NCBI GenBank assembly: GCA_963750285.1
Contig: CAVVQA010000003.1
Coordinates: 43,014-107,013 of the forward strand
Source of the DNA: an uncultured Actinomycetota bacterium
GTDB taxonomy: Bacteria; Actinomycetota; Actinomycetes; Actinomycetales; CAWJMD01
DNA length: 64,000 bases
Direction: 5' to 3'
The translations under genes and the position numbers were made by a program. The notes under the pieces were generated by a model. That model did no database searches. It worked only from the letters and a program-made list of their open reading frames with translations, and was not told where the DNA came from. How positions within the stretch are numbered: the stretch's first letter is position 1; every line of letters starts with the position of its first letter. Below, piece after piece: positions 1 through 64,000 of the stretch.

Positions 1-979
1 CGAAGGTCAGGCCCACGTTGAGGATCGCGAACGCCAGGGTCCACAGGAAGATCCGCAGGAAGTCGGTGGCGATCCGGTCGTTGGTGACGACGCGCTCGTA
101 GTTCGCGGTCCCGACGTTCTGCTTCCAGGACTGGGAGAAGGCGGGCTTGCCGTCCTCGTCGACGAAGAAGTCGCTGTCGCCGACCTTGCCGATCGAGAAC
201 GTCTCTCCCGTCTCCGCGTTCGTGATCGTGTCGGACGTCTCGTCGTAGACCAGGTTGGTGACGCCCTCGAACGCCGACCGGACGCCCTGCGACCGGATGG
301 CGCCGTCGTCGGTGGGTACGGCCAGATCGCTGACCGCGGTGCCGGCGTCGTTCACCTGCTTCGGCGTCAGCAGCGTGAAGCCGTCGACGGCGGTGACGAA
401 GTCCTCCTCGACGGTGGCGCCGTCGAGCTCGGTCAGCCCGTCCTCGGGCGTGCCCTCGTAGACCGTCCCGGACTCCGGCTGCACCAGGAAGAACGTGAAC
501 GGTCCCTCGGTGACGCTGCCGGTGGTGCCGACCGTGAGGTTGTAGAGCGTCGAGTCCGGGGCCTGCGTCACCGAGGAGCCGACGATCGAGGCGATCGCCT
601 CGTTCTTCGACAGCCGCTTGCCGTCACCGAAGTTGGTGAACGAGATCCCGAACGTCGCGATGATCGGGTACACGATCATCGCGAGCAGGAAGAGGGTGCC
701 GGGCAGCAGGTACTTCAGGGGTACCAGACGCCGGGTCGCGTAGACCGCGAACAGGCCCAGGGCGGCCAACCAGACCAGCACCAGGCCCGTGTACTTCTCC
801 CCCGCCAGGAGCACCGGCGTCAGGTAGAGCACCAGGCCGGCGACGGCGCCCAGCCCGATCACCTTGACCAGGACGCCGATGATCGAGTCGGTCCCGCGCC
901 CGGCGAAGCCGGACGTGCGCCGCAGCGGTGGCGGCTCGGGTGCGGAGGTGGTGCCGGTCGAGGTCGTCGTGGTCGCCAC
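1..979 (-). CDS. malF: Maltose/maltodextrin ABC transporter permease (MalF-like), runs off the window start
   Basis: Manual translation from GTG at 979: TM helices, 'PLKYLLPGTLFLLAMIVYPIIATFGISFTNFGDG', large extracytoplasmic loop; lies downstream of a malE-like gene. Confidence 0.85.
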   Translation of the reverse strand, partial: MATTTTSTGTTSAPEPPPLRRTSGFAGRGTDSIIGVLVKVIGLGAVAGLVLYLTPVLLAGEKYTGLVLVWLAALGLFAVYATRRLVPLKYLLPGTLFLLAMIVYPIIATFGISFTNFGDGKRLSKNEAIASIVGSSVTQAPDSTLYNLTVGTTGSVTEGPFTFFLVQPESGTVYEGTPEDGLTELDGATVEEDFVTAVDGFTLLTPKQVNDAGTAVSDLAVPTDDGAIRSQGVRSAFEGVTNLVYDETSDTITNAETGETFSIGKVGDSDFFVDEDGKPAFSQSWKQNVGTANYERVVTNDRIATDFLRIFLWTLAFAILNVGLTF

Positions 980-1042
980 CAGGGGCCCCCTCGTCAGAGG
1001 TCGAGCGCGGGTCGGACGGGTCGTGCGCCGAGCGGGGGCGGA

Positions 1043-1071
1043 CCCGACGGCACCGTGCTGGTGCCGTCGGG
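1043..1071 (-). terminator. Stem-loop between malE and malF (attenuator/mRNA stabiliser)
   Basis: Perfect 12-bp inverted repeat CCCGACGGCACC-N5-GGTGCCGTCGGG just after the malE stop. Confidence 0.6.
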
Positions 1072-1088
1072 CCCGCGCCGCGGGGTTC

Positions 1089-2372
1089 CTAGAGGTTGCC
1101 GGCGATCGTGGTGCCGGCGGTCGTCATCGTCGAGGTCGGGTCGGCGCCACCGACGATGGCGGACTCGGCCTTGCCCAGGGGCTCCCAGATGGCGGCCATC
1201 TGCGGGATGGCCGGGAGGATCTGACCACCGGCGGCGGCCTCGGCGAAGGCGGCGGTGTCGGGGTCCGAACCGGAGACCTCGTCGAGGACGGAGGTCATGG
1301 CCGGCGGGCGGGCCTCGGCGTCGTACAGCGCCTTCATCGTCTCCGGCGTGTTGGCGGAGTCGAGGACGAAGGACTCGGCGAACGACTTGTTCTTGCCGTT
1401 GCTCGCGACGTAGAAGGCCTGGACGCCGGTGAACGGCTGGGCCGGGGCCATGCCCGCGAACCCGGGCACCGGGCCGAGCGCGTAGTTGATGCCGGCCTTC
1501 TGGATGTCGGCCAGGGCCCAGGGGCCGGAGACCAGCATCGCGCACTCACCCGCGGTGAAGGTGGAGATGGAGTTGTCGCCGGTGATCGAGGTCTTCAGCA
1601 CGCCGGCCTTGCCCAGCTCGCTGATCTTGGCGGCGGCAGCGACCGAGCCCGGCTTGCCGACACCGAGGTCGGCCGGGTCGTAGTCACCTGCGGCGTTGGT
1701 GCCGAAGAGGTAACCGCCGGCCGAGGAGTACAGCGGCTGCATGTGGTACGCGTCGCCGTTCTCGCCCACCTGCAGGCAGAGCGGGTTCGTCGCGCCCGAC
1801 GCGGTGGCCGCCGCGATGGCGGCGTCGAGGTCGGCCGGCTCGTCCGGCACCAGGTCGGTGTTGCGGTACAGCCCGATCGACTCCACGGCGTAGGGCAGGC
1901 CGTAGATGTTGCCCTCGTACGTCACGCCCTTCAGCGCGATGTCGGAGTACTGGGACTGGTCCGCCTCGGGCAGGTTGATCGCCTCGATGGCGCTGTTCTG
2001 CACCAGGTTGCCGATCCAGTCGTGCGCGCCGATGACGATGTCGGGGCCGTTCTTCGCGGTGTTGGCCGTGACGAAGTTGGTCTGCAGGTCCTGGCTGACG
2101 ACCTGGACGGCGACGGTGATGCCGTTCTCCTCGCCGAAGGCCTCGGCGATGTCGGTGAGGGCGTCGGCGCGCTTCTGGTCGGCCCAGATCACCAGGTCGG
2201 CGTCGGCGCGCTCGGGGGCGCCGGTCTCGGACTCGCTGGGCGCGGGCTCGGAGGTGCTGGTCTCGGACGGGGAGGCGGTGGGCTCCTCGGAACCGCCGCA
2301 ACCGGTCAGCAGCAGGGTGATACCTGCTCCGACGGCGATCGCGCGGGTCAGGGCCCGGGTGGTGACGGACAT
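1089..2372 (-). CDS. malE: Maltose/maltodextrin ABC substrate-binding lipoprotein
   Basis: Lipobox LTGC; MalE-type motifs 'GPDIVIGAHDWIG', 'YGLPYAVES', 'GPWA'; start MSVTT at 2372. Confidence 0.88.
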   Translation of the reverse strand: MSVTTRALTRAIAVGAGITLLLTGCGGSEEPTASPSETSTSEPAPSESETGAPERADADLVIWADQKRADALTDIAEAFGEENGITVAVQVVSQDLQTNFVTANTAKNGPDIVIGAHDWIGNLVQNSAIEAINLPEADQSQYSDIALKGVTYEGNIYGLPYAVESIGLYRNTDLVPDEPADLDAAIAAATASGATNPLCLQVGENGDAYHMQPLYSSAGGYLFGTNAAGDYDPADLGVGKPGSVAAAAKISELGKAGVLKTSITGDNSISTFTAGECAMLVSGPWALADIQKAGINYALGPVPGFAGMAPAQPFTGVQAFYVASNGKNKSFAESFVLDSANTPETMKALYDAEARPPAMTSVLDEVSGSDPDTAAFAEAAAGGQILPAIPQMAAIWEPLGKAESAIVGGADPTSTMTTAGTTIAGNL

Positions 2373-2490
2373 CGGATCTCCTTGCCAGTGGCCAGGTTCC
2401 GGCCCCGGGCGGGAGCTGCGGGACGGTGCGTCCCAGCCTGCCGCTGGAGAGGGGTCGGCGCTGACCGGTCGAGTGGGTGCGACGACCGTA

Positions 2491-2536
2491 GCAAGATCTT
2501 GCAGAAAGCGGTAGCGGAACTTGCTGCAAGATTTCA
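2491..2536. promoter_or_regulatory. Probable MalR (LacI-family) operator
   Basis: Palindrome GCAAGATCTTGC at 2491-2502; CTTGCAG (2498-2504) and its inverse CTGCAAG (2524-2530) between divergent malE and the LacI gene; matches the CTTGCA motif of Streptomyces MalR. Confidence 0.7.
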
Positions 2537-2559
2537 GGGGCATGCGCTATCGTCCGGCC

Positions 2560-3577
2560 ATGCGCGCAAGACTCGCGGACATCGCCACTCACGCGGGTGT
2601 GAGCGAGGCGACGGTCAGCCGCGTCCTCAACGGCAAGCCCGGTGTCGCCGACGGTACCCGCCAGGCGGTCCTCACCGCCCTGGACGTGCTCGGGTACGAG
2701 CGTCCGTCGCGCCTGCGCAAGCGGTCGGCCGGCCTGGTCGGGCTGATCACCCCGGAGCTGGAGAACCCGATCTTCCCGGCCTTCGCCCAGGTGATCGAGT
2801 CGGCGCTGGCCCAGCACGACTACACGCCCGTGCTGTGCACCCAGACACCCGGCGGCGTGCACGAGGACGACTACACGACGATGCTGCTGGAGCGCGGGGT
2901 CTCGGGCATCGTCTTCGTCAGCGGCCTGCACGCCGACACCACCGCGGACACCACCCGGTACGCCGCCCTGCGCGAGCGCGGGCTGCCGATCGTCCTGGTC
3001 AACGGGTACGCCGAGGGCATCGACGCCCCGTTCATCAGCAACGACGACGTCGCGTCGATGGACATCGCCGTCTCGCACCTGGTCTCGCAGGGGCACGAGC
3101 CGGATCGGGCTCGCCCTCGGGCCGTCCCGGTTCGTGCCGGTGATCCGCAAGGTCACCGGGTTCTCCGCCGCGGTCCGCAACCAGCTCGGTCTGGACGCCG
3201 CCGCGGTCGACGACCTGATCGAGTACTCGCTGTTCTCGGTGGAGGGCGGCGCCGCCGCGGCGTCGCGGCTCGCGGACCGGGGCTGCACGGCGATCATCTG
3301 CGGGTCCGACCTGATGGCGCTCGGTGCGATCCGGGCGATCCGGGAGAAGGGGCTCCGCGTCCCCGAGGACGTCTCGGTCGTCGGCTACGACGACTCGCCG
3401 CTCATCGCCTTCACGGACCCGCCCCTCACCACCGTGCGGCAGGCCGTCCCTGCGATGGGAGCGGCCGCGGTGCGGGCCCTGCTCGACGAGATCAACGGCA
3501 CCCCGGCGCCGCGGGCGGAGTACGTCTTCCGGCCCGAGCTGGTGGTGCGCGGCTCGACCGCGGCCGTCCGCCGCTGA
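2560..3577 (+). CDS. malR: LacI-family transcriptional regulator (MalR-like); one apparent frameshift near 3100
   Basis: HTH 'LADIATHAGVSEATVSRVLN'; C-terminal half 'SDLMALG...VSVVGYDD...PPLTTVRQ' in the next frame. Confidence 0.82.
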
Positions 3578-3580
3578 CGA

Positions 3581-4383
3581 TCAGGGCTGGGCGAGCAGGT
3601 CGGCCAGGTCGTCGAGCAGGTAGGCGAACTCCTCGCTGGTGCCGACGCGGAACTCCGCGGCGGTCTCGCCCTCGCCGACCTTCACCCCGATGTCGCCGTT
3701 GGCGGGCCAGAGCCTGACGAAGGCGTCCTCGTCGGTGACGTCGTCGCCGGCGAACAGGACGGCTGCGGCGCCGGTCTGCTCTCGCAGGGCGTCGATCGCC
3801 TGGCCCTTGTCCGCGTCGACGACGGTGAGCTCGACGACGTCCTTGCCCCGCAGGACCGTGACGCCCTCGTGGCTGCCCGGCCCCTTGAGCGCGGACGACG
3901 TGGCCCGGGCGGCGGTGCCGCCCCGGGCCTGCCGGGTGTGCAGCACCACGCCGGTCGGCTTGACCTCCACCCGGGTGCCCGGGTGCTCGGTCGCCAGCTG
4001 CTTCAGCTCGTCGTGCACCCGTCCCAGCAGCTCAGCCGTGGGGCCGTCGACGGCCTGGTCGGCGCCCTCGACCTCGGCGCCGTGGCTGGCGACGAGCAGG
4101 GTGCCGGGCGGCGGCTGCGCGACGTTCCGCAGGTCGTCCATCGCGCGTCCGCTCAGCAGCGCGACCGTGACGCCCGGCGTCGCCACCAGGCTGCGCAGCG
4201 CGGTGCGCGCGACCGGCGACATCCGGCTGTCGCTGGGGTCGTCGACCAGCGGCGCCAGGGTGCCGTCGAAGTCGAGGACGACCAGCCGCGGCCGCGTTCC
4301 GGCGAACCGGCGCAGGGCGGCCTCGAGGGACAGCGGGTCGACGGTGGCCGACTTGCTCGGGTCGGCACCGGGGCGTCGGGGGG

Positions 4384-4387
<4 letters not shown>
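3581..4387 (-). CDS. otsB: Trehalose-6-phosphate phosphatase (HAD family)
   Basis: 'LDFDGTL', 'SGR', 'DKG', '[10 protein letters not shown]' motifs; ATGA overlap with otsA. Confidence 0.92.
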
Positions 4388-5817
<1,430 letters not shown>

Positions 5818-5983
5818 TGTGCTCCTCGCTCCTGTCAGGTCTCCCCGGGGAAGGCTTCCGGGGTTCCCCGTGCAGCCGCCGAGCCTATCGGGGACCGCGG
5901 GGTCCGGCGCGCCGCAGGTCTACCGGCCCGGGCCTGCTGACGCTACGGTCGGGACCCCGGACGCCGATGCTCGGAGGTGCCTG

Positions 5984-6412
5984 ATGCGGATCCACGACGT
6001 GCTGCGCAGCAAGGGGGACACGGTCGTCACCGTGCGGCCCGACGAGACCGTGACGGCCCTGCTGGGTCTGCTGGCCGAGCACCGGATCGGTGCCATGGTG
6101 GTCTCCACCGACGGCACCACGGTGCAGGGGATCGTGAGCGAGCGCGACGTCGTCCGGCACCTGCAGGAGCACGGCCCGGGCCTGCTCGAGCGCACCGTCG
6201 GCGACATCATGACCGCCGAGGTCCACACCTGCTCCCCCGACGACGCCATCGACGACCTGATGCGGCAGATGACCGACCGCCGCGTCCGGCACATCCCCGT
6301 GCTCGTCGACGACCGGCTCGCCGGCATCGTCAGCATCGGCGACGTCGTCAAGTACCGCATCGACGAGCTCACCAGCGAGCGCGACCAGCTCTCCGCGTAC
6401 ATCCAGAGCTGA
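5984..6412 (+). CDS. CBS-domain pair protein
   Basis: 'GIVSERDVV...IMT...RHIPV...GIVSIGDVVK'; RBS GGAGGT before ATG 5984. Confidence 0.88.
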   Translation: MRIHDVLRSKGDTVVTVRPDETVTALLGLLAEHRIGAMVVSTDGTTVQGIVSERDVVRHLQEHGPGLLERTVGDIMTAEVHTCSPDDAIDDLMRQMTDRRVRHIPVLVDDRLAGIVSIGDVVKYRIDELTSERDQLSAYIQS

Positions 6413-6542
6413 CCGCCCGCTCGTCCCCGCTGGGCGTGGTGACACCTCGCTGCTCTCGCTGGCCTAGTGAACGTGGCGACCACCACGTTCACTAGGCGAG
6501 CGAGCCTCGCGAGGTGGTCTTCGGCCCCGCGAAGACGGGCGG
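6413..6542. repeat. Nested palindromic intergenic element (REP-like)
   Basis: 15-bp perfect stem 6462-6476/6483-6497 with outer arms CTCGCT/AGCGAG and CACCTCGC/GCGAGGTG. Confidence 0.6.
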
Positions 6543-6634
6543 CGCTGCTCCGCCCGGGGGACGCAGGGGCGACGTGACCGAGTCTTGACCCGCGGTGACG
6601 CTGTCCTTGACGTCCGCTCACGTACCGTGACCGG

Positions 6635-8450
6635 GTGAGCGAGACCGTCCAGACCGGCCGCAGGCTCGGCCGGTACCGCCTTGCCCAGGTGATCGGGCAG
6701 GGCGGCATGGGTGTGGTCCACCTCGCCCTCGACGCGCAGGGGCGGGCCGTGGCGGTCAAGGTCCTGCGCCCGCACGTGGCCGGCGACCCCGACGCGCGGG
6801 AGCGGCTCGCCCGCGAGGTCGACACCCTCACCCGGGTCCGCAGCCCCCGGGTGGCCGAGGTGCTGGACGCCGACGTCGACTGCGACACCCCGTACGTCGT
6901 GACGCGGTACGTGCCCGCCCCGCCGCTGGACCACCTGGTCACCGAGCGCGGGCCCCTGGCGGGCGAGGCGCTGGCGCGGCTGGGGCTCGGGCTCGGGGAG
7001 GCGCTCGCGGCCATCCACGCCGTCGACGTCGTGCACCGCGACCTCAAGCCCGGCAACGTCCTCATGCTCGAGGGCGACCCGGTGGTGATCGACTTCGGCA
7101 TCGCGCACGTCGCCGACGACATCCGGCTCACCAGCACCGGTCTGGTGATGGGCACGCCCGGCTACCTCTCGCCCGAGCTCATCGAGGGCGCGGCCGTCCG
7201 CGAGGCTGCCGACTGGTGGGGCTGGGCCGCGACGATGACCTACGCCGCCACCGGCCGGCCGCCGTTCGGGCGCGGCCCGCTCGAAGTCGTCCTCGACCGC
7301 GTGCGCCGCGGCGCCCCCGACCTGGACGGCGTCCCGGACGTGCTCGTGCCCGTGCTGGCCGCGGCGCTGTCGCCGGTCCCGTCCGAGCGGCCCAAGCCCG
7401 GCGCCCTGCGCCGCGCGTCCGAGCGGCTGCGCGCCGACGCCCGCGCGCACCCGGCACCGGCGCCGCGCGACCTGCGGACCCAGGTGCTGCCGGTCGTCGA
7501 CGTGCGCACGCCGCCGACGGTGCGGGCCGCCGTCCCGGTGCCGCCGCCGCCCGCCCCGCCCGAGGGCGCCACCGAGGTGGTGCCGTTCGTGCCGCCGACC
7601 AGGGCCGTCCCGCAGCCCGGCCCGACCCAGGTGCCTCCGGCCGCGGCGGCCGCCCCGGCTGCCCCTGTCGCCGCCGCCCCGGTCGCTGCGCCGCCGGCCG
7701 ACGTGCGGGTCGGCGCCGCACGCCCCCGTCCAGCAGCCGTTCCAGCAGCGCCACCAGCCGTACCAGCAGCCGGTTCCGCACCCGTTCCCGCCGGTGCCCG
7801 TGCAGGCCCGGTCGCCGCACGACCCGTTCGCGGGTCTCCTGCCGTTCGACGCCGAGGCCGCACCCGCGCCGGCGAGCCGGTCGAACCGCACCGGCACCGC
7901 CCTCACCGGGTTGCTGCTGCTGGTGTGCGTGGCCGCGGCGGCGCCCGTGGTCGCGGTGGCGCTCGGGGTCGTGTGGCTCGTGCTGGCGCGCACCGTCGAC
8001 GCCGCCAGCGGCTCGTTGCTGCGACGGCGCTACGAGCGCGGCGCACGTCGCGGCGACCGGGCCCTCATGGTGCTGTCCTCGCCGTGGCACCTGCTGGTGC
8101 AGGTGCTGCTCGCGATCCCGGTGCTGCTGCTGCCCGCGCTGGTGGGAGCGAGCGCGGCCTTCATCCCGGGACTGTTCGTGGCGGTGTCGGACTGGCCGTG
8201 GGGGACGGCGGCCACGCTCGCCGTCGCGGCCTTCGCCGGCTGCCTCACCGCGTGGTGGGGGCTGGGTGGCGGCGCGCTGCGTCGCGGGTCGCGGCAGCTG
8301 GCGCGCGGGCTCGCTCCCGGGCGCACCGGAGCCACCGTGGCCGTGGTGGTGCTGCTCGCCGTCGCGACCACCGTGGTGGTGCTGCTCGGTGCGGCCGGGT
8401 GGACCCCGCAGTGGGTGCCGCTGCCGGAGCAGCCGACGTTCGTGCCCTGA
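6635..8450 (+). CDS. Hanks-type Ser/Thr protein kinase with Pro-rich linker and C-terminal TM helices; apparent frameshift near 7690-7730
   Basis: 'IGQGGMGVV', 'VAVK', 'HRDLKPGN', 'DFG', 'GTPGYLSPE'; TM region is in ORF 7794..8450. Confidence 0.88.
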
Positions 8451-8487
8451 TGCGGCCCGCGAGGGCCCGTGACGACGGGTCCGGACC

Positions 8488-8520
8488 GTCCAGGAACCTC
8501 TCAGGAACCGTCCGTACAGT
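8488..8520 (+). promoter_or_regulatory. OmpR-family tandem box (MprA-like) and -10 element of a leaderless promoter
   Basis: GTCCAG-N5-TCTCAG (CAGGAACC repeated at 11-bp spacing) followed by TACAGT 7 nt before GTG 8528. Confidence 0.5.
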
Positions 8521-8527
8521 GATCGGC

Positions 8528-9143
8528 GTGCACGCCGCCGCCCCACGTCCGGTCCTGCTCGCGCGGGCTCTGGCAGCGGTCGCCCTGCTGCTCGGCGCGG
8601 TTGCGCTGCTGGCCGGACCGGCCAGCGCCCACGTCTCCCTGACCGGGACGGTGCCGGCCGCCGACGAGCAGGTGGCCACAGCGCCCACCGAGGTGCAGCT
8701 GACCTACTCCGACGCCCTGCTCGAGGTGGGCAACGCGGTGTCGGTCACCGGGCCGTCCGGCGCGCTGACGCTCGAGCCCCTCCAGGTCGCCGACCGCACG
8801 CTGGTGCAGCCGCTGCCGGCCGACCTGCCGCCGGGCGTCTACACGGTCAGCTGGCGGGCGGCGTCCGGCGACGGCCACCCGATCGAGGGGACCTTCTCCT
8901 TCACGTCCACCGCGACGGTGCCCACGAGCACGACGACCGAGCCCGAGCACGACCAGCAGCACGTCGTCGACGACGACCAGCGCCACGTCCGAGGAACCGT
9001 CCACCGCCGCGAGCGCCGCGGACCCGACCGGCGCAGCGAGCCTGCCGGTCTGGGTGGGCGTCCCGGTCGCCCTCCTCGGCGCCGCGGGGGTCGCGGCGGT
9101 CGTGCTGCGCCGTCGTGGTGGCGGGCCGGGGGCGCACGAGTGA
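8528..9143 (+). CDS. CopC-family copper-binding protein with C-terminal membrane anchor; apparent frameshift near 8945
   Basis: Signal peptide ending ASA-H (N-terminal His of mature CopC); 'YTVSWRAASGDGHPIEGTFSF'; Ser/Thr linker and TM helix in the shifted frame, stop overlapping the next GTG. Confidence 0.82.
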
Positions 9144-9670
9144 GCCGCTGGGCCGCCGTCCAGCCGTGGGTCTCGACCCTCCTGCGGCTGGTGCTCGCCG
9201 GCGTCTTCGCCGTCGCGGGCGCGCTCAAGCTGCCCGACCCGGACGAGAGCGTGCGCGCCGTCCGGGCCTACCGGCTGCTGCCCGAGGCCGTGGTGCCGTT
9301 CGTGGGGTACGGGCTGCCGGTGTTCGAGGTGCTGCTCGCGCTCGCGCTGCTGGTGGGCGTCGTGACCCGCGCCTCCGCCGTCGTGTCGGCCGTCCTGCTG
9401 GTGGCGTTCGTGGTCGGCGTCGCCTCGGCGGCCGCCCGCGGGCTGTCCATCGACTGCGGTTGCTTCGGCGGTGGCGGCGAGGTGGCGGAGGGGCAGACGA
9501 AGTACACCGAGGAGATCGTCCGCGACCTCGTCCTGCTGGTCGGCGCCCTGGTGCTGGCCCGCTGGCCGCGGTCGCGGTGGTCGGTCGACGCGTGGCTGCG
9601 CGGGCCGCAGCGCGTGGCCGCCGGCACCGAGGACGAGTCCGTGAGATCCGTGGGAGAGGCAGTGAAGTGA
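9140..9670 (+). CDS. MauE/DoxX-family redox-associated membrane protein
   Basis: 'RLVLAGVFAVAGALK', 'GLSIDCGCFG', four hydrophobic segments. Confidence 0.85.
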   Translation: MSRWAAVQPWVSTLLRLVLAGVFAVAGALKLPDPDESVRAVRAYRLLPEAVVPFVGYGLPVFEVLLALALLVGVVTRASAVVSAVLLVAFVVGVASAAARGLSIDCGCFGGGGEVAEGQTKYTEEIVRDLVLLVGALVLARWPRSRWSVDAWLRGPQRVAAGTEDESVRSVGEAVK

Positions 9671-10431
9671 GCAGTCGGAGCGACTCGCAGAACCGGTCCA
9701 AGGGTGACAAGCGCGCCGAGGCCCGCGCCAGGGCCGAGGCGATGCGGCTGGAGTCGGAGCGGAAGGCACGCCGCCAGCGCGCGCTGATCGTGGGCCTCAC
9801 GGCCCTCGTCGTCGTGGCGCTGGTGGTCGGCGTGGGTGTCTTCGTCCAGCGCGCCCGCAGCCAGGCCGCGCTCGACGCGGCCGGCCCGCCCGGGCTGTCG
9901 GCGAACGGCGGCCTGGTGCTGGGCGAGGAGGACGCGCCGGTGACGGTGACGACCTACGTCGACTACATGTGCCCGGCGTGCAACCAGTTCGAGACCGAGA
10001 ACGCGGCGCTGCTGGACGAACTCCGCGGCGAGGGCGAGGTCAAGGTGGAGTACGTCCCGATCGCGATCCTCGACCGGTTCTCGCAGGGGACGAGGTACTC
10101 GACCCGGTCCGCCGGTGCGGCCTACTGCGTCGCCGAGCACGACCCTGACGTGATGCCGCTGTTCACCTCGGCCATGTACGAGAACCAGCCCGAGGAGAAC
10201 TCGACCGGCCTGTCGACCGAGGTGATCGGGCAGATCGCCCAGGTGGCCGGGGCGGGCGACGCTGCTCTGACGTGCATCAGCGACGGCACCTACGACGGCT
10301 ACGCGGCGGCCGTCACCGACAAGGCGTCGAAGGCCGGCGTGCAGGGCACACCCACGGTGCTGGTGAACGGGACCTTCCTGGACGACCTGTCGAAGCAGGG
10401 GCTGGTCGACCTCATCAACGCGAAGAACTGA
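9667..10431 (+). CDS. Membrane-anchored DsbA/MdbA-like thiol-disulfide oxidoreductase
   Basis: N-terminal TM; 'DYMCPAC' CxxC; cis-Pro loop 'GTPT'. Confidence 0.88.
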   Translation: MSSRSDSQNRSKGDKRAEARARAEAMRLESERKARRQRALIVGLTALVVVALVVGVGVFVQRARSQAALDAAGPPGLSANGGLVLGEEDAPVTVTTYVDYMCPACNQFETENAALLDELRGEGEVKVEYVPIAILDRFSQGTRYSTRSAGAAYCVAEHDPDVMPLFTSAMYENQPEENSTGLSTEVIGQIAQVAGAGDAALTCISDGTYDGYAAAVTDKASKAGVQGTPTVLVNGTFLDDLSKQGLVDLINAKN

Positions 10432-11149
10432 CCTCCGGGCCCTCGGCGGCGTCGAGCCGGTCGAGGTCGCGCACGCAGAAGCCGTGGTGGGCCCACTCCT
10501 CGTCGAGCACCACCCGCAGGCACCGGGCGACCGTCCCCGTCTCCGGCGGCCAGCCCCGGTCGTCCGGCGGGGTGGTCTGGCGGGCCAGCTCCTCAGACGT
10601 CGCGCTCGCGAGGAACTCGGTGAGCACGTCCTCGCGGCGGCGCCGGGCGGCGACCACGTCGGCGAGCGCGGGCCCCGCTGCGTCGTCGAGACCCATGGCG
10701 TCCTGGTGGGGGACGAAGTCCGACGCGAGGCCCCATGGGTGGAACGCGTGCGAGCGCCCGAGGACCGCGCGGGCGAACCAGCTGTCGTGGACGAACAGCA
10801 GGTGCCGCAGCGTCTGCACCGCCGACCACTCGCCGTCGACGGACGCGTGGGCGCGCTCGGACGGCAGTGCCGCGAGCCGGTCGAGCGTGGCCGCCCAGTC
10901 CGCGCGCAACGTGGCCCACCCCTGGCGCAGGTCGGCGGAGTCGTCGGACCGGATCAGGAGCCGGACGGGGTGTCGCCGGTCGAGCTCGGCCTGCACGAAG
11001 CCGGTGACCTCGACGCCGTTGACCACGAGATCCGTGACCAGGCCGTCGATCTCGGCGTGCTGCATCACCACCCCGACGAATCGCGAGCGGTTCAGCACCA
11101 CCTCGCGGAACTCGCTGCCGGACAGGTCGTCGTCGACGAACCGCACCAT
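10415..11149 (-). CDS. DinB-family protein with N-terminal pentapeptide-like segment
   Basis: 'EWSAVQTLRHLLF', 'EEWAHH'. Confidence 0.78.
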   Translation of the reverse strand: MVRFVDDDLSGSEFREVVLNRSRFVGVVMQHAEIDGLVTDLVVNGVEVTGFVQAELDRRHPVRLLIRSDDSADLRQGWATLRADWAATLDRLAALPSERAHASVDGEWSAVQTLRHLLFVHDSWFARAVLGRSHAFHPWGLASDFVPHQDAMGLDDAAGPALADVVAARRRREDVLTEFLASATSEELARQTTPPDDRGWPPETGTVARCLRVVLDEEWAHHGFCVRDLDRLDAAEGPEVSSSR

Positions 11150-11232
11150 GGGGGGACCGTAGCGCCGTCGGCTGACACCGGGGCGGTCGATTGCGGTGGA
11201 GCGGCTAGCATCGCGCTCGGTGTGAGAGCGCC

Positions 11233-11305
11233 GCCGGTGTAGCTCAGTTGGTAGAGCGTTCGCCTTGTAAGCGAAGGGTCGCGGGTTCGATTCCTGTCAC
11301 CGGCT
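11233..11305 (+). tRNA. tRNA-Thr (anticodon TGT), CCA not encoded
   Basis: Cloverleaf: acceptor GCCGGTG/CACCGGC, D-arm GCTC/GAGC, anticodon arm TTCGC-CTTGTAA-GCGAA, T-loop TTCGATT. Confidence 0.95.
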
Positions 11306-11422
11306 CCGGATCGGGGCGTCCGCCTCGTCAGCGAAGGGTCGCGGGTTCGATTCCTGTCACCGGCTCCGGATCGGGGCGTCCGCCTCGTCAGCGAAGGGTC
11401 GCGGGTTCGATTCCTGTCACCG
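11270..11422 (+). repeat. 60-bp tandem repeat (about 2.5 copies) derived from the tRNA-Thr gene
   Basis: Unit AGCGAAGGGTCGCGGGTTCGATTCCTGTCACCGGCTCCGGATCGGGGCGTCCGCCTCGTC at 11270 and 11330, partial at 11390. Confidence 0.95.
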
Positions 11423-11426
11423 ACCC

Positions 11427-11475
11427 TTGACGCAACCATTCGGTTGCTACTACCTTGATGCAACCAACAGGTTGC
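11427..11475 (+). promoter_or_regulatory. Promoter with two ArsR-type operators
   Basis: TTGACG-N18-TACCTT overlapped by GCAACC-N4-GGTTGC at 11432-11447 and 11460-11475. Confidence 0.7.
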
Positions 11476-11489
11476 GACAAGGAGTCGAC

Positions 11490-11924
11490 ATGACGTTCCC
11501 CGACACGATCGAACGGACCCTCGAGCTGGCCCAGCCGCCGGAGCGGGTCTGGGCCGCGCTCACCACGGCCGAGGGCCTCGGCACCTGGTTCGGGAACCGG
11601 GCCGAGGTCGACCTGCGGGTCGGCGGGGAGATCCGCCTCGCCTGGGACAGCGGCGACACCGCCACCCTGACCCTCGAGCGGCTCGAGCCGCCGACCGTCC
11701 TGACCTGGTCGTGGGCGATCTACGGCCTGCCCCAGGACGATCCGCGCCGGACCCGGGTCGAGTTCACGCTCGTCCCGACGAGCAGCGGGACGACCCTGAC
11801 GATGGTCGAGACGGGGTTCGCCCAGCTCCCGGAGGGCGAGCACGACGTCGCGTTCCGCGGCAACACCACCGGGTGGACGAACGAGCTCGGCGAGCTGGTG
11901 GCGTACCTCGATGCCGCGGCCTGA
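11490..11924 (+). CDS. SRPBCC/AHSA1-domain protein
   Basis: 'IERTLEL...PERVWAALT...DLRVGG...ETGF...GW'; RBS AGGAG. Confidence 0.85.
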   Translation: MTFPDTIERTLELAQPPERVWAALTTAEGLGTWFGNRAEVDLRVGGEIRLAWDSGDTATLTLERLEPPTVLTWSWAIYGLPQDDPRRTRVEFTLVPTSSGTTLTMVETGFAQLPEGEHDVAFRGNTTGWTNELGELVAYLDAAA

Positions 11925-12243
11925 CGCCGAAGCCGTCGCGCAGGAGGTCTTCACCGCCCTGGCCGACCCGACCCGGCGCAGCCTCCTGGCCGCGCTCGCG
12001 TCCGGCGGCCCCGCCACCGCCACCGACCTCGCGGCCCGGCTGCCGATCTCGCGCCAGGCCGTGGCGAAGCACCTCGTGCTGCTCGCCGAGACCGGTCTGG
12101 TGGTGGCCGAGCCGGGGGAGGGGCGCCGGGTGCGCTACCGGCTCGACTCCGCGCCGATGACGGTCGCGCAGCAGTTCCTCGCCGCGCTCGCGCGGGACTG
12201 GGACGGTCCGCTGGCCGCCCTGAAGCTCAGCCTGGACGGATGA
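11911..12243 (+). CDS. ArsR-family transcriptional regulator
   Basis: 'FTALADPTRR...ISRQAVAKHL...GRRVRY'. Confidence 0.88.
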   Translation: MPRPDAEAVAQEVFTALADPTRRSLLAALASGGPATATDLAARLPISRQAVAKHLVLLAETGLVVAEPGEGRRVRYRLDSAPMTVAQQFLAALARDWDGPLAALKLSLDG

Positions 12244-12274
12244 CCCCGTCCCCGAGATCCCTGGGAGACAGACG

Positions 12275-13003
12275 ATGACGACGAACCTGCCGGACGTGGT
12301 GTCACGCGAGGAGTGGCGCACCGCCCGCGCCGGGCTGCTGGCGGAGGAGAAGCGGCTGACGCGCGAGCGCGACCGGGTGAACGCGCAGCGCCGGCGCCTG
12401 CCGATGGTGCGGATCGAGGAGGACTACGTCTTCGACGGCCCGGACGGACCGGCGAGCCTGCTCGACCTGTTCGACGGGCGCGAGCAGCTCGTGGTGCACC
12501 ACTTCATGTTCGCGCCCGACTGGGACACCGCCTGCGCCAGCTGCTCGTCCGCCGCCGACGTGATCGGCGGGCTGCGCCAGCTGCACGCGCGGCGCACGAC
12601 CCTCGTGGCCGTCTCCCGCGCGCCCTACCCGAAGCTCGCCGCGTTCGGGGACCGGATGGGGTGGACCTTCCCCTGGTACTCCTCGTCCGGCAGCACCTTC
12701 AATGACGACTTCCACGCGACCCTCGACGACCGGGTCGTCCCGGTGGAGCTGCACCACCGCGGCGAGTCCGACCTGCGCGGCACCGAGGTGCCGGGCATCA
12801 GCGCGTTCCTGCGCGGCGGCGACGAGGTCTTCCACACCTACTCGACGTTCGGCCGCGGGATCGAGGAGTTCCACCACAACTACCCCTACCTCGACCTCAC
12901 CGCGCTGGGCCGGCAGGAGGTGTGGGAGGAGCCGGCCGGCCGCGCCGTCCCGCTCGGCCGCCAGGTCGGCGGCCCGGGCCTGCGTCTGCCGGACCTGTAC
13001 TGA
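12275..13003 (+). CDS. DUF899 thioredoxin-like protein
   Basis: 'EKRLTR...RRRLPMV...LFDGREQL...CASCS...VSRAP...LDLTALGRQE'. Confidence 0.85.
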   Translation: MTTNLPDVVSREEWRTARAGLLAEEKRLTRERDRVNAQRRRLPMVRIEEDYVFDGPDGPASLLDLFDGREQLVVHHFMFAPDWDTACASCSSAADVIGGLRQLHARRTTLVAVSRAPYPKLAAFGDRMGWTFPWYSSSGSTFNDDFHATLDDRVVPVELHHRGESDLRGTEVPGISAFLRGGDEVFHTYSTFGRGIEEFHHNYPYLDLTALGRQEVWEEPAGRAVPLGRQVGGPGLRLPDLY

Positions 13004-13223
13004 ATGGTCCGCTCTTGCGGCCGGCGCAGGGTGGTAGCGCCTTCCCTCCTCGGCTCCCTCGCTGGAGCTCGGATCGCTCATCGGTCAGTGCGCGACCGCG
13101 CCGGCCTTGCGAGCGGACCTGCCCGTCCGCACCCGCAGGGTCGGGAGGGACGAGCGAGAGGACGGTGGCCGATGGCCTTCACCCGTGGCTCCAGCGCCGG
13201 ACCGCGGCTCGGTCCCGCGTCCG

Positions 13224-13739
13224 GTGACCCGGTGGACGACCGGGCGGATCACCGGCAAGGACGTCCCGGGTCCGCGCCTGGTGCGGCTGCGACTGGCCCC
13301 GGGCGAGCACTCGCGCCACCTGCCGGGGCAGCTCGACGTCGTCCGGCTCCGGGCGCCCGACGGGTACACGGCGCAGCGCGCCTACTCGATCGCCTCGGAC
13401 CCCGACGACGACGAGCTGGAGCTGCTGGTCGAGCGGCTCGAGGACGGCGAGGTGTCCACGTTCCTCGCCGACGACGCCGAGGTCGGCGACGAGCTCGAGC
13501 TGCCGTACGCCGAGGAGCTGCGCGACCGGGGCGGAACGCTGGCGTTCACGCGGCACGCCCTGCCCGATCGCCCGGCCGGACCGCCCACGGCGGCCGAGGT
13601 CGCCGCCGTCGCGGACGGCGCCGGCCTCGCTTTCGTCTGCGGCTCAGCGCGTTTCGCGACCCTGGCGACCGGACTTCTGGCGGAGCACGGCTTCCCGGCC
13701 GCGAGCACCCGGATCGAGCAGTTCGGCCCCACCGGCTAG
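13224..13739 (+). pseudogene. Ferredoxin-NADP reductase-like FAD oxidoreductase, apparently with an internal in-frame deletion
   Basis: FAD-domain 'RAYSIAS', 'GEVS' and C-terminal 'VCGS', 'IEQFG' are present, but the GP..G / GGSGxxP NAD(P)-binding segment is absent. Confidence 0.65.
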
Positions 13740-13823
13740 GACGAGGCGTTGCGGCGGCGGGCCCGCCGTGATCGGCTGCACCCAGGCCTCCCCCGAGGCA
13801 CCTGACCCACCGAGGAGCACCGC

Positions 13824-15293
13824 GTGAGCGAGCCGACCCGCACCACCACCGCACCGGCCGAGGCACCCGACGGCGGGTACGACGTCGTCGTCATCGGCGG
13901 CGGCGCCGTGGGGGAGAACGTGGCGGGCCGGGTGGCCGCCGGCGGGCTCCGGACCGTGCTGGTGGAGCGGGAGCTCGTGGGCGGCGAGTGCTCCTACTGG
14001 GCCTGCATGCCGAGCAAGGCGCTGCTGCGTCCGACCCAGGGGATCGCGGAGGCGCAGCGGGTGGCCGGCGCCTCGCAGGCCGTCACCGGGACCGTCGACG
14101 TCGCCGCCGTGCTCGCCCGCCGCGACAAGGTGACCCACGGCTGGGACGACTCCAGCCAGGTCGACTGGGTGCGCTCGGCCGGCATCGACCTCGTGCGCGG
14201 CCGCGCCCGGGTGACCGGCGAGCGCGCCGTCGAGGTCACCTCGGACGACGGCACCGTGACGCTGCGGGCCGAGGTCGCGGTCGTGGTCTGCACCGGCTCC
14301 GAGCCCTCGGCGCCCGACCTGCCGGGCCTCGCCGACGTCGCGACCTGGTCGAGCCGCGACGCCACATCGGCGCAGGCGGTGCCGGAGTCGCTCTGCGTCC
14401 TCGGCGGCGGGGTGGTCGGTGTCGAGATGGCGCAGGCGTACTCGCGTCTCGGCAGCCGGGTCACGCTGGTCAGCCGCGGGCGGCTGCTCGCCCACGCCGA
14501 GCCCCGCGCCGCCGAGCTGGTCGCCACCGCGCTGCAGCAGGACGGCGTGGCGCTGCACCAGCACACCGAGGTGGCCTCCGTGGCAGCGGACGGCGACGAC
14601 GGCGCCGCGGTGGTCGAGCTCGCCGACGGCACCACCGTGCGCGCCGACCGCCTGCTCGTGGCGACCGGACGGCGGCCCGCCACCGGCGGCCTCGGCCTGG
14701 AGCAGTGGGGCTTCGGGGCGGGCCAGCCCGTGCGGGTCGACGACACCGGGCCTGGCGGAGGGCACCACGTGGCTCTACGCCGCTGGCGACGTCACCGGCC
14801 GGGCGCCGCTGACCCACCAGGGCAAGTACGCCGCGCGCGCCGTCGGCGCCGCCGTGCTGGCCCGCGCACCGCGGCGACCTCGGTGCGGACGAGGTGCCGG
14901 AGCGCTGGTCGCCCGAGGTCGCCTCCGCGGACGTCGGGGCGGTCCCGCAGGTGGTGTTCACCGACCCGCAGGTCGCCTGGGTCGGGCCAGGGCTCGAGCA
15001 GGCGCGGCAGGGCTACCCGGACCTGCGGGTGGTGGAGTACGACATCGCGAACGTGGCCGGGGCCTCGGTGCACGACGACGAGCTACACCGGCTGGGCGCA
15101 GATGCTGGTCGACGAGAGCCGGCAGGTGGTCGTCGGCGTCACGTTCGTCGGTCCCGACGTCGCCGAGCTGCTGCACTCCGCGACGGTCGCGGTCGTGGGC
15201 GAGGTGCCGCTGCACCGGCTCTGGCACGCCGTGCCGAGCTACCCGACGACGAGCGAGGTGTGGCTGCGCCTGCTCGAGACCTACGGCCTGTGA
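13824..15293 (+). CDS. Pyridine nucleotide-disulfide oxidoreductase (dihydrolipoamide dehydrogenase family); three apparent frameshifts near 14750, 14875 and 15080
   Basis: 'IGGG', '[13 protein letters not shown]', 'GGGVVGVE', 'ATGRRP', 'YAAGDV', 'HAVPSYPT' distributed over three frames. Confidence 0.85.
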
Positions 15294-15306
15294 AGGGTTC
15301 TCGGAC

Positions 15307-15708
15307 GTGACCCGCTACGTGATCGACCCGACGACCACGATCCGCCTGCTTCGCGACGGGGTCGAGGTCCCCGACGTCCACCGCCTCGTGGCCCCGGGAG
15401 CCCTGCGCTCGCAGGTGATGAGCATCCTGTTCCGCGAGGTGCGCGACGGCGCGACGACCGACGCAGAGGCGCGCGCCGTGCTCGACGGGCTCACCGTGAT
15501 GAAGGTCCGGCTGCTCAACGACCGGGTGAGCCGCGCCACGGCGTGGAAGGTCGCCACCGAGCAGGGCTGGGACGACACGGTCGACGCCGAGTACGTGGCG
15601 GTCACCCGGCTGCAGGCGGACGCCCTCGTCGCGGGTGACCAACACCTCGCCGCGAGGGCCGAGGGACTGGTGCCCCTGGCCGGCCTCGACGCCCTCGTCA
15701 CCCGCTGA
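15307..15708 (+). CDS. PIN-domain (VapC-like) protein
   Basis: 133 aa; 'YVID' N-terminal strand; 'DAEYVAVT...ALVAGD' C-terminal PIN pattern. Confidence 0.65.
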
Positions 15709-15717
15709 CCGGCCCCC

Positions 15718-16575
15718 TCAGAGGTCGCGGCGCTGGAACGACAGGGCGGACAGCCCGAGGACGACGGCGATCCAGACCAGCACCCACGCGAGGTACGCAG
15801 GGGTGAGGCCGGCGACGCCGAGGAACGGGAAACCGCCTGCCTCGTCGCCCATCTGGGTGATCGCGAGCGGGTCCTGGAACGCGTGCATCGCGCCCCGCCA
15901 CAACCCGTCGGTCGGCAGGATCATCCGCGACACCGAGCCGACCGCGGCGACGGCGGCGTTGTCGAACGCGGCGCCGATGCCGCCGACGACTCCTGCGATC
16001 CAGGTGGCGCCGAACAGCCCGACCGCGACGATGCCGGACGCCATCGGCGAGATCACCGTCGACAGCAGGAGCCCGAGCGTGAGCAGGGTGGTGGTCTGGA
16101 GAGCCAGCAGGCCCAGGCCCGTCAGCGGGTCCGGTGGCCAGTAGCCGACGGTGACCCGGACGACCGCGAACTGCGCCAGGCCGGCGAGCAGGACGAAGCC
16201 GCTGCCGAACACGACCAGGCCGAGCCACTTGCCCACCAGGACCGCCGACCGCTTGACCGGGCGCGCCAGCACCGAGAGCACGAGACCGGACTCGACCTCG
16301 CCGGCCAGCGTCGGACCGGCCAGGAACGCGGTGCCGAGCGCCGCGATGAGGCTGAAGCCGAACATCACCAGGTTCAGCACGAACGAGGCGACGAAGCGGC
16401 CCTCGCCGCTGGTGAGGCCCTGCCCGTCGGGGTCGAGGGCCACCAGCTGGGAGAAGCCCCAGGCGCTCAGGGCGAGCAGCACGAGAGTGAGCCCCGCGAG
16501 CGCGCGGAGCACCTTGCGGCGCGAGGCCTCCCGGAGGGTGAGGGCCGCCATCGTCAGGACGGTGCGGACGGTCAC
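15718..16575 (-). CDS. ABC-2 type exporter permease
   Basis: Six TM helices; 'EVESGL...LARPVKRS.VLVGKW'; ends 'FQRRDL'. Confidence 0.85.
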   Translation of the reverse strand: MTVRTVLTMAALTLREASRRKVLRALAGLTLVLLALSAWGFSQLVALDPDGQGLTSGEGRFVASFVLNLVMFGFSLIAALGTAFLAGPTLAGEVESGLVLSVLARPVKRSAVLVGKWLGLVVFGSGFVLLAGLAQFAVVRVTVGYWPPDPLTGLGLLALQTTTLLTLGLLLSTVISPMASGIVAVGLFGATWIAGVVGGIGAAFDNAAVAAVGSVSRMILPTDGLWRGAMHAFQDPLAITQMGDEAGGFPFLGVAGLTPAYLAWVLVWIAVVLGLSALSFQRRDL

Positions 16576-17573
16576 GGGCGGTCCCCTCCCGCGCGCAGGA
16601 TGGCGAGCAACCGCTCCTCCAGGCTGACGTGACCCGGCTCGACGGAGTGCACCCGCACGCCGAGCCCGACCAGGTCGGCCACCAGCTCGGGCACGACGTC
16701 GCCGGTGACGAGACCGCCTGCGTCCGCGTCCTCCTCGAGGTCGGCCGGCAGGACCAGCGTCCAGACCTCGCCCTGGTGCGACACCTCGCCGTCCCGCTCC
16801 AGCCGTGCGCGCGCCGCCGCCCCGACGCCGTCGAGGCGCAGCTGCACCTCGCGCCGCCCGAGCAGCTCGGCGAGCGACCCGGACGCGGCCACCCGCCCGC
16901 GGTCGAGGATCACCACCCGGTCGCAGACCCGCTCGACCTCGCCGATGAGGTGCGAGTTGAGCAGCACGGCGACGCCACGGGCCTTGAGCGAGAGCACGAT
17001 GTCGCGCACGTCGGCCCGTCCGAGCGGGTCGAGCGCACTGGTGGGCTCGTCGAGCACGACGAGGTCGGGCCGGGCCACCAGCGCCACCGCCAGGCCGAGC
17101 CGCTGCTGCATGCCCTTGGAGAAGCCGCCCACGCGGTCGCCCGCGCGGTCGGCCAGACCCACGAGCGCGAGCGCGTCCTGCCGCTCGTCGGGCGGGACGT
17201 CGGCACCCGCGAGGCGCACGTGCAGGGTCAGCACCTCGGTCGGCGTGAGCCAGGGCTGGTAGCGGAACAGCTCCGGGAGGTAGCCCACCCGCTCGCGCGA
17301 GCGCGGGTCGGTCGACGGGCGGCCGAGCAGCAGCACCTCGCCCGCGTCCGGGCGCACGAGGCCGAGCAGCATCTTGATCACGCTCGTCTTGCCGGCGCCG
17401 TTGGGCCCGAGCAGGCCCACCACCTCGCCGCGTCGCACCGTCAGCGAGACGTCCTCGACCGCGGTCTGCCGGCCGTACCGCTTGCGCAGCCCCGAGCACC
17501 ACGCCGCGGCCGGCTCCGGCAGGTCGGCGAGGAGCTGGCGGGCGTCCTCGACCGATCCGGGCGCTCCGCTCAT
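16572..17573 (-). CDS. ABC exporter ATP-binding protein
   Basis: Walker A GPNGAGKT, signature FSKGMQQR, Walker B VVLDEPT. Confidence 0.92.
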   Translation of the reverse strand: MSGAPGSVEDARQLLADLPEPAAAWCSGLRKRYGRQTAVEDVSLTVRRGEVVGLLGPNGAGKTSVIKMLLGLVRPDAGEVLLLGRPSTDPRSRERVGYLPELFRYQPWLTPTEVLTLHVRLAGADVPPDERQDALALVGLADRAGDRVGGFSKGMQQRLGLAVALVARPDLVVLDEPTSALDPLGRADVRDIVLSLKARGVAVLLNSHLIGEVERVCDRVVILDRGRVAASGSLAELLGRREVQLRLDGVGAAARARLERDGEVSHQGEVWTLVLPADLEEDADAGGLVTGDVVPELVADLVGLGVRVHSVEPGHVSLEERLLAILRAGGDRP

Positions 17574-18668
17574 CGCAGCCCGCGGGCGACCGTCAGCACC
17601 TCGTCGGCGGAGAGCGACCCGGCCACCGCGGTGACCTCGCCGTCGCGGACCCAGACCACGCCGGCCATCGTCCCGTCGCGGGAGGTGATGACGGTGCCCT
17701 GCACGCCGTCGACGTCGGCCGTGGTGGTGCTCACCTGGCCGGCCGGCACGGGCAGCGGCAGCGTGCTGCCGTCGGAGGAGAAGTCGCGCAGCTGGTCGGC
17801 GAGGTCGGCGGGGATGCCGGGCACCGACAGCAGGTAGTCGCGGGCGGCGTCGAACGACAGACCGGACGAGAACGCCGTGGGGGCGACGGCGCGGGCGACC
17901 ACCAGGGCGGGCACGTCCTGCGAGCCCTGCCAGACCGTCGCCACACCGGGACCGGCGGTCAGCCGGAAGGTGTTGCCGTCCAGGCCGTCCGGCGGCGCGG
18001 GGAGCGTCTGCCCCGTCGCCGCGGCCGCCTGCGCGGCCTGCTCGGCGGAGAAGGTGAACTCGACGGTGGCGCGCCCGCCGACGGCGTACGACGGCTCGCC
18101 GGTGACGCCCCGGGGCAGGGCGGTGACCTCGGGCACGTCGAGGCCGGAGGCCTCGGCCGCCTCCGCGGCGTCGGCGACCTGGCGCACGTCGGGCTGCTCG
18201 GTGACCTCGACGTCGCCGTAGGCAGACAGGTCGGGCAGCTCGACGAGGTCGACGTCGGTGATCGACACCGCCGCGACCTGCTCGGTGGAGAACACCTGGA
18301 ACCAGTCGTTGGCCGCCGCGGTGCCCGCGCCGGCGAGCAGGGCGGCCGCGCCGACGACCGCCACGGCGGGGCTGCGCAGCACGGCGCGCCAGCGCCGCGG
18401 TCGCGTCGACGGCGGTGGGACGGCGGCGCCGCCCCGGTCGGTGCGGGCGAGCGTCGCGGACAGCCGTCGCCACGCGGTCTCCACGTCGGCGTCGCCGGCG
18501 CCAGGGCGCACCCCCGAGCGCGGCGTGCACGTGCTCGGCGTCGGCGCGGACGGCAGCGAGCGTCGTCAGGCAGTCGGGGCAGCCGGCGACGTGCCGGCGG
18601 TCGGCGTCGGCGACGCCCACGGGCTCGTCGACCAGGCGGCGCAGGGTGCCGTCAGTGGGATGACGCAT
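17570..18668 (-). CDS. Putative zinc-binding (ZAS-like) membrane anti-sigma factor; apparent frameshift near 18510
   Basis: N-terminal HxxxCxxC 'HVAGCPDC', one TM, extracytoplasmic domain; overlaps the ECF sigma stop. Confidence 0.72.
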
Positions 18669-19167
18669 GGCGGTCCATCTCCTCGCGTAGGGCGTTCTCG
18701 GCGCGTCGCACGGTCGTACCGACGCTCCCGGGGGACAGGTCGAGCGCGGCGGCGACCTCGGCGTAGCTGAGGCCGCTGTGCCGCAGGACGAGCGCGACGG
18801 CCTGGCGGTGGGGCAGCCGCGCCAGCGCGGCGCGCACGCGGCGCCGCTCGTCGAGGGCGAGGACGGTGTCGGCCACGTCGGGCACGACCCGCTCGGTGTG
18901 GACGGCCTCCTCGCGCGAGCTCCGTCGGCGTCCGGTGCGCAGGTGGTTGAGCGCGGTGTGGGCGGCGGCCACGGCGAGCCAGCCGCGGGCCTCCGCCGCC
19001 GGGACGGTGGTGCGTCCGAAGGCCACGAAGACCTCCTGCGCGACGTCCTCCGCCTCGTCCTGCGAGCCGAGGACCCGGGCCGCCACCGCGACGACCCGCG
19101 GGTAGGTGGCGCGGAACACCTGCTCGAGGTCGGCGCGCACCGCGTCGTGCCCCCTGGCAGCGCCCAC
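18652..19167 (-). CDS. ECF RNA polymerase sigma factor
   Basis: 'AEDVAQEVF', 'WL', region 4 'GLSYAEVAAALDLSPGSVGTTVRRA'. Confidence 0.88.
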   Translation of the reverse strand: MGAARGHDAVRADLEQVFRATYPRVVAVAARVLGSQDEAEDVAQEVFVAFGRTTVPAAEARGWLAVAAAHTALNHLRTGRRRSSREEAVHTERVVPDVADTVLALDERRRVRAALARLPHRQAVALVLRHSGLSYAEVAAALDLSPGSVGTTVRRAENALREEMDRHASSH

Positions 19168-19464
19168 GTGCGTCCCGTCCCTCCGCTCGACCCGCCCGGC
19201 GCCGCGCCGGGCCGCGGTCGGCGGGACGGGCAGCGCGACGACCGGTGCGTCCGCTCCTCGCCCGATGACGTCCACACCATCAGAGCACCGCTGACGCCCC
19301 GGATGTGACATCCGGGGTGAGGGTGCTGCGGGGGAATGGTGGAGGACGCCCACCGCGACGACGTCGGCCGCCCACGCACCCGGTGGCGGGAGTACCGTGG
19401 GCTGCTGGTCGCTCGGGGAGTGGGTCGTCCGACCTGCCACACGCGAGTCGAGCCTGTCCGGAGG

Positions 19465-20415
19465 ATGCCGGTGCGCACGAGCCGTCCCGCCGCAGGCGGC
19501 TACCGCCACGAGGCCCTGGTCTACCGCGGCGTCGACGAGTTCGTGGGCCGCGCCGCCGACTTCGTGCGCGACGGCCTCGCCGGCGGCGAGCCGGTCATGG
19601 TGGCCGTGGCGGCACCCCGGCTGGAGCTGCTGCGCGACGCGCTCGGCCGAGATGCCGACCGGGTGGATCTGGCCGACATGGCTGAGCTGGGGGCCAACCC
19701 GGCGCGGATCATCCCCGCGTGGCAGGACTTCGTGTCCGCTCACGCCGGGTCCGGACGGCGGGTGCGGGGCATCGGCGAGCCGATCTGGGCCGGCCGTGGC
19801 GCGGAGGAGATCGAGGAGTCGCAGCTCCACGAGGCGCTGCTCAACCTGGCGATCGACCCCGACACCCCGCTGTGGCTGCTGTGCCCCTACGACGCCGACG
19901 CACTCCCGGCGGAGGTGCTGGAGGAGGCGTCCTGCAGCCATCCCGCCGTCGTGCAGGACGGCGACCTGCGTGGCAGCAGGAGCTATGGCGGGGTCCATCA
20001 CGCGACGGCCATCTTCTCGGCGCCGCTGCCCGACCCCCCGCCCGGAGCCGTCGAGGTGGCCTTCGGGCGGGACGACCTCGCCCGCGTCCGGCGCACCGTG
20101 GTCGACCTCGCGGCCGCTGCGGGTCTGGACGAGGAGCGCGCCGCCGACCTCGCTCTGGTGGCGACCGAGCTCGCGACGAACAGCGTCCGGCACGGAGGCG
20201 GAGGCGGTGTGCTGCGGTGGTGGGAGCAGCCCGGGTCGCTCGTCGTCGAGGTGCGCGACGCGGGCCGGATCCACGACCTGCTCGTCGGGCGCCGCCGTCC
20301 GGAGCCGGGCGCGCCGGGCGGCCGAGGGGTCTGGCTCGCCCACCAGCTCACCGACCTGGTCCGGATCCGGTCGACGGACGACGGGGTCGTCGTCCGGGTG
20401 CTCGCGCACCGCTGA
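19465..20415 (+). CDS. MEDS sensor domain fused to RsbW-type HATPase (anti-sigma kinase)
   Basis: 'YRHEALVY', 'NPARIIPAW', 'LLCPYD'; C-terminal 'ELATNSVRHG', 'DAG', 'GRGVWL'. Confidence 0.8.
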   Translation: MPVRTSRPAAGGYRHEALVYRGVDEFVGRAADFVRDGLAGGEPVMVAVAAPRLELLRDALGRDADRVDLADMAELGANPARIIPAWQDFVSAHAGSGRRVRGIGEPIWAGRGAEEIEESQLHEALLNLAIDPDTPLWLLCPYDADALPAEVLEEASCSHPAVVQDGDLRGSRSYGGVHHATAIFSAPLPDPPPGAVEVAFGRDDLARVRRTVVDLAAAAGLDEERAADLALVATELATNSVRHGGGGGVLRWWEQPGSLVVEVRDAGRIHDLLVGRRRPEPGAPGGRGVWLAHQLTDLVRIRSTDDGVVVRVLAHR

Positions 20416-20432
20416 CCGCCGAGGCGGGCCGG

Positions 20433-23400
20433 TCAGCCGGTCGTCGACCAGACCAGCCGGGACGCGTGGGCGCCGTCCAGGGCGACCCAGACGTCGTTGT
20501 GCTCGAACGCCAGCCGGACCCTCAGCACCCGCCCGGCGGGGATGGTCTGGTTGACGGTGCCGACCTGCAGCGTGCGGTCCTCCCAACCGAGCCCGGGGCT
20601 CCAGCGGTCGACGTGCACGTCGTCGGCGGTGGCCAGCCGGACGCACGACGTTCCGGCCGCGTTGCAGCTGTACAGCCAGATCGAGTAGTCCACGTGCTCA
20701 CCGCCGAGGTCGAACTTCGCCGTCCGGCTCGACAGCTCCAGCCGCACCGGTCCGTCGAGCGCCAGTCCTCCGGCGGGCACCGTGTAGTCCCAGTCGTGGA
20801 ACCGCTCGACCTGGTCCTCGTCCTCGTCCATGCTGCTCTTCTCGATGGTCAGCCCCGGTGCCCCGTCGCCGTCCCAGTCCCCGGCCGCACCGGGCGCAGT
20901 CGGTGAGAGCGCCCCGGGCGTCCCCTTCCGGCTGCCGATCAGGAACAGCGCCTGCTGTGTCGGCGGCGCGGCGGTCACCGTGATGACGACGGTGCCGGTG
21001 CTCGGACGCGGCGCCGTCCGAGACGGTGTAGGTGAAGGTCCGCACCCCGGGGCTCGGAGGCGTCCAGGTGAAGGTGCCGTCGCTCGCCACCGTCACCTCG
21101 GGCGAGTCGTCGGCCGTGACCGTGAGGACGTCGCCGTCCTCGTCGCCGTCGTTGGCCAGCAGGTCGCCGGTGAGCGGTTGGCCCGCCACCACGGTGAAGC
21201 CGTCGTCGGCGGCGGTCGGGGCGTCGTTGACGGGGGTGACGGTGATGGTGACGGTCGCGGTGGAGGTGTCGCCGTCGGGGTCGGTGACGGTGTAGCCGAC
21301 GGTGTCGGTGCCGTTCAGGTCCGAGGCGGGGGTGTAGGTCAGGGTGCCGCCGGTGAGGGTGGCGGTGCCGCCGGTGGGTGCGGTGGTGATGGTGGTGGTG
21401 AGGGTGTCGCCGTCGGGGTCGGTGTCGTTGGTGAGCACGTCGACGTCGACGGGGGTGTCCTCGGTGGTGGTGGCGGTGTCGTCGGCGGCGGTCGGGGCGT
21501 CGTTGACGGGGGTGACGGTGAGGGTGGCGGTGGCGGTGGAGGTGTCGCCGTCGGGGTCGGTGACGGTGTAGCCGACGGTGTCGGTGCCGTTCCAGTCCGG
21601 GTCGGGGGTGTAGGTCAGGGTGCCGCCGGCCATGGTGGCGGTGCCGTGGGCCGGTGCGGTGGTGATGGTCGCGGTGAGGGTGTCGCCGTCGGGGTCGGTG
21701 TCGTTGGCCAGGACCGCGAGGTCGAGAGCTGTGTCCTCGGGCGTGGCGGCGGCGTCGTCACCGGCGACCGGGGCGTCGTTGACCGGCGTGACGGTGAGGG
21801 TGGCGGTGGCGGTGGAGGTGTCGCCGTCGGGGTCGGTGACGGTGTAGCCGACGGTGTCGGTGCCGTTCCAGTCCGGGTCGGGGGTGTAGGTCAGGGTGCC
21901 GCCGGCCATGGTGGCGGTGCCGTGGGCCGGTGCGGTGGTGATGGTCGTGGTGAGGGTGTCGCCGTCGGGGTCGGTGTCGTTGGTGAGCACGTCGACGTCG
22001 GCGCCGGTGTCCTCGGTGGTGGTGGCGGTGTCGTCGGCAGCGGTGGGGGCGTCATTGACGGGGGTGACGGTGATGGTGACGGTCGCGGTGGAGGTGTCGC
22101 CGTCGGGGTCGGTGGCGGTGTAGCCGACGGTGTCGGTGCCCGACCAGTCCGGGTCCGGGACGTAGCTGAGCACCCCCGTCGCGAGCGACGCGGTCCCGTG
22201 CGCCGGCGTCCCCGCGAGCGCTGCGGTCACCTGGTCGCCGTCCTCGTCGGCGTCGTTCGCGAGCACGTCGACGTCGACGCCCGTGTCCTCCGACGTGCTG
22301 GCGGCGTCGTCACGGGCGACCGGGGCGCGGTTGGTCGGGGTCGGCTCCGGGGTCGCGGTGGCGACGGGCGTCGGCGACGGGGTGCTTCCCACGGGCACGG
22401 GCTCCGTCACCGACGGACCCGGGCGCACGGGCGCCGGGGCGGTCGTGGTCGACGGCACCGTGGTCGGTGAGGTGGTCGGTGAGGTGGTCGGTGACGTGGT
22501 CGGGGCAGGAGCCGGCGTCGGGGCGCCGGTCGGCGCGGGCGACGGGGCGTCGTCCTGCTGCACAGGCTGCTCCTCCTGGGCGGCGACCACCTCGGCCTCG
22601 TCGGCCGCCACGGGAGCCAGCCCGAGCCCGAGCAGGACCCCGGCCGCAGCGGCGGCGCCGACAGCCGCGCCGGCGACCTGGCCGAGCACCGGCGCGACGT
22701 GCGGCCCCAGGTTCGAGATCGGCTGCAGGATCGGCAGCTGGGCGAGCCAGGAGAGGGGGCCGGCGGCCCAGCGCAGTCGTCCGAGCGAGATGTTGAGGAA
22801 CGCGCGCACGATGACGGGGTCGAACTGCGTGCCGGCGCAGCGCGCGAGCTCGGCCCGCGCGGCGGTGGCAGACATCGCCCGCTTGTACGGCCGGGCCGCG
22901 GTCATCACCTCGTAGGAGTCGGCGACCGCCACGATCCGGGCGGCGAGGCTGATCTGCTGACCGGCGAGCCCGTACGGGTAGCCGCCGCCGTCGTAGCGCT
23001 CGTGGTGCTGCTCGATGGCGTGCCACCACGGGCCCAGCCACTCCTGCAGCGGCGAGCAGATGGTGGCGCCGGCGGCGGGGTGCTCGCGCAGCCGGCGCCA
23101 CTCGGCGTCGTCCGGCGCTCCCGGCTTGTTGAGCACGTCGGTGGGCACCCGCAGCTTGCCGATGTCGTGCACCAGCGCCGCCCAGACGAGCTTGTCGCGG
23201 TCGTCCGCCTTCAGCTTCATCTCGTCGGCGAGCATCGTGACGAACAGCTGGGTGCGCTCGGAGTGCCCCCGGGTGCGGCTGTCGTAGTCGCCCAGCATCC
23301 CGACCAGGGACAGGATCGTCTCGGCGGCCTGCTGTCGATCGCCGTGCACGCCGGCCCGGCGAGCGCGTTCGAGCTCGGCCGCCAGCGCCTTGGTCCCGGC

Positions 23401-23715
23401 GACCGTGCGAGCCACCTTGAAGCGCGACGGCGCCTTGTCCGGGAACAGCATCGACAGCTTGAGCAGGGTGGCCAGCGGCAGCAGGCGGCGGGTCAGCCGC
23501 TCGACCAGCAGGGCGACCACCGTCGACACCGTCAGCACGACGGTCCACTGGGTGACGACCCCGCCGAAGGTCCGCGGTGCGGGAAGTGCCCCGCTGACGG
23601 CCAGCCCGGCGGCCACGGAGGCCAGCACGGGGATCACCACGGCGGCAGCGCGGAGCAGTGCTGCGCGCACGGGGTGCGACTGCCAGCGGTCGCTGGTCTC
23701 GGGAGCAGGTGCCAC
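20433..23715 (-). CDS. Membrane HD-GYP phosphodiesterase fused to five Ig-like (Big_9/tandem-95 type) repeats and a C-terminal beta-sandwich; apparent frameshift near 21003
   Basis: Two N-terminal TM; 'HSERT', 'HDIGK', 'HHERYDGGGYPYGL', 'RIVAVADSY', 'RPYK'; third TM; Pro/Thr linker; repeats 'NDAPxAxDD...EDT...NDxDxDGD...YTP...D'; C-terminus in ORF 20433..20978. Confidence 0.85.
20975..22333 (-). repeat. Coding tandem repeats, 276-bp period (92 aa), five units
   Basis: Near-identical DNA units; the antisense ORFs at 21344, 21620 and 21896 are spaced exactly 276 bp apart. Confidence 0.9.
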
Positions 23716-23725
23716 GTCGGTGATG

Positions 23726-23790
23726 TTCGACGCGTCCGGACCCGGGCTTGAGCGCGCAGATGGTGACCTGTCCTGAGCCGTGCGAGTGAA
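23726..23790 (-). promoter_or_regulatory. Putative FliA/WhiG-like promoter plus conserved upstream box
   Basis: Minus strand: TTCAC-tcgc-ACGGCTCA (23790-23774), then CTCA-N17-GTCGAA ending 10 nt before the GTG start. Confidence 0.45.
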
Positions 23791-23916
23791 CTGTCCCCCG
23801 GCGACACCGGCCGGACGTGCGTGGGCGCGTGCCGGACCGGTCCTCGCTGCGTGACCGCCCGGCTCCGGACGCCTTGTCGCGGTGCGTCCGGACGGGCGCG
23901 GGGCTAGCGTCGGACG

Positions 23917-24381
23917 ATGCCTGACCTGCCTGCGACCACCCGCACCGTCACCCGCACGACGACCGCGACCCCCGCGCAGGTCTGGGCGGTGCTCAGCGAC
24001 GGGTGGAGCTACGCGACCTGGGTCGTCGGCGCCTCGAGGGTGCGCGAGGTCGACGCCACCTGGCCGGCGCCGGGCAGCCGGATCCACCACTCGTTCGGGC
24101 TCTGGCCGGTGCTGCTGAACGACGTCTCCACGGTGCTGGAGTCCGACACCGAGCGGCACCTGCGGCTGCAGGCCGAGGGCGACCCGATGGGCGAGGCCAC
24201 CGTCGACATCACGCTGACGCCCGAGGGCGGCGGCACGCGGGTCGAGATCCGGGAGGACGCCACCCGCGGCCCCGGCCGGCTGGTGCCGTCACCGGTGCGC
24301 CAGCTCGCGATCGTCCCGCGCAACACCGAGGCGCTGCGCCGTCTCTGCCTGGTCGCGGAGGGACGCGCGAAGGGTCACTGA
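23917..24381 (+). CDS. SRPBCC (polyketide cyclase-like) protein
   Basis: 'TPAQVWAVLSDGWSYATWVVGA...RN.EAL.RL'. Confidence 0.8.
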   Translation: MPDLPATTRTVTRTTTATPAQVWAVLSDGWSYATWVVGASRVREVDATWPAPGSRIHHSFGLWPVLLNDVSTVLESDTERHLRLQAEGDPMGEATVDITLTPEGGGTRVEIREDATRGPGRLVPSPVRQLAIVPRNTEALRRLCLVAEGRAKGH

Positions 24382-24402
24382 GCCCCTTCGTCCCGGCGGA
24401 GG

Positions 24403-25326
24403 TCAGTGGCGCCGGCGGTCCAGGCCGAGGAGACCGGCACCGGACCACGGGCCGTGCGTCGCCTCGCCGTCGGTGACCGGTGCCGGCACGTTGCCGGGAT
24501 GCGGCGCCATCGGCTCGCGGGTGAGCGCGAGCAGTCCCATCAACGGACCGACCAGGACGTCGAACACCGCGGGCAGGAGCTCGTGCCCGAGCACCATCAC
24601 CGGGTTGGCGAGACCGACGGAGGTCTCCCCGCGACGGCGTCCGTCGGCCGCGCGCAGGACCGCGCGGGCCACCTTCTCGGGCGGGTCGACGGGCACCGGC
24701 GGCCGGGCGGCGCGGCCGGTGACGTTGGCCGCCTGCGCGTACACCGGGGTGTTGGTGGCACCGGGGGCGACGCCGACGACGCGGACGCCCCGGCGGTCGC
24801 GCACCGACTGCGACAGCATCCGGGTCAGGCCGCGCACCGCCCACTTGCCCGTGCAGTAGGTGATCAGCTGCGGCACCGAGATCCGGCCGAGCACCGACCC
24901 GATCACCACGAGCACCCCGGCGTCGCGCTCGCGCATGCCGGGCAGGACGGCACGCGCCACGTTCGCCGTGCCGAGCACGTTGGTGGTGACCACGTGGTCG
25001 AACACCTCCGGCGGCACGTCCAGGAACTCGCCGAAGGCGATCAGCGCCGCGGAGTGCACGCAGACGTCGACCCGGCCGTGCTCGGCGACCACGCGGTCCA
25101 CGGCGGCGGTCACCGCGGGACCGTCGCCGACGTCGAGCACCTCGACGGTCGCCGACGCCGCGCCGCGGTCCAGGCACTCCCGCGCGGCCTCCTCGAGGGC
25201 GTCGCGGCTGCGCGAGGCCAGCACCAGGTGGGCCCCCCGCGCCGCGTAGGCGTGCGCGGTGGCGCGACCGATCCCGCTCGACGCGCCGACGACCAGGACG
25301 ACCTGGTCGCCGTCGGCGGCTGTCAC
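24403..25326 (-). CDS. SDR-family oxidoreductase
   Basis: 'GASSGIG', catalytic 'YCTGK'. Confidence 0.88.
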   Translation of the reverse strand: MTAADGDQVVLVVGASSGIGRATAHAYAARGAHLVLASRSRDALEEAARECLDRGAASATVEVLDVGDGPAVTAAVDRVVAEHGRVDVCVHSAALIAFGEFLDVPPEVFDHVVTTNVLGTANVARAVLPGMRERDAGVLVVIGSVLGRISVPQLITYCTGKWAVRGLTRMLSQSVRDRRGVRVVGVAPGATNTPVYAQAANVTGRAARPPVPVDPPEKVARAVLRAADGRRRGETSVGLANPVMVLGHELLPAVFDVLVGPLMGLLALTREPMAPHPGNVPAPVTDGEATHGPWSGAGLLGLDRRRH

Positions 25327-26507
25327 GGCTTGAGCACGACCTTGATGCAGCCGTCCTGCTTCTTCTGGAAGATCTCGTACGCCTCCGCCGCCTGCTCGAG
25401 CGGCACCTGGTGGGTGGTGAGGTCCAGCGTGCCGAGCGGGTCGGCATCGTCCAGCACCAGGGGCATGATGTCGTCGATCCAGCGCTTGACGTGGGCCTGC
25501 CCCATCCGCAGCTGCACGCCGCGGTCGAACATCTCCATCATCGGCATCGGGTCCATCTCCCCGCCGTAGACGCCGCTCACCGAGACGGTCCCGCCGCGGC
25601 GCACCGCCTTCAGCGCGGTGTGCAGCGCGGCCAGCCGGTCGATCGCCATCCTGTCCGTCATCGGTTTGGCGATCGCATCGGGCAGCAGGCCCACGAGCGC
25701 GTGGGCGGCCTTCCCGAAGGGCGAGCCGCCGGCCTCCATGCCGACCGCGTCGATGACGGCGTCAGGCCCGCGTCCGCCCGTCGCCTCGATCAGGTCGGCG
25801 GCGACGTCGTCGTGCTCACCGAGGTCGAACGGCTCGATGCCGTGCTTGGCGGCGAGCGCCAGCCGCTCGGGGACGTCGTCCACCCCGATCACGCGGGAGG
25901 CCCCGAGGTGCAGACCGATCCGTGCGCACATCTGGCCGATCGGACCGAGCCCGAGCACGGCCAGGGTCCCGCCGGCCGGGACGTCGGCGTACTGCACGGC
26001 CTGCCACGCCGTCGGCAGCACGTCGGAGAGGAAGAGGAACCGCTCGTCCGGGTGGTCCGACGGCACCGGGATGGGTCCGAAGTGCGCCTGCGGGACGCGC
26101 AGGTACTCGGCCTGGCCGCCCGGCACCTGGCCGTAGAGCTTGGTGTAGCCGAGCAGGGAGGCGCCCTTGCCCTGGTCGCGCACCTGCGTGGTCTCGCACT
26201 GCGCGAACAGCTTGCGCTCGCACATCCAGCAGCGACCGCAGGAGATGTTGAACGGCACCACCACCCGGTCGCCCGGACGGATGTGCGTGACCTCCGCGCC
26301 GACCTCCTCGACGACGCCCATCGGCTCGTGGCCGAGGACGTCGCCCGGGTCGAGGAACGGCCCGAGCACCTCGTACAGGTGCAGGTCGGAGCCGCAGATC
26401 GCCGTCGAGGTGATCCGCACGATCGCGTCGGTCGGCTCCTGCAGCACCGGGTCGGGCACGTCCTCCACCCGGACGTCCCGCTTGCCCTGCCAGGTCAGTG
26501 CGCGCAC
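25323..26507 (-). CDS. Zinc-dependent alcohol/formaldehyde dehydrogenase (MDR family)
   Basis: 'ICGSDLH', 'GHEPMG', 'CGRCWMC...C', 'GLGPIG', 'IKVVLKP'. Confidence 0.9.
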   Translation of the reverse strand: MRALTWQGKRDVRVEDVPDPVLQEPTDAIVRITSTAICGSDLHLYEVLGPFLDPGDVLGHEPMGVVEEVGAEVTHIRPGDRVVVPFNISCGRCWMCERKLFAQCETTQVRDQGKGASLLGYTKLYGQVPGGQAEYLRVPQAHFGPIPVPSDHPDERFLFLSDVLPTAWQAVQYADVPAGGTLAVLGLGPIGQMCARIGLHLGASRVIGVDDVPERLALAAKHGIEPFDLGEHDDVAADLIEATGGRGPDAVIDAVGMEAGGSPFGKAAHALVGLLPDAIAKPMTDRMAIDRLAALHTALKAVRRGGTVSVSGVYGGEMDPMPMMEMFDRGVQLRMGQAHVKRWIDDIMPLVLDDADPLGTLDLTTHQVPLEQAAEAYEIFQKKQDGCIKVVLKP

Positions 26508-26596
26508 GTGATCAGCTCCTGTCGTCGCCGTGGGGTTCCCCACCACGGTGCAACGGCGAGCCGCGTCGCGCGCGTCGGAACTGCGGTGGGCCGCGT

Positions 26597-27256
26597 CTAC
26601 GCCGGCGCGGCCACGACCCGGCCGCCGTCGAGGTGGACGGCCCGGTCGGCCGTCGCGACCACCCGCGGGTCGTGGGTCGCGACCAGCACGGCACTGCCCT
26701 CGCGCGCAGCCTCGGTGACCGCGGCCAGGACCCGGTCGACGTTGTCGTCGTCCTGGTGGGCGGTCGGCTCGTCGAGCAGGACCAGACGCGGGCGCAGGCA
26801 GAGGGCGCGGGCGACGCCGGTGCGCTGCTGCTCGCCGAGCGAGGTGAGACCCGCTGGGCGGGAGGCGATCTGGTCGAGCGCCAGTGAGTCGAGCAGGTCG
26901 GTGGGAGGCGCGACACCGGCGAGCCAGCACGGGAGCAGCGCGTTCTCCTCGACCCCGAGCTCGGCCGCGAGCCCCAGCCGCTGCGGCTGGAAGGCCACGA
27001 GCGACCACGGCGCGGAGGGCTGCACGGGCGAGCCGTCGACGAGCACGTCCCCGTGGTCGGGCCGCTCCAGCCCGAAGGCGAGCTGGCACACGGTCGACTT
27101 GCCCGAGCCGGACCGGCCGACCAGCGCGACGACCTCCCCGGCGGCCACCTGCAGCGTGACGTCGTCGAGCACCGGCCGCCCGTGCTCCCGCCGCCCGTGG
27201 GTGACGTTCTGCAGAGAGAGCGCCGCCGCGGCGCGTCCGCCGACCGCCGTGCTCAC
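26597..27256 (-). CDS. ABC transporter ATP-binding protein with divergent signature motif
   Basis: GRSGSGKS, 'TSLGEQQR', 'LLDEPT', 'ATHD'. Confidence 0.85.
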   Translation of the reverse strand: MSTAVGGRAAAALSLQNVTHGRREHGRPVLDDVTLQVAAGEVVALVGRSGSGKSTVCQLAFGLERPDHGDVLVDGSPVQPSAPWSLVAFQPQRLGLAAELGVEENALLPCWLAGVAPPTDLLDSLALDQIASRPAGLTSLGEQQRTGVARALCLRPRLVLLDEPTAHQDDDNVDRVLAAVTEAAREGSAVLVATHDPRVVATADRAVHLDGGRVVAAPA

Positions 27257-27419
27257 CGTGACATCCGTTCGCTCGGGCGCGGGCGCTGAGGGCGACGTCT
27301 CTCCTCGGCCCGCGCAGCGACTGCGTCGGCGCGTTCCTCGGTCTCTCCCTCGGCCCGCGCAGCGACTGCGTCGGCGCGTTCCTCGGTCCAGACGTCGCCG
27401 CGCCCGCTTCCTCGCTCAC
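27251..27419. repeat. Small non-coding insertion (MITE/REP-like) with internal 44-45 bp tandem duplication
   Basis: GCTCAC direct repeats at 27251 and 27414; inverted GGCGACGTCT/AGACGTCGCC at 27291 and 27390; tandem units 27297-27340 and 27341-27385. Confidence 0.65.
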
Positions 27420-28264
27420 AGTGCGTCCTCGTCGATCTCGTCCGTCGGCGGTACCAGGCGGACGACGCCGTCCTCGACCACGACCGAGGCCCGGTGGGTG
27501 GGGAACAGGGCCAGCGCCTCGGGGGGCAGCTGGACCCGTCCGGTCGGGTCGATCGCCGCCAGAGCTGCACGGCCACCGCTGCTCTCGCTCGAGAGCACGC
27601 CGTGGCGCAGGTGCAGCACCCGGTCGGCGCGCGCCACGAGCCGGGCGTCGTGGGTGGCGACGACGACCAGCCCGCCGGCGGCCGCGCGGGCGGCGAGGAG
27701 GCTGCCCACCCGGGCGGCGCTGTCGTCGTCGAGCTCGGCGGTCGGCTCGTCCGCCACCACCGCCGACGGACCGCCGAGGCACGCGGCCGCCACCGCGAGC
27801 CGCTGCTGCTCGCCCCCGGACAGCAGCGACGCGCGGACGCGAGCGCGGTCGGTCAGGTCGACCGCCTCCATCACCTGCGCGACGTCCTCGGCCCCCGCGT
27901 CGCGCTGGCGGCGCACGACGTCGAGGTGCTCGGCCGCGGTGAGGTGGCCGAGGACGGCGTGCGACGGCCGCTGGGGCACCCACGCGAGGTCGCGCCGGCG
28001 CAGCCGCCGCACGGCCGCGGCGGAGGACGTCGCGAGATCCTCACCGAGCACCTCCACCTCACCTCCGCTGGGTCGTTCACGCAGCGCGAGGAGCTGCAGC
28101 AGGCTCGACTTCCCGCTGCCCGACGGCCCGGTCACGGCGGTGAAGGTGCCGCCGCGGAACTCGGCGTCGACCCCGCGCAGCGCGTGGGTCTCGCCTGTGG
28201 CCGTGGTGTAGATCCGCACCACCCCGACGCAGCGGACGAGGCGGGGCGCTCCCGTCTCAGGCAT
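27416..28264 (-). CDS. ABC transporter ATP-binding protein (LolD-like) with C-terminal AbrB-like extension
   Basis: GPSGSGKS, LSGGEQQR, ADEPT; tail 'IDPTGRVQLP...VVVEDGVVRL'. Confidence 0.85.
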   Translation of the reverse strand: MPETGAPRLVRCVGVVRIYTTATGETHALRGVDAEFRGGTFTAVTGPSGSGKSSLLQLLALRERPSGGEVEVLGEDLATSSAAAVRRLRRRDLAWVPQRPSHAVLGHLTAAEHLDVVRRQRDAGAEDVAQVMEAVDLTDRARVRASLLSGGEQQRLAVAAACLGGPSAVVADEPTAELDDDSAARVGSLLAARAAAGGLVVVATHDARLVARADRVLHLRHGVLSSESSGGRAALAAIDPTGRVQLPPEALALFPTHRASVVVEDGVVRLVPPTDEIDEDAL

Positions 28265-31080
28265 CGCGGACCACCTCCGCGTCCGAGGGTCGGCGCCCGC
28301 GCGCGGCGGCCGCGGCGGCGGCGACCGTCGTCGCCACGACCGTGCCCAGCACGAGCACCGCGACGTCGGTCAGGTCGACCACGAGGCGCAGGTCGGGCAG
28401 CCCGCCGTCGCCGGGGTCGAGCAGCCGGTCGGCGAGCGGGGTGAGGACGAGGACGGTCAGGGCCGCGAGAAGCGCTGCCGCCGAACCGATCACGAGCACC
28501 TCCAAGGTGCGGGCGCGACGGATGCCCCGCGCACCGATCCCGGCCCGGGCGAGCAGGACGTCGGCGGCGCGGTGCTCGGCGGCGGTGCGGTCGGCGTGGA
28601 AGGCGAGCGCTCCCGCTGCCATCAGCGCCAGGATCACGCCCACCGCCACCTGGTACGAGCCGCCGAGGGTGGTTGCCACGACCTCCGGGACCGACCGCGC
28701 GGACTCGGCGGTGGTCACCTTCCGGGGCTCGATCCCGCCGGCCTCCAGCACCCCGTCGAGCTCCGCCTCGCCGCCGGCGACCCACAGCTCGGCGCGGAAC
28801 TGGTCGACGCGGGCCGTCCGGGCGTCGGGTCTCGGGTGCAGGCGGGGGTCGAGGTTCGTGTGGGCGAGGAGGAACGGGTCGGCCGGGACGACGATCATCG
28901 GCCGGTTGCTGCGACGTCCGGGTGCGACCTCCACGACGTCGAGGATCTCGACGTCCATCGTGACGAAGTCGCTGCTGACGCTCGCCGCGCGGCCCGGCTC
29001 GAGCCCCACGTCGCCGACCACCACCACCGGCAGCCGCGAGACGATCCCGCCGGCGCGCAGGGTCTCACCGGCTGCCTTCTCCCCGGCCGCCAGCTCGGGC
29101 AGGCGCTCGCGCAACCCGTCCAGGGCACCGCTGCTGCCCCAGCTCGCCGCCGCCGCGAAGCTGTCGGCGTCGACGAGCAGCACGTCGACGCCACCCGTGC
29201 GTCCGGGGATGTCGGTCTGCGCGCGCCAGACCACGGTCTGCCCGCGCGGGAGCTCCGGCGTGCGGGCGTGCACGGGCATGTCAGCGGGGCCGGCGATCTG
29301 CGCAGCCTCCTCGTTCGAGAGCTGCTCGGGCGCGCCCGGGTCGAGCTCCCAGGCGCCGCGCAGCTCGGCGACGGCAGTCGCACCCGATGCGACGGCCACG
29401 CGGTCCTCGATGGTCGCCCCCACCGAGCCGACCGACACCAGGGCCCAGAACAGCACGGCCAGGCCGGTGGTGACGACGGTGAGGACGACGCCACGCTCGT
29501 CACCGGTGGAACCGGCACGGCGCACGGCGAGGGAGACGGCGGCACGACGGGCAGCGAGCCGGCGGGTCCCGGGCGACAGGGCGGAGCGCCGCGCGGCCCG
29601 GCGCGCCAGCAGCACGAGCAGGGCCGACCCGGGGGCGCCGGCGGCGGCTGCGACGACGAGCGGCACCAGCAGGTCGAGCGGACCGAGGCCGAGCCCGCGC
29701 TCGGGGCGCCCCGCTACCCCGGCCACGCCGGCGGTCGCCAGCACCACCAGGCCCAGCCGCCACGGCACCCGGCGCAGGGGTGCGCCCGCCCGCTGCGGGC
29801 GGGCGGCCAGCGCGGCGGCCGCCGCGGTCGTCAGGACGACGAGCCCGAGGGCCACCAGCAGCGCCGTCCCGGCTGCGACCAGCGCGTCGTCGCGCCCGCT
29901 CGCGGTGATCCGGCCGGCCGGTCCCCAGACGACGACCACGCCGTACGCGACCGCGGTGCCGAGGGGCAGCGCCAGCAGCGCCGGCGGGACCAGCTCCGCG
30001 GCGGCGAGCGCCGCGGTGCGACGCGCCGGGACGCCCAGCGCCGCGAGGGCATGGAGCTCGCCGGCGCGCAGCCGCAGGGTCAGGACGCACGCCACCAGGA
30101 CCGCTGCCAGGCCGACCAGGACCCCGCCCTGGCCGACGGTCCGCGTGCCCTCCTCGGTGGCGGCGGCGAGCTCGTCCGCCTCGCCGACGATGCGCTCGAC
30201 CCCGCTGGTGACGCCGAGCCGCAGCGGACCGTCGTCGACGTCGACCCGGTCGGGGTTGACGGCGTCGCGGCGCAGCTCCTCGATATCGACCACGGTCGCG
30301 CGGGCCTCCGCCAGCGTGGGGTGGGTGGGATCGAGCCGGACCTCGGCGGTCCAGAACAGCTCGTCACCGACTCCGGGCGAGGACGGCGGCCGTCTCCGGG
30401 TCGGTGACGGCGAGGTACGCACCGATGGTGGTGCCGTCGGTGTCTCCGGGAGCCCGCCACGACGCGAGGCAGAGCCGAGACCCCTGGATCGCCGTCGCTG
30501 TGCCGTCAGGCCCGACCGCGTAGGTGCCGGCGACCCGCGTGGGCACCGGCGGCCGCCCGTCCGTCGTCTCGACCGCCAGGTCGACGGGGTCGCCCGGCAC
30601 CACCCCGAGGTCGTCCGCGACCGGACGGGCAGCCAGACCCCGGTGGAGTCGACGTCGGCCTCGACAGCTCGAGGCGGCGGCGGGGTCGTCGACGCCTGCC
30701 GGCGCGCCCGGGCGGACCGGGCGCCGTGGACCACGACCGGGCGGCGGACCGAGCGCGGGATCAGCTCCTGGCCCACCGAGAAGGCCAGCGCGCGGGGGTC
30801 CGTGCCGCTGACCCGGTCGAGCTGGCGCAGCAGCACGCGCTGGCGCGGCTGGCTCGGGGCGGTGCCGCCGTTCAGCCGCACCACGGGGGAGTCCGCGGCG
30901 CGCGCGGTGGGCGGCACGGCGTCGATCGTGTGGCGAGGGCGGCGTTGGCGGCCGCCTCCGTGAACAGCGGCGCCGCGGCCGCGACGGCGAGCAGCACAGC
31001 ACGACCGTGAGGAGCGGACCTGACGCGCCGCCCGCCCACGACCGACGCAGGGCCCGCGCCCACGCGGGCCTGGTGCGCAT
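28257..31080 (-). CDS. Large FtsX-like ABC permease; multiple apparent frameshifts at 30350-31000
   Basis: Two clusters of TM helices with 'R..EL..L.ALG' and 'LLARAGIG.RGIRR...LE' FtsX-like motifs; start is approximate. Confidence 0.65.
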
Positions 31081-31196
31081 CCTGCACGGCCGGGGCGCCC
31101 CCGGTCGAGCACCGTGCGCCGGCGTCCGCGCCGTGGTCGATGGTGGCCGCCGTGGCGGGCGCAGTGGGGGAGACTCCCCGGCGTGGAGGGGCCGCC

Positions 31197-33435
31197 GTGA
31201 CCGAGCAGGTCGATGCCGCCTTCGTGGCCGGCGTGGGGGCGATGGCCGAGGACGGCGTGGCACCGGCGAGCCTGGGCGAGCACCTCACCGCGCAGCGGGC
31301 GGTCGACCTGTTCGAGGCGCAGGTCACCAGCCGCCACCTCGACCTCGCCGCCCGCTGGCTGCGCTCGCAGGGCAAGGGCTTCTACACGATCGGGTCGTCC
31401 GGCCACGAGGGCAACGCGGCCGTCGCGGCGGCGCTGCGTCCGACCGATCCGGCGCTGCTGCACTACCGCTCGGGCGGCTTCTACCTCGCGCGGGCGCAGC
31501 AGGTGCCGGGCGCCGACGCCGTCCGCGACGTGCTGCTCGGCCTGGTCGCCGCCGCCGACGAGCCGATCGCCGGCGGGCGGCACAAGGTGTTCGGGCAGCC
31601 ACGACCTCGCGGTGATCCCGCAGACCTCGACGATCGCCTCGCACCTGCCGCGCGCGCTCGGCGTCGCGTTCGCGATCGACCGCGCCGCCAAGCTCGGCGT
31701 GGCGAGCGCCTGGCCCGCGCGACGCGGTCGTGGTCTGCAGCTTCGGCGACGCCTCGGCGAACCACTCGACCGCGGCGGGCGCGATCAACGCCGCGGTGCA
31801 GGTCGTCGAGCCGGGGCATCCCGGTGCCGCTGCTGCTGGTGTGCGAGGACAACGGGCTCGGGATCAGCGTGCCGACGCCGCCGGGCTGGGTCGCAGCAGG
31901 CCTACGGCCACCGGCCCGGCCTGCGCTACCTCGCCGCCGACGGCACCGACCTGCGTCGCCGTGCGTCGAGGCGGCCACGCGAGCTGGCCGACTGGGTGCG
32001 CGCCGCACCGCCGGCCGGCGTTCCTGCACCTGCGCACGGTGCGGCTGATGGGCCACGCCGGCACCGACCTCGAGAGCGCCTACCGCCGTCCCGCCGAGAT
32101 CGCGGCCGACCTCGCGCGCGACCCGCTGCTGGCCACCGCGCGGCTGCTCGTCGGCAGCGGGACGCTCACCGCCGACGGAGGTGCTGGCGCGCTACGACGC
32201 GACGTCGGCGCGCGGGTGCGCGACGGTCGCGCGAGGAGGTCGCCGACGTGCCGCGGCTGACGTCGCGCCGAGGCGGTGATGGCGCCGCTCGCGCCGCGCC
32301 GCCCGGACGAGGTCGCGCGTGCGGCCGCCGTCGCCGCGTCGCCCGACCGGCGGCGCGCGGTCTTCGGCGGCGACGCTGCCCGAGGACGACGGCCCGCTGA
32401 CGCTCGCGCAGCAGATCAACCGGGCGCTGCTCGACCTGCTCGCGCGGCGACCCGGGCGCGCTGGTGTTCGGCGAGGACGTCGCCGCGCAAGGGCGGCGTC
32501 TACGGCGTGACCCGCGGCCTGCAGCGCACGGTCGGCGCCGGCCCGGGTGTTCGACACGCTGCTCGACGAGCAGACGATCCTCGGGCTCGGCGCTCGGCGC
32601 GGGCGCTGTCCGGGCTGCTGCCGATCCCGGAGATCCAGTACCTGGCCTACCTGCACAACGCCGAGGACCAGCTGCGCGGCGAGGCGGCGACGCTGCCGTT
32701 CTTCTCCGGCGGCCGGTACCGCAACCCGATGGTCGTGCGGGTCGCCGGCTACGGCTACCAGAAGGGCTTCGGCGGTCACTTCCACAACGACAACGCCGTC
32801 GCCGTGCTGCGCGACGTCCCCGGCCTGGTGGTCGCCTCGCCGTCGCGCCCGGACGACGCGGCCGCGATGCTGCGCACCTGCGTCGCGCGGCCGGACGCGT
32901 CGACGGCACGGTCTGCGTGTTCCTCGAGCCGATCGCGCTGTACCACTCGCGCGACCTGCACGAGGACGGCGACGGGCTCTGGACGGCGCCGTACGCCGGC
33001 CCGGACGGGTGGGCGGCGGGGCACGTGCCGATCGGCTCGGCGCGCACGCACGGCGACGGTGCCGACCTCACCGTCGTCACCTTCGCCAACGGCGTGCCGA
33101 TGAGCCTGCGTGTGGCAGAGCGGTTGCGGCAGCAGGGGGATCGGCGTCCGCGTCGTCGACCTGCGCTGGCTCGCGCCGCTGCCGGTCGACGACGTCCTGC
33201 GCGAGGCGCGCGCCACCGGCGCGGTCCTCGTGGTCGACGAGACCCGGCGCACCGGCGGGGTGTCGGAGGGGGTCGTCACCGCGCTGGTCGACGCCGGGTT
33301 CGCCGGCCGGTCGCGCGCGTGACCAGCCAGGACAGCTTCGTGCCGCTCGGTGACGCGGCGCTGACCGTGCTGCTGTCGGAGGACGACATCGAGCGCGCGG
33401 CGATCTCACTGGTGAGGGGATCGGGGCCGACGTAG
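31197..33435 (+). CDS. 2-oxoacid dehydrogenase E1 alpha/beta fusion (TPP-dependent); many apparent frameshifts
   Basis: Fragments over several frames: 'FYTIGSSGHEG', 'SFGDAS.NH', 'EDN', 'VFGEDV', 'FDTLLDEQ', 'EIQY', 'GGHFH', 'VDLRWLAPL'. Confidence 0.82.
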
Positions 33436-33656
33436 GGTCCGGACGTGGTCCTGACCCCGCTCGCCGACGTCGCGGCGGCCTGGCTCGCGCACTTGCTCGT
33501 CGGCCGACCCCCGGGCGACCCGCTGCCGGCTGGCCCCGCCGAGAGCTGGCGTCGCCGACCCTGATGTGGCCGACGGACCGGGCCGGGGCCTGGACCTCGA
33601 GCGTGCCAGGTACGGCGGCCACCGGCCGTTCTGGCGGACGGGCGGCTGAGGTCCCG

Positions 33657-34418
33657 TCAGGGCACCTCGGCGCTCGCGCCGCGCTCCTCCAGCAGGGCGG
33701 CCATGATGCCGAGCTCGCGGTTCTGCCCGGCGAGGACGGCGTCGGCGACGGACCGCAGCTCGGGGTCGTCGCTGCGCTGCACGAACTCCTCGGCCATCAC
33801 GACACCGCCCTGGTGGTGACGTGTCATCAGCTGCAGGAACACCACCTCGGCGTCCCGTCCGGTGAGCGTGGTGAGCCGGGCGAGCTCGTCGTCGGTGGCC
33901 ATGCCCATCGCCTGCTGCAGCGCAGCGCGTTGCTCGGCCGGCGTGCCGGCGCCCTGCCCGGCGTCGGGGTCCACAGAGTGGCCCGCGCCCGCGTGCTGGC
34001 CGCCCTGCTCCATCCAGGCCATCAGCGGGACGTCGGTGGTGGCCGGGACGTCGTGGGCGCGCAACCAGGCCAGGAACATGCCCTGCTGCTCGGCCTGGCT
34101 CTTGATCATGTCCAGCGCCAGGGTGTCGACGTCCGGGTCGTCGGTGGCGTCGCGGACCAGGAACGACATCGTCACCGCCTGCTCGTGGTGCACGAGCATG
34201 TCGCGGGAGAAGCCGACCTCGGGCGAGGTGTCGGCGGGCCGCGCTCCGGGCCACGGCACCCGCACCAGCAGGAGCAGGAGCGTGACCGCCAGCGCGAGGG
34301 TCAGCACCGTCACCAGCACCTTCCAGCGTCGGGCGGGGTCGGCGTGCGACGCGGCGGCCGTGCCGTCCTCGGCGGCGCCGGACGGCCCGGCCGGCAGGTC
34401 GGAGCGGGTGGACGTCAC
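33657..34418 (-). CDS. DUF305 (ferritin-like, HH motif) protein
   Basis: 'FSRDMLVHHEQAV', 'FLQLMTRHHQGGV.MA'. Confidence 0.85.
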   Translation of the reverse strand: MTSTRSDLPAGPSGAAEDGTAAASHADPARRWKVLVTVLTLALAVTLLLLLVRVPWPGARPADTSPEVGFSRDMLVHHEQAVTMSFLVRDATDDPDVDTLALDMIKSQAEQQGMFLAWLRAHDVPATTDVPLMAWMEQGGQHAGAGHSVDPDAGQGAGTPAEQRAALQQAMGMATDDELARLTTLTGRDAEVVFLQLMTRHHQGGVVMAEEFVQRSDDPELRSVADAVLAGQNRELGIMAALLEERGASAEVP

Positions 34419-34481
34419 GGGTCCAGCATCGCACCCGCCCCTCGCGCGGTGACCGGGTCCGAGGTCCTCGTGCCCAGACGT

Positions 34482-34524
34482 TGAACTTCTCGGTTCAGCG
34501 TCCTATGGTGAACCACATGGTTCA
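34482..34524 (+). promoter_or_regulatory. Two ArsR-type operators
   Basis: TGAAC-N6-GTTCA at 34482-34497 and 34509-34524, over the promoter/start of the ArsR gene. Confidence 0.68.
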
Positions 34525-34870
34525 GCAACTCGACCGACCGACCCTCGACCGGGTGTTCGCCGCTCTCGCCGACGGCACCCGCCGCGACGTCCTCGCCCGC
34601 CTCGGCTCGGGCCCGGCCACCCTCGGCGAGCTCGCCGCCCCGGCCGGGATGACGGTCACCGGCATGAGCAAGCACGTACGCGTGCTGGAGGACACCGGCC
34701 TGGTCGTCACCGAGAAGGTGGGCCGGGTCCGGCAGTGCCGGCTCGGCGAGGAGCGTCTGGAGGACGCGATGGCGTGGATCGGCTTCTACCAACGGCTCTG
34801 GGAACGTCGGCTCGACGGTCTCGAGGCGTACTTCACCCTGCGGCGCGGCACGAAGGAGACAGGACGATGA
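34505..34870 (+). CDS. ArsR-family transcriptional regulator
   Basis: 'LDRVFAALADGTRR...SKHVRVLE..GLV...K.GR'. Confidence 0.88.
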   Translation: MVNHMVQQLDRPTLDRVFAALADGTRRDVLARLGSGPATLGELAAPAGMTVTGMSKHVRVLEDTGLVVTEKVGRVRQCRLGEERLEDAMAWIGFYQRLWERRLDGLEAYFTLRRGTKETGR

Positions 34871-35337
34871 CCACCGACGACCTCACGCTGAAGCTGACCC
34901 GCCACCTGCCGGCCACGCCGGAGGAGGTGTTCGAGGCCTACACCGACGCCGAGCAGCAGAAGACCTGGTTCAGCATCCTCGACGAGAGGCCCGGTGTGGT
35001 CGAGATCGAGGTCGACCTGCGCGTCGGCGGGACCCAGACCGCCGTCTGGGGGCCGGGTCCGGACCAGCTGTTCCGTGAGGTGCAGACCTTCCTGGTCGTC
35101 GACCGCCCGCACCGGCTCGTCACCGAGTCCACCGGCAGCACGCCGGACGGCGAGCAGATGACCACGACGATCGACATCACGTTCGAGGCGGACGGCGACG
35201 GGACGCTGGTGACGGTCGTCCAGAGCGGGTTCCCCGTCCCGCAGATGCGCGACTTCTTCTCCACCCACGTGTGGGTCGGCGCGTTCGAGCGGATCGAGGC
35301 CCACCTGCGCCGCCGCGCCGGCACGGTCGCGTCGTGA
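34867..35337 (+). CDS. SRPBCC/AHSA1-domain protein
   Basis: 'PEEVFEAYTD...DLRVGG...VDRPHRLV'; ATGA overlap. Confidence 0.85.
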   Translation: MTTDDLTLKLTRHLPATPEEVFEAYTDAEQQKTWFSILDERPGVVEIEVDLRVGGTQTAVWGPGPDQLFREVQTFLVVDRPHRLVTESTGSTPDGEQMTTTIDITFEADGDGTLVTVVQSGFPVPQMRDFFSTHVWVGAFERIEAHLRRRAGTVAS

Positions 35338-35696
35338 CCACCGCGCCGACGTCGGTGGAGTCGTACCTCGCCGGCTTCCCGGACGGGACCCGCGAGGTGC
35401 TCGAGCAGGTGGTGGCTGCCGTCCGCCGCGCCCTGCCCGGGTGCGAGGAGACGATCCGCTACGGCATGCCGGCGTTCATGTTCGGCGGCGCACGGTACGG
35501 GATCCACGTCGCGGGCTGGAAGAACCACGTGGGCCTGTACCCGGTGGCGCGGCTCGACCCCGGTCTCGAGGCCGAGCTCGAGCCGTACCGGACGCACAAG
35601 GACACCGTGCGGTTCGTCTACCGCGACGGCGTGCCGTACGACCTGGTCGAGCGGGTCGCCGCCGAGCTCGCCCGCCGGCAAGCGTCCGGCGGCTGA
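35334..35696 (+). CDS. DUF1801 (YdhG-like) protein
   Basis: 'VESYLA...EETIRYGMP...KNHVGLYP...PYDLV'. Confidence 0.8.
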   Translation: MTTAPTSVESYLAGFPDGTREVLEQVVAAVRRALPGCEETIRYGMPAFMFGGARYGIHVAGWKNHVGLYPVARLDPGLEAELEPYRTHKDTVRFVYRDGVPYDLVERVAAELARRQASGG

Positions 35697-35711
35697 GGCG
35701 GGCGCGCCGGG

Positions 35712-36755
35712 TCAGGTGCGGCCGCCGGTGAGCCGACCCAGGCCGGCGCCGATCCAGCTCGACGCGCACCCGATCAGCAGCACCGCGACCGCCAGCAGCA
35801 GGCAGGTCGCCGCCACGTTCAGCAGAACCCCCACCGGCGGCAGCAACCCGGCCAGAGCCGTCGCGACGACGGCCACCGCGACGCATCCGGACCAGACGCT
35901 CGCGAACCACGAACCGCGGACCGCCCGCCACAGCACCGCCCCCGTGCCGGTGCTGAGCGTCGCCAGGGCGCGGCGGGTCCACCACACCAGCACCGCGACG
36001 GCCGCCCCCGTGACCAGTGCCCGCAGCCAGTACCACTGCGGGACAGCGCCGTACAGCACGACCAGGGTCAGGGACGTGAACCAGGTGCCGGTGTGGGTGC
36101 GCTGCACCCACCGCAGCACCAGCGCGTGCAGGTTGGTCCGGGACCCCGACGCCGACGGATCGGTCCGCAGGACCGCCACGAAGCTGTCCGCGGCGGGCCC
36201 GAACGCGCCCCGCTCGGTCTGGACGACGCCCAGGCCGTGCCGGGCGCCGGCGTGGGACGGGTCGAGCCGCAGCGCCTCCCGGAAGGCGCGCTCGGCGACG
36301 TCGGACCGGCGACGGGTCAGGGCCACCGATCCCATCGTGGCGTGCGCGTCGGCGTCGTCCGGGGCGAGGCGGCACGCGTGGGCCGCGGCGTCCCAGGCCG
36401 TCCGCCGGTGACGGCGGGACGAGCGGGCCACCTCGGCCACGACGATGTGCGCACCCGCCCACTCCGGCGCGGCGCGGGTCGCCTCGAGCGCGGCGGCCAG
36501 GGCCTGGCGACGACGTCCCAGGCCGTCGAGCGAGAGGGCGCGCACGACGTGGACGTCGGCAGGACTCGCACCGCCCGACACCGCCTCGGCCGCCCGGAGC
36601 GCCTCGTGGAAGTCGCCGAGACGCAGGGTCGCGCGGGCGAGCAGCAGCAGCGCGTCGTCGTCGTGGGGGTCGTCGACCAGCGCGGCCCGTGCCGCCTCGA
36701 GGGCCTGGCGGTACCGGCCCGCCGCGAGCAGCAGCCGACCTCGTTCGACGTCCAC
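35712..36755 (-). CDS. TPR-repeat protein with C-terminal TM helices
   Basis: Repeated A..AL...P.D TPR pattern; four hydrophobic C-terminal segments. Confidence 0.75.
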   Translation of the reverse strand: MDVERGRLLLAAGRYRQALEAARAALVDDPHDDDALLLLARATLRLGDFHEALRAAEAVSGGASPADVHVVRALSLDGLGRRRQALAAALEATRAAPEWAGAHIVVAEVARSSRRHRRTAWDAAAHACRLAPDDADAHATMGSVALTRRRSDVAERAFREALRLDPSHAGARHGLGVVQTERGAFGPAADSFVAVLRTDPSASGSRTNLHALVLRWVQRTHTGTWFTSLTLVVLYGAVPQWYWLRALVTGAAVAVLVWWTRRALATLSTGTGAVLWRAVRGSWFASVWSGCVAVAVVATALAGLLPPVGVLLNVAATCLLLAVAVLLIGCASSWIGAGLGRLTGGRT

Positions 36756-36773
36756 GATCCTGCCGGTTCCCGC

Positions 36774-37253
36774 TCAGCCCTTGAAGGTCCACGCACGGTG
36801 ACCGAGGAGGGTGGCGGTCAGCACCTCGAACCAGACGTCCTCGAACTCCGCGGCGCGCGCCGCGACGCACGTCCCGGTCGCGGTGTAGCCCACGGCGGGG
36901 ACCGGAGGGCCGGAGGTGGGGGCGAACGCCTCCCGCTGCACCCAGTAGACCTGGTGCTGCCGCACACGGACGCCGTCCGGTGGCGACCACTCGAACATCC
37001 GCAGCGGGATCGGCCCCTGCGGGGTCATGATCTCGGTCATCCCGAGCTGGGCGTACCCGGGGAACTCCCGCTGCAGCAGCTCACCCTGCACCGCGGCGTA
37101 GGTGGCCGTGTCCTGGTCGGGCGCCAGCGGTTCGCACGACACGATGACGTTGCTGGCGCCGTCCGGCGACAGCAGGGTCCAGGACTGCTTGGTGTACCAC
37201 CCGGCCGGGGCCATCGGCCGGACGAGGACGGGCGGCGCGTTCAGGTCGCTCAT
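36774..37253 (-). CDS. DcrB/DUF1795 (PsbP/Mog1p-like fold) protein
   Basis: 'NVIVSCEPL...YA..Q..LL...PGY...F.W....VRQ.QVY...YTAT.T...F...F' pattern, recognised by eye. Confidence 0.55.
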   Translation of the reverse strand: MSDLNAPPVLVRPMAPAGWYTKQSWTLLSPDGASNVIVSCEPLAPDQDTATYAAVQGELLQREFPGYAQLGMTEIMTPQGPIPLRMFEWSPPDGVRVRQHQVYWVQREAFAPTSGPPVPAVGYTATGTCVAARAAEFEDVWFEVLTATLLGHRAWTFKG

Positions 37254-39295
37254 GCGAGGTGCACCTCCAGCCACTCCACCGTCGGTGCGACCACCGGCAG
37301 CGTCCGGCCGGCGACGAGGTCGTCGTGGTGGGCTCGCGGCGGGTGCACGAGCACCGCGCACCGCCGCGAGACGGCTTCTGCTGCCAGCAGGTTCATCGTG
37401 ACCTCCGGGTAGTCGTGGCTCCGCACCCGGCCCGTCCGCAGGTCGAGGTGCCCGATGCGCGTGCCCGTCGCGACGCACGAGCTCCACCAGACCAGTCCCT
37501 GGTCGTGGGCGTCGCGGACCCAGCGGACGTCCGAGACACCGGGGCGCCGCTCGACCTCGTGCCACCGCGGTCCCGCGGCGAACGTCAGCACGCCGAGGCG
37601 GATCGGCTGCATCTCGTCGGCGTACTCGTACGCGGGCACGACCTCGGCCGCGAGGACGTCGCCGGCCACGGGTGTCCACCTGGTGTGCGGGTCGATCGGC
37701 AGGGTCAGGTCGGGAAGGGGACGTCCGTCCAGGACGACGCCCGACCGGCCGGTGACGAGCTCACCCGCCGCGGTGTCGAGGACCGCGAGCGGCAGCCGGC
37801 CTCCGCCGTGCCGCACCTCCTCCGGCGGCCCGGTCGTGCCGACCCGCACGAGGTACCCGCCGTCCGGGCCGTCGGGGACCAGCGCGACCACGGACGCGTG
37901 CGCGACGTCGGCCGCTCGCAGCGTCGGGCGCTGGTACGCGGCGCCGTCGCCGGACGCGGCCGGCAGCTCCCACCGGTCCGCGGCCTCGACGAAGGACGGC
38001 GCGTCGCGGGTCCAGCGCTCGCGCGGGAGGCGGAGCAGGGTCCAGGGTCCGCGCGCCGGTCCGCGGGTGCCGACCAGCGCCCACACGGCTGCCGGCGAGA
38101 CCACCCACTGCACGCTCTCGTGCGGCGGCGGCGCACCTGCGTGCAGACCGAAGTCACCGCTGCCGGCGTCGACCACGCTCACGTGCTCCGCGGTCGCCAC
38201 GAGCACGGCACCCCCGCCGACGGCGAACCCGGTGACCGGCGCCCCGACGTCATCGTTCCAGACCTCCCCGGCACGACCGACGCCGGCGAGTCCGACCTCG
38301 CCCTCGTCGTCGACGTACGCGCAGGCGCTCAGACCGGGCAAGGTCGCGGCCGCCGCCCCCGGCACCGGCGTCCACTCCAGCAGCAGGCGGGACGGACGCG
38401 CTGCCGGGGCCGGTCCGACCGGCGGCACCGGCGGCACCGGCGGCACCAGAGGCACCAGTGGCTCTTCCGGCGGTCGAACCGGGGCAGGGGAAGGGGCCCG
38501 GCCGAGGTTCAGCCGCTCGGCCATCCACGGCAGCGTCGCCCGCCACGGCACGGTGCGTCCAGGTGCTCCGGCGTACGCCGCGCGCAGCACCCCGCTCACG
38601 CGCAGGAGAGCGCCGGGCGCGAGGTCGGCCGTCGCGAGGTCCGGGCCGGACAGCGGCACGACGACCTGCGGGTGGCCGCCGCCGGCGTCGAGCACAGCCA
38701 GACCGAACGTGGCGTCGCAGTACGCGCTGCTGTGCACGGTCACCGAGCTGACCCGTCCGGTCACGACCGTGAGCGGCTCCGTCCCGGAGCCGTCGACGGC
38801 AGGGCCCGTCCACCCGCCGGGCACCTGGTCGTCGCCACGACCGGGCGGGTCGACGACGGCGAGGTACCGCGGCCACAACGACAGCCAGACGGGGACGGTG
38901 CGGCCCGGTTCCCAGACGGGCAGCGTGACCGCCAGGTCCGAGACCAGCACCGCGACGGGGGTGACCCGCCCCTGCGTGACGACGTCACCGGTCAGGACCG
39001 ACGTCCACAACCGCTCGGTCACGGTCGCGCCGCACACGGTGAGCGGGCTGACCGGTCCCGCGCGCAGGATCGGGGCCTCGTGCTGCTCCCTGCCTGCTGC
39101 GTCGAACGTCCACCGCAGGCCCGCGCCACTGGGGTCGCTCAGGGCCCACTGGTGCGTCCCCCGGTACCCGTCGAGCCGCATGGCGGCGGGGTCGGCGGGG
39201 TTCGCCTCGGAGGTGAACCCGACGGCCTCGCCGTCCCACGGCGTCACGCGGGCGCCCTGGTCCCCCCGTCCGGCCCGAGGGCTCACCAGGTCCAC
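37250..39295 (-). CDS. Hypothetical two-domain protein with Pro-rich linker
   Basis: 681-aa ORF overlapping both neighbours; beta-rich N- and C-terminal halves separated by 'PVPPVPPVGP'. Confidence 0.6.
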   Translation of the reverse strand: MDLVSPRAGRGDQGARVTPWDGEAVGFTSEANPADPAAMRLDGYRGTHQWALSDPSGAGLRWTFDAAGREQHEAPILRAGPVSPLTVCGATVTERLWTSVLTGDVVTQGRVTPVAVLVSDLAVTLPVWEPGRTVPVWLSLWPRYLAVVDPPGRGDDQVPGGWTGPAVDGSGTEPLTVVTGRVSSVTVHSSAYCDATFGLAVLDAGGGHPQVVVPLSGPDLATADLAPGALLRVSGVLRAAYAGAPGRTVPWRATLPWMAERLNLGRAPSPAPVRPPEEPLVPLVPPVPPVPPVGPAPAARPSRLLLEWTPVPGAAAATLPGLSACAYVDDEGEVGLAGVGRAGEVWNDDVGAPVTGFAVGGGAVLVATAEHVSVVDAGSGDFGLHAGAPPPHESVQWVVSPAAVWALVGTRGPARGPWTLLRLPRERWTRDAPSFVEAADRWELPAASGDGAAYQRPTLRAADVAHASVVALVPDGPDGGYLVRVGTTGPPEEVRHGGGRLPLAVLDTAAGELVTGRSGVVLDGRPLPDLTLPIDPHTRWTPVAGDVLAAEVVPAYEYADEMQPIRLGVLTFAAGPRWHEVERRPGVSDVRWVRDAHDQGLVWWSSCVATGTRIGHLDLRTGRVRSHDYPEVTMNLLAAEAVSRRCAVLVHPPRAHHDDLVAGRTLPVVAPTVEWLEVHLA

Positions 39296-39819
39296 GGGTC
39301 GTGGGCGTCGATCAGGTTGCCCAGCGCGATCGCGTTGGCGAGCTGCACCTGGGTCTGCGGGTTCGTCTCGGTCTCCAGCAGCCGGGCGAAGGTCGTCTGC
39401 GGCGACTCACCCGTCGGGCCGGTGGAGTAGGCGCCCTGCATGGGCATCGTGGTCGTGAAGATGGAGTCCGACGGCGGCTCGGAGTAGGAGCCCTGCATCG
39501 GCATGGTGGTGGTGAAGCCGGTAGCCGGTTCCGGGGCGACGACCTGCCAGCCGGTCGCGTCGGACGCGAGACCGTCCACGACCAGGTTCTCGTCGTGGTC
39601 GTAGGTGATGGCGTCGGACAGCCCGTCCTGGTTCAGGTCGTACCGCGTCTCGTCGCCGATGACGCCGTCCCTGTCCGCGTCGAGCTGGTAGGTGTCGATG
39701 ACGCCGTCGGAGTTGATGTCGACCGCGGCGGTGTCCCAGTAGCCGTCGCCGTCGAGGTCTGCCAGGCCCGAGTCCAGCGTGCCGTTGCCGTCGGTGTCGG
39801 ACCAGGTGTACTCGCTCAT
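39283..39819 (-). CDS. Acidic protein with DxDxDG (putative Ca-binding) repeats
   Basis: Six DxDxDG-like loops; duplicated 'FTTTMPMQG[SA]YS'; purine-rich RBS before ATG 39819. Confidence 0.7.
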   Translation of the reverse strand: MSEYTWSDTDGNGTLDSGLADLDGDGYWDTAAVDINSDGVIDTYQLDADRDGVIGDETRYDLNQDGLSDAITYDHDENLVVDGLASDATGWQVVAPEPATGFTTTMPMQGSYSEPPSDSIFTTTMPMQGAYSTGPTGESPQTTFARLLETETNPQTQVQLANAIALGNLIDAHDPWTW

Positions 39820-39981
39820 GGCCACTGCCTTCCCTCGCGCTGCCGGTGACCCCGTCGTGGGGCCGTGCTGCAGGTTGGAGTGTGCTCGTGGCCTCGATGT
39901 TCCAGCCAGGGATCGGCCGACCGGGTGACGCGTGCGTCCGTCGATCGCGGCCGCGTGTCCGGTCCACCGGCACACCTGGCA

Positions 39982-40021
39982 TTCACCTGAACGGCTCAAG
40001 GAACGGCGGATTCGTGCCGAG
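39982..40021 (+). promoter_or_regulatory. Putative FliA/WhiG-like promoter with conserved upstream box
   Basis: TTCAC-ctga-ACGGCTCA overlapping CTCA-N17-GCCGAG upstream of the GGDEF gene. Confidence 0.5.
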
Positions 40022-40067
40022 GCCAGTGGGGATCAACCAGTGGTGCCTCGAGAAGGAGGGCAGCAGC

Positions 40068-41225
40068 GTGACGCGTGGCGGGACCAGCCGCACGGTCGCG
40101 GTCGCCAGCGCGGTGGTCGCCGCCGTGCTGGTCGTGCTGACCGCCGTCGCCGCCACCACGGTGACCTCGATCCGCGACTCCCAGCGCGAGGTCGAGCGCC
40201 TGTCGGCGGTCGTCACGGTGTGGCGCGACCTGCAGCTCGCCGTCTCGGAGGAGGCCTTCGCCGAGGCGGGTTACCGCCGGGCGCCCTCCGAGGACGCGCG
40301 CGAGCGGCTGGACCGGGCCGCGGCCGCCGTCCCCGCGAGGGTGGCCGCCGCGCGCGAGGTCGGCGACGCCCGCGACTCCGCGACCCTCAGCCAGGTCACC
40401 GTCCTGAACGAGCGCTACGTCGCCGAGGTGCGCCGCACGCTCGACGACCCACCGGCCGCCAGCGGCGAGGACCCGGTGGCGGGCCCGGCGCTCGACGCGA
40501 TGTCCGACGCGCTCGCGGACGCGGTACTGGGGCACCGGGAGCGTGCGACGCAGGCCCGGGCCGACCAGGCCGAGCGGACCGGGCGCATGCTGTGGCTGGT
40601 GCCGAGCGGGACGTTCCTCGGCGCGGTCGCGCTGGCCGCCTGCTGGTGGACGCTGGTGCGCAAGCACCGGCGGCTGGCCGCCTCCGCCGCGGTGAGCGCC
40701 GTCCGCGCGGCCCAGGACGCCCTCACCGGTCTCGCCAACCGCGAGGCGTTCCGCGCCGCGTTCGACCTGCGGGTCGAGGACGACCAGCCATGCGCCCTGC
40801 TGGTGGTCGACCTCGACCACTTCAAGGAGGTCAACGACTCCCTCGGTCACCAGGCCGGCGACGCGCTCCTGGTCGCCGTGGCCGACCACCTGCGCGCGAT
40901 CGTGCGCGCCGGCGACGTGGTGGGTCGCCTGGGCGGCGACGAGTTCGCGGTGCTGCTCGCCTCACCGGCGGGCGCCGAGCGGGTGTGCGAGCAGGTCGTC
41001 CTGGCCGTGGCCGACCTGGCCGTGGCCTACGACGTCGGTATCGGCGCCTCGGTGGGCACGGCCTGCTGGCCCGTCGACGGCGACACCTACGCCGAGCTGG
41101 TGCACACCGCCGACGTGCGGATGTACGCCGCCAAGCGCGAGGGTCGCGGCCGGACGCAGCGCGACGCCCTCCCGGCCCCGGCGCAGGGCCCCGCCCCGGC
41201 CACGACACCGTCGCTGGTGGGCTGA
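40068..41225 (+). CDS. Membrane diguanylate cyclase (two TM, four-helix sensor, GGDEF)
   Basis: 'DALTGLANR', 'DLDHFKEVNDSLGHQAGD', 'RLGGDEF', 'AD.RMYAAK'; RBS AAGGAGG. Confidence 0.92.
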   Translation: MTRGGTSRTVAVASAVVAAVLVVLTAVAATTVTSIRDSQREVERLSAVVTVWRDLQLAVSEEAFAEAGYRRAPSEDARERLDRAAAAVPARVAAAREVGDARDSATLSQVTVLNERYVAEVRRTLDDPPAASGEDPVAGPALDAMSDALADAVLGHRERATQARADQAERTGRMLWLVPSGTFLGAVALAACWWTLVRKHRRLAASAAVSAVRAAQDALTGLANREAFRAAFDLRVEDDQPCALLVVDLDHFKEVNDSLGHQAGDALLVAVADHLRAIVRAGDVVGRLGGDEFAVLLASPAGAERVCEQVVLAVADLAVAYDVGIGASVGTACWPVDGDTYAELVHTADVRMYAAKREGRGRTQRDALPAPAQGPAPATTPSLVG

Positions 41226-41325
41226 CGCGGTGCGTCGTCCGCAGCTCGCCTCTCTTCTCGGCCCCCTCGTCCACAGAAGTCGTTGCGGGACAGCGGTTGT
41301 CGGTGGTCGCGCCTAGTCTTGGGGG

Positions 41326-42583
41326 ATGGCGGCGGAGACGGTGGGTGCGGGGTCGGGGCACCCGGTCCTGGTCGCGCTGGCCCGGCTGGACGAGGTCGTC
41401 GAGGCCGCCCTGGGGGAGCCGACCTGGTCGTTGTCGGCGGTCGAGCGGGGCCAGGCGCTGGTCGCCACCGCATCACTGGGCGGCCGGTTCGAGGCTCTGC
41501 GTTGCTGCGGGAGTCGGTGTCGCGGGAGACCCCGGACACCCGCGGTGAGCAGGGCGCGCGGACGGTGAACCTGCTGAAGTCCCGGTGCCGGGTCTCTCCG
41601 CGGCGGGCCGGGGCGGGCGTGAAGAACGCCGAGCTGACCTGCCCCGACACCGGCACCGCGCGCGAGCTGGGTGCGGCGCTCGCGGAGGGTGCGGTCTCGC
41701 GTGAGCACGTCGACGTCGCCCGGTCCGCGCTGAACCGGCTGCCCTGCCGGTTGGTGCACGACCGGCGGGACGAGGTCGACCACCTGCTGACCGAGCACGC
41801 CCGGACGTTCGACCCGGGAACCACGGAGACGCTGTCCCGGCACCTGACGCTGGCGACCGACCAGACCGGGATGGTCCTGATCAACGGTCAGCTCGACCCG
41901 GTCACCGGTCTGAAGCTACCGCGCGGTGCTGGACCACGTGATGGAGAGCGACCGCTCCGCCGGAGGTGCGGACGGGGCCGAGGTTGGACCTGCGGACGCG
42001 TGGTCAGCGACGACCGGCCCGACGACCCGCCCGACGACCCGCCCGACGACCGCTTCGGGAGTGGAGCCTCCGACGTCCGGGGACGTGCCGGTGGCGCGTC
42101 CGCGTCCGGCCCGCGCCGTGCCGCGCGTGCTGGTCGTGACCACGCCTGAGCAGCTCGCCGGCACGCCCGGTGCGGGCGCTGCGGTGATGACCGACGGTGA
42201 CCTGGTCGGCCGCGGCGCCCTGACCCGGATCGGCCGCGACGCGGTCATCGACCGCGTGGTCCTCGACCCCGCAGGTCGGGTACTGGCGATGGACACCGTC
42301 GGCCGGCTGGCGACCGCCGCCCAGCAGGTCGCCCTGGCGGACCGCGACGGGGGGGACACCGCGGGGGAGGAAGGGGTCCCGCAGCGAACCCACCACCATC
42401 GACAACCTCGCCCTGCTCTGCCACCGCCACCACACCCAGGTCCACGCCCAACCCGACCACGACGACCGACCAGGCGACGCCTGGATGATGGTGATGCGCG
42501 ACGGACTCCCCTGGTTCCGACCACCCGACCGGCTCGACCCCGACCGCCGGCTGCGGCGCAACACCTTCCACCAGACCGTTTAG
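41326..42583 (+). pseudogene. Degraded DUF222/HNH endonuclease (13E12-repeat-like)
   Basis: Frameshifted; 'ALADRDGG' and 'NLALLCHRHH...W...DGLPWFRPP..LDP' retained, but the intervening C..PGC/HH segment is missing. Confidence 0.72.
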
Positions 42584-42745
42584 GCAACCCGCGCCACCGG
42601 CCTGCGCTGGCGCACGCCCCGAGGGACAGCGACCCCGAGCGACGGCGACCCCGACCCGCCGGGCCCGCGGGCCGGCACGGGCTAACGTGCGTCGTCGCGG
42701 GCGACCTCACACATCGGCGGTCCGCGACGACCACAGGGTGTGACG

Positions 42746-43240
42746 ATGCAACCGTTCGAGGCGGTCGTGCAGCAGCACGGCGCCACCGTGCTGCGCGTGT
42801 GCCGGGCCGTGGTCGGCCCGGACGCCGCGCAGGACGCCTGGTCCGAGACCTTCCTGTCCGCGCTGAAGGCCTACCCGTCGCTGCCGGAGGGCAGCGACGT
42901 GCGGGCCTGGCTGGTCACGATCGCGCACCGCCGGGCGGTGGACCAGGCGCGGTCGCGGGCGCGGCGCCCGGTACCGAGCGAGGACCTGCCCGACCGCCCC
43001 GCGCGCGAGCCCGTGCCGGGTGGGTGGCAGGACGACCTCTGGGAGGCGCTGCTGGCGCTGCCCGACAAGCAGCGGCTGGCCGTGGCCTACCACCACCTCG
43101 CCGGCCTCCCGCACGCCGAGGTCGCCGGTCTCCTCGGAGGCACTCCCGCTGCTGCCCGCAAGGCCGCCTCGGACGGCATCGCCACCCTGCGCCGGACCTA
43201 CCTGGCGCCGGACCTCACGACGAGCGGAGCCCTGCGGTGA
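42746..43240 (+). CDS. ECF RNA polymerase sigma factor
   Basis: 'AQDAWSETF', 'AWLVTIA', 'LPDKQR...GLPHAEVA'. Confidence 0.85.
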   Translation: MQPFEAVVQQHGATVLRVCRAVVGPDAAQDAWSETFLSALKAYPSLPEGSDVRAWLVTIAHRRAVDQARSRARRPVPSEDLPDRPAREPVPGGWQDDLWEALLALPDKQRLAVAYHHLAGLPHAEVAGLLGGTPAAARKAASDGIATLRRTYLAPDLTTSGALR

Positions 43241-43860
43241 ACGACCTGACCACCTCCCTGACCACTTCCCTGACCACCTCGTTCACCGACCCCGGTGACG
43301 ACGACCTGCTCGCGGCGCTGCACCGGCGGCTCGAGGACGACGCGACGTCCGCCTCGCTGCTCGAGGTCGCCGTCACCACCGTCGACAGCCCGGTCGGGAC
43401 GCTGCTGCTGGCCGCCACCACCGAGGGGCTGGTGCGCGTGGCGTTCGAGACCGAGGGCCACGACGCCGTGCTCGACGAGCTCGCCCGACGGATCAGCCCG
43501 CGGGTGCTGCGCTCGCCGGGCCGGCTCGACGCCGTGGCCCGCGAGCTCGACGAGTACTTCACCGGCCGCCGCCACGACTTCGACCTGCCCGTCGACCTGC
43601 GCCTGGCCGGCGGTTTCCGCCGCTCGGTGCTCGACCGGCTGCGCGAGGTGCCGTACGGCAGCACCGCCAGCTACGCGACCCTCGCCGCCGCAGCGGGCAG
43701 CCCCCGCGCGGTGCGGGCCGTCGGGACGGCCTGCGCCACCAACCCCGTGCCGGTCGTCGTGCCGTGCCACCGGGTGGTGCGGTCCGACGGCGCGATCGGC
43801 GCCTACCGCGGCGGGACGGCCGCCAAGCGCGTGCTGCTCGACCTCGAGCACGCGGCCTGA
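43237..43860 (+). CDS. ogt: Methylated-DNA-protein-cysteine methyltransferase
   Basis: Active site 'PCHRV', 'RAVG.AC..NP'; GTGA overlap with the sigma gene. Confidence 0.92.
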   Translation: MNDLTTSLTTSLTTSFTDPGDDDLLAALHRRLEDDATSASLLEVAVTTVDSPVGTLLLAATTEGLVRVAFETEGHDAVLDELARRISPRVLRSPGRLDAVARELDEYFTGRRHDFDLPVDLRLAGGFRRSVLDRLREVPYGSTASYATLAAAAGSPRAVRAVGTACATNPVPVVVPCHRVVRSDGAIGAYRGGTAAKRVLLDLEHAA

Positions 43861-43864
43861 CCCA

Positions 43865-43930
43865 CCGCGACTGTGACCTGGGCGCGCGACACCCCGGCGA
43901 GTCGCGCGCCCCGTTCACACTCGCGGGGTG
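43865..43930. repeat. REP-like imperfect hairpin, copy 1
   Basis: CCGCGA.TGTGA...GTCGCGCGCC.CGTTCACACTCGCGGGGT; second copy near 50002. Confidence 0.7.
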
Positions 43931-43944
43931 CGGGGGGGGAGGCG

Positions 43945-44946
43945 TCAGGCGCCGGCCACCCCGGCGCCGGCGCCGGCGGCGGCCGTGCCGAGCAGGCTCG
44001 CACCGAGCGCGGTGCGGACGTAGAGCACCTGGCGCCCGGACCGCCACGACCGCACCAGCTCGCAGTCGCGCAGGACCGCGAGGTGCTCGCTGATCGTCGC
44101 GGGGCTCTGACCGAGCCGTCGCGCCAGTGCCGTCGTCGACATCGGGACGGCGAGCAGCGCGAGGACGCCGGCCCGGGTCCGACCGAGCAGGACGCCCAGC
44201 CCGTCGGTGGGACCGGCGTCGGCGGCCAGGTGGTCCCACACCTCGTCCGAACCCGCCACGGGGTAGACGATCTCGAAGGTGGCGGGCGGGGTGTACGCGA
44301 GCGCCAGCGCGGGACGGGCGAACACCGACGGCACCAGCGTCAGCCGCTCGGCGACCGCCGTGACCTCGTCGTGGGAGGGCTTGTCGACGCGCAGCACCTC
44401 GCCGTCCATCCGCACCTCGGGGTGCATGTCGGTGAACATCGCACCGATCCCCTCGGCGAGCATCCGGTGCACACGCGCCGACACGTCGAGCTCGAGCGTG
44501 CCCCGCACCCGGTCCCAGTGCGGCTCGACGACCAGGCGCCAGTACTGATCGATCTCGTCGGCCACCCGGGCGCCGAAGCCCGGCTCGCTGAGGGCCAGCA
44601 GCAGGATGTCGGGCAGCGGACGTCCGTCCCACGTGTCCTCCAGCTGGGCCCGCGCGTCGTCGGGCTCGACCCGCGACAGCTGCTCGAGCTGGTCGTCCAT
44701 GCTCACGTCGGTGCCGACGACGGCAGGCGAGAGCAGGTCGGGGAACCAGCGTCCTGGCGGCAGGAGCGTGAGCAGCAGCCCGAGGTCGACGCGGTCGAGG
44801 CGCGGCCACGCCCAGTCGCGCCAGGGCGTGTGGTGCCGAGGGTCACCCCGGGTCAGCGTGACGATGCTGCGAGCGGCTTCTCCCAACGGCGAGAAGCCGA
44901 ACCGCACGCCGCCGAACGCGGCAGAGGTGAGGTGCAGCTCGATCAC
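43945..44946 (-). CDS. DUF5937/ArsR-type winged-HTH regulator
   Basis: 'RFGFSPL.E', 'LTLVPSVF', 'LLGRTRA...MSTT.LA...SPATISEHL.VLR'. Confidence 0.8.
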   Translation of the reverse strand: MIELHLTSAAFGGVRFGFSPLGEAARSIVTLTRGDPRHHTPWRDWAWPRLDRVDLGLLLTLLPPGRWFPDLLSPAVVGTDVSMDDQLEQLSRVEPDDARAQLEDTWDGRPLPDILLLALSEPGFGARVADEIDQYWRLVVEPHWDRVRGTLELDVSARVHRMLAEGIGAMFTDMHPEVRMDGEVLRVDKPSHDEVTAVAERLTLVPSVFARPALALAYTPPATFEIVYPVAGSDEVWDHLAADAGPTDGLGVLLGRTRAGVLALLAVPMSTTALARRLGQSPATISEHLAVLRDCELVRSWRSGRQVLYVRTALGASLLGTAAAGAGAGVAGA

Positions 44947-45026
44947 GCGCCCGAACGTAGGGCTCCCGCACGCAGGTGGGGGGCCGTCGGTGTCGTCCTG
45001 TCGCCGAACCGATCTCGTTTCGTGAC

Positions 45027-46007
45027 CTAGTGGCGGGCGGCACCGACCAGCGAGGCGGCGAGCGCGGTCTGCTGGTAGAGCACCGACCGCCCGGACCGCC
45101 ACGAACGCACCATCCCGCACTCGCGCAGGACGGCGAGGTGCTGGCTGATCGTCGCCGGGCTCTGGCCGAGCTCGCGCGACAGCGAGGTGGTCGACATCGG
45201 TGCCGCGAGGCTGGTCAGCACGGTGGCGCGGGTGCGGCCGAGGAGCGACCCGAGGTCGTCGCGCGGGGTGCGCTCGCCGGCGATCCCCTCCCACAGCCGT
45301 CCGACGCCCCGCGCCGGGTAGGTGAGCTGGAACGCGCCCGGGGAGGAGTGGGCCAGCAGGAGGTGCGGCCAGATGAAGACGGCGGGGACCAGGGTCAGGC
45401 GCGCGCCCTCGTACCTCACGTCGTCGTGGTGCGGCTTGTCGATCCGCAGCACCGCGCCGTCGACGCTGACCTCGTGGTGCAGGTCGGCGAGCAGGTCGAA
45501 CAGGCCGCCGCGCAGGGTCTGCCCGGCGCGGTGGGCGACGTCCTCCTCGAGCGCTCCCCGCACGCGCGGCCAGTGCGGGGCCAGGGCGGCGTCCCAGTAG
45601 GTCCGCAGCTCGGTGGCGAGCACCTCGCCGAACCGGAGCGGCCCGTCCAGCGCACGGCGGGCGACGTCGGGCAGTGGCCGCTGGTCCCAGACGCCGGCGA
45701 GCTCCTTCTCGACCTCGCCGTCGTCGACCTCGGCCAGGGCGTCGAGCTGGTCGGGCAGGGAGACGTCGGGACCGTCGACGTCCGGGAACAGGAAGTCCGG
45801 TGCCCAGCGACCGGGTGGGTGGACGGCCTGCAGCAGCGGCACGTCGACGTGACCCACCCGCGGCCGCGCCCACCGCGCCCACGCGGCGTGCGGGTCGGAA
45901 CGTCCGGCGCACGTCAGCGCGGCGACGCTGCACGCGAGCTCGGACAGCGGCGAGAACGCGAACCTGGTGTTCCCCAGGACGTCCACGTTCAGGTCGAGCA
46001 CGATCAC
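45027..46007 (-). CDS. DUF5937/ArsR-type winged-HTH regulator (paralog of the adjacent gene)
   Basis: Same motifs: 'RFAFSPLSE', 'LLGRTRA', 'SPATISQHL', 'RSWRSGR'. Confidence 0.8.
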   Translation of the reverse strand: MIVLDLNVDVLGNTRFAFSPLSELACSVAALTCAGRSDPHAAWARWARPRVGHVDVPLLQAVHPPGRWAPDFLFPDVDGPDVSLPDQLDALAEVDDGEVEKELAGVWDQRPLPDVARRALDGPLRFGEVLATELRTYWDAALAPHWPRVRGALEEDVAHRAGQTLRGGLFDLLADLHHEVSVDGAVLRIDKPHHDDVRYEGARLTLVPAVFIWPHLLLAHSSPGAFQLTYPARGVGRLWEGIAGERTPRDDLGSLLGRTRATVLTSLAAPMSTTSLSRELGQSPATISQHLAVLRECGMVRSWRSGRSVLYQQTALAASLVGAARH

Positions 46008-46102
46008 CCGTCGCAGGTTAGGCGAGACGAGCCGCGCCGTCGGAGCATTCGGTCAGGGCCGAACGGACGGCAGCCGCGGCGGCACCGGCGGTCCCGCCCG
46101 CA

Positions 46103-46447
46103 TCACCGCAGGTTGAACGGGTGCTGCGGGAGGTGGGGGTGCATCACGTCGTCGACGGTGCGCACCATCGACTGCGCCGCGTGGACGAACCGGTAGCCGT
46201 CGGGCGTCAGCGACACCTGGCGGCGCGAGCGGTCGAGCAGCCGGAACCCGAGGGTGTGCTCCAGCCGGCTGACCCGCCCGCTGACTCCGGGCTGCGACAG
46301 GTGCAGGAGGCGCGCCGCGGCCGTGAAGCTGCCCTCCTGCACGATGGCGAGGAAGACCACGACCTCGCCCAGCGAGATACCGGCCGCGCGGCGCGAGACG
46401 CGCTGCAGGGCGGCCTCGAACGACGACTCGATCGGCTGTGCGGTCAT
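46103..46447 (-). CDS. Stand-alone LysR-type HTH protein (no effector domain)
   Basis: 'FLAIVQEGSFTAAARLLHLSQPGVS..VSRLEHTLG..LLDRSRRQVSLTPDG'; 114 aa. Confidence 0.75.
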   Translation of the reverse strand: MTAQPIESSFEAALQRVSRRAAGISLGEVVVFLAIVQEGSFTAAARLLHLSQPGVSGRVSRLEHTLGFRLLDRSRRQVSLTPDGYRFVHAAQSMVRTVDDVMHPHLPQHPFNLR

Positions 46448-46837
46448 GCACCGAGGGTCGTGGCGCCGAGGTCGGCGCCACAACCATTCGGGCAGAGTCG
46501 AATCCACGGGGCCTGATCGGGTGGCCACCCGGCCGGCGCCCGGCACCGCCAACGCGGGTGGGCGGCGCCGGGCGCCGATCCGTTGCTCCTGCGACCTAGG
46601 CAGGGACCCCAGGAGGTATGACCATGCTGCGCCCCGTCACGCGCGGACCGCCACGACCATCGCGAACGGCGAAGGTGCGATAGGGATTTCAGATGCGTTG
46701 AGCATCAACCTATCTCGGCGAGGTAACACGTCCGGCGCTTCGCTTGTCGTGCCGCCGGTGACGCACGACGGTAGGAGCCGGTCCGGTGCCGCCACACGCT
46801 GCTCGGATGCCCCTGGAACCCGAACAAGGAGGAACCC

Positions 46838-48538
46838 GTGCGGACTTCACGCAGGTCGGCCGCGCTCGTCACAGGCCTGGCCGCCACGCTCGCCCTCGCG
46901 GCGTGCTCGACGGGCGGGACCGACGACCCGTCGGCGTCCGAGAGCTCGTCCGAGCCCGTCACGCAGGACATCACGATCACCGTCGCGCACGAGCAGGAGT
47001 TCAACGCGTACAACAACGGGACGGGGGCGGACAACGCGACCAAGAACGCGGTCGTCCTCAACCAGGTGCTCACCACGTTCTGGGAGTACGGCCCCGACGG
47101 AACCGTGCAGCCGAACGAGGAGTTCGGCACGTACGAGAAGACCGCCGACGACCCGCTGACCGTGACGTACACGATCAACCCGGACGCGTCGTGGTCCGAC
47201 GGCGAGCCGATCGACTGCGACGACGTCGTGCTGGACTGGGCCGCGCAGGCCGGTGTCTACGAGGGCTTCGACCCGGCGGCGACCACCGGCTACGACCTGA
47301 TGGAGAAGCCGACCTGCCAGGACGGTGACAAGGAGTTCACCGTCGTCTACGAGGACACCTTCTCGGACTGGATCGCCGGCATCGGCACCTTCCTGCCGGC
47401 GCACGTGGTGGAGCAGGAGTCCGGTGTCGCCGACATCATCGCGGCGGTGCAGGCCGACGACGCCGCGGCGATGACCGCGGTCTCGACGTTCTGGAACACC
47501 GGGTGGCACTTCAACCCGGGCGAGTTCGACCCGGCGACCACACCGTCGTCCGGGCCCTACAGCCTGGCGACCTGGGAGCCGGGGCAGTCGATCACGCTGA
47601 CGGCCAACGAGGAGTACTGGGGCACCCCCGCCGCCGCGAGGACGATCGTGGTGCGGTTCATCGAGCAGGAGTCGCAGGCGCAGGCGCTGCAGAACGGTGA
47701 CATCCAGATCGCCGAGCCGCAGCCCAACCCCGACGTCCTCGACCAGCTCGAGGGGATCGGCGACACGGTCACCGTGGAGCAGGGCGACGAGTTCACCTTC
47801 GAGCACCTCGACTTCAACTTCGACACGTTCTTCTCGGACCCGAACCTGCGCAAGGCCTTCGCGCTGTGCGTGCCGCGGGACCAGATCGTCGAGAACCTGG
47901 TCAAGCCGGTCAACGCCAACGCCGAGGTGCTGCAGTCGCGGTTCCTGCTGCCGTTCCAGCCGGCGTACGCGGACGAGTCGACCGAGGTGCAGGACGGCAG
48001 CTACGACACCGCCGACGTCGCCGCTGCCAAGGCCCTCGTCGACGGGGCCGCGGCCGCCGGCACGGTGGTGCGGATCGGCTACCAGACGCCGAACCAGCGC
48101 CGCACCAACACCGTCGACCTGATCCGCGCCTCGTGCGACCAGGCCGGCTTCAAGGTCGAGGACGCGGGACAGGAGGACTTCTTCGGCAACGGCCTGGACA
48201 ACGGCAACTTCGACGTCGCCCTCTTCGCCTGGGCCGGTTCGCCGCTCGTCTCCGGCAGCGGTGCGACCTACAGCACCGACGGCGGCAACAACAACGGCAA
48301 CTACACCAACCCGGAGGTCGACACCCTGATGGCCTCGCTCGACGTCACGCCGGACGCCGACGAGCAGGTCCGGATCATCACCGACGTCGACGCCATCCTG
48401 TGGGACGACCTGGCGACCGTCCCGCTGTTCGCCCACCCGGGGATCGTCGCGTACGAGTCCGACCTGGAGAACGTCACCTTCCAGCCCTCGCAGACCCAGG
48501 TCACCTGGAACATGCAGCGCTGGACGATGGCGAGCTGA
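46838..48538 (+). CDS. ABC peptide/nickel (family 5) substrate-binding lipoprotein
   Basis: Lipobox LAAC; 'WSDGEPI', 'SGPY', 'N..YWG', 'EHLDFN'; RBS AAGGAGG. Confidence 0.88.
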   Translation: MRTSRRSAALVTGLAATLALAACSTGGTDDPSASESSSEPVTQDITITVAHEQEFNAYNNGTGADNATKNAVVLNQVLTTFWEYGPDGTVQPNEEFGTYEKTADDPLTVTYTINPDASWSDGEPIDCDDVVLDWAAQAGVYEGFDPAATTGYDLMEKPTCQDGDKEFTVVYEDTFSDWIAGIGTFLPAHVVEQESGVADIIAAVQADDAAAMTAVSTFWNTGWHFNPGEFDPATTPSSGPYSLATWEPGQSITLTANEEYWGTPAAARTIVVRFIEQESQAQALQNGDIQIAEPQPNPDVLDQLEGIGDTVTVEQGDEFTFEHLDFNFDTFFSDPNLRKAFALCVPRDQIVENLVKPVNANAEVLQSRFLLPFQPAYADESTEVQDGSYDTADVAAAKALVDGAAAAGTVVRIGYQTPNQRRTNTVDLIRASCDQAGFKVEDAGQEDFFGNGLDNGNFDVALFAWAGSPLVSGSGATYSTDGGNNNGNYTNPEVDTLMASLDVTPDADEQVRIITDVDAILWDDLATVPLFAHPGIVAYESDLENVTFQPSQTQVTWNMQRWTMAS

Positions 48539-48574
48539 CCCGCCGCGGCTGCGCACCGGCGGCCGGAGCGCCGG

Positions 48575-48605
48575 CGGCGCCCCTCCCTCTCGGGGAGGGG
48601 CGCCG
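48575..48605 (+). terminator. GC-rich stem-loop terminator
   Basis: CGGCGCCCCTCCC...GGGAGGGGCGCCG after the SBP gene. Confidence 0.6.
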
Positions 48606-48647
48606 TCGCGCGTCGGCGTGCGCCGGGCGGTGGAGCAGACTGCGGCG

Positions 48648-49515
48648 ATGGCGTGGAGCAGCGTGGGTCTGGTCGGGGCGGGACCGTGGGTCGACCTGGC
48701 GGTGGTGCCGGCCCTCGCCGCGGCGCCCGGCGTGCGGCTCGACCGGGTCTGGGCCCGACGACCCGAGGCGGCGGCCGCCGTCGCCGACCGCGCCGGTGCG
48801 AGCGTCGTGGCCTCGCCGCAGGAGGCGATGTCCGGGGTCGACGTCGTCGCCCTGTGCGTGCCGCCCGACGTCCAGGCCTCGCTCCTGCCCGAGGCCGTCG
48901 CGTCCGGGGCGGCACTGCTCCTGGAGAAGCCGGTGGCGCGCACCGTCGGCGAGGCCGAGGTGCTGCACGGCGCCGCGGCGGTCCGGGTCCACTACGCCCG
49001 GCTCGTCGACGAGCACCTGCGGGAGTGGCTCGACGCGGCGTCAGCGGGGCGCTGGGACGGCGCCGAGGTGGTGCTGACCAACGGCGCGACGCTCGGCGAC
49101 GACCCCTTCGGACGCTCTCCGTGGCGTCGCGAACCGCTCGGTGCGCTGTGGGACCTCGGGCCGCACGCCCTCGCCTGGTTGCACCTCGTCCTGGGCCCGA
49201 CCACCGCCGTGACGGCCCGGCGCGCCGACCACGAGACCGTGCTGGAGACGACGCACCCGGGCGGCGCGACCGCGCGCACGCGCGCTCTCGGTGGCGAGCA
49301 CCGCGCCGCAGGAGCGGTTCGTCCTGCACGGCGTGGACGGGCGGGCCCACCCGGCCCCGGGGGAGCGGCAGACCGGCGCCGAGACCTACGCGGCGCTGCT
49401 CGGCTCGCAGACGGTCGACGACGCCTCGCCGACGTGGCGGGCGGTGAGCGACCCGCGCTTCAGCACGGCGGTCGTGGCGACCCTGGTGGCGGCGGCCGCT
49501 CAGCTCGACGGCTGA
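48648..49515 (+). CDS. Gfo/Idh/MocA-family oxidoreductase; apparent frameshift near 49290
   Basis: 'VGLVGAG', 'LLEKPVA', 'GALWDLGPH'. Confidence 0.78.
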
Positions 49516-49943
49516 GCCCGGCCGGCGAGCCAGCGCAGCGCGAGCCCGTAGCCCTCGACCCCCAGGCCGGCGACGACGCCGGTGGCGACGGGGGAGACGT
49601 AGGAGTGGCGCCGGAACTCCTCGCGCGCGTGCACGTTCGAGATGTGCACCTCGACCAGCGGGGCGCGGAGGGCGGCGCAGGCGTCGCGCAGCGCGACGGA
49701 GGTGTGCGTCCACCCGCCGGGGTTGAGCACGACCGGGGTCGAGGCGTCGGCGGCCTCGTGCAACCAGCCGAGCATCTCGTGCTCGGCGTCGGTCTGGCGC
49801 ACCTCCACCTCGAGCCCGAGCTCCGCGCCGTGTGCACGGCAGGCGGCGGCGAGCTCGTCGTGGGTGGTGGTGCCGTACGTCTGCGGCTCGCGGGTGCCGA
49901 GGCGTCCGAGGTTGGGCCCGTTGAGCACCAGCACGCGCGTCAT
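49500..49943 (-). CDS. aroQ: Type II 3-dehydroquinate dehydratase
   Basis: 'LNGPNL..LG.REP..YG', 'NPGGWTHTS', '[15 protein letters not shown]'. Confidence 0.95.
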
Positions 49944-50001
49944 GCCGCGATCATCGCGCATCGCGCCCGGAACCTGTCGGTGGCACGTCGCTGGCCGGCC
50001 G

Positions 50002-50069
50002 CCGCGAGTGTGAGCGCAGGCGCTGGGGCCGCGCCGGCGGGTCGCGCGCCTCGTTCACACTCGCGGGGT
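50002..50069. repeat. REP-like imperfect hairpin, copy 2
   Basis: CCGCGAGTGTGA...GTCGCGCGCCTCGTTCACACTCGCGGGGT. Confidence 0.7.
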
Positions 50070-50849
50070 TGCGGCGGAAGGGGTCAGCCCTGGTCGGGCT
50101 GCGGGCCGCTGCTCGGCGGCCGGGCCCTGCTCGCGGAGCCGCTGGACGTTCTCCAGCGCCTCGCGCAGCTGACCCAGCCACTCGTCGGCGTTCTGCGCCA
50201 CCAGCGCGACGCACCAGGCCAGGGCCTCGGACCGGCTGCGGGCGACGCCCGAGTCGATCAGGGTGTCCAGGACCTCGCGCTCGGGCTGGCGCAGGCGCGT
50301 CATCACCGGCACGGCCAGCGACGTGAACACCTCGCGGGTGTCCGCGATCTGCGCGCCCCAGGCGACCTTGCGCCCGTAACGGGGCTCGGCCTCCTCGGCG
50401 ACGGCGATCCGCTGCTCGCGGGTCTGCTCGCGCCAGCGGGCGATCCGGCCGAGCCGGGCCGCCACGGTGGCGCTCTCGTCGCCCTCGACGGCGGTGCCGT
50501 CGTCGGGCAGCGTGCCCACGACCAGGATCTCGTCGCGGTCGACGGTGATCTGGGCGGGACCGGTGAACCAGTCGTCGGGCAGCCGCCCGCCGAACCAGGC
50601 CTGCAGGTCCGCCTCGCTCACCGGCGGCACGTCGCGCTCGCGCCCGCGGCCACGACCGCGCGGCCCGAACCCGCCGGGCCCGAACCCGGCACCGAAGCCG
50701 GCACCGAACCCGGCGCCGAAGCCCTGGCCGGAGCCCTCGCCCCGTCGCCCGCGGCCGCCGTGGTGGCCGGAGCGGCCACGGGGTCGTCCGGCCTTGGACG
50801 GGCCGCGCCCGCCGTCGCCGGGCTCTGCGTCCTCGATGAGGAACCTCAT
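50055..50849 (-). CDS. Conserved hypothetical protein with Gly-rich N-terminus and possible C-terminal ribbon-helix-helix
   Basis: 'GAGF' repeats; 'PVMTRLRQPEREVLDTLIDSGVARSRSEALAWCV'; RBS AAAGGAG. Confidence 0.7.
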   Translation of the reverse strand: MRFLIEDAEPGDGGRGPSKAGRPRGRSGHHGGRGRRGEGSGQGFGAGFGAGFGAGFGPGGFGPRGRGRGRERDVPPVSEADLQAWFGGRLPDDWFTGPAQITVDRDEILVVGTLPDDGTAVEGDESATVAARLGRIARWREQTREQRIAVAEEAEPRYGRKVAWGAQIADTREVFTSLAVPVMTRLRQPEREVLDTLIDSGVARSRSEALAWCVALVAQNADEWLGQLREALENVQRLREQGPAAEQRPAARPGLTPSAATPRV

Positions 50850-50948
50850 GATGTTCTCCTTTCGACGATTACATCATTACACGTAACGCCAGCAACGTCG
50901 AGCAGTGTTCCCGCGCGGTCGACGGAGGGGCTGTGCCACGCTCGCGCG

Positions 50949-51464
50949 ATGGGCGCCAGGACGCGGAACGAGCAGCAGGACGACGACCGCGCCGAGGGTC
51001 GGGACGAGACGCCGCTCGAACGCGCGGACCGGCACTGGAACGAGATGCTCCAGGAGCTGCGCGTGGTGCAGACCGGTGTCCAGCTGCTCACCGCGTTCCT
51101 GCTGACGCTGCCGTTCACCCAGCGCTTCGCCGAGCTCGACCAGGTGCACGTGAACCTGTTCGTCGTCGTCGTGCTGCTCGCGGCGACCGCCACCGGCCTG
51201 CTGATCGCCCCGGTGAGCCTGCACCGCCACCTGTTCCGGCAGCGCCGCAGGGACGACCTGGTGCGCTGGGGGCACCGGCTGGCGCTCGCCGGTCTCGCCG
51301 TGCTGGGCCTCGCCGTCGCCGGCGTGGTGCTGCTGGTGATGAGCGTGATCATGTCGACGGGCGCCGCCGCGCTGCTCGCGGGCGCCGTGCTCGCCGGGCT
51401 CGTCCTGCTGTGGCTCGTGCTCCCCCTCGTGGTGCGCCACCAGCGGGCGCTCACCGGCGGCTGA
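50949..51464 (+). CDS. DUF6328-family membrane protein
   Basis: 'ER.DR.W.E.LQELRV.QTGVQ.L.AFLLTLPF.QRF'. Confidence 0.8.
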   Translation: MGARTRNEQQDDDRAEGRDETPLERADRHWNEMLQELRVVQTGVQLLTAFLLTLPFTQRFAELDQVHVNLFVVVVLLAATATGLLIAPVSLHRHLFRQRRRDDLVRWGHRLALAGLAVLGLAVAGVVLLVMSVIMSTGAAALLAGAVLAGLVLLWLVLPLVVRHQRALTGG

Positions 51465-51488
51465 CCGGCGGCTGACCGGCGGCTGACC
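51450..51488 (+). repeat. 11-bp tandem repeat CTGACCGGCGG (about 3.5 copies) spanning the stop codon
   Basis: Direct reading of the sequence. Confidence 0.85.
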
Positions 51489-51517
51489 CGGTCCGCCCGG
51501 CCGCTACGTTCTGGCCC

Positions 51518-53866
51518 ATGACTGCGCTGGAGATCGGGCGACCCCCGGCGAGCGACCCGGTGATGACGGCCGTGGAGCGCCGCGTCCTGTGGCTGGCCGC
51601 AGCGGTCGTCGACCACGCCAACCGGGTCCGGCCCAACACCTCGGGCGTCAAGGTCGGCGGGCACCAGGCGTCCAGCGCCTCGATGGTGACGATGATGACC
51701 GCGCTGTGGTTCGGCCGGCTCGGTCCGCAGGACCGGGTGTCGGTCAAGCCGCACGCCTCGCCCGTCCTGCACGCGATCAACCACCTGCTCGGCGAGCTCG
51801 ACGTCGAGCACCTCACCACCCTGCGGGCGCTCGGCGGCCTGCAGTCCTACCCGAGCCGCACCAAGGACCCCGACCCCGTCGACTACTCCACCGGCTCGGT
51901 CGGGCTCGGCGCGACCGCCCCGCTGTGGGGCGCCATGGCCCGCCGGTACGTCGACCAGCACTTCGGCGACGGCGCGCCGGGCTCGTCCGGGCAGTGGGCC
52001 GGGCGCCAGTACTCCCTCATCGGCGACGCCGAGCTCGACGAGGGCGCCTGCTGGGAGGCGATCGTCGACCCGGGCGTCGCCGACCTCGGTGAGGTCGTGT
52101 GGGTGGTCGACCTCAACCGGCAGTCGCTCGACCGCGTGGTCCCCGCGATCGCGACGCCGCGGCTGCAGGGGATGTTCGAGGCCGCCGGCTGGCAGGTGAT
52201 CACGCTCAAGTACGGCTCGTTGCTGAGCGAGCTGTTCGAGCGTCCGGGCGGTGACGCGCTGCGGGCGCGGATCGACTCGATGGTCAACCCCGAGTACCAG
52301 CGGCTGCTGCGCTGCGACGCCTCCGAGCTGCGGCTCCGGCTCCCCGGAGATGGTGACCGGTCGGGCGAGATCGCCTCTCTCGTCGAGGGTCTGGACGACC
52401 GCACGCTGTGGTCCGCGGTCCGCAACCTCGGTGGGCACGACCTCGGCGGCATGCTCGCCGCCCTCGACGCCGTCGACGACACCCGGCCGACGGTGATCTT
52501 CGCGTACACGGTCAAGGGCCACGGTCTGGCCACCGAGGGCCACCCGCAGAACCACTCCTCGCTGCTCACCGAGGAGCAGATGCGGCAGCTGGCGGACGCC
52601 TGCGGCACCGACCTCGACGACCCGTGGGCGCCGTTCGCCGACGCCTCGCCGGAGGCGGAGCTGTGCCGCGCCACGGCCGAGCGGCTACGGCGTGAACCCG
52701 TACCGCCGCTGCCGTCCTACGAGCTCCCCACCGACATGGGTCGCACGCCGCACGGCCGCGCCACCACCCAGGCGGCGCTCGGGCGCACCCTGCTCGACGT
52801 CACCCGCGCGGCGCCGGAGGCCGCCGCGCGCGTGGTGACCGTCAGCCCGGACGTCAGCTCGTCGACCAACCTCGGCGGCTGGGTCAACAAGGTCGGCGTC
52901 TGGGCGCCGACCGAGCGGCAGGACTGGTTCGCCGACGACCGCGAGACGATCCTGCACTGGCGCGAGCGACCCACCGGCCAGCACCTCGAGCTCGGCATCG
53001 CCGAGGTGAACCTGGTGAGCGCGCTCGGAGAGCTCGGCACCACGTGGAGCCGTTGGGGCCAGCCGCTGCTCCCCGTCGGGGTGGTCTACGACCCGTTCGT
53101 CGGACGCGCCCTCGAGCCCTGGTCGTTCGGCATGTACGCCGGCGGCCAGTCGATCCTGGTCGGCACGCCCGCCGGCGTGACGCTCGCCCCGGAAGGCGGT
53201 GCGCACCAGTCGGTCACGACGCCCTCGATCGGCCTCGAGCAGCCGGGCTGCGTCAGCTACGAGCCGGCCTTCGCCCTCGAGGTCGAGTGGTGCCTGCTCG
53301 ACTCCCTCGCGCACCTCGGACGGCCCGACGGCCGGTCGAGCTACCTGCGGCTGTCGACGCGGCCGGTCGACCAGGCCCTGGCCGACGTCCCCACCGACCC
53401 CGCCGCCCGCGAGCGGCGCCGCCGGCTCGTCCTGGCTGGTGCCTACCGGCTGCGCACCGCTCGGCCGGCGCCCGACCGGCAGGCGGTGACGCTGGTGACG
53501 ATGGGTCCGATGGTCACCGAGACCCTCTCTGCCGCAGGGCGTCTGGCCGAGCACGGCGTGGACGCCGACGTCGTCGTCGTCACCAGTCCGGACCTGCTCT
53601 TCAAGGCGCTCCAGGCGCGGTCCGGACGGTCGGAGGGCTCGGGGTGGGTGCTGGAGCAGGCGCTGCCGGCCGACCGCGCCTTCCCCATGGTCACGGTCCT
53701 GGACGGCCACCCGCACGCGCTGGCGTTCCTCGCCACGGTGCGCGGCGTGCGGGCGACGCACCTCGGGGTGAGCGGGTTCGGTCAGTCGGGCGGGCTCGAG
53801 GAGGTGTACCGGCTGCACGGCCTCGACGCCGACGCTCAGGTGTCGGCGGCCCTCGACGTGGTCTGA
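51518..53866 (+). CDS. Homodimeric pyruvate dehydrogenase E1 (AceE)/transketolase-like TPP enzyme
   Basis: 'KVGGHQASSAS', 'GLQSYP', 'GDAELDEG...N.QSLD', 'LELGIAE', 'EGGAHQS'. Confidence 0.88.
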   Translation: MTALEIGRPPASDPVMTAVERRVLWLAAAVVDHANRVRPNTSGVKVGGHQASSASMVTMMTALWFGRLGPQDRVSVKPHASPVLHAINHLLGELDVEHLTTLRALGGLQSYPSRTKDPDPVDYSTGSVGLGATAPLWGAMARRYVDQHFGDGAPGSSGQWAGRQYSLIGDAELDEGACWEAIVDPGVADLGEVVWVVDLNRQSLDRVVPAIATPRLQGMFEAAGWQVITLKYGSLLSELFERPGGDALRARIDSMVNPEYQRLLRCDASELRLRLPGDGDRSGEIASLVEGLDDRTLWSAVRNLGGHDLGGMLAALDAVDDTRPTVIFAYTVKGHGLATEGHPQNHSSLLTEEQMRQLADACGTDLDDPWAPFADASPEAELCRATAERLRREPVPPLPSYELPTDMGRTPHGRATTQAALGRTLLDVTRAAPEAAARVVTVSPDVSSSTNLGGWVNKVGVWAPTERQDWFADDRETILHWRERPTGQHLELGIAEVNLVSALGELGTTWSRWGQPLLPVGVVYDPFVGRALEPWSFGMYAGGQSILVGTPAGVTLAPEGGAHQSVTTPSIGLEQPGCVSYEPAFALEVEWCLLDSLAHLGRPDGRSSYLRLSTRPVDQALADVPTDPAARERRRRLVLAGAYRLRTARPAPDRQAVTLVTMGPMVTETLSAAGRLAEHGVDADVVVVTSPDLLFKALQARSGRSEGSGWVLEQALPADRAFPMVTVLDGHPHALAFLATVRGVRATHLGVSGFGQSGGLEEVYRLHGLDADAQVSAALDVV

Positions 53867-54927
53867 GCCGAGGCAGGCCGGCCGCCCGTCGACGGGCGAC
53901 CGCCGTCGTTCCCCGCTCGCGACGACGTCCTGCGCCGTTCGCGCTTCACCGCGTACATGCGGCGGTCGGCCTCGTCCTGCGCGTCGCTCATGCCGGTGAC
54001 CTGCGTCATCGTCCCGGTGCCCGTGCTGGCGGCCACGTCGGCCTCGGCCAGCGCCGCGGTGAGGCGGGTGGCGAGGTGGCCGGCCTCGTCCTGCGTGGTC
54101 TGCGGGCAGAGCACGGTGAACTCGTCGCCGCCGATCCGGGCCAGGTGGTCGCCGGCGCGGATCGTGGTGCGCAGCACCCGCGCGGCGGTGCGCAGCAGCT
54201 CGTCGCCGGCGGCGTGGCCCGCGGAGTCGTTGACGCCCTTGAGGTCGTCGAGGTCGATCACGACGACGCTGGCGTGGTCGCCGAGCCGGTGGTGGCGTCC
54301 CTGCTCCACGGCGCAGACGGCGTTCCACGCGCGCCGGTTGAGCAGCCCGGTCAGGGGGTCGGTGTCGGCGGCGGCCCTGCTCGCCTCGAGCTGGCGGGCG
54401 AGCGAGACCGCCAGCTGGTCGGCGCGCAGCGTCTCGGTGAGCAGCCGTCCCAGCAGCTCGAGCAGGGCGCGGTGGCCGAGCAGGTCGTCGGGGTGCGCCC
54501 GGTCGTCGAGCCCGCACACGGTGCCGAACAGGCTGCCGTCGGCGAGCACCAGCGGGATGCCGACGTACGCGCGCACCGGCACCGAGCGGGTGACCTCGCG
54601 GTCGCGGTACGCGGCGACGGCGGCGACGTCCGGCGCGATCCGCGGGCCGTCGTCCTCCCACATCACCTGGCACAGCGAGTCGCCCCACGGATGACCTGAT
54701 CCGACGCCGAGCCCGAGGTCGTTGGGGGTGACCGAGAGGAAGACCTGCCGACCGCCCACCATCCGCGAGACCGTCCACGCCAGCAGGGGGAGCTGCTCGT
54801 CGAGGTAGCCGATCACCGCCCGCGAGGCGGCGTCGAAGGCGCCGTCACCCTGCCGTGGTGTCCCCGTCGGCGGCAGCCCGCCCAGTGCCGGCACGCCGCG
54901 CGGCAGTCCCCCGACGCCCCCGTCCAC
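53836..54927 (-). CDS. GAF-GGDEF diguanylate cyclase
   Basis: GAF 'AYVGIPL...LFGTVCGLD'; 'DPLTGLLNRR', 'ARIGGDEF'; start approximate. Confidence 0.9.
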   Translation of the reverse strand: MDGGVGGLPRGVPALGGLPPTGTPRQGDGAFDAASRAVIGYLDEQLPLLAWTVSRMVGGRQVFLSVTPNDLGLGVGSGHPWGDSLCQVMWEDDGPRIAPDVAAVAAYRDREVTRSVPVRAYVGIPLVLADGSLFGTVCGLDDRAHPDDLLGHRALLELLGRLLTETLRADQLAVSLARQLEASRAAADTDPLTGLLNRRAWNAVCAVEQGRHHRLGDHASVVVIDLDDLKGVNDSAGHAAGDELLRTAARVLRTTIRAGDHLARIGGDEFTVLCPQTTQDEAGHLATRLTAALAEADVAASTGTGTMTQVTGMSDAQDEADRRMYAVKRERRRTSSRAGNDGGRPSTGGRPASAQTTSRAADT

Positions 54928-55100
54928 GGCACGACTCTTCCACGCGAGCAGTGCGCACCGCACCCCTGCGCCACCCCCGTCGACGTATCGATCAGGTGAA
55001 CTCGCCGCGTGCGGACCCGCGCGGACCGTCCGGCAGGCGCATCATGGGCTGACCTCGGAGCACGGGAGCCACGTCCGCCACAGCCGGTCGGGAGGTCGCG

Positions 55101-55643
55101 ATGTCGGGTCGGGAGGACCGCGCGGTGGAGATCGCGCCCTTCAGCCGCGGCGGCGTGCCGCTGGCGGGCTTCGTGGTGTCGGGGCGCTGGCCCACGAACA
55201 CCCACGAGTGGGCGCAGCTGCTCACCCTCGCCGTCCGGCTCGCCGCGGTGCCCGGGCTGGTCCCGGCGACGTCGGTCTTCCGCACCAGCGACGACCGTCC
55301 CGACTCCAGCGGCGCGATCCCCGACCCCGTCGGCCTGGTGCTGCTCGCCGGACCGGTGCTCGGGTCCGGCGCACCGTCGCCCGGCGCGCTGGCCGAGCCG
55401 CAGCCGGCCGCGCTGCTCCTGCTGCACCCGCCGGCCGAGTCGGTGCCCTCGACGCCGGAGTCGGCAGGGGCTGCCTCCGGCTGCGTGCTGCTGCCCGGCC
55501 TGCCGCACCTCGGCCTCGAGCACCGCGCCGCGTGGGTGGAGGCCGTGGCCGACGGCACGGTGACCCGGCTGCTCAGCCAGGTGGGGGTCGACCCCGCGCA
55601 CGACCCCGACACCGCCGTGCTCGCCATGCTCCTGGCCGCCTGA
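55101..55643 (+). CDS. Conserved actinobacterial hypothetical protein
   Basis: RBS GGAGGT; ends 'DPDTAVLAMLLAA'; no catalytic motif recognised. Confidence 0.7.
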   Translation: MSGREDRAVEIAPFSRGGVPLAGFVVSGRWPTNTHEWAQLLTLAVRLAAVPGLVPATSVFRTSDDRPDSSGAIPDPVGLVLLAGPVLGSGAPSPGALAEPQPAALLLLHPPAESVPSTPESAGAASGCVLLPGLPHLGLEHRAAWVEAVADGTVTRLLSQVGVDPAHDPDTAVLAMLLAA

Positions 55644-55701
55644 CCGGCCCGAGCCGCCCGTCCGGGCGAGAGGGTCGGGCGCCGGAGATACGGTGACCGG
55701 C

Positions 55702-56895
55702 ATGAGCAGCGCCCGCCCCTCCGGTCCGTTCGACCCGGTCGACCCGCTCGACCTCGACGACCAGCTGACGCCCGACGAGCGCTCGGTGCGCGACAGCGTC
55801 CGGCAGTTCTGCGACGAGCACGTGGCCCCGCACGTCGGCCAGTGGTTCGAGGACGGCGAGGTGCCCGAGATCCGTTCCCTCATCGCGCAGTTCGGCGCGC
55901 TCGGGGTGCTGGGCATGCACCTGGAGGGCTACGGCTGCGCGGGGATGTCGGCTGTCGACTACGGGCTGGCGTGCACCGAGATCGAGGCCGCCGACTCGGG
56001 CGTCCGGTCGATGGTCTCGGTGCAGGGCTCGCTCGCGATGTACCCGATCCACGCGTTCGGCAGCGAGGAGCACAAGCAGGAGTGGCTCCCCGGGATGGCT
56101 GCGGGCGAGCTGGTGGGCTGCTTCGGCCTGACCGAGCCCGACCACGGCTCGGACCCCGGCGGCATGCGCACCCGCGCGAAGCAGGAGCCCGGCGGCGACT
56201 GGGTGCTGGACGGCCGCAAGATGTGGATCACCAACGGCTCGATCGCCGACGTCGCCGTCGTGTGGGCCCAGACCGACGACGGCATCAGGGGCTTCGTCGT
56301 CCCCACCGCCACCGACGGCTTCTCCGCCCCCGAGATCCACCACAAGATGTCGATGCGCGCGTCGGTCACGAGCGAGCTCGTCCTGGACGGCGTGCGGCTG
56401 CCCGCCGACGCGGTCCTGCCGGGGGTGCGCGGGCTCAAGGGACCGCTGGCGTGCCTGTCCGAGGCCAGGTTCGGGATCGTGTGGGGGTCGATGGGCGCCG
56501 CCCGCTCGGCGTTCGAGGCGGCCCGGCGGTACGCCATCGAGCGCGAGCAGTTCGGGCGTCCGATCGGCGGCTTCCAGCTCACCCAGGCCAAGCTCGCCGA
56601 CATGTCGCTCGAGCTCGCCAAGGGCCAGCTGCTCGCCCTGCACCTCGGCCGGCTCAAGGACGCCGGCCGGCTGCGGCCGGAGCAGGTCTCCTACGGCAAG
56701 CTCAACAACGTCCGCGAGGCGCTGGAGATCTGCCGGACGGCGCGGACGATCCTGGGCGCCAACGGGATCTCCCTGGAGTACCCGGTGATCCGCCACATGA
56801 ACAACCTCGAGTCGGTGCTGACCTACGAGGGAACCGTCGAGATGCACACGCTCGTCATCGGCCAGGCCCTGACCGGCCAGGCGGCATTCCGCTAG
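55702..56895 (+). CDS. Acyl-CoA dehydrogenase (glutaryl-CoA dehydrogenase-like)
   Basis: 'GCFGLTEPDHGSDP', 'KMWITNG', 'R.QFG.PI', 'TYEGT'. Confidence 0.9.
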   Translation: MSSARPSGPFDPVDPLDLDDQLTPDERSVRDSVRQFCDEHVAPHVGQWFEDGEVPEIRSLIAQFGALGVLGMHLEGYGCAGMSAVDYGLACTEIEAADSGVRSMVSVQGSLAMYPIHAFGSEEHKQEWLPGMAAGELVGCFGLTEPDHGSDPGGMRTRAKQEPGGDWVLDGRKMWITNGSIADVAVVWAQTDDGIRGFVVPTATDGFSAPEIHHKMSMRASVTSELVLDGVRLPADAVLPGVRGLKGPLACLSEARFGIVWGSMGAARSAFEAARRYAIEREQFGRPIGGFQLTQAKLADMSLELAKGQLLALHLGRLKDAGRLRPEQVSYGKLNNVREALEICRTARTILGANGISLEYPVIRHMNNLESVLTYEGTVEMHTLVIGQALTGQAAFR

Positions 56896-56998
56896 GTCGC
56901 GAGGAAACGGTCGCGACCGGCGCCACCCGCTGGGTCGTGGCGACGTCGCCGCGTGGGCGGCCCGCGAGGAGGCCGCGCGGCGCTGAGCCTCCCGAGGG

Positions 56999-58209
56999 TC
57001 AGAGCACCAGCTCGAGCCCCTCGGCCACCACCCGGCCGCCGTGGACGACCGTCCGGTCCGGCAGGCGGTCCATCACCGCGGAGGTGACGGTCTCGCCGGC
57101 GAGCAGCACCAGGTGCGCCGGGTCGCCGACGGCCAGGCCGGGGCGGTCGTCAGCACCGAGGTCAGTCGCGGCCGGTCGCGGTGCATGATCGAGTCGCCTC
57201 CGACGGTGGCGACGGCGGCGCAGTGCTCCACCAGCTCGTCGGCGCGGAAGCCGTGGGTGAAGGCCAGCTGCCAGGTGCGGTCGAGCAGGTCGGCGTTGCC
57301 GTAGGGCGACCAGTAGTCACGCTGACCGTCCTCGCCGAGCCCCACTCGCACACCGGCTTCCACCAGATGCTGGAGCGGGAGGTTCTGCCGTCCGCCGGGC
57401 GCGACCGTGGCGGTGGCGACGTCGGCGCCGGCGAACGCCTCGACCAGTCGACGGGTCTGCGCCTCGGAGGTCTGCCACAGCCCGTACCCGTGGCTGATCA
57501 GCACCTCGCCCTGCATGCCCAGCGCGGTCGTCCGCTCGATGATCAGGTCGGCGCTGAACGCGCCGAGCTCACCGGGCTCGTGCAGGTGCACGTCGACCGG
57601 CCTGCCGTACTTCTCGGCCAGCCCGAACACGATGTCGAGGTGGCGCACCGGGTCGCGGTCGAGGGTGCACGGGTCGATGCCGCCCACGACGTCCGCCCCG
57701 GCGCGCAGCGCGTCCTCCAGCACCTGCGCCGAGCCCTCCTCGCGCAGCAGCCCGGCCTGAGGGAACGCGATGATCTGCACCTCGCAGCGTCCGGAGAACT
57801 CCTCTCGCGCGGCGAGAACGGCTTCGAGCCGTTCGAGGCGGCAGTCGACGTCGACCTGAGCGAAGGTGCGGACGCGGGTGGTGCCGCGGGCGACCATCAT
57901 CCCCAGCGTGCGGCTCACCCGCTCGGTGATGCCGACCTCGGCGTGACGCCAGTTCTCCCGGTCGTTCAGCATCATCGCCCAGACCCCCGGCGCGCCGGTG
58001 TGCGGGCGGAACGGCAGCCCCAGGCGGGTGGAGTCGAGGTGCACGTGCACGTCGCTGAACGACGGCACCAGCAGCCGGCCGCGGCCCTCCACGACGTCGG
58101 CGCCGGGCGGAGGTGCTGTTCCGGCCGAGGTGATCGAGGCGATCACGCCGTCGGTGACGGTGACGTCGGAGGGCTCGCCGCCCCAGGGGCGGCAGTCGCG
58201 GATCAGCAC
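56999..58209 (-). CDS. Amidohydrolase (cytosine deaminase-like); apparent frameshift near 57140
   Basis: 'DVHVHLD', 'AFPQ', 'VHLHE', 'SH', 'GEDG.RD.W.PYG'. Confidence 0.82.
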
Positions 58210-58267
58210 GCCCCCACCGTAGGCAGGTCGGTGGGACGGGACCACGGCGCGGCCGCGGTGAGGACGC

Positions 58268-58891
58268 TCAGGGGGCGGCCGCAGCCACGAGCTCGGCGTA
58301 GTCGTCCGCGGTGACCGGCTCGGTGCTGAGCCGGCCGCCGGGAAGGGCCATCTCGACCGGCTCGCCACCGCTGACCAGCTGCACCCGCTCGATCCCCGGC
58401 ACGGAGGTGAGGGTCAGCACCACCTGTCCGAGTGCGAGCGGCAGCTGGTCGGCCGCGATCTCGCCCGCCGTGAGCTCGACCTCGACCCGCGCGGTGCCGC
58501 CCCGCAGCTCGTCGAGGGACAGGACGACCGCGGCGCCCAGCACGGTCCCGAGCCCCTGGGAGCGCTCGTCCTCGGTGGGTCCGGCCGCGAGCCTGGCCAG
58601 CGCCTCGCGCGCCACGTCGGCCGGCGCGCCCGGTTCCACCGGTGTCGGCGCCGCCTCGAGCAGCCCGCCCGTGCTGGCGACCAGGAAGACCGGGGTCAGG
58701 GCCTGGGTGCCCGGCAGGTCCAGCTCGGACGTCGCCGCCACCGGGTCCGCAGGGGGTGCGAGCAGGTCGTACGGGACCTGCTGCGGGTCGATGTCGGTCA
58801 GCGTGGTCGAGCCGAGCGAGCCGCACCCGGCGGTCCACACCGCCACCACGACCGACACCGCCAGCACCCGACCGGTCCTGCGTCCGCTCAC
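58268..58891 (-). CDS. GerMN-domain lipoprotein
   Basis: Lipobox TAGC; 'L.AGPT..E...GL.T', 'ALGQVVLTLT..PGI..V'. Confidence 0.78.
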   Translation of the reverse strand: MSGRRTGRVLAVSVVVAVWTAGCGSLGSTTLTDIDPQQVPYDLLAPPADPVAATSELDLPGTQALTPVFLVASTGGLLEAAPTPVEPGAPADVAREALARLAAGPTEDERSQGLGTVLGAAVVLSLDELRGGTARVEVELTAGEIAADQLPLALGQVVLTLTSVPGIERVQLVSGGEPVEMALPGGRLSTEPVTADDYAELVAAAAP

Positions 58892-60360
58892 CGTCGCCCT
58901 CCGCTGGCGCGGGGCAGCTGCAGCACGAACCGCGCGCCGCCGCGCGCGGCGTCCTCGACGTGCACCGAACCGCCGTGCGCGCGCACCGTCTCGGAGACCA
59001 GGCTCAGACCGAGCCCGGTGCCGGGCAGCGACCCGCGCGAGCCGCCGCGCACGAAGCGCTCGAAGATCCGCTCCCGCTCGTGCGGCGGGACGCCCGGCCC
59101 GGCGTCCTCGACCACCACCTCCACCTGGGGGTCGGTCCCGTCGCGGCGCCGGACCGTCACCGTCGTCACCCCCGCACCGTGCCGGTCGGCGTTGTCGAAC
59201 AGGTTGACCAGGGCGCGGGCGAGCTGGAGCTTGTCGACGGCGACCGGCGCGGGGCCGTCGGTGCCGGCGTCGAGGAGGTGGTCGGGCCGACCGCTGGTGA
59301 CGAGCGCCTCGCGCACCAGCTCGCGGGCGTCGACGACCTGCCGGTCGCGCGCCGCGCCGTCCCTGGCCGCGTCCAGCCGGCCGAGCTCGAGCAGGTCGTC
59401 GACCACCTGACGGAACCGCACGACCTCCGAGCCGAGCAGGTCGACCAGCTCGCGGGTGGACTCGGGCAGCTCGTTCCTGCGTCGCTCCAGCAGCTGGACG
59501 CTGGTGGTGAGCGTCGTCAACGGGGACCTCAGCTCGTGGCTCACGTCGGCGGTGAACCTCGCGTCGCGCTCGATCCTCTCGGTGAGGGCGTCGACCATCG
59601 CGTTGAAGGACCCGACCAGCGTGACCAGGTCCGGGTCCTCGGTGGTGGGCAGCCGGATGGACAGGTCCCCGCCGGCCACCCGCGCCGCCGTGCCGGCGAT
59701 GTCGTCCAGCGGTGCGACCACCCGGCCGGCCGCCCAGCGTCCGAGCAGCGTGGCGCCCAGCACGGTCAGCGCGGCGAAGGCCCCGAGCACCCAGGCGAGG
59801 GTGTTCAGCGTCCGCTGCAGCTCGGGGGTCCGGCTCACCTCGAAGAAGTCCGCGCCCACGGCGGGGATCGGCACCCCGATGGCGACGAAGGCACCTTCGG
59901 GGTCCGCCCCCCACCGCGACACCACCCGTCCCGCCTGCACGGCCTCGCGCACCTCGGCCGGCACGAGGTCGCGGGTCTGCGTCAGGGAGGTGGAGTACCA
60001 CTCCTCGTCGCGGCGGACGAAGATCAGCGAGTCGGCGGGTGGGGACGCGGCTCCGAGCACCTCGCTCACCGGCCGGGTCTCGGTCAGCATGCCGTTGCGG
60101 ACGAACGAGGCGTCCGCGAACGCCTGCTGGCGCGCCACGCGCTCGCGCTGGTCCACGAGGTACTCGCGGGCCGTGACGTAGGTCCCGACCGACATCACCC
60201 CGGCGAGCAGGAGCCCTCCGACGGCGAACGCCAGCGTGAGGGTGCGTCGCAGGCCCCGGGGACGTCGGGCGCGGCGGGCGGCGGTGCCCTGCTCGGTCCC
60301 CAGGGCGGCGAGCGCCGGTCCCGACGCGAGGTCGGCGGTGAGGTGGGTGGACGCGGTCAC
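58888..60360 (-). CDS. HAMP-domain sensor histidine kinase
   Basis: 'SHELRSPLT', 'NL.DNA', 'DAGPG', 'FERF', 'GTGLGL'. Confidence 0.92.
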   Translation of the reverse strand: MTASTHLTADLASGPALAALGTEQGTAARRARRPRGLRRTLTLAFAVGGLLLAGVMSVGTYVTAREYLVDQRERVARQQAFADASFVRNGMLTETRPVSEVLGAASPPADSLIFVRRDEEWYSTSLTQTRDLVPAEVREAVQAGRVVSRWGADPEGAFVAIGVPIPAVGADFFEVSRTPELQRTLNTLAWVLGAFAALTVLGATLLGRWAAGRVVAPLDDIAGTAARVAGGDLSIRLPTTEDPDLVTLVGSFNAMVDALTERIERDARFTADVSHELRSPLTTLTTSVQLLERRRNELPESTRELVDLLGSEVVRFRQVVDDLLELGRLDAARDGAARDRQVVDARELVREALVTSGRPDHLLDAGTDGPAPVAVDKLQLARALVNLFDNADRHGAGVTTVTVRRRDGTDPQVEVVVEDAGPGVPPHERERIFERFVRGGSRGSLPGTGLGLSLVSETVRAHGGSVHVEDAARGGARFVLQLPRASGGRR

Positions 60361-60373
60361 GGCCGGTGCCGGG

Positions 60374-61090
<717 letters not shown>

Positions 61091-61214
61091 GACCTCATCG
61101 TGCCACCCGCCGCGAGGCGGTCCGCCCTGCTGCGCGGGACCGGCCCCCATTCGTCACACAACCGCAAACTCGCCGTGGGGCGTCCTGTCACATGCCGAGG
61201 GCACAGTGATCGCC

Positions 61215-61526
61215 ATGACCAGCGAGGCGGTGACGCGACCCGAGGACGACGTCCTCGTGCACGTGGGCGACGACCCCTCCGAGGGCCTGGTGTCACTGCG
61301 TCCCCGGCTGCGCGAGCACGCCGCTGCCGGTGGGCGGGTGGCCGTCGTCGACGTCACCGACCTGAGCCGGGTGTCGTCGGCCACGCTCACCGGGCTGCTG
61401 GTGGCCAAGCGCCGGTGCCGCGCGCTCGGGGTGCGTCTCGAGCTGAGGGGCGCGGCACCGGCCGTGCACGTCATGCTCTACAAGGCGGGGCTCCTGGACG
61501 ACCCGCTCCCTGCAGGTGCGCGGTGA
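61215..61526 (+). CDS. STAS-domain (anti-anti-sigma-like) protein
   Basis: 'VVDVTDLSRVSSATL..L..A.R.....G..L.L......V..ML..AGL'. Confidence 0.65.
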   Translation: MTSEAVTRPEDDVLVHVGDDPSEGLVSLRPRLREHAAAGGRVAVVDVTDLSRVSSATLTGLLVAKRRCRALGVRLELRGAAPAVHVMLYKAGLLDDPLPAGAR

Positions 61527-62074
61527 CGGTGCTGACGCCGCCGCAGGCGCTCCCCACCCTGGCCGGCGGTGGGTGGGAGCTGTTCACGGTCTGCACGCCG
61601 CGCGGCTACCTCGGCGTACGGCGTGGTCGTGACGAGGAGGTGGCCGTCGAGCTGGGCGACCTGTGCCCGGACGGCGTGGCCCCCACCAGCGGCACCAGCA
61701 CGGTCCAGCTCGGTCACGACGGCCAGGTCACCGTGTCGTGCCTGTCGGCCCCGCCCGCCCTGTGGTCCGGTCGTGCCGGGGAGCGGCTGGTGCCCGAGCT
61801 GCCGTCGTGCCGCGAGGAGATGTCGCTCGACGCCGGTGACCTGCTCGTCCTGTGCTCGGCCGACGTGCTGGAGCACCTCGACCACGGCCTGCCCCACCTC
61901 ACCGCGGTCACGGCCGCGATCACCGACCCGAGCCACCGAGCCTGCGCCGTGGCGGCCGACATCGAGGCCCTGACCACCGAGGGTGCCGCCGTCGTGGCCG
62001 TCTGGGTGCCGACCGATCTCGGACGTCGCACGACCATCCACCAGCAGAACCGACCCGAGGAGGCACGCCCGTGA
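61523..62074 (+). CDS. Degenerate SpoIIE/PP2C-like protein
   Basis: 'LDAGDLLVLCSADVLE' resembles the SpoIIE L.pGD.L.LxTDG..E motif; terminal 'GAAVVAV' replaces DD.AVVAV. Confidence 0.45.
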   Translation: MTVLTPPQALPTLAGGGWELFTVCTPRGYLGVRRGRDEEVAVELGDLCPDGVAPTSGTSTVQLGHDGQVTVSCLSAPPALWSGRAGERLVPELPSCREEMSLDAGDLLVLCSADVLEHLDHGLPHLTAVTAAITDPSHRACAVAADIEALTTEGAAVVAVWVPTDLGRRTTIHQQNRPEEARP

Positions 62075-62247
62075 TCAGTCCGTCGTTCGTCGAGGAGGTC
62101 GAGCGCCAGCGCGGCGCCGCCCGTGCCGACCTCGCCCACGCCCTCGCCACCGGCGACGACTCGGGGGCCGTCGCCGCTCGTGCCCGGCTCGCCGACCTCG
62201 ACGACCTGTGCACCCGCACCGCCGAGGTGCCGGTCCTCGTCCTGTGA
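62071..62247 (+). CDS. Small helical hypothetical protein (58 aa)
   Basis: RBS GAGGAGG; GTGA overlap with the upstream gene. Confidence 0.6.
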   Translation: MISPSFVEEVERQRGAARADLAHALATGDDSGAVAARARLADLDDLCTRTAEVPVLVL

Positions 62248-62289
62248 GCGAGGGAGCGGGCTCAGCGCCCGCGCTCGATCGAGCCAGGG

Positions 62290-62814
62290 CTACAGCGTGA
62301 AGTCGCCGGCGGCGGCGCGGGTGCGTCGCAGCAGGGCGTAGAGGTGGTCGGCGTCCTCGACGCTGCTGCGGTCGAGGAAGAACTCGTTGTCCTGCAACGC
62401 CGCCGTCGCCTCGCGCACGACGTCGCGTCCCTCGTCGGTGAGCTCGGCGAGCGTCCGGCGGCGGTCGATCTCGTCCGGCACCCGGCGCACCAGCCCGCCG
62501 GCCTCGAGCCGGTCGATCGCGTTCGTCACCGACGTCGGGTGCACCATCAACCGCTCGCCGATCTTCGACAGGGGCAGCCGCCCCGTGCGGCTGAAGGTGA
62601 GCAGCACCAGCACCTCGTACCGGGCGAAGGTGATGCCGAACGGCTTGAGCGCGGCGTCGATCCGTGCCAGCAGCACCTGCTGCACGCGCATCACCGACGT
62701 CACGACCTTCATCGCGGTGGCGTCACCGATCCGCTCCTCCCAGAGCTCGGCCGCACGGTCGATGGGGTCGAACGGCAGCCGGGGCGGCCGCGCGTCCGCA
62801 GCGGCGCCGCTCAT
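62290..62814 (-). CDS. MarR-family transcriptional regulator
   Basis: 'TFARYEVL...VHPTSVTN.IDRLE..GLV.R....DRR....LT..G'. Confidence 0.9.
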   Translation of the reverse strand: MSGAAADARPPRLPFDPIDRAAELWEERIGDATAMKVVTSVMRVQQVLLARIDAALKPFGITFARYEVLVLLTFSRTGRLPLSKIGERLMVHPTSVTNAIDRLEAGGLVRRVPDEIDRRRTLAELTDEGRDVVREATAALQDNEFFLDRSSVEDADHLYALLRRTRAAAGDFTL

Positions 62815-62993
62815 CCGGCGGAGCCGTGCACGTGGGCGAGGTGGAGCCGCGTCGCCAGGCCGTCCTGCGCGACCGTCGCGGCGCGGCGCTCCTCCCGGTC
62901 CGGGTGCTCCCCGGCGAGGATGCGGTCGAGGTCGACCAGGTCGTCCGCGGTGACGTCGTGCGGGTCGGTCCCGGCGTCCACGGCCTCGCTCAT
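62811..62993 (-). CDS. Small hypothetical protein (60 aa)
   Basis: ATG start; ATGA overlap with the MarR gene. Confidence 0.5.
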   Translation of the reverse strand: MSEAVDAGTDPHDVTADDLVDLDRILAGEHPDREERRAATVAQDGLATRLHLAHVHGSAG

Positions 62994-63002
62994 CCCGTCA
63001 CC

Positions 63003-63998
63003 CTAGGACCGGGGGCCGACCGGGAGGCACCAGCCGTGCCGGGCGGCGATGGCGGTGCCCAGCTCGACCACCGCCGCGCGCACCTGCGGCGGCTCGAGCA
63101 CCTCCCACCCCACCGGTAGCCCGGCCAGGTAGCCGGCCACCCACCGGGCCGACGCCCCGCCCAGCTCCAGCAGGCAGCTGGGGCCGTCGCCGGGCGGGTC
63201 GGGGTCGTCCAGCACCCGCCCGACGGTGCGCGGCACGTGCTGGCGCGCCACCTCGGGAGCGACGTCGACCCGCACCAGGGCGCGCAGCTCGTACGGGCCC
63301 GTCGACGACGCGTGCGCCACCAGGTCGAGCGGGTCGGGCGGGTCGTCGTGACGGAACCGCCGGCCGGTGTCCTCCGCTGTCCCGATCCGGTCCAGCCGGT
63401 AGGTGCGCCAGTCGTTCCGGTGCACGTCGAGACCGACCAGGTACCACCGTCTTCCGGCGTGCACGATGCGCAAGGGCTCGACCTCGCGGTCGATCACGGT
63501 GCCGTGGGCCGTGGTGTAGCCGACCCGCACGGCGGCCCGGTGCCGGCAGGCCTGCGCCAGCACGAGCAGCACCTCGGTGGCGAACGGGTCGAGCGCGGGG
63601 CCGGGGAGGTGGACGGTGGCCTCGTCGACGTCGCGCACCCGGCCCGCCAGCTCGGTGGGGAGCACCTGCTGGAGCTTGGCCAGTGCGCTCACACCGGCCG
63701 CCTCGAACCCGGGTGCCGAGCCACCGGCGGCCGAGCGGAGGGCGAGGGTGACCGCCACCGCCTCGTCGTCGTCGAGCACCAGCGGTGGCAGCGCCTCCCC
63801 GCGTCGCCACCGGTACCCGCCCGCCGGCCCGGGCTCGGCCTGCACCGGGTAGCCGAGCTCGCGCAGCCGGGTCACGTCGCGGCGCACCGTTCGGCCGGTG
63901 ACGCCGAGCCGCTCAGCCAGCTCGGCGCCGGTCCACACCGGGCGTCCCGGCAGCAGGGCGAGCAGCCGCAGCAGCCGGGTCGTCGAGGTCACCACCAC
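63003..63998 (-). CDS. HTH-WYL-WCX transcriptional regulator (YafY/PafC-like)
   Basis: 'ELAERLGVT.RTVRRD...LR.LGY', 'RWYLVG', 'WRTYRLDRI'. Confidence 0.9.
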   Translation of the reverse strand: MVVTSTTRLLRLLALLPGRPVWTGAELAERLGVTGRTVRRDVTRLRELGYPVQAEPGPAGGYRWRRGEALPPLVLDDDEAVAVTLALRSAAGGSAPGFEAAGVSALAKLQQVLPTELAGRVRDVDEATVHLPGPALDPFATEVLLVLAQACRHRAAVRVGYTTAHGTVIDREVEPLRIVHAGRRWYLVGLDVHRNDWRTYRLDRIGTAEDTGRRFRHDDPPDPLDLVAHASSTGPYELRALVRVDVAPEVARQHVPRTVGRVLDDPDPPGDGPSCLLELGGASARWVAGYLAGLPVGWEVLEPPQVRAAVVELGTAIAARHGWCLPVGPRS

Positions 63999-64000
63999 AT

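Follow-up and report, generated by a model that had tools for sequence, protein, structure and literature searches.

A probably cytoplasmic HD-GYP domain joined through a predicted membrane helix to a Big_9 stalk and jelly-roll tip in an uncultured actinomycetote

Among HD-GYP phosphodiesterases of solved structure, PmGH, PA4781 and DvhD are close counterparts of ours. They share its catalytic domain, with the HD, HHExxDGxGYP and RxxK motifs, and from their entry names, their chain lengths and general knowledge we take all three to be soluble or isolated domains in which any sensor is N-terminal. The protein described here, encoded in a 64,000-nucleotide stretch of genomic DNA (the window), differs from them in being membrane-embedded, with two helices before the domain and one after it, and in carrying ~720 predicted extracellular residues. 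The cGAMP-specific enzyme V-cGAP3 of Vibrio cholerae has RPYR at the RxxK position, whereas the window protein has RPYK, as does PmGH. The predicted overall layout, with a catalytic domain inside, one helix and C-terminal repeats outside, is shared with PknB-type kinases that carry PASTA domains, although the output there is a kinase rather than a phosphodiesterase and, to our knowledge, PknB has no N-terminal membrane hairpin. A link between c-di-GMP and a large repeat adhesin exists in the LapD/LapG/LapA system, which consists of three proteins and works by inside-out proteolysis, with a degenerate EAL protein as the receptor; the window protein, in contrast, is a single polypeptide with intact catalytic motifs and no conserved partner gene.

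The survey by Galperin and Chou (bioRxiv 10.1101/2021.11.05.467447) describes HD-GYP proteins of the one-component type whose extracytoplasmic sensor is a dCache, CHASE2 or PBPb domain, and says that none of them had been studied experimentally. As proposed for the window protein, an outside domain is wired to a cytoplasmic HD-GYP domain. However, the sensor in the proteins described there is N-terminal and lies between two helices, whereas here the order is inverted and the predicted outside part is an adhesin-type stalk and tip. The terms “Ig-like”, “Big”, “Actinobacter” and “Actinomyc” occur nowhere in the main text of the survey. Our literature searches found neither a study of an HD-GYP/Big_9 family nor a characterised protein of the same architecture, in agreement with the initial annotation, which knew of none. 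The features of the locus are as follows.

20433..23715, minus strand: whole gene, ~1,093 amino acids with a single extra base near 21003 disregarded (open reading frames and homolog order)
21004-23715, minus strand: frame A, 904 amino acids
20433-21002, minus strand: frame B, 189 amino acids and a stop
23587..23673, minus strand: TM1, residues ~15-43 (hydropathy; AlphaFold2 helix 15-43, pLDDT 87-95)
23491..23568, minus strand: TM2, residues ~50-75, forming a hairpin with TM1 via a short outside loop (hydropathy, AlphaFold2)
23410..23490, minus strand: family-specific cytoplasmic motif after TM2, RRLLPLATLLKLSMLFPDKAPSRFKVA, residues 76-102 (conservation in 54 sequences)
22813..23298, minus strand: HD-GYP catalytic domain (HD_5), residues 140-301 (Pfam E 2e-33; sequence and fold matches in the PDB)
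22741..22800, minus strand: conserved segment before TM3, FLNISLGRLRWAAGPLSW, residues 306-325 (conservation)
22600..22698, minus strand: TM3, residues ~340-372 (hydropathy; modelled helix 341-363, pLDDT ~56)
22333..22599, minus strand: Pro/Thr-rich linker, residues 373-461 (composition)
21004..22332, minus strand: five repeats of the Big_9 / tandem-95 type with one ND.D.DGD loop apiece (profile matches)
21003 (approximate, within 21000-21006), minus strand: extra base shifting the frame (frames A and B, homolog alignment)
20433..21002, minus strand: C-terminal tip, comprising the last strand of repeat 5, a jelly-roll with a DWDGDG loop and Cys113/Cys120, and the stop (AlphaFold2, fold matches)

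The locus is very probably one gene, reading in order: predicted cytoplasmic N-terminus, TM1-TM2 hairpin, HD-GYP domain, TM3, Pro/Thr linker, five Big_9 repeats and jelly-roll tip. All of the minus-strand elements named initially (two transmembrane segments, HD-GYP domain, a further transmembrane segment, linker, five repeats and a tip with a Cys pair) are present, and the profile E-values exclude a chance match. That they belong to one polypeptide is borne out by the relatives: homologs of 1011-1236 amino acids have an identical order of parts in a single frame, and all five relatives read at full length (P0004, P0005, P0008, P0011 and P0014) run from the HD-GYP domain through the tip without a break. 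HD_5 and Big_9 occur together in all of the best 120 database clusters, and 101 of these contain the tip as well. Thus, the view that HD-GYP domains and Ig-repeat stalks are normally separate proteins is not borne out; the fusion is common rather than rare, and defines a large, actinobacteria-centred family of transmembrane HD-GYP proteins of uncharacterised function, its members coming mainly from Actinomycetota. The start codon, GTG at 23715, was set from homolog N-termini, and a clear ribosome-binding site is absent. A promoter and terminator scan of 20200-24100 returned zero sites of each type. We also considered a riboswitch or other RNA element near the gene, and rejected it since the top matches in 19000-25500 (a microRNA model, E 0.12, and Guanidine-II, E 0.44) were both below their gathering scores and nothing credible was found.

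The coding sequence is interrupted by the extra base near 21003, where homology exits frame A at “...DGAAS” and picks up in frame B at “STGTV...”; once joined, the two pieces are as long as P0005. This break is likely an assembly error, because homologs read through it and GC3 coding periodicity is maintained on either side. Frame breaks also affect at least three further genes of the window, at about 3100-3130, 14800-15090 and 18520: one belongs to the LacI family, another encodes an oxidoreductase and is broken at least twice, and an anti-sigma gene is interrupted where five G follow one another. In addition, P0265 and P0003, the relatives nearest to the window protein (93% and 86% identical), have their breaks at positions unlike that of the window gene. 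The one-nucleotide shift described initially is therefore present in the sequence as given, but is most likely an artefact rather than a real feature, and the protein is probably whole in the cell. If instead the extra base is real and the gene is a true pseudogene in this strain, the protein would end out of frame after the fifth repeat and lose its tip. The shift does stand in the given sequence, its site is not a homopolymer, so that a genuine mutation is possible, and frame A stays open for ~100 codons further, to 20698. Nonetheless we consider decay unlikely: the shifted frame keeps its coding periodicity intact, the tip piece shares 60-61% identity with the homologs that align most closely to it and retains the conserved residues, other genes within the same 64 kb are broken too, and random indel error accounts better than shared decay for the differently placed breaks in P0003 and P0265. 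A programmed frameshift was rejected, as no slippery sequence is visible at 21000-21006 and the homologs are single-frame.

The catalytic domain matches Pfam HD_5 with 115.9 bits against a cut-off of 27.2 (residues 140-301) and Pfam HD with 71.7 bits against a cut-off of 22 (E 8e-20), and its HDIGK, HHERYDGGGYP and RPYK motifs all lie in frame A. Thirteen positions, H151, H183, D184, K187, H212, H237, E239, D242, G243, G245, Y246, P247 and D266, are invariant in 54 sequences. Seven of them (H151, H183, D184, H212, H237, E239 and D266) are presumably metal ligands, judging from alignment with PmGH and from general knowledge. Of 121 family members, 119 have HHExxDGxGYP, and each of the 108 members tested has RxYK. 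Among PDB sequences, V-cGAP3 (5Z7C, E 1e-31) matches best, followed by PmGH (4MCW) and PA4781 (4R8Z) at 9e-27 to 5e-26; by fold, the matches are PA4781, DvhD (9RBZ) and PmGH, with TM-scores against the target of 0.73-0.80 for PA4781 and DvhD. The HD-GYP survey associates Lys in RxxK with specificity for c-di-GMP, and Gln or Asn in its place with cGAMP (bioRxiv 10.1101/2021.11.05.467447). By this rule RPYK favours c-di-GMP as the predicted substrate, and the domain is probably a cytoplasmic c-di-GMP hydrolase. The window also contains two GGDEF genes whose GGDEF motifs are intact.

The protein falls outside two known HD-GYP and HD classes. The N-terminal receiver domain of RpfG-type regulators (REC-HD-GYP) is missing, with no Response_reg match; the NosR-family model covers the HD-GYP part only, with 112 bits against a cut-off of 400; and three hydrophobic segments and a GYP motif set it apart from 7TM-HD c-di-AMP phosphodiesterases of the PgpH type, which have a seven-helix receptor module and a classical HD domain lacking GYP; the fold match to PgpH is weak (E 1e-2). 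On both sides of the catalytic domain lie conserved segments. In the motif after TM2, residues R76, L79, P80, L84, F91, P92, D93, P96, S97 and R98 are invariant in the 54 sequences, and in the segment before TM3, F306, L307, G312, R315, G319, P320, L321 and W323 are at least 90% conserved.

Transmembrane segments and their sidedness were derived from hydropathy, charge counts and AlphaFold2. Hydropathy of frame A gives hydrophobic segments at residues ~15-46, 49-75 and 340-372, and most relatives likewise have two such segments ahead of the HD-GYP motif. A topology with the HD-GYP domain inside and the repeats outside, as anticipated in the initial annotation, fits these data: a single hydrophobic segment separates the two parts, seven Lys/Arg fall within residues 72-100 past TM2, an acidic stretch follows TM3 (the first charged residue there is acidic in 85 of 107 relatives), and the tip has a conserved Cys pair. 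That agreement is tempered by the low pLDDT, ~56, of the TM3 model.

Beyond TM3, the linker consists of 89 residues, among them 24 Pro, 20 Thr, 12 Ala and 8 Ser, and is presumed to span the cell wall, carrying the repeats and the tip. The stalk matches Big_9 in five stretches (E 7e-109, 357.5 bits) and tand_rpt_95 likewise in five (E 3e-89, 293.3 bits against a cut-off of 90). Its ND.D.DGD loop recurs every 92 residues, at 487, 579, 671, 763 and 855, and at the DNA level there is a 276 bp repeat in 4.0 copies with 85% matches. Acidic loops of this type bind calcium, and by analogy we infer that those of the Big_9 repeats would do so too.

The tip was modelled by AlphaFold2 as a beta-sandwich with a pLDDT of 95.8, and its Cys pair (C113/C120 in frame B numbering) is conserved among tip homologs. 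The resemblance to PepX_C/galactose-binding-like domains suggested from the letters holds for the fold and not for the sequence. Foldseek aligned the tip with CocE-family C-terminal domains (E 4e-7, TM-score 0.64-0.67 on the query), the top solved-structure match being that of cocaine esterase 1JU3 (CocE/NonD, PepX_C) at ~10% identity, whereas Pfam gave no family for the window tip at E up to 0.1, PepX_C included. One distant relative of the tip, P0226, does reach PepX_C (24.3 bits against a cut-off of 22.5). In CocE the jelly-roll belongs to the enzyme, while in the window protein it is a terminal surface module. A tip profile searched against PDB sequences gave two weak matches, both in flanking repeat columns and none over the tip, and a query of the ESM Atlas returned unnamed clusters only, all below 0.9. 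The fold is also like that of modules in predicted phage tail-fibre-like proteins. Apart from HD-GYP proteins, the tip occurs in a PknB-like kinase, SipW-type peptidases, secreted tandem-95 proteins, MshQ-like DUF6701 proteins and one protein with a weak PilV-type pilin match. In the kinase, P0207, it sits where PASTA domains would be. Among 108 tip-bearing proteins scanned, one kinase cluster was the only signalling output besides HD-GYP; GGDEF, EAL and histidine kinase domains were absent.

Across the family, the core is joined to exchangeable ectodomains. We scanned 44 open reading frames with the same core and found Big_9 in 7, Big_13/Ig_J in 2, PA14 in 2, PKD in 1, pentapeptide repeats in 2 and no Pfam-recognised ectodomain in 29. 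At least 15 changes of ectodomain type were counted on the core tree, and Big_9 copy number varies from 0 to 12. Forms of ~470-495 amino acids with a Pro-rich tail only also occur, on long contigs, and the core thus needs no folded ectodomain. The genome scan yielded at least 605 stretches, reduced to at least 76 loci, and the closest relatives (70-93% identity) are not among these. A conserved operon partner was rejected: among 61 loci no neighbour gene is conserved, and the best neighbour cluster, of ABC-transporter-like reading frames, reaches 12 of the 61 when the gene's own antisense reading frames are left aside. Existing pipelines name these proteins “Ig-like domain-containing protein”, “tandem-95 repeat protein” or “HD-GYP domain-containing protein”. 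Among named organisms, Angustibacter peucedani provides the closest relative, a partial protein with 73% identity across the N-terminal module; intact homologs occur in, for example, Phycicoccus duodecadis and Actinospongicola halichondriae.

Our combined findings are best explained, with an even chance of being right, by a transmembrane HD-GYP phosphodiesterase whose ectodomain acts as a receptor; control of the enzyme from outside to inside is given slightly less than an even chance. The linker would bear the repeats and tip across the cell wall, where the tip may meet a ligand outside the cell, a glycan or surface polymer being the likeliest, or, alternatively, the stalk may come under tension. 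The signal would then travel via TM3 and the conserved membrane-proximal motifs, and phosphodiesterase activity would be altered by tip binding or stalk tension. The swapping of ectodomains on one HD-GYP core fits a receptor phosphodiesterase. The ectodomain appears to behave as a sensor module because its types are exchanged repeatedly, its repeats vary in number, its tip recurs in a PknB-like kinase and it has no conserved neighbour. Counting against the receptor reading are the low-confidence model of TM3, the signal-peptidase-like end of that helix, the natural forms with just a Pro-rich tail, and the single kinase cluster as the sole further signalling output among the tip-bearing proteins scanned. 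Such a protein may couple surface contact to c-di-GMP breakdown. In its most specific form, as a Gram-positive contact or matrix receptor whose tip binds a surface glycan or an exopolymer made by the cell itself, or whose stalk is pulled, switching c-di-GMP hydrolysis through one helix, the proposal is tentative, and we regard it as possible rather than probable.

A competing explanation is an anchored adhesin with an uncoupled enzyme, in which the N-terminal module is mainly an anchor and the HD-GYP domain acts constitutively or locally, with no outside control. Big_9, CshA_repeat, PA14, PKD and LTD are typical modules of adhesins and surface proteins, the tip is shared with secreted tandem-95, MshQ-like DUF6701 and weak PilV-type pilin-match proteins as well as resembling predicted phage tail-fibre-like modules in fold, and a single helix joins the two sides. 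However, the motifs flanking the HD-GYP domain vary little or not at all between proteins with different ectodomains, a constraint that exceeds what an anchor needs; repeated ectodomain exchange over a conserved catalytic core is typical of sensor proteins; and the translated C-terminus shows neither a sortase motif nor any other signal for wall anchoring. We therefore consider an uncoupled adhesin unlikely.

Less probable still is a processed precursor. TM3 closes with LAPVAA ahead of DEAE, a pattern like that of a signal-peptidase site, and it could be an internal signal peptide cut after LAPVAA, so that the linker, repeats and tip are secreted or wall-associated and a three-helix HD-GYP protein remains; cleavage there would uncouple the two halves. 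A Pro at -5 and Ala-x-Ala before Asp/Glu are found in the window protein and in P0003, P0004, P0005, P0008, P0011, P0014 and P0016, and four clusters have the tip domain joined to a SipW-type signal peptidase. A crude test for small residues at -3/-1 was passed by 41 of 107 family members and failed by 66. Ala is abundant in high-GC proteins, so the motif may be due to chance, and cleavage of an internal signal sequence is unusual in bacteria.

Control in the opposite direction, in which c-di-GMP occupancy or turnover at the HD-GYP domain would change ectodomain conformation or clustering and thereby tune adhesion, has a known parallel in the c-di-GMP-controlled adhesin display of LapD/LapG/LapA and would suit the conserved physical link between a nucleotide domain and an adhesin-like part, but is very improbable given fully conserved catalytic residues where a receptor would show degenerate ones, the lack of a conserved neighbour gene, and a Pfam result for the protein that includes no HAMP domain, no protease partner and no further relay domain.

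For the window alone, these findings mean that the gene is probably intact and that the assembly carries indel errors. More broadly, the route from surface events to c-di-GMP is poorly known in Gram-positive bacteria, and this family offers a compact one-protein test case, with no conserved partner, a natural stalk series of 0 to 12 repeats and exchangeable ectodomains (Big_9 with tip, PA14, PKD, Big_13 and pentapeptide repeats). It also brings a newly defined extracellular tip domain, represented by 256 clusters at 50% identity and lacking a Pfam model. If the window protein is indeed a contact or matrix receptor, the family would be the bacterial equivalent of adhesion receptors and would include the first known case of an HD-GYP enzyme under extracellular control, and the tip would be a shared extracellular input module that feeds a PknB-like kinase too.

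The gene at 20433..23715 (minus strand) encodes, in order, two transmembrane segments (TM1 and TM2), an HD-GYP domain, a third segment (TM3), a Pro/Thr linker, five Big_9 repeats and a C-terminal tip domain. In this window of ~75% G+C, a long minus-strand open frame (20698-24159) is overlapped by a second frame (20433-20978), and the coding sequence is divided between the two:

23715 (GTG) to 21004, minus strand: frame A, from the N-terminus to the repeats, 904 residues
21002 to 20433, minus strand: frame B, the tip piece, 189 residues plus stop

In frame A, Pfam placed HD_5 at residues 140-301 (E 2e-33), with the HD profile also matched (E 8e-20), followed by five Big_9 repeats (E 7e-109) overlapping Cadherin_4 and Cadherin_5 matches. 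The repeats are tandem-95 by NCBIfam (five stretches, 293 bits against a cut-off of 90). Hydropathy located the hydrophobic segments at residues ~15-46, ~49-75 and ~340-372, and the linker that follows (residues 373-461) holds 24 Pro and 20 Thr in 89 residues. The ND.D.DGD loops are spaced 92 residues apart and the DNA repeat unit is 276 bp (4.0 copies, 85% matches). Frame B matched no Pfam family at E up to 0.1; its C113 and C120 are the sole Cys residues past residue 293. Since the Pfam, NCBIfam, hydropathy, composition and repeat results agree, and the Cys positions with them, the list of parts drawn up in the initial annotation is accurate.

We consider the one-base offset between the frames, near 21003, to be probably an assembly error. 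In relatives P0004, P0005, P0008, P0011 and P0014 (1011-1236 aa), the reading frame passes unbroken from the last repeat to a C-terminal domain that is a homolog of frame B. Homology to relatives exits frame A at “...DGAAS” and re-enters in frame B at “STGTV...”, and the joined frames have the same length as P0005, which indicates one extra base at ~21003. On either side of the shift, third-position G+C in the coding phase remains at 0.85-0.97, and the tip piece retains all residues conserved in the family. Relatives are broken at other positions: the closest, P0265 (93% identity across the first 400 residues), loses its frame in the linker, and P0003 (86% identical) loses it after the third repeat and again further on. 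Other genes of the window are also broken. A LacI-family regulator (2524-3574, plus) is split near 3100-3130; one frame carries the HTH together with the sugar-binding domain's first half, and another carries the remainder. A pyridine-nucleotide-disulfide oxidoreductase (13806-15290, plus) goes out of frame near 14.8-14.94 kb and returns at 15.08 kb, with positions 1-46 of its dimerisation domain in a different frame. A putative anti-sigma gene (17570-18667, minus), downstream of an ECF sigma gene (18652-19248), switches frame near 18520 at a run of five G, separating a Cys-bearing N-terminal part from the membrane and extracellular part. A true pseudogene, with the extra base a real mutation in this strain, is possible, and the break site is not a homopolymer; inspection found no slippery sequence there. 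Coding periodicity, the other broken genes, the relatives broken elsewhere and the conserved tip residues together favor assembly error.

The gene has no operon-like companions in the window. It lies between a convergent MEDS/HATPase_c_2 gene (19336-20415, plus), which is not kept as a neighbor at other loci of the family, and a divergent SRPBCC-type (Polyketide_cyc2) gene; a comparison across family loci found no conserved neighbor. Elsewhere in the window, two coding-like ORFs have no Pfam match (28257-31691, minus, 1144 aa, adjoining two ABC ATPase genes; and 37253-39358, minus, ~700 aa), and two adjacent paralogs at 43948-46052 (minus) each combine DUF5937 with an ArsR-type HTH. Transket_pyr and Transketolase_C fragments (transketolase or E1-like) at 31700-33400, in short ORFs of unstable coding phase, are either a decayed gene or further indel errors. 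In one open frame at 6611-9667 (plus), the Ser/Thr kinase match stops at position 198 of the 263 in the domain and is followed by CopC and MauE/DoxX domains; this could represent several separate genes or one more frame problem.

The fusion had been put forward as the best candidate for an undescribed system in the window; it is shared by a whole family. With frame A as query, 1895 of the 8000 candidates scored reached E 1e-3 or better, and all of the 120 best matches carry both PF13487 (HD_5) and PF17963 (Big_9). Those that have a name in their source are called “Ig-like domain-containing protein”, “tandem-95 repeat protein”, “HD-GYP domain-containing protein” or “putative nucleotidyltransferase with HDIG domain”. 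The tip HMM is positive in 101 of these 120, usually ending no more than 4 residues from the C-terminus, with roughly 200 more residues beyond the tip in ~25 of them. Of the 121 proteins including that of the window, 119 have HHExxDGxGYP; the commonest layout (68/121) places two hydrophobic segments ahead of this motif and another no more than 200 residues behind it, and RxYK is present in all 108 members with a segment after the motif. A genome scan found at least 60 loci matching the N-terminal module. The 60 listed are labeled, by record title, Actinomycetota (56), Dormibacteraeota MAGs (3) and “Acidobacteria bacterium” MAG (1), the last two labels belonging to L013, L016, L057 and L055. 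Also listed are 14 loci of other phyla with a match to just the HD-GYP domain and 2 loci with a match to only the repeat region. Isolates with names include Actinospongicola halichondriae, Kineococcus vitellinus and a Streptomyces sp. NP160, so named in its deposit.

In the catalytic part, the best-placed PDB sequences for residues 1-400 include V-cGAP3 (5Z7C, E 1e-31), PmGH (4MCW, E 9e-27) and PA4781 (4R8Z, E 5e-26), and an AlphaFold2 model of the N-terminal module (mean pLDDT 78.9; HD-GYP part >90) matches the folds of PA4781, DvhD with c-di-GMP bound, and PmGH. TM1 and TM2 are modeled as helices at pLDDT 87-95, and TM3 as a helix (341-363) at only ~56. The HD dyad, the additional His and Asp residues, HxE, DGxGYP and D266 are invariant in 54 aligned relatives, with R275 and K278 at least 90% conserved. 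As set out in part of a survey of HD-GYP domains (Galperin and Chou, bioRxiv 10.1101/2021.11.05.467447), Lys in RxxK goes with c-di-GMP and Gln/Asn there with cGAMP; by this rule, c-di-GMP should be the substrate of the family. The organism itself probably makes c-di-GMP, judging from two GGDEF genes with intact motifs (39930-41222, plus; 53839-54978, minus).

The tip was likened to PepX_C, which holds for the fold and fails for family membership. Its AlphaFold2 model (59 aligned sequences; pLDDT 95.8, pTM 0.89) is an all-beta sandwich whose best solved matches (E 4e-7 to 4e-5, TM-score on query up to 0.67) are C-terminal jelly-roll domains, those of PepX, alpha-amino-acid ester hydrolase, and cocaine esterase with other CocE/NonD hydrolases; TNF-like domains and Bdellovibrio Bd1399/Bd2734 match far more weakly. 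The window tip does not match Pfam PepX_C and its profile found no solved relative among PDB sequences, although one distant relative scores just over the PepX_C cut-off across the tip region. When compared with predicted viral structures, the tip came closest to modules from predicted phage tail-fibre-like proteins (TM-score 0.62-0.70, rmsd 2.8-3.7 Å), some of which bear collagen repeats, an S74 domain or an intramolecular-chaperone domain. G50 is invariant, and D42, W71, G84, C113, C120, W134, W140, G148 and W172 are at least 90% conserved. In the model, strands 104-113 and 121-131 are connected by a short hairpin loop with C113 and C120 at its two ends, a placement that would fit an extracellular disulfide.

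The tip is not restricted to HD-GYP proteins. Searching the full library with the 189-residue piece gave 256 representative clusters within E 1e-3, of which 116 lie within E 1e-10, and by a motif test 35 of the 150 clusters listed are HD-GYP proteins. In a Pfam scan of 108 tip-bearing proteins (40 + 68), Big_9 repeats precede the tip in most; four are DUF6701 (MshQ-like) proteins, with the tip N-terminal in three, and none has GGDEF, EAL or histidine kinase domains. In one of the 108 the tip is joined to a second signaling output, the PknB-like Ser/Thr kinase P0207 (NCBIfam match at residues 1-330, hydrophobic helix 307-334, tip 399-556). Four clusters (P0203, P0217, P0247 and P0249) combine it with a SipW-type signal peptidase I, as identified by NCBIfam.

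Conversely, the HD-GYP module exchanges its ectodomain. Of 44 full ORFs from genome loci, 43 have HD_5 by Pfam, followed by Big_9 (7, one also with PKD, LTD and NHL), Big_13/Ig_J (2), PA14 (2), PKD (1), pentapeptide repeats (2) or nothing recognised (29). P0223 and P0240 combine HD-GYP and tip without a Big_9 match; there are 12 repeats in one relative, and in another an LTD domain takes the place of the tip. Forms of ~470-495 aa with only a Pro-rich tail come from contigs of 0.4-2 Mb; many other short matches are partial or from short contigs. P0012 (1088 aa) and P0100 (687 aa), whose entries give the same longest contig (3,142,963 bases), are probably paralogs in one genome that differ in ectodomain length. 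On a core-module tree from a quick search (52 rows, 274 columns), ectodomain labels require 15 changes (minimum 6; shuffled-label mean 24.9), and Big_9 alone requires 5, 3 of them forced by well-supported branches; these counts are rough, since “nothing recognised” covers a mixed set of ORFs and frame breaks have shortened some of those from MAGs. The window gene clusters with P0004, L001, P0008 and P0014 at 100% support.

These findings suggest a receptor-like protein, with the HD-GYP domain inside the cell, the repeats and tip outside, and the Pro/Thr linker spanning the cell wall. The tip would bind a ligand and control, through TM3, an enzyme acting on c-di-GMP. PknB-type receptor kinases have the same layout. 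Two stretches outside the Pfam domain, LPLAxLxKLSxxFPDxAPSR after TM2 and FLNxSxGxxRxxxGPLxW before TM3, are as conserved as the active site and may form a relay between membrane and enzyme. Nonetheless, we hold such outside-to-inside control tentatively, at slightly below an even chance. The main alternatives are an adhesin and its anchor uncoupled from the enzyme, and cleavage after TM3, whose last residues are LAPVAA, directly before DEAE; in a crude -3/-1 test of 107 relatives, 41 pass. Control from the inside out is a further alternative.

Search listings of full-text literature returned no paper on a transmembrane HD-GYP protein with an Ig-like/Big_9 ectodomain. Parts of the HD-GYP survey (bioRxiv 10.1101/2021.11.05.467447) describe these domains as typically C-terminal to sensor domains, with no extracytoplasmic-sensor HD-GYP characterised; the terms “Ig-like”, “Big”, “Actinobacter” and “Actinomyc” do not occur in its text, and its Table 3 or supplements may list the architecture. 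In the portion consulted of a Streptomyces c-di-GMP census (PMC6205966), HD-GYP proteins are 6TM-HD-GYP, a layout unlike that of the window protein. The protein is real and was well described in the initial annotation; its architecture is not unique, but it is unstudied, and the tip is an unannotated extracellular domain family that deserves a Pfam entry.
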